A stretch of 64,000 bases of DNA from Anthoceros angustus. Its lineage: Eukaryota > Plantae > Anthocerotophyta. Shown here piece after piece: positions 1 to 64,000 of the stretch. The notes below the pieces were generated by a model that searched no databases, was not told the origin of the DNA, and worked only from the letters and a program-made list of their open reading frames with translations. Location of the stretch: contig VJWM01000178.1 in assembly GCA_010909165.1 (NCBI GenBank), positions 410,656-474,655 of the forward strand, in the 5' to 3' direction. Positions within the stretch are counted from its first letter, which is position 1, and the number at the start of each line of letters is the position of its first letter. Both the position numbers and the translations under genes were made by a program.

Positions 1-282
1 GCTTGGCTGCAGGGAAGGCTATGGAGGGCCTGCAGGTACAATTGCAAGGCCAGATACAATCAGGATGTTGGACGCCCCATTGTTTCCTTTTCAACTGCAC
101 GGTCCTGAGAGGCAGTGAAGAGGGAGGTGGGCTTGGGAGGAGCTTCACATCACCGATTTTCAGCGAAGCAGCTACTTCCAGCCGCGCCATATGGCAAACC
201 AAAATGACTCCAAGCAGGTTCAGCAGGTCTGTCAAAGGATTCACGTGGGTGAGAAGGGCATGCGATGCAGCGGTGTGCCCAA

Positions 283-579
283 GTGATGCCCATCGTGGAT
301 CTTCTTGGACGGTCATGTGATGAGGCAGAGTATTTTTCGCATACCATGTCGTTTGAGAAGGATATCTCAGCGTGGAAAGCTTTGTTGAGTGCATGCAAGA
401 GCTAAGGCGAAGTCGCGCATGGAAGGCCGTGCATTGACGGCCACTAACAGCTGGAACCTGACAAAGCAAGTTCGTATGTGCTGTTGGGGAGCATGTATGC
501 AAATGCAGGCAGGATAGGATTGAATAGGATTGAAAGCTTGAGGAAGTCAGCAGGTGCTTTGAAAAAAGCTGCTAAGGCC
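283..579 (+). pseudogene. PLS-PPR E1/E2 fragment ending in a KPAxA-like motif (DYW:KP-type relic)
   Basis: Manual translation gives IVDLLGRS..DEAEYFSHTMSFEKDISAWKALLSACKS*GEVAHGRPCIDGH*QLEPDKASSYVLLGSMYANAGR...LKKAAKA, with in-frame TAA at 403 and 445. It is truncated right after KKAAKA. Confidence 0.85.
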
Positions 580-611
580 ACCCACCATTGAAGTAAGGAA
601 CACACCCGGCA

Positions 612-734
612 GTCCCGAATGCTGGTGCACAGTAAACTACACCAGTTCCAGCACCATCGGGAAAATAATCATCAGCCACAACCTCAAAGGCTACGTCTGA
701 CAAATGCGAGAAGTACTCAAACATTGGCTTGTAC
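612..734 (-). pseudogene. Orphan exon of cytosolic isoleucyl-tRNA synthetase (editing/CP1 region)
   Basis: YKPMFEYFSHLSDVAFEVVADDYFPDGAGTGVVYCAPAFG resembles the IleRS motif AFRVVADDYVTDDSGTGIVHCAPAFG. It is preceded by a tag acceptor. Confidence 0.8.
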
Positions 735-871
735 CTACACCAAACCACCAGATTTTGGCACAATAGCTACAATGCATACTAGAGTAGCCTCAGCTGCGCC
801 ACAGCCAGCGACAGCTCCTTCGCGTAGGAGGTTGTTCGTTATCTTCGTTGCGCACTCATTGCGCCTCAAAA

Positions 872-988
872 TTAGCTGCCACCTTCGTACTTGGGATCCG
901 CCACCACATAGTGATAGAAAACCACCAACACAAAGATGGTAATCCCCAAGAAGTTGGCCAAAAAACCTAGATCCTGGTCGTCAATCAT
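872..988 (-). CDS. OST4: Oligosaccharyltransferase subunit OST4 (38 aa)
   Basis: [38 protein letters not shown] matches the plant OST4 pattern. The ATG is directly preceded by a cag acceptor, implying a 5' UTR intron. Confidence 0.88.
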
Positions 989-1541
989 CTGCGTATGGCC
1001 AACCGATCGACAATCAGCACAAACATCCATACAACCGAACACCAGGGCCTTCGCACTCTCAATAACATCGAAAACATCGACACCAGGCCCCCATGGACCC
1101 GCTAGACCACGGCCAAGGAGCACTGCAAAGCAATATCAAACAAGCGGTGCAGATCCTAACCTTGCCGATAGAACCCTTGCCCTCTTGAGACTGTCTGCAG
1201 AGGTCGGGAAAGAACCGGCGATATTTCGCCACAACAACCAAACGGAACCCTACTGGTGCCCTAACCTACATCAGGCCAGGGATAGGGGCATCCTGGAGTC
1301 GCTTGAAGTCTACGTATAGCATTTACTCGTAACTTGAGTCATAAGTTAGAAATATCAACTGAAGAGGTGAAAATTGAACACTAGAAGTTGAGACGAACTC
1401 CAATGCATCTGGCTTGGCTTGTGACCAGCATTTGCCGTTCAGCTGATCAGCTATCCCCTGCGGGAGGATCGAAAGCGGCTGTCCATGTGTGGTGACAGCG
1501 CAATCTGTCCATTTCGTGCATTCTAGCAATTGAAACTTGCC

Positions 1542-1822
1542 ATGGAGGAAGTCCCCGAGGGGAAGAACTACAGTTTCCTTAAGAGAAGGAGACAATTTTC
1601 GAACTGTGGGAGTCATTGGACGCGTTCCACACCCAGCTCAAGCGCAGTGAAGGCAAGCCGGATTATATTTTCCTCATTACGGCCATATTCTAGCCGGCAC
1701 CATTAAAGACATTGTGACGAGGTACAAGTCAGCCCGAGGGTTTCATGTCACAGACGGTTTGGGTGGGATTGCCATGGCCTGCCTGTCGAGTACGAGATTG
1801 ATCAGAAGCTGGGAATTAAATC
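1542..1822 (+). pseudogene. Cytosolic IleRS N-terminus with HIGH motif, frameshifted and truncated
   Basis: Across frames it reads [39 protein letters not shown] / [27 protein letters not shown] / [23 protein letters not shown]. The YDGPPFATGL segment is deleted. Confidence 0.88.
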
Positions 1823-2012
1823 TAAGGAGCAGGTGCGGGATTCAAATTCAGATGGATTTCGCTCGAGTGGCAGACGACTTGCATTGCTGACATTGCCCTT
1901 GCTTTTGAACAGGTGGCCATCTGTGCGTAAACCCTAAACCGGGGCATAACTTGGCCATCCGTGCCTAAACCTAAACCGGAAGACCGAAAGGTGGGGGGGA
2001 TGGATGACGATC

Positions 2013-2172
2013 GAATTCTATAGGCCATCTTTCTCTCCCGAATATTAAATTCTGTAGGCCATGTCTCCGGGAGAATATTGAATTCTGTAGGCCATCTTTC
2101 TGGGAGAATATTGAATTCTGTAGGCCATGTTTCCGGGAGAACATTGACTTCTGTAGGCCATGTTTTCGGGAG
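2013..2172. repeat. 33-bp minisatellite, about 4.8 copies
   Basis: Unit gaatattgaattctgtaggccatgtttccggga, with copies starting at 2040, 2073, 2106 and 2139 plus a partial copy at 2013. Confidence 0.9.
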
Positions 2173-2279
2173 AGACGAAGGAATGTATATGGAATTGTGT
2201 AGGATGCAATGTTGAGTAGATATCCAAAAAGAGCAAACGGTTCCCATCTAAGATCTGCTCAGGTAGATAGGCGCCCAAA

Positions 2280-2560
2280 GGCGGGTTACTGTCGGGGTGT
2301 GGAAGATGCGGGTTACTGTTAGGGTGTGGTAGATGTCGAAGATGTAAAAGATTGCGTTCTGCGTCGACGACTCATGACGTAAAAGTGATAAGGGTCGAAC
2401 TCGCATCGAAGGCGCATGACGTTGACGAGGGTCGAACTCGTGTCAAACTGAATTTCATCGACGATGCATGACATCAAATTGATGAGGGTCGAACTCGCGT
2501 CGGCGGCGAATGACGTTGACGAGTTTGAATTGCGTCAAACTGAATTTCAAGAAGATTAAC
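2280..2560. repeat. Degenerate short direct repeats (likely TE subterminal sequence)
   Basis: gcgggttactgt..gggtgtgg.agatg occurs twice; agggtcgaactcg three times; tgacgttgacgag and tcaaactgaatttca twice each. Confidence 0.6.
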
Positions 2561-3246
2561 AACAATGGCATTTATGTCCACAACAAACAAGCAAATTTTG
2601 TTTTAAGTCCACTAGTCCACTGAGGGCACACATGCTCCCCATGGGACTCCGTTGTCGGGCAATTTGCTCCATGGAGTAAACTACAGTAGGTTACTAGCAC
2701 CAAAAGCATTCCTCTCTAAGTACCCCATCCAGATCCACCTTGTGGTGTAAACCCCTTAACTACAACTTTCTTAAGGTGGGTACACTGCAAGTGACAAGTA
2801 GAATGTGTCCATTTGGACACACATACTAATGTACACCACTCTATCGGGAACAAGTTTAGCTTACAAAGAAAATTGGAAACTTATGAATACCGCAGGAGCC
2901 AATGGACAAAAATTAATTAATTATATCAAGTGCCAAATTTTTAAAAAATATTGAAATGAATGGCTGAAAACTAAAAAATGCAGAATGGTAAGTGCCGAAA
3001 ACATGCTGGTGTGCACCCACCAAGAGGGTCGTGTAATACAAGTGTGATGAAGAAGAGGAGGATTCCACAATGAAGTTGCAGCTCCAATTCTTGCACACAT
3101 CTCTTAGGGTGTCGCTTAGGGTGGGGGGTCGTGGGATTGACAATATTTTGCTTCATGGTCACGTATGAAAAATGTGGCGAATTGGAAGATGCTGAATATT
3201 TGACTTCTTGGCCACAACAATGTGGTAACACACCCCTTATAGGTAC

Positions 3247-3390
3247 CTGGTTATGCACATTATGGGCTCGACTGATGCTACCTTCTGATGGCTAGTGCAA
3301 CTGCATGTGCTTTACAAAAGGCCAAGCAGCTGCACTCACATATTGTGAAAGGGGACATACGTAAAACATGCTTGTGGGCACTTTGCCTAA
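3247..3390 (+). pseudogene. Degenerate PPR fragment
   Basis: GYAHYGLD*...ASATACALQKAKQLHSHIVKG resembles pieces of P and L motifs. Confidence 0.5.
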
Positions 3391-4183
3391 GCTATTTGCG
3401 TTCAATTGTCTTAATGATACTTTAGACAGCGTCGCCGTGATGGTTGGGTGTTTATGCGAGACATCATATTCAACCTTCCAGGATTTGAAGCCTTTGTTGA
3501 ATCTGCTGGTAGCAAGACTTGGCTGCTATAGACTCATGGCAGTGTGGCCGTAATGGTTGGGTCTTTTGCGAGACTTTTGTATGCTCTTGTCGCATGGTAG
3601 TTGATGCTGCTTCACAAACTAATGATTCCACGCGCGAATGGCTTTGATGTTGGATCGTTCAGAACTTCTTGTAGGAATATGTGTTGATGGCTACACGGCT
3701 ACTATACATATTTACTAATCACTGCTCTCAAACTCGTGCTAGTATATACTATTGTAGGGAGCATTTTGTGGTTTAGAAACATATATATGGATGATTCACA
3801 TGATAGTATTTCTGAGAGCACTTGGTTGTTTAGGAGCATTTTGTGGATAATTACATGGCCACATTGTTCCAAGGGAGCACTTACTCAGTGAAAAGAATGC
3901 CAACTCTATTTTTCAAGTTCTAGCTATCGACTCTATGATGGGAAGGTCGTTGTAGTCTTTGGTTGGATGAAATACTTGCTCGATGATGTGAGGGTTACTG
4001 TAGTCTTCGGCTTGATGAATACTTGGGCCATGATGTGAAGGTCTTTCGCTTGATGAATACTTGTATGGTGGCGATTATATAAACATGATAATTTTTGAAG
4101 GGGGGGAATATAGTAACCCCCTTCGGTTGAGACAGCACCCCCTTGTCACGATGTACACCCTTCCCCGCACAAAGATATCGCCT

Positions 4184-7095
4184 CTACTTTGATAATGCGC
4201 ACACCCTTTCTGAGCCCATACCTTTGATAAAAGACGCACTTTCAAGACTACACTCCAGAACTAGAGCATAGTAGGGCCACACTGTGGGCCTGTCTGCGTT
4301 TTTGTAGAATGCATAGAGGGCTGCCATTTTCATATGTTTATTACAACCGAAAACTTTTACTTTCAAGTGGTGGAACACAATTAAAACAATCCTGTATTAA
4401 CGGGAGTCTTATTTCAGTGGTCGTGAGAACATTTCAACAAACAACTGCTAAAGGAGGAAGTGGTCATCACCATCGACAATAGTCATTCAAGAGTGCGGCC
4501 GAGCGACTCGTCTATGCCTTGCGCCGATACTGAGTCAAGGACCACCACCAAATTCCGAAGGCGGTCCATATCCTCTGCGTCAAATCTGTCATTCTCCTCC
4601 AATGCTTGCTCGTATTCATTAGTATAATTCTTGGGCTGAGCTTCGGATGGTGTCGATTGCCACACAACATTTAAGGTATGCTGATCCTCATCCAAATGCT
4701 CGTCAATCGTGGTCTTCAACCTTCTGGCACTCAATGCAACCACTTGGGCTTTAAGGCAATGCCAGCGAATATTGATTTTCTTAAAGACAGCCTATGAGGA
4801 GCTCCCTATGCCCGCCGGCGCCCATGGGTAGGGCATGGTGTGTTGGGGGGGGGAGGGGGGCCCGGCCGGCCGGCGCCCTCCCTTAGCACTATCCTACGTT
4901 TGTGGTTTGGGCGTACATGTATTCTCCAAAACACCGGTTAGTTTGGGAAGCGTGAAAGCTTCCTTCCGTGTAAGCACTATTGAAAACCTCGCAAACATCT
5001 GGTCAACCTGGTCATGTATATGGCCAACCAGGAGGAACCCTATCTTTACCTTCTGGAAAGCCTTTAGCTCCACTAACATATGCAGATAAGCGAATAGCAG
5101 TGCATTCTTTTTCTCCCGTGCAGTATTGTTGAGTTGAAGATAGAGGACCTTTGGGAGAAGTCCCTCGTAATTCGAAATGACATGTTGAATATTGGCTATA
5201 GTTAGGTTTGCATCATTCCGGATGTTCCCATATGCTATGAATAGCTTCGCCGAAATCGTGTAGTCGTAAACCATGATGTGGTTGTCGATAAAACCCATAT
5301 TTGAACCCATGACGTGGATGTCGATAAAACCCATATCTGAAAGGTCCTTCGATAGACTCGTAAAGTGGGGAAGTTGTGTCTTATGCTAATCCATCCCGTC
5401 TATAGATATACCGATATACTTCGCCGGATCCCCAGAGCATTTCACACGATGCTTGACATATTTTTTTCTTTCATACTTCAGCAACTGCCTGTGCCGTCTT
5501 AGATCAGATTCAAATCCTTCTGCAAACAAATCATAGAAAATACATTGTTAAACGTTCTAACCCATCGCTGTGGTGCGCCGGCCGCCTCCCTTAGCACTAT
5601 CCCACGCTTGTGGTTTGGGCGCATGTATTCTCCAAAACACGGTTAGTTTGGGAAGCGTGAAAGCTTCCTTCCGCCTAATGATTTGTTCACATCTTCCAAT
5701 TTACTATCTCAAACAATCAATTCAGCCCTCGGAGCATTTAACCTAGGTTCTGGCAAGATCTTAGCATAAAGTGTCTCTCTTAAGATCTTTGTGTAACCGC
5801 ATGTCCTATTCCGCACAATAACTCCAACATGATGGTGTACTATAGATATTCAATTTTTTTGGAACTCACAAAGTGCGTTCTGATTTTCTTGAATGAAATA
5901 AGCAGCCATGATACTTTTCTGCAGCCAATCATCACTAGGGGAAAAAGTAGCCTCCGAGGACCTGTCGAGCATCACATCTGCAAGAAGTATGCCGACTTTT
6001 CGGTTCAAAGACTTGGAGTCCATGTAATTCAGTTCGTTGAGGTGTGACAATTTCAAAGCCATATTTGTTGTTCGTTGCATCAAATTTAATAAGTCCCGCT
6101 GCTTTTTATTCTCTTTCTTCAGGAGCTCAATAGTGAGTCTGGCAGATAAACCAAAAACTTGAATTAGAAACTAGGAAACATGTGCAAGGGGCTACATAAA
6201 CATATGAACCCAAGCATTAACCTTTCCGATGCATTTTCATTGTGAACTTTTGCATTTGTGTTGGTGTGAAGAAGAGTCTCTCCAGCCTCTCTTGACCTCT
6301 TGATAGTTGTTGGGCCTTGAAATCCCCTAGCATCAGACCACAGAGATGGAAATTTAGTCGACAAAATTGAAAACTTCTCGGAAAACGGGGAGAGACAAAA
6401 ACTCAGAGGTCTTAAACTAACCGCTTCTTTGTGCCAATACAGTTCCTTCTGGCCTTAAAGGCAGCTCGATCCTCAATTGGCTTTGGTTGCTGCGCCGCAA
6501 TTGCTTCCATGTGAGACTTCGACCTCATCTCGTAATAGGCTACCTTCTCAAACGTCCAATTAGGCATCTCATTGTCCTTCTCTTGTTTTTGTCTTGGAGC
6601 TAAAACTCTTGTGTCCTCTTCGCTCCCATCCTCCGTGGTGCGCTGACCGCACACAGTGTGCCTTGGTCGGCGCATCTTTGTGTGCTTCTTCAACATGGGG
6701 GGCTTATTCAGTGGGATCCCAAAGACCTACAAATTACGCATTACAAGCACATCAAAAACACATCTCACCTTGTTTTTCTCTATTCGTCTCCGACATTATA
6801 TTTCGTTTGAGATAATCGCAGGTTGTGCACAAGGCAAACCGATTACTCTTTGGAATTTTGACCTTGTTGAAGTGCGTGGCCCAAAGTTGACAAAAGTACC
6901 AATGCGAAATGTTGTACTGCAGCGCTCGCTGCATATGGTGCTTGTATTCTTGAAAGACCTCGCCTTTTGTGTACGAGTCAAGAAGGTGATACACTTCAAT
7001 GTTTGGCATTCTCTCGGCAATTAGCATGAACACTTGGTTCATCCACGCTAGAGCTGTTGATTCGGCCGCCTTTCGTACCGACGAAGGGCAGACCA
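4184..7095 (-). mobile_element. Sola-like (DUF7869-type) DDD transposase relic, spliced and disrupted
   Basis: Exon A (7095-6770): AWMNQVFMLIAERMPN..HL..TK..V...F..LW...F.KVKIPKSNRFALCTTC. Exon B (from ~5520): ERKKYVKHR..DPAKYIGISIDGMD*HKTQLPHF then LYLQLNNTAREKKN...FLLVGHIHDQVDQMF. It has a stop and a D-to-N change. TIRs were not identified. Confidence 0.65.
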
Positions 7096-7159
7096 CGCAA
7101 TGTTCCCAAGGGCTCTCTCTTTCGCTTGTTCGTACCGGCTCCTTTGCTATGACAAGCTG

Positions 7160-7292
7160 GTGATGGCAGGCATCCAACGTAATGAAGTCACCTTCCTTTC
7201 ACTTCTATCTGCCTGCAGTCATGCTGGCCAATTGTGGGAAGGTGTGAAGTGCTTCAAATCCATGGACAGATATCAGGGGATAGCTCCCAAAG
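7160..7292 (+). pseudogene. PPR L2/S2 motif fragment
   Basis: MAGIQRNEVTFLSLLSACSHAGQLWEGVKCFKSMDRYQGIAPK. Confidence 0.85.
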
Positions 7293-7322
7293 CTGCGCTG
7301 CTTGTGTGTTACCAAAAATTTG

Positions 7323-7622
7323 TCAATGCCGATCCCCACAGGAACAAGAGCTATCGAGGAACCGATGCATTTGATGCGCATCTCTGACTATATTCTGTCC
7401 CTGCTCAAGCCGTGAATTAATGACCTTGGTGCTACTATTGCAATCATTGCACATACGAACATTTTTAGTGACACGCCAAGTTGTGCCATCTGGTATATTG
7501 AGCACACCATACGCGAAGGCCAGTTTCTCAGCATGTCCACAGAGGGCATCTTCCTTCTCCTTCTCAGACACTGCCTTGAGCACCAACTCAATTTGTGGCA
7601 CATGACCTCCTTCCTCCATCAA
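7323..7622 (-). pseudogene. Isolated DYW deaminase domain, DRH-terminal (DYW:KP type)
   Basis: EEGGHVP...KEDALCGHAEKLAFAYGVLNIPDGTTWRVTKNVRMCNDC...RDAHQMHRFLDSSCSCGDRH*. There is no in-register upstream PPR array. Confidence 0.9.
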
Positions 7623-7827
7623 CCTTGTTCACACTTGTCGGCTTTGATAAAATGTCGGACCTCTCTTCCCCTATGTACCTGAGACCAGCTTAGAAAAAAA
7701 ATTGAGACAGCCAATAATCAAGTGCCTGATACCAGGATTTTTCTATCACGGATGAGCCAGTTCAAATTAGACAGAAACCCGAAATGAATACCCCCGTAGA
7801 CAAAACCCTTCTCATGCAACTGCTTGA

Positions 7828-7893
7828 CCATTCCAAGCTGAACCTGATCACGATACTCCTGCACTCATCATTGTATTTGTCGATACCCATAGC
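7828..7893 (-). pseudogene. Third IleRS fragment
   Basis: AMGIDKYNDECRSIVIRFSLEW is the IleRS segment that follows KLGIK of the 1542-1822 fragment. Confidence 0.75.
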
Positions 7894-7903
7894 ACGTCCG
7901 ACA

Positions 7904-7971
7904 TAGGGTTTAGGCACCATGATAAATGATGGGCCTGGATGGCCCATCCCTAAACCCTGAACCGGGTCATA
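7904..7971. promoter_or_regulatory. Telo-box and site II motif cluster (promoter-like relic)
   Basis: TAGGGTTT, TGGGCC, GGCCCA and AAACCCT occur within 70 bp. taaaccct.aaccggg.cataa is shared with ~1930-1951. Confidence 0.35.
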
Positions 7972-8402
7972 AACGCCGCCCCGATGCGGCCAAGGCAAGC
8001 TTTCTGGTTCGGAGGAGAGAGAGTAAGTGATGGGCAAGACCACATCAGCTTTCAGACAACCCAGCTTCAAACCCCGGACGAGCTCTAGTGACCAGCCAAA
8101 GTATTGATATATCTACCTAACAACAAAAGAAAATCGAAGTAATGCTCCTACTTACCTCCACTACGTGGCCAGGAATTACCCGTCATTCACACTCAGGTAA
8201 AACGAGTCACGGGCAACCCCACGGCAGGCTGTCGGTTATTCAGGCGTGACATCACTTGGTTTCGAGGCCTTTATACATTTGAGGGGCCTCGTCTGGCACT
8301 TGCACCGACAGCACTATCCAGTGCTCCCGCGTTTTCGCCTGCCAACCTTTCTGCTTTTCAAGAACGGCTTCTGCAAGCATCAGCTTCACGCTCCGGCGCG
8401 TC

Positions 8403-8997
8403 ATGGCGATCCCGTCTGCTCTTCAACTCGCCTTGGTTCTGTTCTTCTCAGCCACGCTTGTCAGTGCAGGCAGTACTGCATCCAATTGCACTTCTGATGT
8501 CGTCGACCTTGTAAGATCCAAATCAACTGACCGAGATCTGTCGATTTGCGTTTGAGAAATTTGGCTTCGCTTCTCGATTTCTCATCGTGAGTTTTGTTTT
8601 CGTTGTTCATCGCCAGCTCCAGTGCGGTGGCCAATCCCCGTGGTTCTTCGGAAACCCGATGTGCTGCTCTGCACCTGAATTTTCATACCTGCCGAACGCA
8701 TCGTATTGCGTCGATCTGAATGAGGATCCTGACTTTTGCGGAGCTTGCAACCTCCGCTGCAGCGAGTACGAGCTATGCTGTCAGGGTTTATGCACCAACG
8801 TATATCAAGATGTGGCGAACTGCGGCCTTTGTGGCTACTCTTGTCCGGCGGGATACCAGTGCATTCCTCTCCATTACAACTCGAATAACAACACGTATAG
8901 CGCTAGCCCGGGGACATCGAATGACAACGACGACGCCGGATTTCCTGATTGCGTGTCTCCGGAAGGCATAGCACAGTTTGACGATTCTACGGCCTGA
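8403..8997 (+). CDS. Secreted STIG1-family cysteine-rich protein (2 exons: 8403-8510, 8617-8997)
   Basis: Signal peptide MAIPSALQLALVLFFSATLVSA, a phase-0 GT-AG intron, and CVDLNEDPDFCGACNLRC..CCQGLCTNVYQDVANCGLCGYSC repeats. Confidence 0.85.
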
Positions 8998-9604
8998 TCT
9001 TCTCTTTCCAGGGATACTGATACGTTGAAGTCGTCAATCAGGCCTATGACCACTGCAGTACTTCTTAGCAGCGGCTAGGGACGTCCCTGCAACATTGATC
9101 TGTGACCACGAATGGTGCATTCTCTCTGAAACGAGCATTGTGATGGTCATTTCAGTTTCTTGAATCATTCCAGATGGATCCGGCCTCGCACTCTTTCAAT
9201 AATCTTTTCACTGTCTCTTGCTCACTTCGAGCTCAGGCCTTCAAGACCAGACATCACATTCCCCCAAGTTTGATCATTTCAACTGTATTTAGAACTACTA
9301 CTTAGCTGGTTCATCTGGTTATCTGTAGGGTTGTCCAACTTTGAAATAATTGAGGTGTTCATGCTCAATACATCATTGTTCCGAAGATTAGAGCTGCCAA
9401 TGTCTGCCATCCCATGTTTGTTAAATTACCTCAACTGAACTGTCTCACGCAAAGCCGGAGTCCACTGTTCACCTTTGCTTTCAATCTCCGCCTTTACGAT
9501 CTCTGCTCTTCACCCTGTCATCAATGATGATGCTGTTTCAGAAGCTTCAGATCAACCAGCTAAGTAGCTGAAAAGAACAGAATCAAGGCGAGCTTAAGAG
9601 CAAT

Positions 9605-9706
9605 CCAAGAACGCTTCTGCAAGGTTGAGCTTCACGCTTCAGCGGCGTCATGGCGATCACCTTGGCCCTTAACCTCGCCTTGGTTCTGTTCTTTTCAACT
9701 ACTTAG
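9605..9706 (+). pseudogene. Truncated copy of the STIG1-like 5' UTR and signal peptide
   Basis: Aligns to ~8357-8458 and reads MAITLALNLALVLFFSTT* from ATG 9650. Confidence 0.75.
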
Positions 9707-10168
9707 TTAGTTGATCTGAGGCTTCTGGTTTTGAAGAACGTTACACAACGTGAGTGACGACATTTGCTTTGACCTTGGGCCTTGGTTTTTCCATCATAAA
9801 AAACTCAGGGGTGTTGGGAGGGAAGCCACTGAAGGAATAGTTTCTCATCTCTTTGCACAAGACCGTAGTTCAAAGGTGTTGAGAAGGGAGCCAGCGTAGA
9901 TTCATGTGACTTGCTGCTGCGTCACATTACATATGCGTGTGTAATCACCCTATCCACTGTGGCGTTGGCTGGCGTTGCCTCGAGTCTAGGCAGATGGATG
10001 GCTTGGGTGAATGCGCTTCGCTCAAGATGTTTGGGCGTCTGTGACTGGACGGACTTCCCTTCGAAATCTTTACGATTTCATGAACTGCCAGTGGTTACAC
10101 TGTCTGCTCTGGGGTAAGGAACCGGAGTGAGAGATAATGACTGTCACACCAATGGCGAATCGAGGTCT

Positions 10169-11282
10169 TCATTTCTTGACATACGCGTAATATTGGGCCA
10201 TGGGGACGATGAAGGCAATGACCAAGAGGCCACCAACAACTATTGTAAACTGTCCCCGCTTTTCGTCAGTTTCTTCCTTGGTTTTGAAGTTGGATTCCCT
10301 CTTGTTGTCCTGGAAGGTTGGGCCTCCGGGGTCTGGCAGACCGTCAATCGCTGCCACCAGACGTTTGGCAGTACTGTACAGGGCCTCGTTGTACTTCTCG
10401 TCAGTAGCCAGCACTGCATAATGACAAGAAAATGAGGGTGGCATGAGGGACTAGTAACGTTTCTCAGACACAGCAACTGAGAGCTGGAGGGTCGGCAGCA
10501 AGCTTAAGGCGGCCAGGCCCGCTCAATGTTGTTACCTGGCAAGTTCTCGGAAACCACTGCCTCCAAAACAGAGTCACCAGCCGCACCCGTGAAGGCTGGC
10601 CCCCCGGTGACAGCACCTTCCTTCTGGGTTGTGACCAGCAACACGATTCCCTTATTGTTGCCCTCCTCTAGAGTTGGATACCACTTCTCCAATACTTGGT
10701 CCGCAAATTCAAAGGCGTCTGCCTTGCTCTGTAGGAGATGAGCGGAGGAATTAGAGCAGAGCAGGAAAAAGATGAATGGCGATACTATTTCAAGCAGTAT
10801 CAAAGAGGAGGAGTTCGAACCGTGAGCTTGCGGAGGGTGATGAAGTTGATGTGGTAACCTTTGCGCTCCTCCAGGTCGGTGAGGAGCCTCTTGAGGTCGG
10901 ATTTGGTCACCCGGTTGAGCACGCCGGCATCGTCAAAAATGTAAGTGGGAGGAGGCCCCTCGTTCAGCACATTGAATTCGCTGGCATTGGCCACCGGAGA
11001 CTGCAGCGGGGATAGCTGCAAGGCCGCTGACAAGGCTAGGGCCGCGAGGGCATTACCCGCAGAAGCCAGCCGGTCGGAAAGGGCGCCCGCGCGCACAGAC
11101 GTTGACGAGCGAGCAGTGAGCTTGAGAGAAGAAGAGGAGGTCGAGGAGGAGCAGCGCTCGCCCCACACAAGCGACGTGAGCTGCTGCTGCTGCTGCTGCT
11201 GCGCCGGAAGTTGAACCTGCTGAGGGTGCGGCAGCATCGAAGCCCGGCCAACGGTTTCCGCTATCGCCATCGCCATCGCCAT
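10169..11282 (-). CDS. TLP18.3: Thylakoid lumen TPM-domain protein TLP18.3/Psb32 (exons 11282-10821, 10728-10536, 10413-10169)
   Basis: Bipartite transit peptide ending ANA-SEFNVL, followed by DDAGVLNRVTKSDLKRLL, DAFEFADQVLEKWYP, VLATDEKYNEA and a C-terminal TM segment (QYYAYVKK*). Confidence 0.95.
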
Positions 11283-11592
11283 GCCTTGAAGAACCAAACA
11301 GCAGAACACTTGCCTATTGCAAAAAGGAAGATATGCAAGAGAGCGTCCAACCTTAGCTTCCCCTCCACAGATCCACCAGAGCCAACCACGTCGGCATCAC
11401 ATAATCGCGGCACATCTGCTCTCCTCATCCAATCCAGTACTACCTACTTTAGTGCAGGTAAGCAAAAGCGTAAAAAGTCCGCCATGAAAAACCAACACGT
11501 CAAAAAAGGCATTACCTAAGCCATTTCTTGGGCTGTTTTCATGCAGTTGGAAGAGGCGTATGTTCATTGTGCGTGGGAACAAGTTGCGGATC

Positions 11593-13390
11593 TCAGGTCC
11601 CAGGGTCACCACGGATGGATATAGGAAACCCGCTTTTCTGCAAAGGGCCACAAATGGCCCTAGCCAGCAGCCTATCTAAGTGTTGTAGAGTTGATGCCTC
11701 ATCCAACAGTATCAAAGTCGAATGCAGGACCAGCACGTCTGCTCCCTTCAACTGGGAAAAGGCACCAGGATCTCTCATGTAGTCCTGGTTCAAACGGCCA
11801 AAACAGCGTGAGCAGGAGTTACACCAATACGTCCAGCAAGAGGAGTAGCTGCACACTTAAAGCAAGGAGAGGCAGCAGCAGTAGGCTCGCTGCTTACTTT
11901 TTCGGTTATGACAAGCAAGACCTTTTCCGGGAACTCCTGCTGCAACTCCAAGATCTTTGCCTCTAACAAACTAATGTCCTGAGCAGGCAGAAGAGAAAGC
12001 TTTGAGCAAAATCATTGACGTGGCGGCAGATATGGAAATACTACAAACAAAATAGTGTTCAACTAACCTTCGATGTGAAGTGATGGTGGTCACTGAACAT
12101 CATGTCCGCAACATGCAGAGGTCCCAGCTGCCACCACAAGGCGAGACAAGCTATAAGGACGAGAACAGAAAGACAAAAAGAAAAAAGACAGTAAACCTCC
12201 TGGCCGACAGGATAATCTAACCTGCTTCACCACCAGTGACAAGGACTCGGGACAGCCCACCCCAGAAACGCAAAGCACAACCTTGCCCTTCACCTTGCTC
12301 AAAGGCACAGTCAGGCTGTCCCCTACGTGAGCATCAGGCATTCTGCTCAAGTGCAAAGGAGCCATCCGTGAGTGCAAGCAGAGCGCATTGGCCTTCACCA
12401 TCGACCTCAACCTAACCAACCGGGAGGATGGCACCTGCACAACCATGGCCGAGTCCCTACAGATATTCCTCTCACCCAAGCCTTAATCTCAGACCTGTCC
12501 AACCTGTTTACAAACGCTTCTCACCAAGTCTGCATGATGAATGACGACAACATCCGCCCTTCTCAACTCCTCCACAGGTTCTCTCAGAGGGCCTCGGGGC
12601 AACAACTTGCCATTCCCCCACCCAGTTAGCGCATTCACCATCACAACCTCAAGGTCCTTCACCAACCCCCATTGCTGGACAACAGACGATACACCAATCA
12701 AACGAAGCCCCAGAAGAACCATAACGTGCTCCAGAGACAACACCTGATTCACACAAACTCTACCTGCATACCGTCATCCAGAATCACAACACCAATTCCG
12801 TGCATAGCCGAGCTTTCCATCGCTCCCTGAGGCGACACTTGGATACCGCTCGCCCGCCTCCGGAGCTCCTCAGGGCCAACAACACCTCGCTCCCGCAGGA
12901 ACCGCGCGGCCACACTCGCTCGATCAGCGCCACACCCGACATCCGCACGCGGCCGCAAATGCCTGGCAAGAAGGCGGACCTCGTCTCCTCCGCCATATCC
13001 CTGCACCCAGCTGCACACAATCAATGCATGAGCCCGAGCTCCAATTGCAAAGCACCAGAACCCGCGGCAACACGGAATGCTCACCCGGCTAAGCACCAGG
13101 GGCCGGATTCCCGCTGCAATGCAGGCGCGGGCCAAAAACTCCGCCATGGGCGTCTTCCCGGTTCCGCCCCAAGTGAGATTGCCCACGCTCAGGACCGCGA
13201 CTGGCAGGCGGCGCTGGCGCAGCACTCGCCATCGGTACAGCACCAGGCGCAGGCGCAGCAAGCAGGAGTACACCAGAGACGCAGCGGAGAGCACCGGCTT
13301 CAGACTCCGCTCCAGCAGCGGCGCGGGCAGGGCCCGATCGTGGACGCTGTCGGCCGACAGCCGCACCACCGCCTGCTTCACCCTCTCCAT
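11593..13390 (-). CDS. LPXK: Tetraacyldisaccharide 4'-kinase (7 exons: 13390-13085, 13000-12764, 12674-12525, 12434-12222, 12127-12068, 11978-11898, 11784-11593)
   Basis: SVGNLTWGGTGKTP P-loop, LSRGYGGGDE, ILDDGMQ, LLPRGPLREP, FSDHH and TEKDY motifs, with GT-AG junctions. Confidence 0.95.
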
Positions 13391-13412
13391 CACGCCATAG
13401 CCGCCTTCATTC

Positions 13413-16400
13413 CTAAGCCCCACTCGTGTGGGTTTTGGAAAATTTGTCTCCCTCCAGATGTAGCAATTCCCCTCCTTGTTCCAGGTGAAAAACATCTCGC
13501 TGAGCCTTGCATGTAGCTACACCTCCAATCTCAAGATGCTTCGTATCCCCAACCAAAAACCCATGCACCAGTCCATCCAAATCTGTCCACCAGCTCTGGC
13601 CTGGCTGCTTCCAGGCCCCATAACCAATTCTCCTCACCTGCATCTCCTGCGCATGATCCCACATCTGGGCACCCGTGTATATGCTCGACATCAACACATA
13701 CGCTGCAGCGTCTTTCTTGTCGAGTTTCACTGCTTCATCAAAAGCATGGCATCCCACCTCCACATTGCCCCACTTTCGACAAGCATTCAACAGAGTGTGC
13801 CAAACTGCAGCATTAGCTTGGACAGGCATTGCCCTTATCAATGCTAGCGACTCGTTGAGTTGGCCTGCACGGCCCAAGAGATCCACCATGCAAGTGTAGT
13901 GCTCCACTGTAGGACTGATGCCATAATCTTTCCTCATGGCCTCAAAGTACTCCCGCCCTTTGTCCACTAGCCCTGCATGACTGCATACTGTGAGTACACT
14001 AAGGAATGTGATGCTGGAAGGCTGTATGTCATCCTCTCTCATTCTGCAGAACAGGTCAAAGACCACTTCACTGTCTCCTTGACGAGTGTAGCCTGCAATC
14101 AGTGCATTCCAGGTGACAACATCTTTTTCAGGCAATGCCTCGAACACATGTTGCGCATCAAACATACTCCCTGATTTCCCATACATGTTTATCAAACTGC
14201 GGGCTACAAGGACATCAGCTTGGAGCCCTTGTTCTTTGATCTGTGCATGAAGCTGCTTTCCCATATGCAAAGCTGCTCCGTTTCCACATGCCTGCAGGAG
14301 GCAAGTATATGTAAACGAATCAGGTGCAACGACGCCTTCATCTGCCATAGCACTGTAAAGGCACAGAGCTTCCTGCCCCATTCCCTGTTGGGAATATCCT
14401 GCTATAAGTGTTGTCCATGTCACCACATTTTTCTCACAGAGCCCATCAAAAACGCCCTGAGAATCCTCCAGACTGCCACACTTCGCGTACATGTTCACCA
14501 AACTGCTGGCTATAAACAAATCAGCTTGAAGCCCTCGTTCTTTAATTTGTGCATGAAGCTCCTTCCCTTTATCCAAAGCTGGGGGGCCAACACATGCACA
14601 TGCTTGAAGGAGGTACACAAATGTCAGCCCAACAGGTACTGCCAAGCCTTCTTCCTGCATTGTATTGTATCGACGGAGGGCTTCCTGACCCATGCCGTTT
14701 TGAGAATATCCTGCTATAAGAGCCGTCCACGTCACAATGTTTCTCTGACCAAGCCCGTCAAACACAGCCTGAGCATCTTCCATGCTGCCACACTTAGCAT
14801 ACATGTTAACCAAGCTTGACCCTAAAATCACATCAGCCTGAAGTCCTCGTTGTCTAATCTCTGCATGAAGCTGTTTCCCCTCTGCCAAAGCCCGGTTGCC
14901 TACACTTGCACATGCCTGCAGTAGAGAGACAAATGTTACACAATCCGGTACAGTAACGCCTTCTTCCTGCATAGCACTGTAAAGAAGAAGAGCTTCCTGA
15001 CCCATGCCTTGCTTTGAGTATCCTGCTAAAAGCGCTGTCCATGTCACCACATCTTTTTGAGTGAGTCCATCGAACACTCTCTGGGCGTCTCCAAGGCTGC
15101 CACACTTTGCATACATGTTCACCAAACAGTTGGCTATGAAGTCATCAACTTGATGTCCTTGTTCTCTAATTTGTGCATGAAGCTGCCTACCCTTGTCCAA
15201 AGCCGAGGTGCCGACACTTGCACATGCCTGCAGGAGGCACACAAAAGTTACAGAATCAGGTGCAGCCACACCACCTTCTTGCATCATGCTGTAAAGGCGC
15301 AGTGCATCATGACCCATGCCCCGCTGGGAATATCCTGCTATCAACGCGGTCCATGTCACGACATTCTTTTGACCGAGCCTGTCAAACACCACCTGAGCGT
15401 CGTCCAAGCTCCCACACTTGGCATACATGTTTACGAGGCTGCAGCCCAATAGGACTTCAGTCTCAAGTCCTTGTTCTCCAATCTGTGCATGAAGCTGTCT
15501 CCCCTTTTCCAAAGCTGGACCGCCCACACTTGCACATGCCTGCAGGAGAGATGCAAATGTCACAGCGTCGGGTACAGCAGTTCCTTCCTTCTGCATGGCA
15601 CTGTAAAGACAGAGCGCTTCCTGAGCCATGCCCTGCTGCAAATATCCTCCTAGCAAAGCTGTCCAGGTCACCACGTTCTTGTTACCAAGTCCGTCAAACA
15701 CTCTCTGAGCGTCTTCCAAGCTGCCACACTTTGCATACATGTTCACCAAGCTATTGGCCACAAACACATCAGCTTCATACCCTCCTTCACTAATTCTTGA
15801 GTGAAGCTGCTTACCAATTGCCAAACCTGGAGAGCCCACACTTGCACAAGCCTGGAGGAGGCACAAGAAGGTTACAGAAGTAGGTGAAGCAGTAACTTCT
15901 TCTTCCATAGCACTGTAAAGACGAAGCGCTTCCCAGCCCAACCCCTGCTGGGAATATCCTGCTATTATGGCATTCCAAGTCACTATATCCTTTCGACCAA
16001 GTCCGTCAAACACTTTCTGAGCATCCTCCAAGCTGTCACACTTTGCATACATGTCCACCAGGGCATTACAAACAAACAAACTATGGTCACTCCCAGAGGC
16101 CAACACATCGGCATGCACCTGCTGCCCAGTTTTTAAGTCTGCTCCCCTTGCACAAGCCTGAAGGGCTGCCACAAACACATGCCCATCTGGCTTCACACCT
16201 GACCTTCGCATCCGCTTATACAGCTGTATGGCCTGCTCAGGTTTTCCGTGGCGAACATTTGCAGAAATGACGGAAGACCACATGAAGGCATCTGGTTTGG
16301 CAGCCACGGTAAACACATCCATCATTTCAGCCAACAGGGCATGGGCAGCATACATTCGCATGATGTGGTTGCACAAAAAAGTATCCGACTCATACCCCTT

Positions 16401-16691
16401 CATCACCACCAAAGCATGGACACGGCGACCCACAACCGGATCCCTCTGAGTTTCACACCTTTTTATGACAGCACGAAAAAGAGATTGAGCAATACAACAG
16501 TCTATCTGCACCAGAACTCCCAGAGCCTCCGCAGCTTCATTGAGCTGCCCCTGCTGACATAGATGGCTCACAGTTTCAGCCGTCACGTCCCACTGATATC
16601 CTGCAGCGCTGAATTTGAGGTCCGCCATCCCACCAACTTTCCTTGGCCGCCACAGTTGTCGCCCACTCCGTAGCTGAAGTGCAATACCCAT
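13413..16691 (-). CDS. Intronless PLS-class PPR protein, about 8 PLS triplets plus E1/E2 and a WW-type PG box, without a DYW domain
   Basis: The 1122-aa ORF starts at TTG 16781, with the first ATG at 16691. It has repeated VTWTALIAGYSQQG / TFVCLLQACA / LVNMYAKCGS units, then YTCMVDLLGRAG and KQPGQSWWTDLDG. Confidence 0.95.
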   Translation of the reverse strand: MGIALQLRSGRQLWRPRKVGGMADLKFSAAGYQWDVTAETVSHLCQQGQLNEAAEALGVLVQIDCCIAQSLFRAVIKRCETQRDPVVGRRVHALVVMKGYESDTFLCNHIMRMYAAHALLAEMMDVFTVAAKPDAFMWSSVISANVRHGKPEQAIQLYKRMRRSGVKPDGHVFVAALQACARGADLKTGQQVHADVLASGSDHSLFVCNALVDMYAKCDSLEDAQKVFDGLGRKDIVTWNAIIAGYSQQGLGWEALRLYSAMEEEVTASPTSVTFLCLLQACASVGSPGLAIGKQLHSRISEGGYEADVFVANSLVNMYAKCGSLEDAQRVFDGLGNKNVVTWTALLGGYLQQGMAQEALCLYSAMQKEGTAVPDAVTFASLLQACASVGGPALEKGRQLHAQIGEQGLETEVLLGCSLVNMYAKCGSLDDAQVVFDRLGQKNVVTWTALIAGYSQRGMGHDALRLYSMMQEGGVAAPDSVTFVCLLQACASVGTSALDKGRQLHAQIREQGHQVDDFIANCLVNMYAKCGSLGDAQRVFDGLTQKDVVTWTALLAGYSKQGMGQEALLLYSAMQEEGVTVPDCVTFVSLLQACASVGNRALAEGKQLHAEIRQRGLQADVILGSSLVNMYAKCGSMEDAQAVFDGLGQRNIVTWTALIAGYSQNGMGQEALRRYNTMQEEGLAVPVGLTFVYLLQACACVGPPALDKGKELHAQIKERGLQADLFIASSLVNMYAKCGSLEDSQGVFDGLCEKNVVTWTTLIAGYSQQGMGQEALCLYSAMADEGVVAPDSFTYTCLLQACGNGAALHMGKQLHAQIKEQGLQADVLVARSLINMYGKSGSMFDAQHVFEALPEKDVVTWNALIAGYTRQGDSEVVFDLFCRMREDDIQPSSITFLSVLTVCSHAGLVDKGREYFEAMRKDYGISPTVEHYTCMVDLLGRAGQLNESLALIRAMPVQANAAVWHTLLNACRKWGNVEVGCHAFDEAVKLDKKDAAAYVLMSSIYTGAQMWDHAQEMQVRRIGYGAWKQPGQSWWTDLDGLVHGFLVGDTKHLEIGGVATCKAQRDVFHLEQGGELLHLEGDKFSKTHTSGA

Positions 16692-16811
16692 GATTTCCAC
16701 AGGCACAGCCAACACCTGTGACGACGTGATTGAACCCGACGGAACCCAGCTTTTGGCGGCCGGCTGGACTAGCTGAGCCAATTACAGTGTCCATGTCCAG
16801 ATACGCTACCA

Positions 16812-16889
16812 GACAATAAAACGCTCGAACAATGAGCACACCAAGGTATGGACAATAAAACGCTCGAACAATGAGCACACCAAGGTATG
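16812..16889. repeat. Perfect 39-bp tandem duplication upstream of the PPR gene
   Basis: gacaataaaacgctcgaacaatgagcacaccaaggtatg occurs twice. Confidence 0.95.
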
Positions 16890-19001
16890 GAACAAGCATT
16901 TCTCACCAGCCTCCCAAGCTACCGAGGCGGCCTCCAACGATGTTTCTCCGTTATCCAAGATGTCCGGCCCGGCCTCATGCAAAATGCGAAACGTCCCGAG
17001 AGAAGCCTTTCCCATAAGGTAAAAGGCAGAAGCAAGGGATTGTTCATTTGTGTTGAAGTTTTGAACTCGAATTGAGATGGAGACTATTAGAGAGTTTGCG
17101 GGCAACGTGAATTAAAACGGGCCGCTAGAAGTACGATGGCCCCTGTCACGATGTTCATGACCTCAAACTGTATTTTTCCATGTGCCCAGCCCAAGCATCT
17201 GGTCTTAGTTGCGTCGACGAATCGGGCGCGGGATGCAGTGGTGGAAGTGTCGGGCGGTGGCGGGGGGTGGGTAAGCGTGTCCGCTGACCGTGTGTCTGCC
17301 ATTGTCGCGGTTGCACGATCCACGATCCGTTCTACGTCGAGGCCCCCTCGGCGCGGGCTAGCGCGAGCGTAAGCCGGCGGCGATCGCATGTTGCTAGTTT
17401 GAGTTCAAGTTTCTCGCTCGCTATGCAGGTCATCCAAGGACACCGTGGAAATCTTCAATTGGGCCGCGTAGAGTGGTGCACATCAAAGACCTAACCGCAC
17501 GGCATATCACTTGTGTCTGCAACCAAAAAAAGCACACCAGCTGTTCGTCTATCTGAGGGGGCGCTGAGGATTTGGGTCACTGGGATTGGGCGCCTCTTCT
17601 CCGAGAACTGAATCTGCTCAGCTGTTGACACGGCTGCTCTGTCGCAGCAGAGATTGCGTAGTGCCCAGCAGTTTCGGCCCGAGGAGGACAGTAGAGGGTG
17701 TGAAGAGAGGAGAAGCACGCAAGCTTAGCACCTTGTACATCGAGGCGGTGGACTGTCACTCCTTTGATGCCTGCAGGCGCATGGTCTTGTGTTTGCAGGG
17801 TGTACGGTGCGTCGATACTGAGCTGCAGCCAGGCGCACAGTGCTCCACTGCTGCTGGTGCCTGCTGCAGCAACCTGACCGTTCATCCAGGGACTGCTGCA
17901 GTCACATGAAACTTTTGTTATAAGAGAACAGAGAGTGGAGGCGGAGAGCTCAACTGGCAGAAAACAAAACAAAACGCTGTCTCACCTGGGTGCTTGTCTT
18001 CATCCATGACAGCGTCCATTGAGCCGTCAGTCATTTCCTTGAGGGTGGTCAACATCTATCATTACTGCATTAGCAGTGTCCCGTGTGCCCTCAATCTCTG
18101 TGTCCTCCTTTTCGTTGTTCTTCCCCAGTTCGCCTTCTGCAGGGCTGCTGCCTTCAGCTGCAGCTCGCCCTTGGAAGATTCGGCTGTCCCCTCGAACTTC
18201 GGGAACGAAATTGCCCATCACAGCCCGATTCTGTCACCTCACAAACTCCGCATCTCCAGCCACACTTTCTGTTCCTCGGACAGACATATCGGCGCCATAG
18301 TAGTCACACTGAATCTCTGCTTCATGGCTGGCACCCATCCCAACACTCCCACCCACAACTATGCTTACTACCCCACGAGTCCCAGTGCGAATGATTGCCG
18401 CACTTGTATCGCCACCTTCTTCACCCCCTCCTTCATCACTTTTTTTGAGACAGCCTGGGAATCCTTGCTTTAAGCGCTGCGACACATACTGTGCTGCGCC
18501 TGCGGCACAGCGCGGACACCCTCGTCCTGTCCATCACATTCACTTCTCTTCACACTTACCACTGAGGAAGTTGTCCACACTTTCCATGGAGTTGTCCTGC
18601 TTGTTCTGTTGACAGGTGTCTATCGCCCGCACGGACGACGAGCGATCGGTAAATCTAGACTCGACCATTTGGCCCAGGAAGAAACCGATCCACTCCGAAG
18701 CTCCCTCTCGGTCATTTCTCTGTCTCAAGCTTGGACACTGATCTGTCACCGCTGCTCCCCTGGAAACCTGGTCAACAGCAGAACCTCCTCCAGCGCGTCA
18801 GCGTTTTGAGGAGTCCGTGGCACAACGCTTCCCCTTCCCTACTTCGCCCTGATCAACCACGGTCCCTTGAGCACTGTCCGCTTCAATCTGCCGACTCTGA
18901 GCAGCATCCACAGTGCTCCCACCATAGGCAACTCATGGTTTCGGATCACGAGGCAGAGCAGGGAGCAGGGAGCAGATTGCCGTGCCATGGGGAAACCGTG
19001 G

Positions 19002-19454
19002 TCATCCTTCCAAGGATGTGCACGTGCTGGGAACTAGCGTTTGTGACATTTCTGGTGGCACAATATCACTCCCACCAGTAGACTCAGTAGCGGCCTTGGA
19101 GGCCATAGATTTCTGAGCCACAGGAGTCGGAGAGTCGGTGAAGCATTTGTCGAAGGTGACAGTGGCCGCAGCATACATCTTCTGCACTTTCGTCAGGTTC
19201 TTGTTCAGCTGGTTGATGAGATCCACGTTGCTGGTGATGCGCTCCGAGATGCCAGACTGATGATTCTGGTTGATCTTACCAATGAGAACCCGGTTATGGT
19301 CCAACAGAGCTTGCACTCTCGCAAAACACTGTTGAAACTTCTCCCACTTCTTCCTATCAAAGTCAAGGTCGCTGCAGTCTTCCCCAACCGGTTTCTCAAA
19401 CTCCAGGTTCTGTTCCATCATCTCGACCACGCTCTTAGCCTGCGGCTTCGACAT
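19002..19454 (-). CDS. ELF4: EARLY FLOWERING 4-like protein
   Basis: DRKKWEKFQQCFARVQALLDHNRVLIGKINQNHQSGISERITSNVDLINQLNKNLTKVQKMY matches the ELF4/DUF1313 pattern. Orthology is not resolved. Confidence 0.88.
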   Translation of the reverse strand: MSKPQAKSVVEMMEQNLEFEKPVGEDCSDLDFDRKKWEKFQQCFARVQALLDHNRVLIGKINQNHQSGISERITSNVDLINQLNKNLTKVQKMYAAATVTFDKCFTDSPTPVAQKSMASKAATESTGGSDIVPPEMSQTLVPSTCTSLEG

Positions 19455-19883
19455 GTCAGGAAGCTACACCACACAGCTTCCCTGCAAAACGTCACGTCAC
19501 GCAACACAACGCGTCTGCTTCCTGTTCATGTTCAGACAGCTACATCCACTTCAATCTGGCCCCTCTCCCCTCCCCTGCACCGCAATCCGGAACAACAAGC
19601 TCAGCTCAGTCGCTCCCCCGGCTCTCCCCCACCCTGCCCTACCCTGCAGCCACTCACCACGCGATGTCAGCACATCACACCAACCGAGGGCCTAGGCAGC
19701 CACTCCCTCGATGCCCCCGCTCCCATCCAGCCGTGCATGCGACCAAACCCACACCGGCCAGCTCCCGCTCGCTCCCGCGCCTCTACATAACCAAAATCCA
19801 CAGATCTTCCAATCCCTCTCACAAACGCTCCTTGGCGTCAATCTCCTCTCAACGCCACACCGCAGAACAACCTCCACACGCAT

Positions 19884-20010
19884 CTTCCTTCCTTCCTCCC
19901 TCCCTCCCTTTCTTCCTTTACTCCTTCCTTCCTCCCTCCCTCCCTTTCTTCCTTCCTTCCTTCCTTCCTTCCTTCCTTCCTTCCTTCCTTCCTTCCTTCC
20001 TTCCTTCCTT
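19884..20010. repeat. (CTTC)n microsatellite
   Basis: Direct reading of the sequence. Confidence 0.97.
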
Positions 20011-20223
20011 GCTCCTCCGTCTCCTTCCTTCCCGTCTCCCTTCCTCCACCTTTCCCTTCCTTCCTTTCCTCACTTCCTCCCTTCTCCCTCCCGCGCTCCC
20101 TCCGTCCTCCACCTCGAAGCTGGATCGGTCAACCGCGGCAGCACGGCACCAAACCCTGCGCCAACCAGCCCGCTGCCATGTGCATCCTCCTCAGCCTTGC
20201 GAGGGCGAGGGCTGCAGGGCAGG

Positions 20224-23200
20224 GCGTGGCGGGGGGAGGGGAAGGAGGCGCTGCGAGGCCGCGCACCATGCCCGTCATTGCAGGGACCGCCAGCCAATGA
20301 GGCAGGGGAACGGCATGGCAGGCCGTGCACCGCCAGTGCACTGCGCTCTCTTTCCAAATCCCGGCGCCAGCGTGCCAAGCATAATCCAAATCTCGCTTCC
20401 CATTGCTGCTCGGCCTGGAATCCTGTCACAAATATCCTGCGTCTCCTGGCACGCCATTGGCTCACCACGCCCCGGGGTTCGAACCCGCCCACTCTGACGT
20501 CACTGGTTCGGTTGGTGGCATCTGCCGTGCACGCACAAAGTGGGCCAAGTGGCCAAGGCCGGCCAATGGGCGCCCGGATACAGATCTACCCTGGATCTCT
20601 CCACCCTGGATGTTTCCCCCTCCCGTAGCCGGTCGCGCTACGGGCACGTGGCCGTCCAGTATGTCCGAAGGGACGTGTCCGCCCCCCTTCCCCACCGCGA
20701 TAAATATCTCACGACCGGCCCCGCCGTCGATGTCCCATCCTACGGCCCTCGCCGCTCCACGCCTCTTCCCGTCGCCGCCGCCGCTCCACGCGTGCGGCTC
20801 CGCGCTCATTCTTCACCGGCTGTTGCCGGTCTCTCTGCCCTGACGCTCGTTGCACTGCCTGCGTTTCTTGCAACTAGGCACGGGAAGCAGGATTCTAGTG
20901 GTCTCGTGCAATTTGCACTCCGAATCTTCAGCCTAAAGTGTCAGGCAGACACTGCAGTGGCTATCCGCTACTGAATTTCTGGAATGGTTGGCAAGTGGTT
21001 ATGGGTGCTGTGTTTCATGTGGGTGTTGAGGCTTAATGGGGTTCTTCTGCAGAGTAGTGAGGTGGGATCGTTTATGAAACATGGACTATCATGAGGAGCT
21101 TCCGTGAGTTGAGCAAAAGTACATTAGGTTCGAAATTTGTGAGGAGACGACAGAGCTATAGAGCCACCTTGAAAGGAGACCATAAAATCCCAAGTACCAA
21201 GATCTCCAACAAGGAAAGCACCTCCGATCCAGGACAGATCACCGTTTGATCCCATCACACTCACTCCCGGAGTGACCTCGTCTACTAGAAGCAAGAACCC
21301 ACCTTCGCGACTTGGAGATGCACAAAGACAGGTGTTATCAACTTTTGGAGCAATAGCGTGATACAACATGAAACGCATCCGACATACGTCCGCAGATTTG
21401 AAATATATCTGCTTTCCGCATCACCTTGACATAACCGGTCTTCGACAACGTACAAGACATAATACGCACTGCAGGCTTCCATGCCATGGATGACACATGC
21501 AAAGCACCAGGTCTTCCTGGGTGGGTCTGATGTCTTGTGCTGCTCCACTTAGACCATCGAAAGAACATTTTCCAAGGGCAAAACTTGGTAAGTGGGGAAT
21601 ACGCGTGTAAATTAAAATCTCTTGGTCCTCTCCCATTCGGTTTACTACCTAGTCCAACAGCTTTTCTCCTGAAGAGAGAATTAAGAAAGAAAACCAATAG
21701 CATTAGCTGCACAAACCACTGAAGGAGAAGAAAATGCCATCCTGGATCCAGCTGCTGGGATCGGACGAGCCTGGAGCTGAAGCGTGAAGAATGTGACCAG
21801 TGGCGGCTACTCCGCCAAGGTACTGCGTATTAAAGCCGCCTGCCAAAGCACAAGATCCTGTGGCAACACAAGCACCTCCAAGTAGGGCAGCATCTTGAGA
21901 AGCCCATGTTTCTTTGGACCGATCTTCAACCCCGATTGAAGTAAGTCGGCAACTAGTACATGAGCACATAGAGCGCGTGGCGGGGAGGGGAAGGAGGCGC
22001 TGCGAGGCCGCGCACCATGCCCGTCATTGCAGGGACCGCCAGCCAATGAGGCAGGGGAACGGCATGGCAGGCCGTGCACCGCCAGTGCACTGCGCTCTCT
22101 TTCCAAATCCCGGCGCCAGCGTGCCAAGCATAATCCAAATCTCGCTTCCCATTGCTGCTCGGCCTGGAATCCTGTCACAAATATCCTGCGTCTCCTGGCA
22201 CGCCATTGGCTCACCACGCCCCGGGGTTCGAACCCGCCCACTCTGACGTCACTGGTTCGGTTGGTGGCATCTGCCGTGCACGCACAAAGTGGGCCAAGTG
22301 GCCAAGGCCGGCCAATGGGCGCCCGGATACAGATCTACCCTGGATCTCTCCACCCTGGATGTTTCCCCCTCCCGTAGCCGGTCGCGCTACGGGCACGTGG
22401 CCGTCCAGTATGTCCGAAGGGACGTGTCCGCCCCTTCCCCACCGCGATAAAATATCTCACGACCGGCCCCGCCGTCGATGTCCCATCCTACGGCCCTCGC
22501 CGCTCCACGCCTCTTCCCGTCGCCGCCGCCGCTCCACGCGTGCGGCTCCGCGCTCATTCTTCACCGGCTGTTGCCGGTCTCTGCCCTGACGCTCGTTGCA
22601 CTGCCTGCGTTTCTTGCAACCAGGCACGGGAAGCAGGATTCTAGTGGTCTCGTGCAATTTGCACTGAATCTTCAGCCTAAAGTGTCAGGCAGACACTGCA
22701 GTGGCTATCCGCTACTGAATTTCTGGAATGGTTGGCAAGTGGTTATGGGTGCTGTGTTTCATGTGGGTGTTGAGGCTTAATGGGGTTCTTCTGCAGAGTA
22801 GTGAGGTGGGATCGTTTATGAAACATGGACTATCATGAGGAGCTTCCGTGAGTTGAGCAAAAGTACATTAGGTTCGAAATTTGTGAGGAGACGACAGAGC
22901 TATAGAGCCACCTTGAAAGGAGACCATAAAAATCCCAAGTACCAAGATCTCCAACAAGGAAAGCACCTCCGATCCAGGACAGATCACCGTTTGATCCCAT
23001 CACACTCACTCCCGGAGTGACCTCGTCTACTAGAAGCAAGAACCCACCTTCGCGACTTGGAGATGCACAAAGACAGGTGTTATCAACTTTTGGAGCAATA
23101 GCGTGATACAACATGAAACGCATCCGACATACGTCCGCAGATTTGAAATATATCTGCTTTCCGCATCACCTTGACATAACCGGTCTTCGACAACGTACAA

Positions 23201-23719
23201 GACATAATACGCACTGCAGGCTTCCATGCCATGGATGACACATGCAAAGCACCAGGTCTTCCTGGGTGGGTCTGATGTCTTGTGCCCGACCATCGAAAGA
23301 ACATTTTCCAAGGGCAAAACTTGGTAAGTGGGGAATACGCGTGTAAATTAAAATCTCTTGGTCCTCTCCCATTCGGTTTACTACCTAGTCCAATGTTTTC
23401 TCCCGAGAATTAAGAAAGAAAACCAATAGCATTAGCTGCACAAACCACTGAAGGAGAAGAAAATGCCATCCTGGATCCAGCTGCTGGGATCGGACGAGCC
23501 TGGAGCTGAAGCGTGAAGAATGTGACCAGTGGCGGCTACTCCGCCAAGGTACCTGCTGTATTCGGCAAAGCCTGCCCTGGCCAAAGCACAAGATCCCAGG
23601 GCAACACAAGCACCTCCAAGTAGGGCAGCATCTTGGAGAAGCCCATGTTTCTTTGGACCGATCTTCAACCCCTGATTGAAGTAAGTCGGCAACTAGTACA
23701 TGAGCACATAGAGCGCGTG
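20224..23719. repeat. Tandem duplication of about 1.75 kb (copy 1 20224-21974, copy 2 21975-23719)
   Basis: The copies are near-identical and differ mainly by small indels. GCGTG is present at 20224, 21975 and 23715. Confidence 0.95.
20494..20709. promoter_or_regulatory. Candidate ELF4 clock/light promoter module (C-box, G-box, evening element)
   Basis: TGACGTCA ~20495, CACGTG 20645-20650, AAATATCT 20702-20709. The duplicate copy has a full AAAATATCT at 22449-22457. Confidence 0.5.
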
Positions 23720-23912
23720 ACGGAACGTGGTGTTCTTCACGACGATGGCCCAGACTACCTGGCTTAGCTAATTTCTTCGAGCCTAGTACATATCCACGTA
23801 CTTCTTCTCTCGAAGAGCTCCATCGCCTGGACTACTGGAGCAGGGCATCTCTACCCATGACGTTCGTGTCGGTTCTGGGAACATGTTTGTGCGACGCTTT
23901 ACGTACTAAAGT

Positions 23913-23973
23913 GGGGGCTGAACCCGGATCTCTTGGGTGAAAGAGTTTCCTTCAACGCCTACACTACAACGGA
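23913..23973 (-). pseudogene. tRNA-Glu(TTC)-derived sequence (tRNA pseudogene or SINE head)
   Basis: TCCGTTGTAGTGTAGGCGTTGAAGGAAACTCTTTCACCCAAGAGATCCGGGTTCAGCCCCC resembles plant tRNA-Glu at the 5' end, TTC anticodon loop and T-arm. The 3' acceptor strand is missing. Confidence 0.7.
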
Positions 23974-26934
23974 TTGTGAACAGCTCATACCAGGGATAGC
24001 TGTGACCGAGCCATAGCCGATGTACTTCCTCAACTATGGAACGTCTTTAGAGGATTACATTGAAGGCCATGGCAGTGCGTGTCAGTAGATAGTACTTTTG
24101 AACCTTTGTTTAGGCTCTTCAACTTACCGTTCTGTACAATATTGAAATCCTATATTATATGCGGAGATAAAATATATTTTATATTAAAATTTTTATATTA
24201 TATATGGAGGTGAAATGTGCTAAAGCACCGTTTGTTTCATCGTCTCCAATCATATTAAATCATAAAAAATTATATTTTATATATTATAATTAAATTTGAT
24301 ATTTGATAATCTTAATCTCTTTTTTTTGTGGAATCGATCGTGTATTTACATTCCATGTAATTTATAGGATCATTATGAGGCGGCCCTAAAGCGCTTGAGA
24401 ACCTTGCAATAGCAGCCTTTTTTATGAGCGAGACATTCCATGTAATTTAGAATACCCCGAAGGGCCTTACATCAGAGGTCATATGTCAAGTGGCTTCATT
24501 ACCTTGCAATAGCAGGCATTTTTGCAAGCAAGATAGTAGACATCATGTATAAGGCGGCGCTCAAGGGCTTCAAAACCTTATGATAGCAAGCCTTTTTGCC
24601 GAGCTTGCAAGGTTCTGAAGCCTGGCAAAAAGGCCTACTATTGTAAGGTTCTCAAGCCTAGCAAAAAGACCTACTATTGTAAGGTTCTCATAGAAGGCCT
24701 TTTTGCCAGCAAGACAACAAAAATCATGCATCACGCGGCCCCAAAGGACTTCAAAACAAAGGTAGGCCACCAAGGGTTATCCCATGGGGATGGGAGATAC
24801 CCCATCCCAATAGTGATTTGTCCAAAGGATTGCTTAACACATAACAGGCAGCCCTAGAGGGCTTCAAACCAAAGCCAGGCCACCAATCAGGGTTGGGAGG
24901 TACATTATCTCAATAGTAATATGTCCATAGGGTTGCTTAACCACAGGCCAATAAGAAATAGCTCATCCTAGCAGTGATATGTCTGGAGGGTTACTTCATT
25001 AGGAGAGTTACTTAACCACTGACTTCCAATGAACTCTGGGCTATTGAGTCATTATTGAACGAAGAGCCTGGCTTTATTTGTGTATTCCTAAGTGAAGAAT
25101 GCAATGAATATGAATATTTTATTATAATAAAATTTAAATTATATATGATTTTATTATATTATTTTTATTTTATAATAATTTTATTATATTATGATAATTT
25201 TATTATATAGTCGCCATATTTTAATTATATAAATTATACTATTATAATAATATACATTTTTTATATAATAACAAAAAATAATAGTTATACATATTAACAT
25301 TGAGTATTATCATGAATGGAAATGTTACAGGGCTAAGATGCTGATGTGTGCACTACAAAGGCTGGTTCTAAGAAGAAGAAGCCAAGTGGCATCTCGAAAG
25401 AAGTTCCGGAAGCGGAGGTCTTGGCTTTTTACGTTGAAGACACTTGCTGTTAGTATCACACTCGGAGCTTGGTCAGATTGATAGGTCGTACAGGTCAACA
25501 GTCGCAGCGTTTGATTAGCTCTGTTTTGTTACCACCTCGAGAATGAAATTGTTTGTTGACATGTGTCCATCAGGCAAAAGCTGTTTCTGATGGAGATATC
25601 GCACAATTGAACGAGAGGAAGTTGATTGAGCTTAGGTACTCATGCCATATTATTCTGGTCTATGTGTTCCGTGGATTCAGTAGCATCTGTAATTTTCTGC
25701 AGCTGCATTGTGCGCTGCCACTCCATCACCAAGGTTGTCAATCACTGGATGTGGTCATGCAGAACCTTCAAGTGCTACTCAGTGCAGAAAGGTATCTGGA
25801 TACCTGTACCAAGCCTAAATATGTGAGCATGAATGTCTGAATAAGTTTTCTCCCCCTCTCGAGATCTCGTACTTCTTCTCTCGAGCCACGCCATCACTGT
25901 TCTCCTCTCCAGATACCCCAAAAATGCATAGGTTTTGTGCGTTTCGACAAGGACATCACCTTAGGCAGCACAAAGCTCTCGAAGATGAGCTAACATCCTA
26001 TACTAGACGGGAGTCCACACCACGCCCCCATCCAGCAATGGTCACAAACTCAATGCGCGCCCACGGTTGGCGTAACCAAGATCCTATGAGCGCCCTGTAC
26101 ATCCTCAAGTGGTGGGCTTGGTCAGATTGATAGGTCGTGGTCAACGCAGCTGGCTCGATTAGCTCGCTGCTACCACCTCGAGAATGAAATTGTTTGTTGA
26201 CATGTGTTCTGTTCTGTTCTGCTTAGTACTAATTACTTTACAACACCTTGAGAGCAGTCACCAAAATATTGGAAAGGACACACTGAGACTCAATGCCATT
26301 TATTGCATATCGTTTTCAAGCAATGACTAGCAATTTGGAATGCTTGAATTTGGAAGACAAAAGGTACACCCGCCACCGATTACTTCACAACTCATTGAGA
26401 GGGATAGCCACAATATTGAAAAAATACAGACATTGACTCGATGCCATTCATTTATTGTCTATCACTATTCAAGCAATAACTTGGATAGCTTGAATATCGT
26501 AGCTAGGATATCAGAATGCTTGAAAGACAAAAAAAACAGCTGGGTCAACTTTACATGAAGGATAGAGTTCATTCAAGAAGAGAAGCAAGACTAAATTGGT
26601 AAGTTATTGAAGTGTAGCCAATTCCTGCCACTGAGCTGGCAATTGATAGATTTGCGTGTATGGCCGACTGCTTCGTAGATTTTATATTTTAAAATATAAT
26701 AAATAAATAAATGGTTGTAAATGATATATACATAGGAGAAATGCTTAAGGTAAATATAAACGTAGCTCAAACACTTCTGCATAACCAAGAGAACACACAT
26801 TCATACACATAGTTTGCCAAGAGCGGATGGTGCGTAGGTGTGTGACGTAGGCACCTCAAAGGCAGGCAAGTGCGAGGAAAGAGATCACATGCCACTGGCG
26901 AGTGTAACGAACCGAGTGGCCGGATTCGTTATCA

Positions 26935-26935
<1 letters not shown>

Positions 26936-27018
<83 letters not shown>
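26936..27018. repeat. (GGCCAGA)n heptamer array, about 12 copies
   Basis: Direct reading of the sequence. Confidence 0.97.
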
Positions 27019-28110
27019 GGGCCAGGGGCTGGCCAGAGGCGAGCGGCCTGCCTCCGATTCCCGACAGCGAGGGAGAGTAAAATGAAACGACCCGGACCCG
27101 TGCACGTGCTGGTCGCTCAACTACTGTACTCTTGTACTGGCGGAAGTTACTGGGAGCAGCCATGGCCAAAATGGCATTGTCTTGTGTCACCTGGGCCCCT
27201 TGGACTCCCGACCCTTCCCTCCCTTATTTGTCGCACCCCGGTCCTGGGGACCCGACTCCGCCTCCCAGATGCGCCTGCCCTGCCCCTGCCCCTGCCCCCG
27301 GCCCTGCAGTGCCGGGACCTGGACCTGGACTTGGACCTGGGCCATTTCGGGGCTGCTGCCGCGGCCCCCTCCCTGACTCCGCACTCTCACGTACATCTAG
27401 CCTCCGGCAGCGTGGTGGTGTGGGATTGCGTGCTCTTTTGTGTTGTTGGGCAACGTCCGTTGCTTGCTCTGTGTTGTGTTTTTGCCTTGGCCACCAGGCT
27501 TGCGGTGTTGGGTGTTGTGGATCTGTGCCCCAGCCTGCTCGGGCTCCCTCTCTGCCTGCATGCAGCAAGGAGTGCAGGAAAGGGAAAAGGCAGAGGGAAA
27601 GACGGGAATTGGGGGCTTGCTGCCTGCTCTGGGGCCGGCGCTTCTCTTTGCAGCTTTCTGGATGTGGGATCCTGTCTCGGGGCAGCTGCTTCCGAGCGGC
27701 CACCAAGTCGCACATGAGCGTCCGGGCGGGCTCGCCGGGTGTGTGCATGGCGGGGAATTGGGGGCGGGGGTGAGCGGATAATTCGAGGCTGGTGTCTCTG
27801 CAGATCTCCCGGTGGGTGTGCGCGCGGGAAGGAGCATGGAGAGCGACGCGGGTGGGGCTGGGAGGGGCGCAGGAGGGGAGGGGCAGGGAGGACCGGGAAA
27901 AGGGAAAAGGAAAGGGCTGGTGGTGGGGATCGCCGCGGTCGTGTTGGTTGGAGTTGGAGGAGATTCTTGGCCGGGCTTTGGAAATTGAAGAGGCGGTCGG
28001 CGGGAAGGATGTGGTGGGGAGGCGATTGTGAGCGGGGACGCGGCGGCCAAGTTGGGGAAGTCGTCGGAGGACTTGGCTTCTGCCGCCTTGGGGTCCGCCT
28101 TGCAGGATGA

Positions 28111-29640
28111 GTGGGACGGGAAGGGGTGGGGAGGGAGAGTGATGGCGGCTTGGTGGGTGAGGGGCAGGTGAAGGGCTTTGTGGTGAATGGGACGTTCCGG
28201 GAGAAGGATGGAGTGCCCAGTTTGTGTGCTGAGGTGAAGGTTTTGGGAGTGAAGCGTGGTGTGGATGGGGAGGAAGGGGGGAATGGGCATGTTGAGGTGG
28301 CGGAGAATGGAGTGCAGGTTGTGGGTGGTGGGGGGGAGGAGGTTGTTGGACAGGTGGAGGATGAGCTGCTGTTGCCTGAAGCTGCTGTCAAGGATGGGTT
28401 GGCGGATTTGAGGATTGTTACTTCTGTGTCGTATCCTGATAGCCTGGTGGAGGCGACTTGTACTGCTGTGGGGCGAGATGTTGGGAGTGCGTACCAGAGT
28501 TCGTCCTCTGGCAGTGAGGTGGATGAGGAAGATGAGGATGAGGAGGGGGAGGTGGAGGTGGAGAGCACCAGTGTAATTTTACCTCAGGAGCAGGAGGAGG
28601 ACGCCAGCAGTTCGCTTTCGCCTGAGGATGACGAGGGGAGCAGCACTCCCATCGAGCCTGCTTTGCTGGAAAGTGTTGACAAACGAGAGGTGTTTGTTGG
28701 GGATGGCAGTCCTTCCGTCAGCTCTGTGGAGAAGGTGAAGGATAGCATAGCAACTTCTCTACAGACTGCCCACCCGCTACTTCTTTCCCCCAGGAAGCCG
28801 CCTCGTTCGCCATCACCAACCCCCTCCAGGTTGCAAAGCGAGAGATCCGCTGACAGGAGTTCTAAGGTCTTGGATCCAGATCTCATCTCTAGTCATCTGC
28901 TTCACCCGAGGGCTTCTCCTCCTGCGGCTGTCACCCACCTTCTGGACCTGTTGCAGCTACCGGAGACGGCAGTAGCCCAGCCCACCACTCCAGCAAGGGA
29001 ATCGGAGAAGGTGTTCTCTGTGAAGCCAGCCTCACCATTGAGCGATGGTGAGTCTGCGGTAGAGAAAGATGCTCTTCCCGAAAAAGAGGCAGAGAGCGAT
29101 GGTGAGTCTGCGGTAGAGAAAGAGGCTCTTCCTGATAAAAAGGCAGAGCGCGATGGTGTGTCTGCGGTAGAGAAAGATGCTCTTCCTGAAAAAGAGGCAG
29201 AGAGCGATGCTGAGTCTGCGGTAGGGAAAGATGCTCCTCCTGAAAAAAAGGCAGAGACGGAGAAATTTGTCATGCCAGCAGACGGCTTTAAGGAGGCCTT
29301 GAAGGCCGACTCTGAAGCCAGAGACGTTGTTGCCCAGCTGCTCGTGGATGATGCAAAGGAAAGGGAAACGCTGGAAAGAGTTGCTCTCAAAGAGTCGAGC
29401 AACATAGGCGAGGAGGTCCGACCAGGAGTGGTGGTCTCCGCTTCTAAGGTTTTGCTGGACACTCACAACTCGTCTGTCCGGGCTGTGAAGGCAACCATCG
29501 TTGCAGCTCCAGCATTTGACCTCGACAGGCAGCCAAGTGGAGAGTTTTGGGCCTACGTAGGTCGTGGCGTGCCCTCGTTGATATTGCTGGGCGTTTTTTG
29601 CCTCGTATTGTCGCTTTTGTATCAAGTGTTCCAAGCTTGA
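28111..29640 (+). CDS. Uncharacterised acidic, low-complexity protein with a C-terminal TM anchor; true start lies upstream
   Basis: 509-aa open frame ending EFWAYVGRGVPSLILLGVFCLVLSLLYQVFQA*. There is no ATG near its 5' end, and coding-like text continues upstream through frame changes at G-runs. Confidence 0.7.
   Translation: MGREGVGRESDGGLVGEGQVKGFVVNGTFREKDGVPSLCAEVKVLGVKRGVDGEEGGNGHVEVAENGVQVVGGGGEEVVGQVEDELLLPEAAVKDGLADLRIVTSVSYPDSLVEATCTAVGRDVGSAYQSSSSGSEVDEEDEDEEGEVEVESTSVILPQEQEEDASSSLSPEDDEGSSTPIEPALLESVDKREVFVGDGSPSVSSVEKVKDSIATSLQTAHPLLLSPRKPPRSPSPTPSRLQSERSADRSSKVLDPDLISSHLLHPRASPPAAVTHLLDLLQLPETAVAQPTTPARESEKVFSVKPASPLSDGESAVEKDALPEKEAESDGESAVEKEALPDKKAERDGVSAVEKDALPEKEAESDAESAVGKDAPPEKKAETEKFVMPADGFKEALKADSEARDVVAQLLVDDAKERETLERVALKESSNIGEEVRPGVVVSASKVLLDTHNSSVRAVKATIVAAPAFDLDRQPSGEFWAYVGRGVPSLILLGVFCLVLSLLYQVFQA
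29041..29256 (+). repeat. 54-bp coding tandem repeat x4 (SDGESAVEKDALPEKEAE)
   Basis: Units start at 29041, 29095, 29149 and 29203. Confidence 0.93.
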
Positions 29641-30022
29641 ATGTGGTCCATTAGAAGAGCTTTGACTGAAGCTTTTGCCAGGACTGGACTTGTCGTGTTG
29701 TTGTTGTCTCATGCCTTCCCTTGCGGTCTTGCTCGGGTTGTGTGATTTGTTTGAAGCTAAGTTAGTGATGGGGAATAGCTTGCTTCTGTCCATCTAAAAG
29801 GATAATGCATTTGTATGGCCTGTTCGTTGAGAAATCGTGGCTGTCTGAGCCCCTAAACCGATGGCCATTTCCGTGGGTGCCCTCCAAATTTTGGCAAACA
29901 GAAGAAAGCACTCTTACAGCCTTTTCCCGTCCGCTCGTCCAACTAGTCCTCCCGTCGTGAAATCGGTGACGGTCACGTTTGTCGTTGTGTAGCGCACCTC
30001 CAGAGTACGGTTGGGTTCTTTC

Positions 30023-31023
30023 ATGTTGGCGGCAGGGCGCGGGGAGGCAGGGGCGCGCCTCGCCCCTGCCATGGTGGCCGGCTGGAGATGGGCTGCCATC
30101 AGAGGAACATCTAAATTCGCCACCGGCTACAGCCCTCTCACGCCCAAGAGCTTGGACTCCATCCTCAAGCTGGACACCGTGAAAGATGCTACCCCCGAGG
30201 AGATCACCACCATCTGGAACGATGTCAGATTCCCGGCGCCTTTCTTTCCACCTGCACCTTGCTTTCGTTGATTAATTCTGCATGTTCCAATCTCAAAATT
30301 GCAGTGCTGGGTGGGCAGTATCACATCGGACGAGGTCACATAAGTGCGGTCATGGGGAAGGACCTTTTCAGCCGCTTCTCCCATCGAGCAAAAGAGTGGT
30401 AGGCTCTGACAGAGATGCTTGCTTGTTCCGCAAGCCGTGGAGTTGCTCAGAGTCTGATCTCGTTGTTGTGCCAGCCCGCTGTTTGTCATCCCTCTGCGGA
30501 AAGGAAGTGGTTATGTGTCCATGCTGTCCCAAGGTGGGTTCTTGACGCCATCCTGAACACATTGCTCTCTTTGCTGAGGAATGTCGAGAGTTGACAGACC
30601 ATGTTGGGGGCCTCCTTTCCTTTCAGCGCAGATGCCTCACCTGCTGTTTACTAGTCTGGAGGATTTTCGAGCACGTGGATCAGAAGCTTCCCCTTACTTC
30701 ACTGTGACACACCACCAAGAGCTTGCTGAAAGCAAGGGCCTGGTCCTGGTGCGTGGGGATGTAGTCTTCACCAGCCAGTTATCTGATACACAGGTAATAG
30801 GACAGCACTTCAGCTGTGGCTCGATTGATTGGTATTAGTCCTGAGTATATGTCTCCAACCAGCTGTTCTGGCACTGTGCTTGCAGGCCAAGAGTCTTTTG
30901 GAAGTTGCACATTCGTTTTACTTGGATGACAACAGGTACAGACATGTGCAGAGGTTCAACAAACAGAGTGAAGAGTTTGATTTCAAGGAGGTGCTTCGAG
31001 AACTGGGCATGGCATCAGCATAA
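30023..31023 (+). CDS. ATP11: Mitochondrial F1-ATPase assembly factor ATP11/ATPAF1 (5 exons)
   Basis: PKSLDSILKL..EEITTIWND|YHIGRGHI..|FVIPLRKGSGY|MPHLLFTSLEDFRARG..LVRGDVVFTS|..SFYLDDNRY..FNKQSEEFDFKEVL. The start codon is inferred. Confidence 0.92.
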
Positions 31024-31346
31024 TTTCCAGATGCGTCTGTTTCACTTTGTTCGAAATCTATCAGCTCTGGGAGGAATTTCTCCGGGGCTACTTGTCGTTG
31101 TGGTTGGTCAAAAGCACTGCTCCAAGTAGACTTTATAGCCAGGAGCCACGTTTGATCTTCCTTCATGAGTCCCTTCTCTGCAGATGATGAGCCACGGCAC
31201 CTATGGAACAATCTTTGGCCAAATGTCCCTGCCAAAGCAGAACCGTCAGCTATGTCATTGGAGAGGCCTCAAGCAAGTAATTAAAAAAGAGCTTACGTGC
31301 TTGTCAGGAATTTGAAGAGCTTGAGGACAAGCTCTCGTCAGTAGCT

Positions 31347-31954
31347 CTACTGTGCGTAAATGACCCCGCATTGCTGGAACAGCAAAAAATGAACCACGGC
31401 AACATGTGAGCAGCTTTGTGTTGAGGCAGATGGACGAGATCCTTCAGTACACGCTTCATACCTACCTGCTTTGTGCAAGGGAGTACATCCATCACCGTCC
31501 TGACACAGAGGGCTGGCTCCACTTTGCAGAAGCAGCTTCACCACCTGCTCATGCCCCTCATGAGCTGCCCGATGAAGACTTGTTGCTTGCCCCCCCCTCG
31601 TCCGTCTGTCGACCGAAGCCTTGTTCTGCAGAGACGCAATTTCAACGCCTAAAATTCCCAGCAGGAGGCGCAAATGCACATCACAGACGCTTCTGTGACA
31701 GGCACCTCTAATAGGACGCGGCATGCTTCAAGATGACCGTTTCTGGCCGCGAAGTGCAGAGGGGAATACGCATCTCCATCTGGCCCGTCCACTTTGGCAC
31801 CACGTTCCAGCAAACCTCGTATTCTCACCACATCTCCGGCATGAGCAGCTCCTTGCAAGCTCCTCTGGAAGTCCATCTCCTCCAGCGACTCATCCACGCC
31901 ATGCCTCGGTCCTTGACAGCACGAACAGCTCTCCTGGTGAGTCCGACTCGCCAT
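31347..31954 (-). CDS. ANKRD39-like ankyrin repeat protein
   Basis: CSCC..GVDESLEEMDFQRSLQGAA..GD..YSPLHFAARNGH..|GQATSLHRAAHEGH..QDGDGCTPLHK. The last exon is uncertain. Confidence 0.85.
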
Positions 31955-32103
31955 GGCGTTTCCAATTGTTTCTGCTTCTGCGGTTGGAAACGATCGTGAC
32001 TCCCCTAACCAATTTTCTTCTTCAGGAACGACTGCGTGCCTGATTGCGCAGAGCGGCACGCACGTCGTAGGTTCTCAGGACGCTGGTTCAGCAGTTGCGC
32101 ACC

Positions 32104-33644
32104 ATGTTGATTCAGCACTTGCCCCTGCTATCAACCAAGCGCCTTGTGTTGGCATCAGCGTCTCCTCGGAGAGCTGAGCTCTTTCGGGGTCTGGTGAGAT
32201 TCACTTCCGAGTTTGTCGTGGAAGCCAAGATTTGTCATGTGTCGTGGTGGACCTTGATCCTGGCTCATTCTCTGTAGGGCTTGCGGGCCGAGGTGATCCC
32301 TTCAACATTTGACGAGCTGTTGGACAAGTCTGAGTTCTCTTGTGCTGGAGGTAGTCTGTTTGCCTAGCAATGAGGACAAAGATTTTCAGTGACGGTTTCT
32401 AATCAGGAGTCTTTCTTTTCCGAAGACTATGCAGCTGAGACAGCTACTCACAAAGCGATTGAAGTGTCATTGCGCGCGTCCAAGGTTCTACCTCATTCAA
32501 AGTCACTTTTTGTTCTGGTACCATGTGACTGTGGATATCAGTTAGAGATCGTAGTCTGCAAGCATATGCCGTTGTATTTTCTCGTAGAACGCGCTCGCTT
32601 CAAGCAGCTGATGACACCCTGTTGTTTGCACGCAGGCACAAGATGGCAGTAAAGCAGATGTGATCATAGGCGCGGATACCGTGGTTGAGGTTGATGTATG
32701 TGATCCCGTTTGGCTGCACGTAGTTCGTAGCTGGAAGTCGGTCCTTGTGTGGCTGTGGCATCATGAACTTAGGAATGATAGGGGTGACGGTTTCCTCAGG
32801 GTCTGATTTTGGAGAAACCACGAGATAAGGACGATGCGTTCAGAATGTTGTCTTCTCTAAGTGGTGAGATCTTTAACGTTCTCTGGCTTTTATCCAAACC
32901 TTCTTTGGCTCATGTGTGTCCATGATTAACTTTTCTACATGATCAGGTCGTAGGCATGTGGTGTACACAGGAGTTGCCTTTGTGCTTCCTGGTGCTCCAG
33001 GTGACAGCAAGATCCGTCTCCCTTTCTCTCCTACTGTGCCAGGATTGTCCCTTAGGAGGTTGCTCACTTTGTGGGACTCTTTTGGTTCCAGATGTTGTGT
33101 CACAACGGCCACCTTTGATTCGTTCCTTCTGGGAGAAAACTGAGGTGCTCAAATCCGTCATCCGTTTTAGGCCTGGCTGAAATTTTTCAATACCAACATT
33201 TGATGTTTCTGTGCAGGTCGAGTTTGGGGTATTGGAAGATGCCGCAATCACGGCTTACATTGCCTCTGGAGAGCCAATGGATAAGGCTGGGGCCTATGGT
33301 ATTCAGGTGCTTGCTTGTCACTTACAAAGTGCCTGTGTAGGTACGGAGAACCTTGGATGCTGACAGTCTCAACATGATCTGCAGGGCATCGGCGGGTCAT
33401 TCGTCAAAGGAATCGTTGGCTGCTACTTCAACGTGATGGGGCTCCCGGTTTACAGGTATGTGCTTCTTGGTTGGCTGCTTTTTTTTGTATCAAGGAGAGT
33501 GTGTTTTCTGCTGACGTTAGGGGAGTTGTGCTGAGGTTAGACTGTTTCATGCGCAGACTCGCAGCAGAGTTCGACAGTTTAATCAAGGCTGGGATAATCA
33601 CTGGAGAGTGTGGGCAAGTGCAAAAATCTGCGGTTGTCTTGTAG
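32104..33644 (+). CDS. Maf-family nucleotide pyrophosphatase (dTTP/UTP pyrophosphatase-like), multi-exon
   Basis: [46 protein letters not shown]|[14 protein letters not shown]. Confidence 0.93.
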
Positions 33645-33799
33645 TTCGTTGTTCTATGTGCATCTGCACTCCCTTCTCCAATTTCCATAGACGAATCTGG
33701 GAATTGTCTTCCATTTACTCACCAGACAATGTGTTCTGGCCACTGGGTAACAAACCATATTTGGGGCTCTCTACCACAGCGTCCAATCCTGGAGGAAAC

Positions 33800-36700
33800 T
33801 CACAACTTTCCGCTTGACAGTGGGTCAAATCCTCCGTTCACGCTCTCTGGTGGCTGCACTGTGAAGGAGAGGGGTACCACCGAGGAAGCTTGTTCTGAAA
33901 TCTCGGTGGCAAAAGGTACGTCAAATGCTAGTGCCTTGTACAGACAAACTTCTTCCTCCTGACAGTAGTAGACCTGTGGATCAGCAACATCTACATTAGA
34001 AGGCAACGTCTGCAAGTTGGGAACACCGCCAATGATCTTCTGATATTAATACCGACCTTGCAGGAGATACGCACTGACGACGCTCTCGAGTCCCGAGAAA
34101 AGTGGATGGTAGCCTCCCCGGCCGAGTTAATCTCGCCGCTGGCTGGCTCTACGCGCACACCGCCGTCAACATCGAACTCCGCGTCATATTTACTGATGGC
34201 TTCCTGCAATGACAATGTAGCCGAGCTTGAAGGGCAAGGAGGAGCTGCAGTCAATGATGCACGCAAGGGCAACATCTGCGCTGAAGAAGAGTGGCAAGCC
34301 ATTATGTGCACCTTGCTCATGTGATATCCCGAAGGAAGTGAAATCCGCAGCTGCAAGTCTCCTCTTGCTGCAAGAACTGGATCCAACTGCACCACTTGCG
34401 TGTCCACTGGGGCTCGTCGCCTGAGTCGGCGACGGCCAGTTTGGGGGCCTTGGACTGGAGGTTGAACTCCCTTCAATTCCAATGTCTCTATTTTCCTACC
34501 GCCTTCTCCATCTAGCGTGCTTATCACCCTAATGACACTGTTGTTGGTATCGGCAACGTACACTTTGCCTGAAACAGGTAAGCTCCCAGTCATTGATCTA
34601 TGTCCTAACAAACTGACAGTTACTGAATGTTCATACAGATGTGGGCAGACGGCAAACTCACCATCCAAACCTGGTGCAAGGCCTGCTGGCTCGGAGAGCT
34701 GCTTGTGAGCGAGCAAAATTGTTAGCTCATTCTCTAAGTAAGGATCAGTATCTTGGTTGCCGGATGCATATAGAATTTACCTGTGATGAAGTGGCACCCC
34801 CATCTTGAAATCCAGCCACTCCATTTCCGGCAACCGTGGTTACTCGATTGGTGCTTGGATCCAGGACTTTGATCTAAGGCCAGGAAAGGAAACGCATGGT
34901 TAGCTGGGTCCTGCCTTCAAAGTAGCAAGCTTCAACCGGCTCCCTGTCCTGTCCAGGATTCAGTACCTTGTGATTGTAGGAGTCTGCTATGTAGACGAGG
35001 TTATCGGGTCCGTACAGGACCCCCAAAGGATGCTGCAGCAGTGCACCAGTCCCAACTCCGTCTTTATCTCCAAACTGCACATAGTTAGCCAACAAGGTTG
35101 GATGCTTGTAGTAAGTTCATCTGCACATCAGACATCTCATCCAGCCGCCTACCTGGAAGAGATTGTCGGAAAAGTTTGGATCGCCACCCGCCAGCAGTAT
35201 GGAGCCGCCGGTGATGAGATCAACAGTTCTGACAGAGCTGCTCTCGCTGTCTGCTATGAACATTTTCTTCATATCTACAAAGACACCGAAATGCAGAGAC
35301 TCGTCACAGGGTTCCAGCAGAACCGTCACAGGGAACAAGTTCAAGGAGAATTTCGGCGATTCTTACCAGGTGAAAGGGACAGACCAGATGGTTGGGCATA
35401 GGACGTGTCCGATCCTCTGCACAGCCACAACCCCTTCTCAGGAGAAATTTACCAGTAAGTACCCCATCACCAGCCCAGGCACAAACATACATCACCTCCT
35501 GCCATTGAGATTGCGTTCGTATCCGTCCCCGCTGAAAACTTTAGAGACGGAATCTGAGAGTGTGTGCTCCCAGATTTGGTGTTGACCAGCCATAGCAATG
35601 TAGACAGCATTGTTACCCTCGTGGAAACAGACATCCCAAGGGGAGTTGAGAACCTGGCCACATGCAAGAAATGAGGAACCTTGCACGCTACAGTGTGGCG
35701 GATCGGATGAAAAGGATGACAATGCTCAGGGTTGCAAAACTTCTAGACCTGCGAAGTCCCTGTCTTCCCTCCTCTCAAGTCTGCTCCCTTAGTCCCGTCA
35801 CCCGCGATGGTCTGTACTGTCTGGTTCACGAAGTCGATTTCCCTGCGAGACCACTCACATAAGGAATCCTACTCAACTTGGTTTCATCAGACTCAACATC
35901 AATTCAAATGTAGGCGGACTCTCGCAAGGATCATACCGCAGGGCATGATTCTCAGTGTCCGCGACATAGAGTACATTTTTGGATGGATTATAGGCCACAC
36001 CCTGCAACCACAGTCCAGCTCCGCCTTTAGCCTGCAAGAAGCAACAACTGCCATGACAACTAGCACCTGAGAGAAGAACTTCTACCTGGGGCCGATTGAA
36101 AGCTGCATATTCGAACGAGCCATCTCGCAGGGCCTCACCTCCTCCTCCGATTTGACAGATGAAATTCCCGTCTAAATCTGTCACCACCTGTTCAGATAAA
36201 AACAGCATTACTTTCCTCCCGTAGGATGTGCAATTCGAGCAGAAACAGGATGCATGGTTTTCAAGTTTGCGAAACATACGATACGATGGTGGTTGCTGTC
36301 CGAGATGAACAGACGCTTGTTCACAAGATCTGTTGCAAGTTTTCCTGGGTACTTCAAAGGAGAACCCAACAACCGAGTATCCTTATCTTTCTCCAATACT
36401 TGTGGGATAGGACGCTCATCCAGCTCTCCTTTCTCACCATAATACTCGAGAGCAGCTTGTATCAAATCATCCAGGTCCTGTCACCGAAACCTCCTGTCAG
36501 AAGCTATGGCATGTGAAAGCAACCTTGCCATACTGAACAAGATACTGGGACAAGGAGGGACTTATACCTGCTTGTGCCCTTCCCCTGGAAGCATGGCAAG
36601 AAGTCTACCTTGCGGACTGACGAGCGCCAAAGTAGGCCATGAATTGACTCCAAGCTGACGCCACAGTGTCATGTCCCCGTCATTGACGACCTGAGTCGGC

Positions 36701-39694
36701 CAGCTGGCATAAGAGTCGGCTCCAAGGTGGAAGAGATGAGCCCAGTCTTAAAAGAACCTTGAAGCAACATGAGTTAAATGCCCACCGGATGTGTCACGTC
36801 GTAGCGGATGACTGCATTGCGGATAGCATCAAGGTCTTTTTCGTTGTCGAATTTAGCTGAGTGCACTCCAACAACTGTGAGCTGGGATACAGTAGAAGGT
36901 CTATTAGGTGCATGAAAGAGAAACAATGAGCTGAGCAGATGTGCAGGAAGTAATTACCGGATTGCTGTTGTATTTTTTCTCCAAGAACGCGAGGTCAGGT
37001 AGAATATGCATGCAGTTTATGCAACAGTACGTCCAGAAGTCAAGCACTACAACCTTGCCCCGCAGATCCTGATAAGATGTAACCCATGTCAAAAACCAAG
37101 AAAACCACTGCACTTGTGCGCTGCTGGTTCAGAGCAGCAACCTAGGATAATGCCAGCTACCTGTTTCAATCGAAGAGGTGCAGAATTCAGCCACTCCAGT
37201 TTTGGTTGAAACTCAGGTACAATCTGACCGGCTTCCCTGACATGCAACCAAACGAAGCGGAAAATGTGTTGACATAGAAGGTTCATACAACGTAGAAAGC
37301 AGCAGACTGTGAAGACTTCGTGAACCCTTGCTTGTCTCGTGGTTTAAGAAACCGATGGAGGACTTACTGGTTCTCCAGTTGTGCTATGTAGTCCTTGAAC
37401 TGCTGCACCCGCGCCGATCCAGCTACTTTTCAGTTGGATGGCAGAAACATGTCAGTGACAATCATACATACAAGCATCACCACTATGAATTTGCAAGCTT
37501 GCAGATGGAGACGTACTGTTTGCTGGAGGACGAGTGACACCGAACAAGGCGTTGAGCATTGCTTTGGGTGATGCATAAGACATGGCCTGCCACAAAACTC
37601 TCTGGCTCAGAACCACTTCAAGGACTCACAAAATTTCGCATGCCTCGTGTGCCAGTGTAAAACATCAAGCGAGGCAGGCAGTTGATATATCAACTGTTCA
37701 GACCTTCCAATGAGTGGCAGCGAAATATGCGGCACCAAGGCCAACAGATAAGCTGCCGAATTTCAGTATGTCTCGTCTGCTAGTCAGAAACCTGCCGAAG
37801 CCATCAAGTCCGCTTGAGATAAGAGAAGTGGCCTACTCTGTCCAGATGATGTGTCTGAGCAGATCAGATAACGACAAACCGTTACCCGCCAGGCAATTCT
37901 ATTTCTTTGTTGAGAAAGCTGTCAGGCGCCGAATCCACTCGAGGGTGAACTCTCGCCAACTCCTCTTTCACTGGAGTATCTGTCGTCAAATTTCAGGAAG
38001 ATCAAGAAGTCAAAGGAGACCCTTGATTGGGCTAAGTTCCCTTCTTATGCAAGTGTTGCTCACCGACATCATAGTTGAGATTGAGTATATCAGGCAATGA
38101 TATACTGGAGATATCCTTCTTCACCAAAGAGGGCCCTGCCTGCTTGAGACTGTCTTCATCCAGGGTCGTAGTCACTGCTATGCATCTGCATTCAGGACAC
38201 AAAAGTTGTTACCTGGAGAGTTCAGAGAAATGCAAGAGTATGCCCTATTTCAACGCCCATTGCAAGCAGGTATAGCTACTGCTGAAGTAAAATTCCGGCA
38301 GCTAGGCTCGTTCCAACCTCATCCCAGCAGCACGAGCTGCTTGCACACCTGCAAGGGCGTCCTCAATGACCACGCACTGTAAACACGCACGGTAATCAGT
38401 AAATGCTTTGGTCCATGAGACTCGAAGATATTAAGCTCCAAGAGGATCCAGATCAAGAATCGTACCTCTTGTGGCCTGAGCCCAAGACTCTTTGCTGCGG
38501 CAAGGAAGATGTCTGGAGCAGGCTTTAGATTCTTGAACAGGTCGGCTGAAACAATAGCATCAAAGCTGCACAAGGGAGATGCAGAGATGGCTAAGCAGAA
38601 GCCACACCTGCCCACAAAGGATGCACGCGAGTGGGACACTATACAGAAACCACAACAAGAACAGCAAGGAGAGGCATACTTTGACTGAGGCAAACCTGCT
38701 GCTGCCAGATTGGCGTCCACCTTGATCCGGTCAGCACTGGATGCAACAGCAATCTTCAACCCCTTGTTCTTACTCTAAGATCACCCAAACAAGTGCAAAC
38801 CGATAAGCAGAGCTACGTGACCACAAAACTTCTTGCACCAGTATTGTACGGTGGTGAGCATGAACTCAGTGGAAGCAGTCATGGAGAGGACAAACCTGTA
38901 AAATGAGGTCCAATGCACCAGGGTATCCCAGCCCTGAATCAGGCCTTGCATACTGCGCCATTCGAGAAGAAGAACGACAATCAGTCACATTACAGGTCAT
39001 TCCTGTTGCAGCTGTGATCCAAAGGTAAGCCACAGCAGCCAAGAACATGCCTTATCAATGTAAATTTCGAAGAATCGCTTTTTAGCTGCCACGGGATCAA
39101 ATTCCAGCCCAAATTTGCGAGCGACACCTCCAAGAAAATTCGCTTCCCCTAGAAAAAACGAGTGAAGGGAAAGAGTCACATCCTAACAATTCCAAACCGG
39201 CTTCTCCATCTCCACCCCGACCCAACAAACACAATCAACCACACACCAGTGCCCATAAACGGAATAAAGTCCTCGTTGCTGACAGCCACTCCGAGCTCAG
39301 CGAACAGCTCCACTGCAGCCTCCCGAGACCTGTCCTCACTGTCGCACAACACTCCGTCCATGTCGAACAGAACTCCTCGCACTGCGACTGTGCTGCCATC
39401 TCCCTGCTCTTCCTCCCGGCCCACAACAGCCTGACCAGTGAGGCTGGCGCTGCAGCGCATCCAGCCGACGCCGTGCCTCCCCGTGGGCTCAAAATGCTTC
39501 TCCTTCCCGTAATTCCGCCCATTGGCAACGGCAGCCTGCTGGAAGCCCAATGCCAGCTGCCTCCGGAAGCTCTCGCAACCCACAAGACCCGATCTGGATC
39601 CCGGCATCGCTCTGGAGCTGCCGGCCAGCGCTGAGATCCCATTCTGCGCAGCCTGAATCTGGCGAAGCTGCGCTGCAGCGCTGGCGGCAGCCAT
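33800..39694 (-). CDS. SOQ1: SUPPRESSOR OF QUENCHING 1 (HAD + thioredoxin-like + NHL repeats), multi-exon
   Basis: Transit peptide, then [85 protein letters not shown], and C-terminal EEEVCLY. Confidence 0.97.
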
Positions 39695-41384
39695 CGCAAT
39701 CCGCGACCCCAGTTATCTACTTCTTCCGTCCAGAGCGGAAATCCAAACTCGGATGAGAGCCATTATATGTGCACCTTGGCCATCGCACACGTGGCCTGCC
39801 CTGCGCCTCAATTATCCCACACTATTGTTGCTGTGATATGATTGGGCGCGGCAACCCCGGGCACAGAGCACAGAGCACAAAGCTTCGTAACATCAACAAA
39901 GACAAACCGAAATGCTCAACAAAAATGCTGTGCCCCACGTCGAACACTACCACAAACCAAAAAAATTGCCATAGCCACAAAGGCCTCGAATCTCTCGAGA
40001 CCTCAGTCCTAGCAGACTTTGACTACATATGTAGTATTGTAGAATGAACACTTAAAATAAACAAGTAGCCCTACGCGTTAGTGCATTTCCGTATGACTCC
40101 CCGCATGATGTTGGGGTTGCCATAATATTGTATTTACTAGTAGGTGTGTCACATCCAAGGCCGTTGGTTTTACTATCACGTGACATATTCAACATACTAT
40201 GAAGTTCTTCTTACTTTCTTTTGGAGCTTATAAGATTATCGGTGTCAGAGCCATTCCGACTCGTGAACGGTGGTTCCTTGCACAGTTCCGGTTCAGCTCT
40301 CCTTCATATGAGTTCCTTTTGCTTTCTTTCGTAACTTATAACGTTGTTGGTGTAGTGAGCCATTTTGACTCATTTAGTTGAACGGTCGGTCCTTGCACGG
40401 TCCTGCTCTTTACCTTGACAAGAACTAGAACTTATAGGGAGGCTTACTTCATCCCTAAGTTGCCTTCTTGAGCCTTAAGCAAGCTAGCTCTCTTAAGCCA
40501 TAAGCAGAACCTTGCTACCACTAACCTCTTAATTTGCTAACTTATCCAAAGTAATTTTTAAATGTGTTCAGATCCTAATGGACGATGTTAGTTTATTATG
40601 GGGGCCTAACAGACAATGTGTATTTAATGATGTGTGTTTAGAATCTAACAGACAACTATTTTTTAGGGTGCGGGTCTAATAGACAATGTTCTTTTAGATG
40701 AACTCAATCTTGAAATATTGGATACACGCTGCATATCTCTTGTCGCAATCCATTGCCTCAATGTTGAAGTGTTGGATATCCATTGCCTTCCATTCCTGGA
40801 TAATTTCAATAGTGAAAATGGAGTCCCAGTAAATGTAACTCATCCTTTATTTTCATTGTCTATAAAAGACAGATTGAGAAAAAGAGCAGCTTGTTCTCAT
40901 GATAGTTCACGTGCCCAATTGACAAAGTCAGTGCTATTAGAACCTAGACCATAAAATATTGGTACATCCCATAAAAATCAGTTATGAAATAACAAAAAGG
41001 ATTAAGTATAAATTTGACAAATTAGTTCTGATCCATGGTGCTCTGACGCTAGCGCTGATGGAAGAAATGGATTATGCACGAGGTCCTAGGAGTTGCAGGG
41101 GCGTAAGCGGGCGAGGTGAACCAACGACTGCATTTGCCAACGCTGTGAAGTGCACAGATTCTTCGAGTGCTTTGCTTTATGCATTTGTGGCGCTCTAACA
41201 CCACTGATACTAGTGCTAGTGTAATATCTTGCGCAACAATCGATAAATTCGTTACAAATACCTATTTCTCTATGACTTTGGGTTGAACTAACCCACCGTT
41301 CACCTCAGACAAATAGAAGAAAAATGTAAAATATCTCATAACATCTAAATGGAATAAGCTCTTTGTTACGAAAGGCATGTTGTT

Positions 41385-42031
41385 ATACGTGTTGTAATTT
41401 ACGTTACAACAATTATTGTAAATGTTTGAGACATCTCAAATTATTGTAATTTATGTTGTAGCCAGTTTGTAATTTACGTTGTGATTTCATTGTAATTTAC
41501 GTTGCAATCATATTGTAATTTGTGTTGCAATTTTAAAACATGTTTTGTAATACGTATTGTAATTTACATCGCACTCACTGGAATTCACGTTGTAATTTGT
41601 GTTGTAATACGTGTTGTAAATTTGCAATACACTAATTGCAATTAAGGTTACAGTTTGTGTTGCTCGAACTGTTGTAAAGTTGTGGTCAATCATATTGTAA
41701 ACAATCGTTGTAAATCACTAAGCCGTGTTGCAAAGGTCATTGTAAATCACTTAGACGTCTTTAGATGTTGTAAATTGTGTTGTACGAGACGTTGTACAAT
41801 GCGTTGCAAATTATTGAGAAATAATTAACGGAGAAACTTAAAGATTGTAAAGGGCAGTCCGATAACTAGGTAGTGGGTTAAGTGCTATGTCATTGCCTAG
41901 TCAGTGCCACGTCATCATTTTATAATGCCATTAAGTAATCAAAGTGCAAAAGATTTTACAATATTTGATTATAAAATCGTTGTAAAATATGTTGTAAATG
42001 GTGTTATAAAAGGGGTCTTATTCTTGTAGTG
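41385..42031. mobile_element. CACTA-type terminus with subterminal (G)TTGTAA repeats
   Basis: Ends ttcttgtagtg (reverse complement CACTACAAGAA) at 42021-42031, after dozens of ttgtaa motifs. The partner TIR was not found. Confidence 0.65.
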
Positions 42032-43529
42032 AGGTAATTTACGAGTCTCTAATAAGGCCGCTAATTGCTCCACCCTTGTGGGACAATTACGTCCTAAATA
42101 TATAAATTTGCATGTATTACCCAAGAGGCATTGCCCATCACTGTACATAATTAGTTTAAGCCAGTTCTATTCACCAACATTGATTGAAAACAAAACATCT
42201 ACTTTGATATTCATTCTCTCTCTTTTGGGTAGTTATTGCTCTAGTGGAGATTGCAATAGGTTGAACCTTACAACCCTATGAAAGGAGTATTTTTCAAGTA
42301 TAAATGAAATATGTTTATACCATATGTTTTAACTCAAAGATATATATATTCTCTGATCAAAAGGAATTCAATTGTGATAAATAGATAGGAAGATTACCTA
42401 ATATTTTAATTGATTGTTACCAAAAATTTAATTAATCGTTCCACTGATCGTACAATTTAGAAAATAATGTCTGCAAAACAAATCGAAGAGGGTATCTCAA
42501 TTCCAACAAAAGTTCAATTAACAAATTGAACTTTTTCCCCACCGATTCTTAAAGCAGCGAATTGCTTGCCTACTTCACTTGATAGTGCAACTAGTGCATA
42601 ATTCTTACAAATTACAACACATGAGTTAATTAATCATAAATTTGAAATAAAAATATGGCATGAGAAAAATTTACATACCTCAGAAGTTATATCGGCGGCG
42701 GTGAATCGATTCATCTTATCAGTTTTCAAATAATGTAAAAATCTACGTCCCTTTTCGGCTTCCCCTTGCCTTTTTTCTGTGTTTATTTTCTGCTTGCACA
42801 ACGAACCTTTTCTCGCCCTCCCTGGTAGACAAGTAAATTCAATTAGATCAGTCACCTAAGGACAGAATTCACCTAATAGGTGGTTTGTTTTGCAATTGCA
42901 AAACTGACAATACTGTCCCAACACTTGTTGGAAAAACATGATTTATGTAAAATCCACAAACAATCTAGGAGCCCAAGATGTGTCACGAGCAATTTTTTTC
43001 GTGTAAAAAACAGACAAATTAATATCATGCGCAATTACATGTAGTACAATTGGCACCCACACATTTGGACTCATGTGCAGAAAGAAACAAACGTCCAACA
43101 CATCTTGCAGCCATTAGCCTCATCAATCTGCGACAATTGGTATTATAGATGGCACTTCATGCAATCAGCACAAAGGCACCAACTCATTAGTAGCATACCC
43201 TGAACCCAAGCAGAAGCATAGTCTAAATGTCTCCCACACATGCTGAGTTATTGAGATCGTTTCACATTGACAAGATGAACTCAACACACATTCCAGAACG
43301 GACGCCGCGATGTATACCAGAACGGACGCCACGTTGTATAAATTCAGCGCTCAATCCCCACACTGACTTTCAAGGCACAAATTCATCCAAACGACGATCT
43401 CACACGATCATGTGAGATCGTCATGGGGATGAGATCGTCGTTTGCCCCAAGTTATATAGACTAGGAAACGGGTCCTTTTACTAATGGCACTTTTGTAGAG
43501 AGAGGAGAGATTTTGTCGTCGGTTTGTTT

Positions 43530-43990
43530 TACTACAGGAGTTTTGGGTCCATTTATTATTTTCAAGTATAGCCCATGACTTTACAACATGAGGCTAGGGG
43601 TTCTACTACCAAGGTGTGTTTCGCCATAGGTTAAATATTGTGATGACGTGGCACAGCCAATTGTTATTTACCACGCGGGCACTTCAACAGTTTACAATCG
43701 GCGTGGATTTGCGACGGGGATCTTTACAATGGTCCACGGGTCTTTTCCTACGCATCGAGAAGTTACAATGAGGTTTGGTATTTCACAACGCTTGCCTTTA
43801 CAAAGGACAATGAACATTTAGAGAGCATGTTTTACAACGGAGGTGTTTTACACGTTTTACAACGTCAAAATATGAAATACAACATACCGGGTTTCATGAT
43901 GCAAGCTCATGATTTACAATATGGTCATTCACAATGACACTGAATTTACCACGATGCTATGGACTTAACAACAATGTCATTATGTATTAA
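43530..43990. mobile_element. Possible opposite-orientation CACTA-like end with TTTACAA repeats
   Basis: tactacaggag at 43530 is followed by many tttacaa(c/t) motifs. The TIR is degenerate. Confidence 0.4.
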
Positions 43991-44181
43991 TTAGAGTTGT
44001 GTGCAATGGGGGTTACATGAGGCTTTTTCAAGGTGAGGGTTTCCTCCTCATGGCCGCTTTATTGATTCATATGGGCCACATGTATCGGTCGGTCCCTAGC
44101 TACCACCCCTATATGCAACATGCCATCGTAATACGCCGAGCCCTACCCAAAACAGACTCTATGTCCGATCCGACATCGATG

Positions 44182-44535
44182 GTTGAGCCGGATGCGGTGG
44201 TGGTCGGATCTCCATTTGTGGCGTACCCTTCTACATGTACTCCTACAGGTCGAGCCGATGCGGTGGACGGATCCCGCTTGTGGCGCTACCCCTCTTTACA
44301 TGTGCTCTCCTACATGAGATCAAGCCGATGTGGTACTGGGTCCCCGCTTGCGCTACCGTCCTTTCTTTACATGCGCTCATACATGAGCTCGACCAATGCG
44401 AAAGCGGCGGCCAAGTCCCCGCTTGTGGTAATCGCCCTCTACACGCGTTCTTCTATATGAGGTCGAGCCGAATACGGTGGCGGCCGGATCCCCGTTTGCA
44501 ACGCTGTCCCTTCTCTACATGCGCTTTTCTAGATG
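44182..44535. repeat. Degenerate ~70-bp tandem repeat x5
   Basis: Approximate unit ggtcgagccgatgcggtgg..ggatccccgcttgtggcgctaccc..tctacatgcgctctcctacatga. Confidence 0.8.
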
Positions 44536-46383
44536 AGACCGACATATGACTTTGTGCTCAAGTCCACAACATGAGCATATACTCAAAGGGCAAGTCAGAG
44601 GAGAGGCCTCGCACGCAGGCGCCCCTACTAAAATTTGTTACGACTTCTAATTTTTTATCCAAAAATATAGATTCAATTGACCCCCATCGCAACACTAGTT
44701 CGAGCTGGGGGTGCTTAATTCTGAGGTTTTTACCCAAATTTGATGCCAACAAGACCATTCAAATTTGGATAATACTAATGAAGACTTTATTGTATTTTCA
44801 CTATACTAACTCACTTACAAGACTCGTGGCCGATCAGCTCCACGCCTAGATGCACCCGACTCCGACTCCGGCTACGGGAGATGGCGGGTTCCGCGCTCGG
44901 AACTCTGTGAGTGGCATGCCACAAATCGGCAGCAGATGCTCATGAGCATGAGTGAGCACAGCTCGTGAGCACACAACTATGCTCATGGCCATCACTGCAG
45001 ATCAAAAGCGATAGAGGGCAGCCAACCTGAAGCTCGAATCCAACATTCTCGTGAGCACAACTCGTGAGCAACGATGTGAGGCTACTACACTCACGCTCAC
45101 AACCACACCAACCGGCTGGCTAAGGAGCAAAGTCCCTACTTGCCGCAGATGCACAACTGGTAGGTCGATTTTTATGCCGATGCAATCTTGGAGTAGGCTA
45201 GGATGGAGGGTATCTAGATGTGATGGTAGTCGGATGCTGCCCTTAATAGAATGTTGTTTACGTGTATCCGATTATCTCATGTTTAGTTGAAGGATGCATG
45301 TTAGATTACTGGAGGATACTTGTGTTGTTGGCCGGTATGTGTACTGACCGTGGAGGATTTTTTGTGTCAGATAAGTTAGAGGCCATAGTTGAAGCGACAA
45401 TTAGGGGAAGGAAACGTATACCATGGACCATACCGAATATGAATTTTACACTGTATGCACGAAAGAGTCTTTTCCTACGGACACAAACATAGGGTGCTTA
45501 TTATGGGTGTTTTACTACGTGCGTAGTAAAGATAGTAAAAATCATTGTGATGTCCGTGTAAGGGTATTAAAGCCCAATGTACTTAGACTAATACGCTTAG
45601 TCTAAGTTAGGTGTCATTAGTTTAGCTGACGTTAATAACTAGGAAGCTTCTTGCGCTGTTTCCTAGGGGCTTCTTGTGGAGCTTCCTCGGGAGCTGTCAT
45701 GCTGTTGCTGTGGACTGGACAAACCAGACTGATGAAACATTGACATTGACTGATTGGCATCCCACTTGGCATAAGCCACTTGATTTGGATGTCGATGTGC
45801 ATGTGATGTGGCATGTGCATTGCCCATGGATGGCATGCACATGGTATGTATGCATGACAAATGGATGGCATGTGATGTATGTGGACATGTCTGGATGGAT
45901 GATGTGTCATGGTGCATGTAATCTATGTGCATAATTATGTATGTAAGGCACGGCGCTATGATGCATATATAGACAGCGGATCTATATTAGAAAATACATA
46001 AAAATCGTAAATCAAGGAAAAGGGCGAATAGGTGGTTGAGCACATGAATATTATTATTTATTCGAAGGCCAAGGAAAGTAGGATTATAAATAGACCTAAA
46101 GTGCCTACCATCGGGAACGAGGAGGCACTTCATCGAGAGTTCCTGGGGGTTTTGCCTATATATGTCACCCACCATGGATTCTTGGATTGTAGATGTTTGT
46201 CGAATGGAAAGGCAGCCATACTTCGTCCCTACAGTTTGTCTCATTTCTCTCTTGTGACTTTTGGGAACCGCACTATCAAGTGGGAGCCTCAGGCAACCAA
46301 CTTGATCTCACCACATCTACAATCCCTGTTGTTGCTTGGAGAACTGAGACGACTGCATTGGAGGACATTGCGGCGCACTGGAG

Positions 46384-46628
46384 ATAGCCTTTCAGTTTAC
46401 TCGAGTTAGCTCGTTACATGAACGGCTATTAGGTAGTTTAGTATTTCCAGCTAGACTGACAGTTATTAAACCGCTCTCTCTACAAGCATGTATAAGTATC
46501 CTTCTGCTTCATTAATACACTACTCGCTCTTTTCTTGGTACACACGTGAGCTCGTGTCCTTCCGTCTCTCTCTCGCGCGTTTGGCTCTGGCCACCGCCAT
46601 GATCCAACAAGCAATCCTAATTGCTTTA
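46384..46628 (+). repeat. Copia 5' LTR (conserved core)
   Basis: Matches 54526-54767 and is followed directly by the PBS. Confidence 0.9.
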
Positions 46629-46641
46629 TGGTATCAGAGCC
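46629..46641 (+). other. Primer binding site (tRNA-iMet)
   Basis: TGGTATCAGAGCC. Confidence 0.92.
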
Positions 46642-49600
46642 ATCTTTGGGCGTGCGTGATGGATGTCAATGCTCCTAATGCATCCTAATCTAGGCGCCCT
46701 GGAGTCACGATGCCAAGACGAGGAAATTCACCTCCTTTTCCGAGATCCTTCAGCAAACCAGTGAAGCGTCCTACCTTTGTGTGTTCGGAGCATCAAGTGG
46801 TTTGCCTCGATTGCAGATCTTCGGAGAGAAGGGAGGCAGCGCCAACTGGAAGGAATCGCGATTGCCGCCAGCATTTTTCTGTGGTCACACCTGCACTCAC
46901 TCGTGTGACGCAGAGCGCACATTTTCCTCGGACATCCACATCTCCAAGACGCACTTTTGAGGGCGAGACAGTTGACCAGGACGAACTTTCAGCCTTACGG
47001 GAGCACAACACATCACAGTGGATTCTCATCGAAAAGCTCACAGACGGCATTCACAATCTCAATCAGTTGTGTGGAGAGCTTTCGAAGTTGGAGCCTACAC
47101 CTATGCCTGCCAACTCTTCTCGGAGACGTCCACAAGTGCAACGCACCATGCTGTGAGCATATCTTCTGTTTATGTCGGAAAGCTCAAACTCAGATGATGA
47201 ATTTGTTGACGACATTTCATCCCTCTTTGCTGATCCTTCCACATATTCTCCCCAGAGAACTTACGACAGATAGATAGACAGCGTCAACTTCAGTTGGTCT
47301 TGAATAGTCTTCTAAGGCCTGTTGCTCCTGTCAACATGGCCACAAATCCTGCTCCTTTGAAGATAGAATTCAAGGACAAGGATAGGTTCAATGGCACAGA
47401 TTATAATATCTGGGTCATGAGGCTAACTCAAATATTTGAGGAGCATGAGCTGATGTCAGTCGTGGACGGCACAGACCCCAAGGTCACAATACCTGCTAGA
47501 AGTGCAGACGAGATCCTAGCTTGGGAGCGGAAGGATCGTCGTGCTCGCTCTATTCTCATTGCTGCCTTAGATAAAACCATGATGCCTCATACAATAGGAG
47601 CCAAGACTTCCACAGCAGTTTGGGAAGTCTTCCAGTCTATCTATCGGGACAAGAGTTCAGCCTCCCTTGTGCATGCGCACAGAGACTTTTTCAACCTAAG
47701 GATGCGAGACAATGAGCCTGTTGAGGCCTACATCAACAAGTTTCGCACATCACGGGCTAATCTTGCCTTTTGTGGCACTGTGCTGTCAGAAGTTCAAGCA
47801 GCCATTAGCCTCCTGGCTTCACTCCCAGAAAGTTATCAGTATTTTGTGGCCATCCAGAATGCCACAATCAACTCTGCGGTGCAAGTGACAGCTTCTGGTC
47901 AAACACCCAAGGTAACGCTTGAGGATGTTATTGGAGCCCTTATTTCGAGGAGCGACTGAGCTTCGAAGCAAAAGGGTTCTACTTCGAATACCGTACTATT
48001 CACCTCAAGAGGACGGAGGCTTTCGTGGTAGGCGGAGGACGTGGCTCACACACCACCACGCACGATTGGCAACAACAACAACAAGACGTTTGTTTGCAAT
48101 TGGTGCAAAATTCGGCACTATGAGCAGGACGTATAGAAGAAGGGAGGAGAACCTCGGCGTGATCATCCTCCGAAAGCAACGTCACCATCGAGGCTAAGCA
48201 GCCCACTATCCTAGCGATGCACTGTCATCTACACAAGTGCACCACGATACTTGGTTTTAGATTCGAGCAACTAGTCACATTTGCTTTCATAGGCGTGCTG
48301 TCTTTTACTCCATTATTCCAAGCGGTTGTGTTGCTAGGGGATGATAGTGGGCTTTCGATCAAGGGTTCGGGATCAGTTGTCATCACTTTACCTGATTCTT
48401 CCAACCTCACTCTTACAGACGTGCTTTATGTCCCATCTATGACTAAGAATCTCATGTCTGTCTTGAAACTCTCACAGGAACATAGTTGCAAAGTGTGTTT
48501 CGATCATCAAGGGTGCTCCATCACCAGTACCAGGTCAGGTCTAGATCTCTTTTCAAGGTCTCCTTTCCATGATCTGTACCTTTTGAATGTCAAGAGCTTT
48601 TGGTTTACATACCGACATGCCACGTAAATTCTCGCTACATGCCTATGGCACGCTGCTAGGGCATGTCAACTCCCTGGGTACTCTAGTGAAAGGTGAGAGT
48701 TACCGAGAGCCTTTGGATTTTCCTTTTGACAAACATGCCTTTTGTGAGGCTTGTCAACTCAGTAAAGCCCACTCACTCCCTTTCTCGGATAAGGCTCCTA
48801 GCCGTGCTGATGGGTTGCTCCACACAGTTCATAGTGACATCTGCGGCCCTATGTCCACTAGCTCGTTTGGAGGGGCAGATTATTTTCTCACATTCATCGA
48901 CGAGTGGAGTCGGTATTGTGTGGTGTATCTGCTTCGGCACAAGAGTGAAGCACTTGACTATTTTCAGTCCTACGTTCAGTTTGCACAAAGACAGACTTCA
49001 AGCAAGGTGCGCATCCTACGAACAGATAACGGGGGTGAGTACACGAGCCATGCATTTGCTGCTTTCTGCGAGAAGGAAGGTATTCTTCATCACCAGCCCA
49101 TATACTAGAGCGTAATGCTTTTCGAGCGCAAAAGAACTTTGCAAGAAGCCACTTTGGCTTCTCTCATCTTTGGACTCACCGTGGGTATTCAAGCTTTGGT
49201 GGCGACCAACTATGTTCGAATCGCCCACCAAGGAACTTGGTTCCATTACTCCCTATGAGCGATGGACTGTAGAAGCCTCGAGTTGACATCTGCGCATCTT
49301 TGGGTCACCAGCTTATGCCCTTGTTCCACCAGCCTTGCGCTCCAAGCTTGATCCCAAGGCATCCCGTCATGTTTTCGTCGGCTATTCTGAAGAGGTGAAG
49401 GGCTACAAACTTTTCAACCCTTTCACTCGGCACCTCACTTTGTCACGGAGTGTGATTTTTCATGAGGCTGCCTTACTTCGCCGACATGCTGCTTTGCACC
49501 CGGATGCCACTCCTCTGCCTGCTTCCATCATTGATATTGAGGATTCTCCTACTGATGAAACTAACGAGCCGAGTTTCTTTGATGATGAGGATGACTCTTC

Positions 49601-50458
49601 TTCGGATCAAGGGGGGACAGCTCTAGCAGCACAGGCTCCTCCAGCTTCTGATGACAACAATGACCCTGAGGATATCACACCTCCACCCTCTCCAAGCCAT
49701 AATGATGAAAATCCACGTACACCTGTTAATGGTGATGCTGATCTGGTTGAGCCTGTAGATGCCCAGGTCGAGGAGTCTGATCCTGAAGAAGAGACCCCTC
49801 CTCTTCGTCGTTCTGCCCGCATACGTCGCCCCATGCATGAGTGGCAAGATCCTCAATACCGGTGGGCAAGCATGGTAACCTCTGACTTGTCTACTGCAGT
49901 TGTACTTAGTGTGTCTTCCTCTTTAGGTGAACCACTACTTACAAAGAAGCCTTAGAAGGCCCTGAGGCCTCTTTTTGGCAAGCTGCTATGGACTCAGAAT
50001 ACAATTCTCTCATTCAGAACAAAACTTGGAAGCTTGTAGATCTCCCTCCAGGTAGAAAACCAGTTGCATGCAAGTGGGTCTTTAAGAAAAAATTGAATAC
50101 TGATGGAACTGTTGGTAGAAACAAGGCCCGCCTTGTTGCCAAGGGCTACAGCCAGATTCCTGGACTCGACTTCAACGAAACCTTTGCCCCACGTCAAGTC
50201 CACCTCTGTAAGGATCCTGTTAGCCCTAGCTGTCCATTATAACCTTCTTGTACACCAACTGGATGTCAAAACAGCCTTTCTGAATGGCCTTCTGGAGGAA
50301 GATATCTACATGAGCCAGCCGGAGGGTTTTGTCATTGACAAGGACAAAGTGTGCAAGCTGCTCAAGACACTTTATGGTCTCAAACAGGCATCTCGTGCAT
50401 GGTATGAGGTATTCCATAAGCTTTTGATGGAACTAGGCTTCAACGGCATTTCCAGGAT

Positions 50459-53005
50459 ACGTATTTGATACCGGAAGCCCACAAGGGAGGGATCATTCCG
50501 GCAGTTCAGTTCTCCAAGAATCAGATCCCGGAGGAGGTTATGAGCATGTTCCTACGACCAAAGGAGGAAGTATGGTCGCAAGGCAATGGCTGGAGGATCT
50601 CTTTGTTCAAGGATTCTCGCCCATGGCTATGGACAATCTTGCGATTGCACACAGAGACCGCTTGAGATATGCTCACACGCTGGGGCTCATGGAAGCCCAA
50701 GGCCGTGGAAATTCGCAGTGAGATTATGTGTACCTACAACACGACTGCCAAGCACATTAGATGTCAAGACCGGTTGATTCTCGGTGGTAAATGTGGGTGA
50801 GCAAGGAGTAGTGGAACTCAAGGACGGATGGCGAAGATGCAAGGAGCATATGAAACATTTAGCTCCATGTCACTTGCCAAATCTTGATGCAAGAATTGTT
50901 CCTCAAACGTGGTACCACGGATTTGCCTGTGAGGCATGCGGGCACACGGATGAAGAGCTTATGCTCTTATGTGACAGTAACAGAGGCTATCATATTTTCT
51001 CGCACACTTAAAGGATATTCCAGAAGGGAATTGCATGTGAACACCGTGATTCAACAAGTTTGCATGCGCCCATGGCTCTATCTACCGAGAGTAATGAAGA
51101 AGAAGTACGCTGCACCGAACAGAGTTGAGAGTAACACTCAAGACAACTCGTGTTGGAATGGGTACAAGAGGACGAGAGCAAATGACAGCGGTTGCAAAAG
51201 AGGAAAGTTCGCATGAGCGATCTTGCCAATCGAATTCCTTGTTGCCAAGGCCAAGCGCCAACAAGGCACATGAGGGTGCCGCTATTCTTGAAGAGTGCCT
51301 TCAGAATCACTCACCGCTTGCGCAGCTTGCTCCTCCGAGGAATTTAGTGACACCAAGGCCAGAAGTGGAATTTATTCGCCAAGATATGGCCGACTAACGG
51401 CAAGGAAGACGACTGGAAATTCCCATTTAATGATGATGTATGAGATGTCTCGTGGAAGTTGGTGGATTGGGCCACCATTCTCAGATGAACAAAGTGCGCA
51501 CCGAAACCACTTGGTGATGGAGGGAGCAAGAATCGCTTTGTCTCTACCTTCCTCGTACACCTATATCGGAGGAGGAGGTTCTTACACCGACGATTGGAAG
51601 AAGCCAAGATAGAAGCTACTCCGGTGAGGTAGCGGAAGGAGAGCCACCGCCCCGAGGATGAAGAGACGGATGAGGCCCCGGGCAAGAGACCGCCACGCCT
51701 GAACCAACATGAGGCCTCGTGGATCGTGAACCAACAAGAGAAAGGGAAGAAGGCTATAGAAGCACCTCCTACGGAGGAAGGAGGAAAGGATACGAGACCA
51801 CCTACCGAGGGTTGAGGATTGAATACAACACCGTGGTAGGAGTGAACCCCACCAGAGGGACCTGTGGAGGACGGAGGACCTACAGGAGCTTTACCTCCCA
51901 CCAAGAAGTAGTAACAAGACTTGAGGCGGTGTGACGAGAAGAACGAGGAACGCTTGGTGACCCACGCACCAAGGAGGAGCAGAGGGAAGTGTTCGAGAAT
52001 GCCGGCATCCCATGAGGTAGTTGCCGAGTGAAGGAAGTGGGCGCAGGATCTATGGACGCCCTAGTGGACCGTGTCGGAGGTGACCAAGTTCGTCCGAACT
52101 TCGAGACCTACGAAGGAGCCGGAGGATGCCGAGAAGAAATTGAGAGGAGCTCGAAACCACCTCCGAGAAGCAACACTGCGCTAGATCCGCCAAAGAGCGA
52201 CAGGATGACCACCAAGTTGGTGAATGTGGGAAATGATTGACCAGGTCTTAGGACAGGAGGCAAAATCAGCCAAGAGGGCTGAGGAGTTGGAAGCTGCCAG
52301 GAAGGAGGCAGAAGGAAAGTTGGAAGCTACCCTAGCAAGGGTAGGACACATCGAACGCAGCAAGGAGGAGGCAGCATCTACAGCTAGCAAGGCCCGGCGG
52401 GACCTTGAAGACGAGAAGGACCTCCTACGAAAGAAGTTAGTTGCCATGGAGCAACGGAAGGAGCATTACAAGGGAAAATACGACAGCTTGGTGAAGGAAC
52501 GACAAGGATGGGACAATGTGACTAAGGGTCACAAAGAGGAGCTCAGACACGAGAGAACTTTTGGAGCGAAGAAGAAGGACGACCTACCCACGCCTTATGA
52601 AACGGAGGCAAGGAACCGCCGGAAGGAGGTTTTGATGGATCTTTGGAGGGTCTTCAAAGTCATTCGAGGGAGGCGAGCGATCACGCTATAGTGAAACGAG
52701 CGATGGAAGCCATGGAGAAAGATAAGGAGATTGGGAGGCTTGCCCCGGAGTTGGAGAGAGCGGTAGTGGAGAAAGAGGCCGCATTGGTAGGAGTGATCTC
52801 AAGCCGTGGGACGAAGCGTCATCCCACTAAGGGTCCGCATCATGGACGACAAAAGAAGGAGAGTGGTAGGGTGGCGACCTACACAACAACCTCCCGAAGC
52901 GATTGAGGAACGCCAGTGAGGAAGACGGCAGACCTCAGCTCGACGCCAAGTGGAATAGTGCACCACGGAGGTCAAACTTTGAGTTGGTACAAGGGAAGCC
53001 AGGAT
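50459..53005 (+). mobile_element. 2.5-kb insert inside the Copia RT, containing the PHD-Gypsy 3' region and a coiled-coil ORF relic
   Basis: CCAGGAT is present at both junctions (50452-50458 and 52999-53005). Segment ~50610-51362 aligns to ~60465-61216. Confidence 0.85.
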
Positions 53006-54525
53006 GCGGACACAAGTGTTTATATCCTGTGGGATGGGGCGGATTTCTTGATCCTCACTGTCTATGTTGACGACAACTTTCTATTCAGCAACTCTGCTGC
53101 CCTTATGGCCGTATCAAGCTGATTCTTCTTTCTAAGTTCGATATGACTGACCTAGGAGAACTCACCTTTTCCCTGGGTGTTCAGTTTCATTTCAACAGGA
53201 CTGATGGCACCATTGATATACATCAAGAGCACTTTGTGCATCAGCTTCTGCAGCGCTTCAACATGGAAGATGCGAAGCCTGTAGCTACACCCATGTCTTT
53301 AGGTGAGAAGCTCTCCTTAGAACAGTGCCCTGCTACTAAGGAGGACAAACGAGCCATGGCCAATATTCCTTACAGACAGGCTGTCGGCTCCCTCATTTAT
53401 CTCTCCAGCTGGACCCGTATGGACATTACCCGGGCAGTGGGAGCTGTAAGCCAGTTCTTGGAGAATCCTGGCCCATCTCATTGGACTGTTGTTAAACGGA
53501 TTTTTAGATATTTAAAAGGGACACCTAGGACGGGGCTGAGGTTTTCTAGGTGTAAGGCAGGTCTGGATCTCACAGCTTATTGCGATGCCGATTGGGCGGG
53601 GGATCCCGACACCAGGAAATCTACGCTCGCACCTTTCTGGTACCTCAGCTTCATGGAATGTCAGCAAGTCGGAGAGGAGGAGTCTTGTGTCCACTGATGA
53701 CAACATTGCTGACCTTCTCACGAAGGCTCTTCCTAAACCTGTTCATGAGAAGCACACTGCCTCTGCTGGAATTAGTGAAATTCCAGCTGTAGCTGTTAAG
53801 GGTACTGCCCATTAGAGTTTGCTGCTTCTAATTCTCCAGTGGGAGTTTGCCTTGTTTTGTGAGTGTTTTCTTCAGGTCTTCCCTTGCCTTGTCGATTTTT
53901 GCGATTCTTCACCGTATGCACACCTGAATGTCAGCATCACAACTCTGTCAAGTTTCATGCATGCTAGCACCTGTATCCCACTTCCTGTCACGTGTGGTGC
54001 AGGTTTCTCCTTTCCTTTCTTAGGAGTCTTAGTGTCTTCCACATCTTCAGTCCCCGTTGCTGTCTCCTTCACACTCTTGGAACCCGTAGAAGGTGTGGGA
54101 TGCAAAGCCACACCTGTCACTCCCTTCCTGCTCTTGCTTTTAGTGTCCTTGCAGCTCATCTTGTGGAACTCTGCCGAGGGAGCTGCAAACACCTTCCGAG
54201 GAGAGCCCTTGTTGTCGAAGTTCTAGAGCCGGCGAACTGTCTTGGGCTTGGAACTGTCCTTCGGAAGTGGAGCCGAGCTAGGAGAGTAAAAGAACACGAT
54301 GTTCGAAGTTGGACAGTGCAACGCGTGAAGGCATGATTGGCGCTCCGAAAATTTCAGCACTGGAATCCAAATCCTGAGGAGCTGAGGACTGAAGTGAGCT
54401 AGAACGTGATCTCGTTTTGCATGTGTTTCGAGGCAATTATTCTCAACCTGCTACGGGCTTATGCGAAGGAAGGACATTTAGCTTCTGCCACGCTGAAAAT
54501 CGCAACTAAGTGGAGTATTGGGAAT

Positions 54526-54767
54526 ATAGCCTTCGATTTACTCGAGGCTCGCCACATGAACGGGCTATTAGGTAGTTTAGTATTTCCAGCCAGACGCGCT
54601 TATTAAACCGCTCTCTCTACAAGCATGTATAAGTATCCTTCTGCTTCATCAATACACTACTCGCTCTTTTCGTGGTACACACGTGAGCTCGTGTCCTTCC
54701 GTCTCTCTCTCGCGCGTTTGGCTCTGGCCACCGCCCATGATCCAACAAGCAATCCTAATTGCTTTTA
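54526..54767 (+). repeat. Copia 3' LTR (conserved core)
   Basis: Matches 46384-46628. Confidence 0.9.
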
Positions 54768-57164
54768 GGCTCCACCAGATAAGCTGAATGACTTCTGATG
54801 GATAGGAATTCTACCATCGATTTCACGCAGCTTCGTTGTAGTCCGAATCTGACCATTACTGAATTGGCTAGGCTCACTAGGCAGTCCGCATATGTGGGAG
54901 CGCTCGATAGAAACCAGACACTGCTGTTTTCTTAGCTAGTTGGGGTTGGGAGGATTGCCGTTGACAACATTCCTCGATTGTCAAGCATAGGCGGTTCGGT
55001 ATTTTGAGGTCAGTGGAGAGGGACACACTCCGTCATCGCTAGAAAGGGACAAGATCACGGATCACCTTTCAAAAGGGCGCTGACCAAGACAGACAACACG
55101 CCCATCACGAGATCTCAGTTTGGAGACTGGAGCAAAGAGCCGATTCAAATGGAGCTGGAGAGTACGCCCAGCAAGAATGATGTTTTCACCGGAAAACATG
55201 GGAGTATGTCATTGGCGGATTTTGAAGAGAAGTTCCGCTGGGGAATGGCAGAAAACAAGATGAAGTACAAGGATCGTTCACCCAGAATGGCACTCATGAA
55301 GATGTCGAATATCTCGCGGTGAGGCGTTGATGTACTGAGACGAAGAAGGACATCTTGGCATCGGCGGAGAAGTGAGGCTTGCGGAGGAGTTGCGGCAAGC
55401 CACTCACTCCGTCAAGGAAGACGAGCTAGAGCATTTGGTTGATCTCATGTTTGAAAGATTGAAGGACATGTTTCCAACATCGTCCTTGGAGAAGATTCAG
55501 AGTGACGTTTTAGCTTCAAGTCCAATGAGGGCTCATACATCGGTCAAGATCTTGGTGGAGGACACGGATGTGAAGACCATGCGGAGGCTGCTGAAATTTT
55601 CATGGCTGCGATGCCACAGACGAAGGAAGGTAATGGATGCTCTTCATGGTGCTCATGGAGAAAAGTATGGGACGCCTACAAGATTGCGGAGAAGGTGCTA
55701 AAAGGGGATGCTGTCAGTCAAGCATACCTGGAGGATCACAATTTGATCAGAAGCAGCACTTCTTACGGCTCTGGACAAGGAGGATCCAGATTCCAGCATA
55801 AGGGCCGGTGTGAAGCGATTTGGGTCAAATCAAACCCAGTCACGAAGGAGAGACCCGGCCGTCAGGGCCATCAAATGTGGCAGGTGCCGTGGTGCACATA
55901 AGTCATTTGAATGTGACTTCAGACCTAGAGGCCCGAAGGGCAAGGAGGTTTGCAAGGCTTGTGGTCGATGGGGCCACATAGAAGCCGCATGTTGGGAGGC
56001 TCATCCAGAGCTCAAGCCCAAGGTAATGGGCGTGAAAAGGAGAAGGGCAAAGGCCCTAGTCGCAAGGCTCTTCTTGCGCAAGTTGAAGAGATGCGAGATG
56101 GCTAACATGGCGGCGGTAGTCACGCATTCTTTCTCGACTCGGATGAAGAAGTGTATGGCATGGCGATTCGCAAGAAAAGAAGAAGACCGCACTTGACCTC
56201 GGAGAAGGGTTCGCCAAGGACACGTCGAACGAGCAAAGCAAAATGCCCGAAAGTTTTAGGCAAGTGATGATGGTACTTGCGGTGGCTTCTAACCGAGGTG
56301 GATGTAGAAGCACGTTGGAGAAGGCCATGGAGGTTCCTGGTCAATTTCGGAACTTGGACTCAAGAGTTCACATTTCAAGAAGATCATGAGGGAATGGATC
56401 AGAAAGAGATAGAACCGAGAAGTCCTTCGCTTGATGTGCTGCGAGGAGACCATCTAAAGCCGAACGTCGGTAAAGGAGGTGTTGCCATGATTGACAACCG
56501 GAAATTACCTTTGACGGTTTGCACGATCAATGTCTTTGGTGGACACCGGAGCGATCCAAGATTGTTGGGAGCTCGTGTGCGCTCAGCTATGGCGCAAGCT
56601 GGTACCAAGCGATGTAAGCATCACTACTTCGAACGAAGGAAATGGTGATGGGATGACCAGAAACCGATCAAGATCGAGTTGAAGCCGAGCCAGAGGATGC
56701 AACCACAATGGAGGAGGTTGGTGACTGTGCCACGTCCTACGATGTGTTGTTAGGGGCGGATGCTACACATGGCCCGCCATGGGAGTTGATCCATATGAAG
56801 AAGCCTTCTATCGACCGTGGAAGCAAGGGATTTCGCGGTGCAACTATTCCCGAACATGAGCAAAAGTGGCGGAAGGAGCGAAGGCGTGAGCCCAAGCGCG
56901 CGAGATGGTCGAAGGCGGATGGCTTCCTGCTCAAATTGAGCAGGCGGAGGGGAGGAGGAGGAATTGTCCTCTCGGGAAGCACCAAAACCCGGCGGAAGGA
57001 GTGCTGATCGCGCTCGAGCACCTTGAGGAGGCAAGGGTTCGAGAAAATCACGAAAGGAGAATCGCCTGGAATCTCCGACACATGTCCGAGAGATCCATAC
57101 CAAACATGAAGCCCAGACGGAGGGAAGGCGAATCAATGATTCGTATGCGATGGAGCAAGTTCAA

Positions 57165-58030
57165 GGAATTCACTTGTTGGAATTGTGCTCGTGAATCGGA
57201 TTGAGGCGGTGCTTCAATGTGGCATCAAGGTTTGCGCTACACATGTGGAAAAGGACGAGAAGGCTAGAGTCGTGGCGGTAATTCTCGGGTTGTGCAATTA
57301 TTTCCATCTCTGTAAGAGAAGACGCAGTGAGAGGTTGTCGAGCAGCTGCCCACGGATCAAGCTTGTGGGAAGGAAGCAACAAGCTCCTCGTCGATGGATA
57401 TGATCATCGCAGATGGGAGTGTAAGACCTTCTCGCGAAAGAGGAAAGGCGAAGGTGTTTCCCTTCGCGGTCGCGTGGTTGTCGAGGAGGTTCAACTTGTG
57501 AATCCCGGATCTTTGGTACATCGAAAACGTGTGTGGAGCGTTGGACAAACGTCGTAACGATGTATGAGGAGGTCCGATCATGGTTCGGCAATGAGCTGGT
57601 CATTGATGCTGTGTGGCTCTTACGCGCACAGGATTCGCAGTTATTGGACCAATGTTGCAGGACTTGAGACACTGAGGCAACACAGAACACTCATGGTTCC
57701 ATCACGGAAGACCGTTAGTGAAATCCTGGAACCAGAAAGGTACTCGCAGCAAGTCAAGAAGATGGACAAACTTCCGTTTTATCCAGTGAACAGAGTTGGT
57801 GAAGCCAGGAGGGCATGGCCGACTTTGGTAAGTACGCCACAATCCTACGCATTCAGGCGAGGAGGAGATGGCATGATCCTAGACTCAAGGGAGGAGCTAG
57901 GAGAGCTCAATGTTGAGGAACGGACAAGCCATGGGTTTGCCAAGAAGGGTACACGAGACCATGGGTGTGAGTGAGGCGTCAAACACAAGTTCGGGACAGC
58001 ATTCGATCTATGACTTAAGGTGGTTAGTGA
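57165..58030 (+). pseudogene. C5 DNA cytosine methyltransferase domain within Gypsy pol (frameshifted)
   Basis: Motifs are in canonical order: I HLLELCS*IG then EAVLQCGIKV..HVEKDEKAR; IV DMIIA(G)WECKTFS; VI YIENV; VIII IDA..GSYAHRIRSYWTN; IX EER..AMG; X G(Q/T)AFDL. Confidence 0.85.
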
Positions 58031-60773
58031 GTCGGATTGGCATTTCGGTTGGCGAGGTGAAGGAAAAGAGCCACTTGCTAGCGAGATGGAAAGCCGGCAG
58101 AGGCGGATGAAAGGGAAGGAACCCAAGACACGTTCGGCATGGCTGCTGTGGAAACAGAGTTTGTAACCAAGAGTGTCACCAAGGAGGTTCACGTCTGGAA
58201 GATTGATGAAGATGTCAGTCCAGAAGACAAGCAAAAGATCATCGACATGCTCGAGAAAAACAAAGGTGCTTTTGCATTCAGTTGGAATGAGCTAGGGAGG
58301 TATGAAAAGATCAAGTTCAAGATTGTTACCACCAGCTCTGAGCCTATCTTCAGGAGAAGGCATAGGTTGAGTCCAGCAGAGTGGGAGATTGTGGACAAGC
58401 GTTGTCAGGAGCTGTTTGAGGCAGGATTGATTCGTAAATCAAGCTCGAGTATGTCAGCAACTCCTCCAAAGAAGGACGAAAATGGCGAGTGGAAAGATAG
58501 GCGAATGTGGGGACTATCGACCTCTCAACGAGTAACGTTGATGGAGCGGTATCCCATGCCTACTCCGGATGAGATTTTTGATGCAATTGGTAAGGCAAAG
58601 TACTTACCACTTTGGATTTCCTCGTTTCAATCGATTGTGATTGAGGAGCAAGACAAGAGCAAAACGGCTGGGAAAGGATCAGCTTTGGGAATGGGAGACT
58701 ATGCCCTGAAAAATGCTTCCATATATTTCCGGAGAATTGCGACTTGGAGTGCAGGATCCGCCGTTTGCGTTGTTACACATCCTAGTTTTCAGCGACACCA
58801 TCGAGGAACACATGGATCATCCGAGACTCTGCAAAGATTGTCCAAATCAGCTTGAAAGCTCATCCGAAAAGTGCAAATTTGCATTCGGATTGAGTATCTT
58901 GGACATGAAATTGTGCAGGAGGAATCATGCCGATTGGCTAAGGTGCAGGTGTGATGCGATGCCTAGGCCCAAGGATGTGGCAGCCTTAGAGCATTTCGGT
59001 TGGTGAACTACTACGGAGGTTTATGAAAGACCTCACACATGCAAACCCTTGTATGAGATGTCAAGAAGGAGGTAACTTGGAAATGGGATCAAGAACGAGC
59101 TAGCCGGCAAGATCTAAGGGATCAATGGTGAGAAGCCCATCTTGTAGACAGACTTTGAGAAGCCGCTTTGTTCATACGGATTGAGCAGGATAGGAGCGAT
59201 GTCACATCGATGCGAAGGAATGGAGCGAGTTGTGGCTTATGCAAGCGATCCAACAATTCAGAGGTAAACTACTCCTCATATGAAGGAGAGTGTCTTGCTG
59301 CAGTGTGGGCAATGTTGCATTTAATTTGGAAGGCGTTTCCAGTTGGTGACGGATCATCAACCACTTCATTGGCTCATGACCAACATGAAGTTGAGCGGGA
59401 AACTGGCCAGGTGGGCATTGCTGCTGTCCGAATATGACATGGAGATCGTGCATAGGCGCAAGGTGCACCACAATGCATGGTTTGAGTAGGAATCCATGCA
59501 AATCGGCGATGCCGGGCACGACAGATTTGGGACACATGGAAAATGTGCCCAGGCTTTCATGGCACTCATGGCGATCGAAGGTGAAGCAGGAGGAGAGCCG
59601 GATCTTAGTCATCGGGGACATGAGGCATTCACAAGCGTTGCGGCTCAAAGAAGGCAGTACCTAATGTCGTGCGAAACAAGCCCAGAGTGGCGGATACTCA
59701 TGGCGGATGGAGATGCTGAAGGAGAGGTTGTAAAGAAGGTGCCAAGTCCAAGAAAGAAAGGATTGTGATTAAAGTGCATGAAACACTAGGTCACTTTGGT
59801 GTAAAAGGACACACCACATGCTGAAGACCACATATTTCGGTCCCATGTATGCGAGATGTGGAAAGAGTGGTGGCTAGCGCGTGTGATGCAGTGAAGGCTA
59901 GATTTAACACACAAGATGTTGTGTTACACTCTTTACCAATCCGGGTTTGTTTCTTTGGTCGGTGGACTTGATGCCGGAACTACCATTGACAAAGCAAGGA
60001 AATCGTCCGATGGTGATGATTGAGCACTTCTCCAAGTGGGTGGAGGTAGCATTTTCGCCTCAAAGAACCTCATATTACACCAGAGCCTTTGGTGTGTACT
60101 AAATTGGAAGTGCGGGTGCTCACCGATCAAGGCAATGAATTGAGGAGAATTCGGCGTTCGGATGTGTTTGATTGATCACGGAGAACGTCCAGGATCATCC
60201 TCAAGGTGATGGTTTGGCGGAGAGGTTGGTTCGACATTCAAGGACGCCTCAAATCTTGCATCACCATGGAACCCAAGTCGGATGAATTACTTCCTATATT
60301 GTGTTGGGTTATAGAGTGAGTGTAGCATTGGGAAGCTTTCCTTACTTTACATTGTTCGGAAGGAATGCGCTTTGCCCAATGTGGTGCAGACAAATATTCT
60401 ACTCAGAGATTGGAGTAGGAATATGGAGGTGCTTACGGCAAGTGCAAGCTAGAGCGTAAATGTTCAAGGATTCGCCCATGGCTATGGACAATCTTGCGAT
60501 TGCACCGCAGACCAGCTTGAGATATGCTCACACAGGGGCTCATGGAAGCCCAAGGCCGAGTTCGCACAGAGATTATGTGTACCTACAACAGACGGCACAT
60601 TAGATGTCGACCTAGGTTGATTCTCGGTGGTGGTAAATGTGGGAGAGCAAGGAGTAGTGGAACTCGAAGGACGGGATGGCAGAAGGTTCAAGAAACATTT
60701 AGCTCCATGTCACTTGCCAAATCTTGATGCAAGAATTGTTCCCCAAACGTGGGTACCACCAGCGGACTTGCCC

Positions 60774-60908
60774 TGTGAGGCATGCGGGCACACCACGGAT
60801 GAAGAGCTTATGCTCTTATGTGACAGGTGCAACAGAGGCTATCATATTTTCTGTCTCACACCTGCATTAAAGGATATTCCAGAAGGGAATTGGCTGTGTG
60901 AACACTGT
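60774..60908 (+). other. PHD finger at the C-terminus of the Gypsy integrase
   Basis: CEACGHTTDEELMLLCDRCNRGYHIFCLTPALKDIPEGNWLCEHC has all C4HC3 ligands and lies in an intact frame (60627-60992). Confidence 0.95.
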
Positions 60909-61705
60909 GATTCAACAAGTTTGCATGCAGCCATGGCTCTATCTACCGAGAGTAATGAAGAAGAAATCGTTGACACGAGCGAGTTGGAGTAACACTCCAG
61001 CAACTCGTGTTGGAATGGGTACAAGAGGACGAGAGCGAGAAATGGCAGTTGCAAAGAGGAAAGTTCGTGCGGGCGATCTTGACAAAATTCCTTGTTGCCA
61101 AGGCTAGAAGCGCCAACAAGGCTCATGAGGGTCGCTATTCTTGAAGAGTGCCTCGGGAATCACTCACCCTTTCGTGATTGTCCTTCCTCCGAGGAATTTA
61201 GTGACACCAAGGCCAGTGTGGAAGAGAGCACGGCAAATTGTCTTGCCAGCTGGAGGAGTCTTCCTCAGCTGGGGGGCTCGACAATCACAGAGCAAGTGCT
61301 CGCTTTCTTACAGACTGTGTGCAAAGTTGGTTCAAGTTGGATGGATCGAGTTACGAACCATATGCGGAAGGCAGACCACACAAGCCCTAGCACCAATTAG
61401 CGAAGAAGGTGCAGTGGTGTTGGGTCTGAAGCACCCAAGCGCAAGAGAGGGAGGCCACAGCAGCGGCGGTGAGAGGAGATGGAGGCTCACCAACGCGAGC
61501 GTGGGCGGCGAGAAGCACGAAGCGAGAGATGCCTCAACCCGGGCGTGCAGCACCCACGGCTCGTGATGCAACGCCACAACGTGAGAAGCGGTGCTGCTAG
61601 GACAAGGGGCTCGGGAGGCGAGGGCGGTTTGCTCTCTGAGACACACAAGCGGCATGAGCGACGCAGCCGTCGTCGAGTTGCCGTCTTGAGTAGTGCCACC
61701 AAGGT

Positions 61706-62351
61706 GTGCAAGTGTGCGGCAACACAGTGCATCTTCCGGCAGCGTTCCTCACTACGAACAACGAGGGCGCAAGCAAATGGGATTTGTCACTGCAGCGGGC
61801 GTATCAGCCCGAGAGGGGAATTCCTCCAGTGAATTTTAAGGAGCTCGGTGAGTTCCTGTTGTATGTGGAGACGCACCATGAGCGGTGTCGGGTGGAATTC
61901 TACCCCACAGACCACCGTGATTTTTGAGCTGCACAGGAGAGGACTCCAGGCCATGTCCTGGACATGGACAGCCTACTGTGAAGGAGCATGGCGCAAAATC
62001 CAGCACCACTTCTTCATGCATCAAACGTTTGACGGTTTGAGGTTGCCCAAGGAGTTGATCATGTGGGAGGACAGGGTGCCAGAGAGGTTAGTCTATCTGA
62101 AAGATTGGCTTCTGTTTTTCCATCACCTCAAGACAGGCCATAGGAGGAGGGGCCATGTTCGCGGCCGGAGGCTATTTGTGCCTCCCTTTGCCCTTGTTCC
62201 TTGGCCAAGGCCAGGAACTTTACACTCCTTCCGGCCAAAGGCCAAGGACGAATTTTGTTGCTGCAGACAAGTGGATCTGCACATTGAAAACTGGTCAGCA
62301 TGCAGCTATGCGGCCATTGCGCGACAGAGCCCTGCTGGAGGGTATAAATAA
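61706..62351 (+). other. Additional sense ORF downstream of pol (~215 aa when joined across one T-run indel)
   Basis: ORFs 61706-61927 and 61848-62351 join at gatttttgag (~61919-61928) to give ..VEFYPTDHRDF(F)ELHRRGLQAMSWTW.. Confidence 0.5.
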
Positions 62352-63259
62352 CCCCAGAGCCCTCATCTCAATGAGAGAGATACATTTGCTTCCTCCTCTC
62401 CTCTCCTCTTTCCACCATCATGGGCTGCCACGCGATCCTTCAACCAGTATCGTAGCTTTGGTCCGGTTGTGTTGTGATGTTAGAAGATTCTACATGCAGG
62501 CGTGGCAGCGTGGAATGTGATCCATATTATTGTGCGGCGCGAACGCTGCAAGCCGCGAAGCGGGCGAGGCCCATGCTCGGCGCGTCACCGCGAGCGCGCA
62601 GCCAGCGAGCCTTGTGCGCGAGCTGACATAGGCTTGGCTCACCGCGACACGCGCAAGGTCGCGGCGCCGGGCGCCGCGTTCGCCGCTGGCCGGCAAGGCC
62701 TCGCGACGCCCGCGGCGGAGGCCGCGGATCGGGCCGGCGTGGAAGGCCGCAGGCCGGCAGCAAAGCGGTGCAGCCGCGAGGCAGCGACGGCCAGTGGCAG
62801 CGCGTGCTGCGTGCGCGCAGTAGGCGCGGGCGGTGGTGGCAGCGGGCTCCAGCGCAAGCCGCAACAAGCCGGCATGAGCTATGGCCAGTGAGTCACCGCT
62901 GGGGGTGAGAGCGCCCAAGAACCTAGTAGACCTAAATAATCGCGTTGCCGAGCAAGCGGTACCAAATATTCAAATATACTCGGTGACCAATCGGCGTATC
63001 ACATACGGGCCGCACGGTGGTGGGACCCAAGAACGATGGGACCCTCAACGCGTTGGGATTCCCTGAGAGTAAATTTTCAACTCTCGGTGACCCGCCGACA
63101 AGTGAGCCACAAAGATGCATACGGTAAGACAAGGCATAATTACTACAAGAACTTGCGGTTTCTACATTACAAAATAATTTTTGACTTTTCCGACAAGCGA
63201 AGTCAAGTGTTTCGTTTTACGATTTTTGAATCATGATGTCTTCATCATCAGAAAACGTC

Positions 63260-63333
63260 ATGTTCAATATCGAAAAGTTAGATGGTACTAACTTCCCGTT
63301 CTGGAAAGAACACGTGTATAATGTTCTAGTGCA
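63260..63333 (+). mobile_element. Copia gag N-terminal fragment
   Basis: MFNIEKLDGTNFPFWKEHVYNVLVQ. Confidence 0.7.
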
Positions 63334-63567
63334 GGGTGTAAGCATGGTTTGGTGGTACACTTTTGTACCATATGGTTGTGGTACACTTGGTTACTTTTGA
63401 GAGATGAGAGAGAGATGTGAGAGAGTGATGTGAGATAGTCAAAGTTTCACTAAATTAATATTTTTATTCTACTTATACTTATAGTTTTATATCATTGTAG
63501 TTGATTATTTTTATCTTACGTTTACCTTGTCTACTTTTTACATGTTTGAAGGTCACGACCGCTTACC

Positions 63568-63894
63568 TTGACGACGCCTCGCTTGCTCCGCCTCCATGTG
63601 CAAGATGATGAAGACAACTTCGCACATGTAACTTATGAAGGTCGATGGCCATCGCATTCCACGATATCGTCTATGCAATCTTATTACGGAAATTTGCATG
63701 ATGCAAAGGTTGAGGCATTATGGATGGACAAGTGGCTCCTAGCCTACATCCATGGCGACAAAGCGGAGTTCCATATTTTGGAGAGTGGGAAAAATCCACT
63801 AATGAAATTTTTGAAGGATCTCGTAAACGATCTTTCCTTCTTTGGGAAGTCTCAAATGTACCATAGAGATTTTAAAAGTGAAAACCTTTTATAA
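63568..63894 (+). pseudogene. Protein kinase-like fragment
   Basis: FLKDLVNDLSFFGKSQMYHRDFKSENLL* resembles a kinase catalytic loop (HRDxKxxN) and is followed by a stop. Confidence 0.5.
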
Positions 63895-64000
63895 CATAGC
63901 TGAAAACACTTGCTGCATACTTGTGATTGACCCACCATCGGGAAAAATTGAAACAATTTGATGCAAGTGACGGTCGATTGACTGGATGAGCAATGGGCGC

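Follow-up and report, generated by a model that had tools for sequence, protein, structure and literature searches.

The locus considered here lies in a stretch of 64,000 nucleotides, which was analysed as a whole and is referred to as the window. A preliminary description of this DNA had placed a C5 DNA methyltransferase (DNMT) inside the pol region of a Ty3/gypsy retrotransposon, between the protease (PR) and RT. This raised the questions of whether the methyltransferase is genuine, whether it belongs to the element, in which host the element resides, and whether the copy is still functional. The features of the window are collected in Table 1. With high confidence, the region from 55.9 to 61.0 kb represents a dead Ty3/gypsy copy with the gag-pol order zinc knuckle-PR-DNMT3-RT-RH-INT-PHD.

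Table 1. Features identified in the window, and domains of the intact relative P0333 (positions are those of the window unless residues are indicated)
Feature	Position	Strand	Basis
PLS/E-type PPR gene, 1121 aa, uninterrupted	13413-16781	-	ORF with E motif
Direct repeats (244 bp, 92.7% identical) bracketing a Copia element on the 5' side of the gypsy element	46384-46627 and 54526-54765		
Second partial copy of the family: integrase end, PHD, about 230 bp beyond	50604-51370	+	blastn, direct repeats
gag-like region, two zinc-knuckle-like motifs	55876-55992	+	stop-free piece 55747-56193
Zinc-knuckle-like motif CGRCRGAHKSFEC	55876-55914	+	read directly
Canonical CX2CX4HX4C zinc knuckle CKACGRWGHIEAAC	55951-55992	+	read directly
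Aspartic protease active-site motif LVDTGA	56536-56553	+	read directly
DNMT3-type C5 cytosine methyltransferase domain relic	57069-58010	+	frameshift-aware profile alignment
HMM 1-42	57069-57191	+	family HMM alignment
HMM 46-124	57194-57397	+	family HMM alignment
HMM 125-128	57400-57411	+	family HMM alignment
HMM 130-171	57414-57515	+	family HMM alignment
HMM 173-192	57517-57561	+	family HMM alignment
HMM 193-211	57563-57613	+	family HMM alignment
HMM 212-347	57615-58010	+	family HMM alignment
Motif I, LLELCS*IG (ELCS*IG 57180-57200)	57174-57200		read directly
DMIIA	57397-57411		read directly
Motif IV, WECKTFS with Cys (two bases after DMIIA)	57414-57434		read directly
Motif VI (ENV), YIENV	57517-57531		read directly
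IDA	57602-57610		read directly
GSYAHRIRSYWTN	57615-57653		read directly
EER	~57915		
GTAFDL	end at 58010		
In-frame stops	57192 (TGA), 57972, 59662, 60457, 60618		
RT + RNase H, decayed	58190-59480	+	tblastn (P0333 residues 1342-1796 to 58196-59456), tblastx, profile A2
RT	~58190-58960		tblastn and profile mapping
RNase H	~59130-59480		tblastn and profile mapping
Integrase (zinc-binding domain and core), decayed	59740-60600	+	tblastn (P0333 residues 1929-2232 to 59762-60591); profile A2 path to 60698
PHD finger, integrase C-terminal end	60774-60908	+	PF00628, E 3.8e-12
P0333, PR	residues 663-711		
P0333, DNMT	residues 953-1263		
P0333, RT	residues 1443-1596		
P0333, RH	residues 1685-1789		
P0333, INT	residues 1925-2090		
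P0333, PHD	residues 2300-2344		

By direct reading of the sequence, each of the methyltransferase motifs named in the preliminary description was found at the place given for it. Motif I aligns with the family pattern L-(D/E)-L-F-(S/G)-G-(I/L)-(G/C) and is interrupted by an in-frame TGA. It is followed by motif IV with its Cys, motif VI, motif VIII (R-x-R), which reads AHRIRSYW in the relic, and the C-terminal motifs EER, GQAMG (in a different frame) and GTAFDL. The motifs are spread over three reading frames, and motif VI, motif VIII and the C-terminal motifs stand in canonical order and are colinear with positions 1-347 of a family HMM. This HMM, with 386 positions, was derived from the aligned DNMT domains of 22 retrotransposon relatives, the window being left out. 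When frame changes were allowed, window positions 57069-58010 were aligned to HMM 1-347 with 206.6 bits in seven colinear segments.

The N-terminal half of the domain reached 46.6 bits, compared to 16.1±2.3 bits in 500 dinucleotide shuffles (0/500 reached this value; z=13) and 18.3 bits for its reverse complement. An earlier statistic for the same half, based on tblastn chains, had been weak (z 2.1 for the maximum over queries; 0/300 for the mean). For the 138-aa stop-free piece at 57558-57971, a score of 133.6 bits (E 1e-42) was obtained with the family HMM, and a phmmer search of 1.84 billion representative proteins returned 330 matches below an E of 1e-3, 95 of them below 1e-10, the best having an E of 4.8e-18. 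The long matches are gypsy polyproteins in which PF00145 is combined with RVT_1, RT_RNaseH, Integrase_H2C2, rve and PHD.

In ten separate stop-free pieces between 56.5 and 58.9 kb, no Pfam match to PF00145 was identified, and the 138-aa piece alone matched no PDB chain with phmmer. The assignment of the window sequence to the C5 methyltransferases therefore runs through the family profile; PF00145 is matched by 20 of the 23 family members. From the protein atlas, only generic C5 methyltransferase clusters were returned, and no second DNMT relic was detected elsewhere on either strand of the window. Judged by its sequence, the stretch is a genuine relic of a DNMT domain, far beyond chance. The probability that the motifs are an accidental resemblance within decayed sequence is practically nil, since the single pieces without any Pfam methylase match, which would fit such an accident, are opposed by the colinear 206.6-bit alignment, by the shuffles, none of which equalled even the weaker half, and by the E values of the 138-aa piece against the family HMM and against the best single protein.

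Concerning the kind of methyltransferase, the family profile was compared to the PDB. DNMT3A was matched best (E 7.9e-26), with DNMT3B (~1e-22) and DNMT3C also among the closest, while plant DRM (2e-13), M.HhaI (1e-9) and DNMT2 (1e-7) were more distant. On the basis of these profile matches, the domain family is nearest to DNMT3 among the C5 methyltransferase classes, as the preliminary description had proposed for this domain. Within the family, motif I reads L-(D/E)-L-F-(S/G)-G and motif IV (A/G)-G-W-(E/P)-C-Q..S.A-G, with the Cys invariant in the 22 relatives; the other motifs are ENV, DAA.FGS.AHR.R.YWTN, PTL...SYAFR and ERE.A(M)G..G.T.....R..LG.A.D. The Cys is contained in WEC in the window and in most of the PR-DNMT-RT relatives, and in WPC, PPC, PEC or WDC in others. 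Glu in place of Pro ahead of the catalytic Cys is unusual among C5 methyltransferases. It had been correctly noted that the Cys of the window copy sits in WEC and not in PC. However, WEC is no peculiarity of this copy, being the commonest form of the PR-DNMT-RT class in the family alignment.

The domains surrounding the methyltransferase are those of a gag-pol element. In the zinc-knuckle region, a weak tblastn match (E 0.016) to residues 364-456 of the polyprotein P0333 was obtained at 55855-56160, and the LVDTGA motif lies upstream of the DNMT, as the protease precedes the DNMT in P0333. The gag, PR and downstream pieces of the window gave no Pfam match; RT, RNase H and integrase were located by comparison to the relatives, with P0312 also matching the RT/RNase H region. 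Only about 285 bp separate RNase H from integrase. The order PR-RT-RH-INT, in which RT, RH and INT were placed by tblastn and profile and the integrase follows RT, is that of Ty3/gypsy elements. The class profile A2 was aligned with window positions 57108-60698 over its positions 1-1320 of 1379, with a score of 741.5 bits. On account of this alignment of pol, the DNMT segment is considered to belong integrally to the element, in colinear arrangement, and not to be a foreign insertion. This confirmed the initial assignment of a Ty3/gypsy-type element with a C5 methyltransferase between PR and RT, in an arrangement colinear with P0333. At the C-terminus of the integrase, no Pfam match to a chromodomain was identified; the module present there is a PHD finger, which corresponds to residues 52-96 of the stop-free piece 60621-60989.

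No direct repeat pair that could represent LTRs was detected around 54.8-63.2 kb, either in a repeat search or by blastn at a word size of 11 or 7. Neither a PBS nor a TSD was found for the window copy, and the ends of the element are left undefined; on the 5' side, it is directly adjoined by a Copia LTR. The LTR-bearing ends of this copy have probably been lost or have decayed. A second, partial copy of the family sits inside the neighbouring Copia element and is 84.8% identical to positions 60461-61223 (blastn); its PHD is matched by P0016 and P0333 (tblastn). When the flanks of the element were compared to the contigs L001 and L002 by tblastx, no matches were obtained, and a 123-aa ORF located downstream of the PHD in L002 has no counterpart in the window.

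The matches to the methyltransferase fall in two architectures. The majority shows the order RT-RH-DNMT-INT-PHD, with named examples from Scenedesmus, Haematococcus and Cymbomonas, and the minority, including the window, shows gag-PR-DNMT-RT-RH-INT. All named examples of the PR-DNMT-RT order among the matches looked up are from Closterium species. The exact order of the window, including the terminal PHD, is present in P0333, an intact 2358-aa ORF on the ENA contig L002. A second polyprotein, P0312, encoded on L001, has the same order, and tblastx showed L001 to be colinear with the window; for P0333 and P0312/L001, this colinearity extends over window positions 55855-60947. The PHDs of the window and of P0016 share 52% identity. 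For the window RT, 183 bits were obtained with P0312 and 133 bits with P0163, as compared to 45-96 bits with elements of the other architecture.

In a FastTree phylogeny based on 119 DNMT columns, the window was placed on a long branch within a clade with a support of 0.85. Apart from fragments to which no order could be assigned, this clade contains PR-DNMT-RT elements only, Closterium included. The tree covered the retrotransposon-borne DNMT family, and the RT-RH tree contained three outgroups only, too few to tell the ancestral architecture. For the two intact relatives on L001 and L003, which are derived from different samples, a dN/dS of 0.16 was determined over 238 DNMT codons. The DNMT domain is under purifying selection in these two relatives, which argues that the module serves the element.

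It might be considered that the segment is a fragment of a host DNMT3, or a piece captured once in an unrelated gypsy relic, and not a heritable module. The window does contain a single DNMT-bearing copy, the second copy comprising the INT-PHD end only. However, intact relatives (P0333, P0114, P0294 and the Closterium proteins) bear the DNMT at exactly the same place within one ORF, the RT of the window likewise has its nearest counterparts in those elements, and the window DNMT groups with the retrotransposon-borne clade. A host fragment or a captured piece is therefore extremely unlikely.

For the host, the PPR gene in the same window is informative. Proteins of the PPR-E type are a hallmark of land plants, and the best named matches of the encoded protein are from the lycophyte Diphasiastrum (43-47% identity), followed by fern, conifer and bryophyte proteins, with none near-identical. 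The presence of this intact PLS/E-type gene makes a land-plant host probable, in agreement with the setting named in the preliminary description. The named relatives of the element, in contrast, are all algal (Closterium, Scenedesmus, Haematococcus and Cymbomonas), and no named land-plant protein was found in the protein searches made. This would be in line with an element that is not native, either due to algal contamination of the contig or to its recent acquisition from a green alga by horizontal transfer. Such an origin is considered very unlikely, because the element shares the 64-kb window with a PPR gene closest to lycophyte and fern proteins, because the copy has deeply decayed in place, with a Copia element at its 5' side, and hence is old, and because the best database identity is about 46%, with no close algal donor seen.

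Ancient horizontal transfer and vertical descent are fitted alike by the data. In word-index protein searches, no named relative from a land plant or from Klebsormidium came up, which is a weak negative, and the matches looked up included none named as a Klebsormidium protein. It is possible, though on balance not favoured, that a land-plant lineage has, or fairly recently had, a multi-copy Ty3/gypsy family encoding a DNMT3-type methyltransferase and a PHD, of the same stock as that of the Zygnematophyceae (Closterium).

The state of the window copy was analysed on the profile alignments. Within the DNMT relic, six frame changes, the in-frame stop at 57972, the TGA inside motif I and the deletion of 37 profile positions were identified. 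From DNMT to INT, the path of profile A2 contains 34 frame changes and four in-frame stops, a ratio that is odd for plain neutral decay. The CpG observed/expected ratio is 0.78 for the element and 0.69 for the window and is uninformative on methylation-driven decay.

In the preliminary description, errors of long reads had been mentioned as a possible cause of the frameshifts. In this case, the copy would be intact or nearly so, and the errors would have persisted in a repeat beyond the reach of short-read polishing. Repeats are the regions most often missed by polishing, and the excess of frame changes over in-frame stops (34 vs 4) would be expected from such errors. However, five in-frame stops are beyond what indel errors produce, and 37 profile positions are deleted in the DNMT alone. 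Homopolymers are no more frequent at the frame-change junctions than in the background (runs of at least 3, 0.38 vs 0.35; runs of at least 4, 0.06 vs 0.06), and +1 and -1 shifts are equally frequent (n=17 each). In addition, the PPR gene of the window retains an unbroken ORF of 3.4 kb. Given the stops, the homopolymer background and the intact PPR ORF, read errors are a quite improbable explanation. The window copy is a dead and inert relic, which cannot methylate anything. Of the function originally suggested for the element, the methylation of its new copies or of host chromatin, nothing can be ascribed to this copy; it might apply to the intact relatives only.

For intact members of the family, methyltransferase activity is putative, but a mechanism can be envisaged from the domain composition. 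A single polyprotein would provide the protease, the methyltransferase, RT/RNase H and the integrase with its PHD finger. The methyltransferase would either be released by the protease or remain as a fusion next to RT. In both cases, the enzyme could travel with the cDNA and the integrase, and could methylate cytosines in the newly made copy or in adjacent chromatin. The PHD finger is similar to those reading the unmodified H3 tail and might tether integration to a particular state of chromatin, in the manner of the chromodomains of chromoviruses. The nearest solved PHD fingers are those of CHD4, ATXR5, MLL3, DPF2, KDM5A/B, BHC80, AIRE and UHRF1, and PHD fingers of this set mostly read the unmodified H3 tail. 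By analogy, this resemblance suggests that integration would be tethered to H3K4-unmethylated chromatin.

Methyltransferase-carrying retrotransposons represent a rare kind of parasite, which encodes the silencing mark used by its hosts, and have been documented so far in dinoflagellates and one streptophyte alga. The decayed land-plant copy, together with the intact relatives from Closterium, chlorophytes and metagenomes, suggests for these elements a greater age and a wider distribution in the green lineage than has been published. A further suggestion is that the DNMT module moved within pol on at least one occasion. If the assumption of a land-plant family holds true, retrotransposon-borne methyltransferases would have crossed the water-to-land transition, with one move of the DNMT within pol (PR-DNMT-RT vs RH-DNMT-INT). 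In case intact copies are present elsewhere in the genome, a land plant would become a possible test system for a transposon-encoded DNMT3.

Among cellular enzymes, animal DNMT3A and DNMT3B share the order of motifs with the element, including IDA..SAAHRARYFWGN, compared to DAA.FGS.AHR.R.YWTN. They differ in containing PWWP and ADD domains and a motif IV with PC in place of WEC. Among gypsy elements, the chromoviruses bear a chromodomain, in place of which the window element has a PHD finger.

The closest counterparts are the polyproteins from Closterium (CAI7886383.1, CAI7855100.1 and GJP34393.1) and from metagenomes (P0333/L002, P0312/L001 and P0114), which share with the window the domain order, the W-E-C, the DNMT clade and the nearest RT; the C-terminal PHD is present as well in P0333 and L001. 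Unlike the window, they are encoded by intact ORFs, and their amino acid identity to it is 30-47%. They are unannotated entries, and no description of the family was found in the literature searched. The chlorophyte elements from Scenedesmus (KAF8056149.1), Haematococcus (GFH29877.1) and Cymbomonas (KAK3250090.1), and those on many metagenome contigs, have in common with the window the DNMT family, with shared motifs and the invariant Cys in a single alignment, and the PHD after the integrase. However, their DNMT is located between RNase H and integrase, and not between protease and RT, and their RTs are more distant. Neither the two pol positions of the DNMT family nor its Closterium and chlorophyte members were described in the papers found by a limited search.

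For the PHD, a parallel exists in Gypsy-7a_cRei of Chlamydomonas (Craig et al. 2022, PMC9940879), where a PHD accessory domain in the gypsy Gag-Pol has been proposed to guide insertion. In that article, no DNMT is reported for this element, and the legend places the PHD between RH and INT.

The precedent cited in the preliminary description (de Mendoza et al. 2018) was correct and is KnitGypsy-Dnmt3 from Klebsormidium nitens (Nat Commun 9:1341, PMC5890265). According to this paper, KnitGypsy-Dnmt3 is a gypsy-type element with an unrearranged DNMT3-like domain in the Pol ORF, like the window element, and is intronless and present in multiple copies in a streptophyte host. Self-methylation of the retrotranscribed DNA was proposed there by de Mendoza et al. 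(PMC5890265). In a yeast assay, a DIRS-borne DNMT3 from Symbiodinium was active, whereas the KnitGypsy-Dnmt3 domain gave no methylation, a result regarded by the authors as inconclusive (PMC5890265). A Ka/Ks below 0.2 was given for the KnitGypsy-Dnmt3 DNMT (PMC5890265), similar to the dN/dS of the two relatives analysed here. Differences are seen in the DIRS-like terminal repeats described for KnitGypsy-Dnmt3, with none found for the window copy, and in the PHD of the window element, a domain that does not appear in the text of the paper (PMC5890265). As compared by description only, the host of KnitGypsy-Dnmt3 is a streptophyte alga and that of the window copy apparently a land plant. In the table of the same 2018 survey, no expansion of DNMT counts is listed for Selaginella, Physcomitrella or angiosperms (PMC5890265), and no report of a DNMT-bearing retrotransposon from a land plant was found in the literature searched. 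A 2026 preprint names the kind "streptophytes (Gypsy-DNMT3)". The kind of element is already known as KnitGypsy-Dnmt3, and the extension of its host range to land plants may be new.

The pol region of the gypsy relic, the decayed Ty3/gypsy copy which carries a DNMT3-type methyltransferase domain (DNMT) between protease and reverse transcriptase (RT), contains 34 frame changes versus four in-frame stops between positions 57108 and 60698. The frame-change junctions lie outside homopolymers, with roughly as many +1 as -1 shifts. The ratio of indels to stops in this region is unusual.

A Copia-type element is located 5' of the relic (see the table). Its flanking direct repeats (46384-46627 and 54526-54765) are 92.7% identical, and its gag, integrase and RT pieces are broken. 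Inside this element, a 767-bp piece of the integrase-PHD end of the DNMT-gypsy family was identified (50604-51370), which is 85% identical to 60461-61223 and occupies the place expected for the Copia RT sequence. At 63233-63400 on the forward strand, an open reading frame starts whose sequence resembles the N-terminal part of a Copia-type gag protein; a further element therefore begins shortly 3' of the relic.

The window also contains a PPR gene, for which the top named matches of the encoded protein are PPR proteins from lycophytes and ferns, with 36-47% identity. This gene is the chief indication of a land-plant host. For several overlapping open reading frames of 170-509 aa on both strands at 27000-29800, no Pfam match was obtained.

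Further features of the window
Feature	Position	Strand	Description
Copia-type element	46384-54765		flanking direct repeats of 244 bp
PLS-class pentatricopeptide repeat (PPR) protein, E motif	13413-16781	-	1121 aa, uninterrupted, without introns

In two contigs with intact relatives, L002 (1-18357) and L003 (ENA ERZ25067493), the whole element is present in head-to-tail arrays. The L002 array has a period of 8262 bp with 99.8% identity, while tandem copies in L003 are suggested by gene layout only. These arrays could have arisen when an LTR element with multiple copies was assembled, or could represent a genuine tandem or circular form.

The same DNMT family has also been identified between RNase H and integrase in a large set of gypsy polyproteins from the databases, comprising P0016, P0046 (Scenedesmus, KAF8056149.1), P0147 (Haematococcus), P0099 (Cymbomonas) and many metagenome contigs. 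Here, a PHD finger of like kind follows the integrase. Within the green lineage, the DNMT module is therefore found at two distinct sites of pol.

Follow-up and report, generated by a model that had tools for sequence, protein, structure and literature searches.

The window, a 64,000-nt stretch of Anthoceros angustus contig VJWM01000178.1, carries a copy of a Ty3/Gypsy retrotransposon with the order gag-PR-DNMT3-like-RT-RNase H-IN-PHD, and the open reading frame under study, which encodes a PHD finger, is the tail of this copy (Table 1). Most decayed pieces of the window element had no Pfam match, and their domains were placed by tblastn with intact relatives. The gag and protease pieces are decayed and gave no Pfam score; a relative (P0171) matched 55921-56019 in the gag area by tblastn. 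In a search of the PDB, the DNMT segments of the relatives matched DNMT3A/B/C only. At least 15 stops and at least 5 frameshifts were found between the DNMT and the integrase. With these defects upstream of the PHD, the copy is dead and therefore cannot act in targeting or marking. No flanking repeat pair that could represent the LTRs of the main copy was found inside the window, which ends at 64000. The second copy is nested in a Copia element, and its PHD is broken by frameshifts and lost Cys residues. The window thus holds an ordinary dead copy of the family within a transposon nest, the location of the family in such nests being based on these two copies. A PPR ORF of 1122 aa, typical of land plants, is also present. 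A search for sequencing runs with the segment 59700-61100 listed none.

Table 1 Features of the Ty3/Gypsy element and of the second copy in the window.
Feature	Position	Strand	Basis and remarks
Second copy of the family, 3′-terminal part, with integrase C-terminus, a broken PHD, and a further 230 nt	50604..51370	+	85% identity to 60461-61223
CCHC zinc knuckles of gag, 55810-56196; DTGA motif of the protease, about 56515-56679	55810..56679	+	Read from translations
DNMT3-like cytosine methyltransferase remnant, upstream of RT	57288..58007	+	tblastn to P0064, P0105, and P0013 DNMT segments, E to 6e-20
Reverse transcriptase remnant	58169..58921	+	tblastn
RNase H remnant	59171..59477	+	PF17917, E 3.2e-9; tblastn
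Integrase H2C2 zinc-binding domain, decayed, 1 stop	59720..59968	+	tblastn
Integrase core (rve) and C-terminal region, decayed	59944..60594	+	tblastn; weak Pfam rve match; 5 in-frame stops, frame differs from PHD
Integrase end, open stretch	60627..60992	+	121 codons; tblastn vs 14 intact polyproteins, 44-52% identity (hits 60630-60965)
PHD finger proper, C4HC3, ORF residues 50-94	60774..60908	+	PF00628, E 3.7e-12

The ORF encodes SH3-like (GPY/F-type) strands, a conserved APCHLP linker, the PHD finger, and a 27-residue acidic tail followed by the stop. PF00628 was matched over its full length (1-47 of 47) with 46.5 bits against a cutoff of 24, and the eight zinc ligands (C50, C53, C65, C68, H73, C76, C91, and C94) show the canonical C4HC3 spacing. 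The AF2 model of the ORF (pLDDT 81.7 overall and 88-96 across residues 41-90) consists of three N-terminal strands and the PHD, and Foldseek assigned it a probability of 1.00 to many PHD structures with an rmsd of about 1 Å. The initial annotation had proposed a complete C4HC3 PHD finger following the integrase, and both points were confirmed: the Pfam match and all eight ligands are present, and tblastn with intact relatives mapped the integrase zinc-binding domain, rve with the C-terminal region, and then the SH3-like/PHD module. It had further stated that this stretch stays in frame despite the surrounding indels. The stretch is indeed open; however, TGA at 60618-60620 and a frame change sever it from the integrase, and with at least 20 defects in ca. 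3.3 kb around it, the probability of a 366-nt stretch staying open is about 1 in 10, which is not significant. Selection as the cause of the open frame in this copy was rejected on the basis of this chance (ca. 0.1) and the broken PHD of the second copy. The window copy also has a 3-codon in-frame deletion after His24 that is seen in none of the relatives, nor in the second copy.

In uninterrupted relatives, the PHD is in frame with a complete integrase. H2C2, rve, and, at the C-terminus, a PHD are found together in single long polyproteins, an uninterrupted ORF of 436 aa (L008:918-2225) contains H2C2, rve, and PHD, and the same arrangement occurs in the liverwort Calypogeia fissa (P0301) and in Klebsormidium nitens (P0324). 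The absence of the PHD from the integrase frame of the family, named beforehand as a result that would overturn the fusion, was thus not observed in uninterrupted relatives. Among the 120 best matches to the integrase region alone, 116 had PF00628 and none had Chromo; the chromodomain PF00385 was likewise absent from the window ORF and from the 240 relatives listed by integrase similarity. The initial annotation described the PHD as standing in place of a chromodomain. Its position at the integrase C-terminus, the site of the chromodomain in chromoviruses, agrees with this description, but a replacement is not borne out, since no relative found by integrase similarity carries a chromodomain.

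Two domain orders were found. The bryophyte-type order PR-DNMT-RT-RH-IN-PHD was present at ca. 35 loci, and the chlorophyte order RT-DNMT-IN-PHD in 79 of 84 long polyproteins; Chlamydomonas reinhardtii CHLRE_09g398141v5 has the order RT-DNMT-like-IN-PHD. In four long polyproteins, no DNMT was detected alongside IN-PHD. The suggested pairing of the PHD with a DNA methyltransferase therefore holds for the window element and nearly the whole family, and the PHD is almost always co-inherited with a DNMT3-like domain in green algae and bryophytes. The bryophyte-type copies sampled were all decayed, and none had an ORF of at least 600 aa. A metagenome scan with the single ORF yielded no relative; with an alignment as the query, 542 stretches matched the SH3-like and PHD module. 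In a maximum likelihood tree of the 100-residue module, the deep branches were unresolved and the window sequence grouped only with an SRA contig (P0004); the 45-residue PHD domain is too short to identify a host donor.

The zinc ligands were 96-100% conserved among 74 sequences with a mean identity of 45%. The dN/dS comparison across copies recommended in the initial annotation was carried out as pN/pS. The PHD value, 0.32-0.45, did not exceed the integrase-core value (0.50-0.83) in any divergence bin. The estimate is biased downward because the loci were chosen via PHD-module patterns; the contrast with the integrase persisted after the codons used to fish the loci were dropped. These results indicate that the PHD is under purifying selection at the family level. 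Ahead of the PHD lies an additional, invariant Cys28/His29 motif.

The PDB sequence matches of the PHD included CHD4, ATXR5 (57.6 bits), DPF2, KDM5A/B, and BAZ2A/B. The top matches by sequence or fold were ATXR5-H3, BAZ2A/B with unmodified H3K4, DPF2/3, KDM5A/B PHD1, BHC80, AIRE, UHRF1, and ORC1b, and the Foldseek rmsd to the PHDs of DPF3b, BAZ2A, and UHRF1 was 0.7-1.4 Å. The PHD of ATXR5 recognises H3 only with K4 unmethylated; A1 is capped by the carbonyls of Pro60 and Gly62, and R2 is held by Asp41 and Asp44 (PMC5499861). Asp66, Pro85, and Gly87 of the ORF, conserved in 96%, 96%, and 89% of the family, map to Asp41, Pro60, and Gly62 of ATXR5, so that the Asp after Cys3 and the P-x-G loop are both present; Asn69 is also aligned. 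The loop-1 residues of ATXR5 that contact K4, which act via backbone atoms, are not conserved in sequence in the family. The initial annotation was right about the acidic DEE ahead of MLLCD and about the missing aromatic cage: position -2 from the zinc His is Gly71 (Gly in 96% of 74 relatives), and Pro/Ala49 precedes Cys1. Neither the best 60 sequence matches nor the best 50 structural matches included an H3K4me3 reader such as ING, BPTF, or TAF3. The specificity of PHD fingers is not reliably readable from sequence, and within the CHD4/UHRF1 class H3K9me3 or non-histone N-termini are recognised as well. Judged by sequence and predicted fold, the PHD belongs to the class reading the unmethylated H3 N-terminus, as had been suggested, and we infer that it probably binds the H3 tail with K4 unmethylated.

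Taken together, we lean towards the explanation that the ORF is the integrase C-terminal tip of a dead Gypsy-DNMT3 copy, and that the PHD of this family is predicted to guide integration via H3K4me0; as a whole we consider it probable rather than secure. Guidance by H3K4me0 appears to be the best mechanism because the closest solved domains read unmodified H3 and the residues holding A1 and R2 are conserved. The PHD would bind the free H3 N-terminus when K4 (and R2) is unmethylated, as its closest solved relatives do, and would tether the integration complex to nucleosomes that have no H3K4 methylation. New copies would be directed to silent or intergenic chromatin rather than to active promoters, a task that the chromodomain performs in chromoviruses, and the DNMT3-like enzyme of the element could then act in the H3K4me0 context where host DNMT3 enzymes work. 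Against a role in site choice, host RRM genes are found within ca. 4 kb of one bryophyte-type copy (L002). Should the PHD tether integration to H3K4-unmethylated chromatin, the clade would represent a second, independent answer to the problem that chromoviruses solve with chromodomains.

A rather unlikely but serious competitor is that the PHD reads the H3 tail not to select the integration site but to guide or license the DNMT3-like enzyme of the element, or else the new copy's silencing or stealth, in a function resembling that of ADD but divided over the polyprotein. The DNMT3-like domain and the PHD do occur together in the 79 chlorophyte polyproteins and at all mapped bryophyte-type loci, and the chlorophyte DNMT lies directly N-terminal to IN-PHD, so that a DNMT-IN-PHD polypeptide is conceivable. 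Moreover, in ATXR5 a PHD of this kind bars a silencing enzyme from H3K4me3 loci (PMC5499861). However, both the window element and the bryophyte-type order have RT and RNase H between the DNMT and the PHD, the finger is invariably joined to the integrase and never to the DNMT, and the four long polyproteins mentioned above have the fusion with no DNMT detected.

Quite unlikely, in our estimation, is that the PHD binds a target other than H3 (an H3-like N-terminus of a host protein, a part of the polyprotein, or nucleic acid) or is mainly a structural zinc module. The structural matches include the UHRF1 PHD bound to PAF15 and to Stella, and the unexplained Cys28/His29 motif would fit such a role, whereas the positions corresponding to the A1- and R2-holding residues of ATXR5 are among the most conserved of the family and the best matches are nearly all H3 N-tail readers. 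We give very little credence to the reading of a methylated mark, either H3K4me3 or, as a true chromodomain substitute, H3K9me3. The PHD occupies a position analogous to that of the chromodomain, and CHD4 PHD2, which tolerates or prefers H3K9me3 combined with K4me0, is among the top matches; on the other hand, a cage Trp at -2 is lacking, as is an aromatic residue ahead of the first Cys, and the known H3K4me3 readers were missing from the best matches as described above. The possibility that the ORF arose as a frame open by chance, from a host exon, or with an unrelated nested insertion, as the stop and frame change between it and the integrase of the window copy might suggest, is practically negligible and is refuted by the in-frame H2C2, rve, and PHD of the relatives and the family-wide domain order, the SH3-like and PHD module following the integrase in hundreds of relatives and the same junction occurring a second time in the window.

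Beyond integration guided by H3K4me0, a broader reading, possible but doubtful, is that the H3K4me0-type PHD and the DNMT3-like domain are inherited together as a single chromatin module by a Gypsy clade that spans Viridiplantae from chlorophytes to bryophytes with two domain orders. Such an element would read the absence of H3K4 methylation, integrate there, and methylate its own DNA, in functional convergence with the way host DNMT3 combines ADD with a catalytic domain. With the chlorophyte order DNMT-IN-PHD, reading, integrating, and methylating might be performed by a single polypeptide. If the PHD does act as a tether to H3K4-unmethylated chromatin, a mobile element would be seen to bear a reader of the silent state as well as a writer, which is relevant to how transposons shape and exploit host methylomes. 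That DNMT3 and PHD are paired almost without exception across green algae and bryophytes offers a concrete prediction, one open to testing in a liverwort or in Chlamydomonas.

Earlier publications have described Gypsy-DNMT3 elements and, separately, Gypsy polyproteins with PHD fingers. KnitGypsy-Dnmt3 of K. nitens, one of the streptophyte Gypsy-DNMT3 retrotransposons, is a Ty3/Gypsy pol with an intronless DNMT3-like domain and a DIRS-like repeat layout (de Mendoza et al. 2018, PMC5890265), and no PHD is mentioned in the text of that paper or in the supplements covered here. The window element is similar in having a DNMT3-like domain inside a Gypsy pol of RT-RH-IN order; unlike a potentially active Gypsy-DNMT3 copy, it is not intact. 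The IN-PHD proteins of K. nitens are 49-53% identical to the bryophyte-type module, and no DNMT was found beside their genes before the scaffolds end, inside the elements.

Chromoviruses, reportedly described by Gao et al. in 2008 as chromodomain-bearing Ty3/Gypsy elements, share with the window family a histone reader fused behind the SH3-like module at the integrase C-terminus and a presumed tether to a chromatin state. In contrast, the reader of the window family is a PHD whose predicted ligand is the unmodified H3 N-terminus, whereas that of chromoviruses is H3K9me. In Chlamydomonas, REM1, a retrotransposon with a PHD finger, is said to have been described by Perez-Alegre et al. in 2005. 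The active Chlamydomonas element Gypsy-7a_cRei, possibly a member of the window clade, has a PHD inside Gag-Pol, proposed to limit harmful insertions, and inserts into intergenic regions 2.6 times as often as expected (Craig et al. 2022, 10.1101/2022.06.16.496473). This element, with 86 laboratory insertions on record, serves as a precedent for the guidance predicted here. Its published legend places the PHD ahead of INT and reports no methyltransferase (10.1101/2022.06.16.496473).

Compared with the H3K4me0 PHDs of ATXR5/6, BHC80/PHF21A, AIRE PHD1, BAZ2A/B, KDM5A/B PHD1, DPF2/3 PHD2, and UHRF1, the predicted fold agrees with an rmsd of 0.7-2 Å, and the Asp after Cys3, the P-x-G loop, an acidic patch before strand β-1, and the absence of an aromatic cage are held in common; unlike them, the finger of the window family is fused to a retroelement integrase and is known from its sequence and a model. 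As in DNMT3A/3B/3L, a reader predicted to be of the H3K4me0 type accompanies a DNMT3-type catalytic domain. ADD is a composite of a GATA-like finger and a PHD, lies in the same polypeptide beside the catalytic domain, and relieves autoinhibition. The window family differs in having a simple PHD on the integrase, parted from the DNMT by RT-RH or IN; the analogy, based on co-occurrence only, may be considered a reasonable hypothesis. EpiLTRs combine a DNMT4-like enzyme, an adenine methylase (DAM), and a chromodomain in an LTR element (10.64898/2026.05.21.726589). The window family has a DNMT3-like domain and a PHD instead, and it resembles EpiLTRs in that one LTR element joins a DNA methyltransferase with a chromatin reader.

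The plus-strand ORF at 60627-60992 (121 codons) encodes a full C4HC3 PHD finger, CEACGHTTDEELMLLCDRCNRGYHIFCLTPALKDIPEGNWLCEHC, with an end-to-end match to PF00628 (E 3.7e-12, 46.5 bits against a cutoff of 24). The 49 residues preceding the finger consist of the last SH3-like (GPY/F-type) integrase strands and a conserved APCHLP linker, and in an AlphaFold2 model of the ORF, built on 74 relatives (mean pLDDT 81.7), the PHD is confidently predicted and preceded by three strands at the N-terminus. The initial annotation had described a complete PHD finger downstream of the integrase core and a GPY/F-like region; Pfam, the tblastn map, and the modeled SH3-like strands all agree with this description. 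The segment joining the SH3-like strands to the PHD (60696-60719, ORF residues 24-31; alignment A1) has an invariant Cys28 and a near-invariant His29 (both in APCHLP), which together with His24 may form an extra zinc site; chlorophyte members additionally carry Cys17 and Cys25. In the window copy, a stop codon lies 27 residues past the last PHD Cys.

The surrounding element was mapped by tblastn with 14 intact relatives, and all matches were on the plus strand. Translations upstream of the DNMT-like segment show CCHC knuckles of gag and the protease motif DTGA, giving the element the order gag-PR-DNMT-RT-RH-IN-PHD. It is a dead copy, with five frame changes and no fewer than 15 in-frame stops between DNMT and integrase. 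The PHD ORF lies beyond a TGA (60618-60620) and in another frame than the integrase, and it is short of three codons after His24 that are present in all relatives. The PHD stretch is open amid surrounding indels, as first noticed, but at the defect density of this copy a stretch of 366 nt would stay open about once in ten, and the openness is therefore uninformative on selection acting here. A second fragment of the same family (50604-51370; 85% identical, with the PHD frameshifted and without zinc ligands) is nested in a Copia element; the proposed TE-nest setting was correct. This Copia element is interrupted by ca. 2.4 kb, and the Gypsy-DNMT3-PHD 3' fragment forms the start of the insert. 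The window also contains a 1122-residue single ORF of repeated PPR-like motifs (13413-16781, minus strand), which are typical of land-plant organelle RNA-editing factors.

Features of the Gypsy element carrying the PHD and of the Copia element around the second family fragment.
Feature	Position	Strand	Basis or detail
DNMT-like segment	57288-58007	+	tblastn
RT	58169-58921	+	tblastn
RNase H	59171-59477	+	tblastn
Integrase H2C2	59720-59968	+	tblastn
Integrase core and C-terminal region	59944-60594	+	tblastn
SH3-like/PHD module	60630-60965	+	tblastn with 14 intact relatives
PHD finger proper	60774-60908	+	Pfam PF00628
Copia element around second fragment	46384-54765		LTRs 46384-46627 and 54526-54765, 92.7% identical
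Copia gag	47234-47956		
Copia IN	~48587-49105		
Copia RT	to ~50470, resuming ~52916		

With the 121-residue ORF as the query of an exhaustive HMMER search, ca. 80 clusters among the best 150 (each one representative at 50% identity) matched the whole SH3-like and PHD module in one stretch. The long relatives were polyproteins with RVT_1, RNase H, DNA_methylase, Integrase_H2C2, rve, and a C-terminal PHD; two were Haematococcus lacustris proteins. When metagenomes were scanned with an alignment built from the closest modules, 542 relatives were found, and ca. 35 of the 80 fetched loci showed PR-DNMT-RT-RH-IN-PHD, as in the window. At locus L008 (918-2225), H2C2, rve, and PHD share one uninterrupted ORF of 436 residues, with the PHD in frame with the integrase and the stop one codon past the module. 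Searching with this ORF identified annotated IN-PHD fusions in the liverwort Calypogeia fissa (80% identity), Klebsormidium nitens (three proteins), and Sphagnum magellanicum, and a Closterium integrase match without the PHD module. When the integrase region alone was the query, the PHD being excluded, PF00628 was present in 116 of the 120 best matches and a chromodomain in none of them; the matches include Chlamydomonas reinhardtii, Volvox, Pleodorina, Tetrabaena, Chromochloris, and Monoraphidium. The PHD belongs to the integrase in this family. Bryophyte-type ORFs such as that of L008 stop 1-5 codons past the module, and the chlorophyte-type proteins P0018, P0043, P0051, and P0135 have 100-465 residues of unannotated sequence C-terminal to the PHD.

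Among 84 long polyproteins found by integrase similarity, 79 had the order RT-DNMT-IN-PHD, four had no detectable DNMT, and one had no PHD. Among solved structures, the DNMT segments of both layouts had weak matches (E 5e-6 to 5e-7), all of them to DNMT3A/B/C. Given this co-occurrence and these matches, the pairing of the PHD with a DNA methyltransferase, claimed initially for the window element, holds for the family, and the two are co-inherited. The DNMT lies between PR and RT in the window, in bryophyte-type loci L020, L023, L029, and L034, and in ca. 30 others; in chlorophyte polyproteins (P0013, P0051, and P0105), its place is between RNase H and integrase. The same IN-PHD module accompanies both positions.

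In most bryophyte-type loci (L020, L023, L029, and others), the DNMT match comes in two parts, residues 1-231 and 228-399, ca. 245 nt apart, unlike the continuous 400-residue DNMT ORF of locus L002 (6132-7334); this may be an insertion/deletion polymorphism inside the methyltransferase. The DNMT3-like stretch of chlorophyte Gypsy elements is mostly missed by PF00145 or scores near its cutoff. Its carriers include P0221 (Chlamydomonas CHLRE_09g398141v5), P0240 (Pleodorina), P0294 (Monoraphidium), P0262 (Chromochloris), and P0045/P0177 (Haematococcus); in the literature found, Gypsy-DNMT3 is reported from streptophytes only. Some chlorophyte members have a G-patch domain (PF01585) between the DNMT-like region and the integrase (P0051, residues 1184-1223; locus L066, 5771-11485, residues 911-954).

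Across 74 module sequences (mean identity 45%), all eight zinc ligands were 96-100% conserved; Met62-Leu-Leu, Asp66, Gly71, Leu77, Pro79, Leu81, Pro85, Gly87, and Trp89 are conserved as well. Pooled pN/pS of 79 distinct bryophyte-type copies was 0.32-0.45 for the PHD and 0.50-0.83 for the integrase core, with the caveats that the loci were obtained with PHD-module patterns, which biases the estimate downward, and that most copies are decayed. The PHD value was below that of the core in every divergence bin and remained lower after removal of the search-pattern codons. No bryophyte-type ORF of at least 600 aa was found among the sampled copies.

The best solved sequence matches of the PHD included CHD4, ATXR5 (57.6 bits), MLL3, DPF2, WSTF, KDM5A/B PHD1, ORC1b, BAZ2A/B, BHC80, UHRF1/2, and AIRE, and the predicted model superposes at 0.7-2 A on DPF3b, BAZ2A, UHRF1, and the ATXR5-H3 complex. 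No dedicated H3K4me3 reader (such as ING, BPTF, or TAF3) was recognized among the best 60 sequence and 50 structural matches. In the ATXR5 PHD, which recognizes H3 only with unmethylated K4, the carbonyls of Pro60 and Gly62 hold the A1 amino group, and Asp41 and Asp44 hold R2 (PMC5499861). These residues align to Pro85, Gly87, Asp66, and Asn69 of the window PHD, and Pro85, Gly87, and Asp66 are near-invariant in the family. The acidic DEE noted initially lies ahead of strand beta-1, with DDE as the family consensus. An aromatic cage was not obvious initially either, and 96% of members have Gly at the position of the cage tryptophan of H3K4me3 readers (-2 from the zinc His). This homology gives good support to the PHD as a putative reader of the unmodified H3 tail.

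Most likely, the PHD on the integrase would anchor the integration complex at nucleosomes unmethylated at H3K4, which would bias insertion away from active promoters. A published hint is that an active Chlamydomonas Gypsy with a PHD, which may or may not belong to this clade, inserts in intergenic regions 2.6-fold above expectation (10.1101/2022.06.16.496473). Under the ADD-like idea of the initial annotation, the PHD would act for the DNMT or for silencing instead of in site choice. The co-occurrence of PHD and DNMT fits this idea, but the PHD is invariably carried by the integrase and, in the window layout, is far from the DNMT; we consider this idea rather unlikely. A non-histone ligand seems improbable, and reading of a methylated mark very improbable.

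The 2018 paper that described Gypsy-DNMT3 elements from K. nitens (PMC5890265) makes no mention of a PHD in its text or in the supplements examined. PHD fingers in retrotransposons, including Chlamydomonas Gypsy, have been published and proposed to limit harmful insertions (10.1101/2022.06.16.496473); TE-PHD fusions in general have been reported in surveys, and LTR elements that carry both methyltransferases and chromodomains are the subject of a 2026 preprint (10.64898/2026.05.21.726589). In the literature searched, we found no statement of an H3K4me0-class PHD as a constant integrase appendage of a DNMT3-carrying Gypsy clade in chlorophytes and bryophytes. Gypsy-DNMT3 elements and Gypsy PHDs were already known, and what appears new is the constancy of a PHD, H3K4me0-class by homology, on the integrase of DNMT3-carrying Gypsy. 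In contrast to the ADD design of host DNMT3, the PHD in the window layout is on the integrase and distant from the DNMT; its role may be analogous to that of the chromodomain, which targets integration in chromoviruses.
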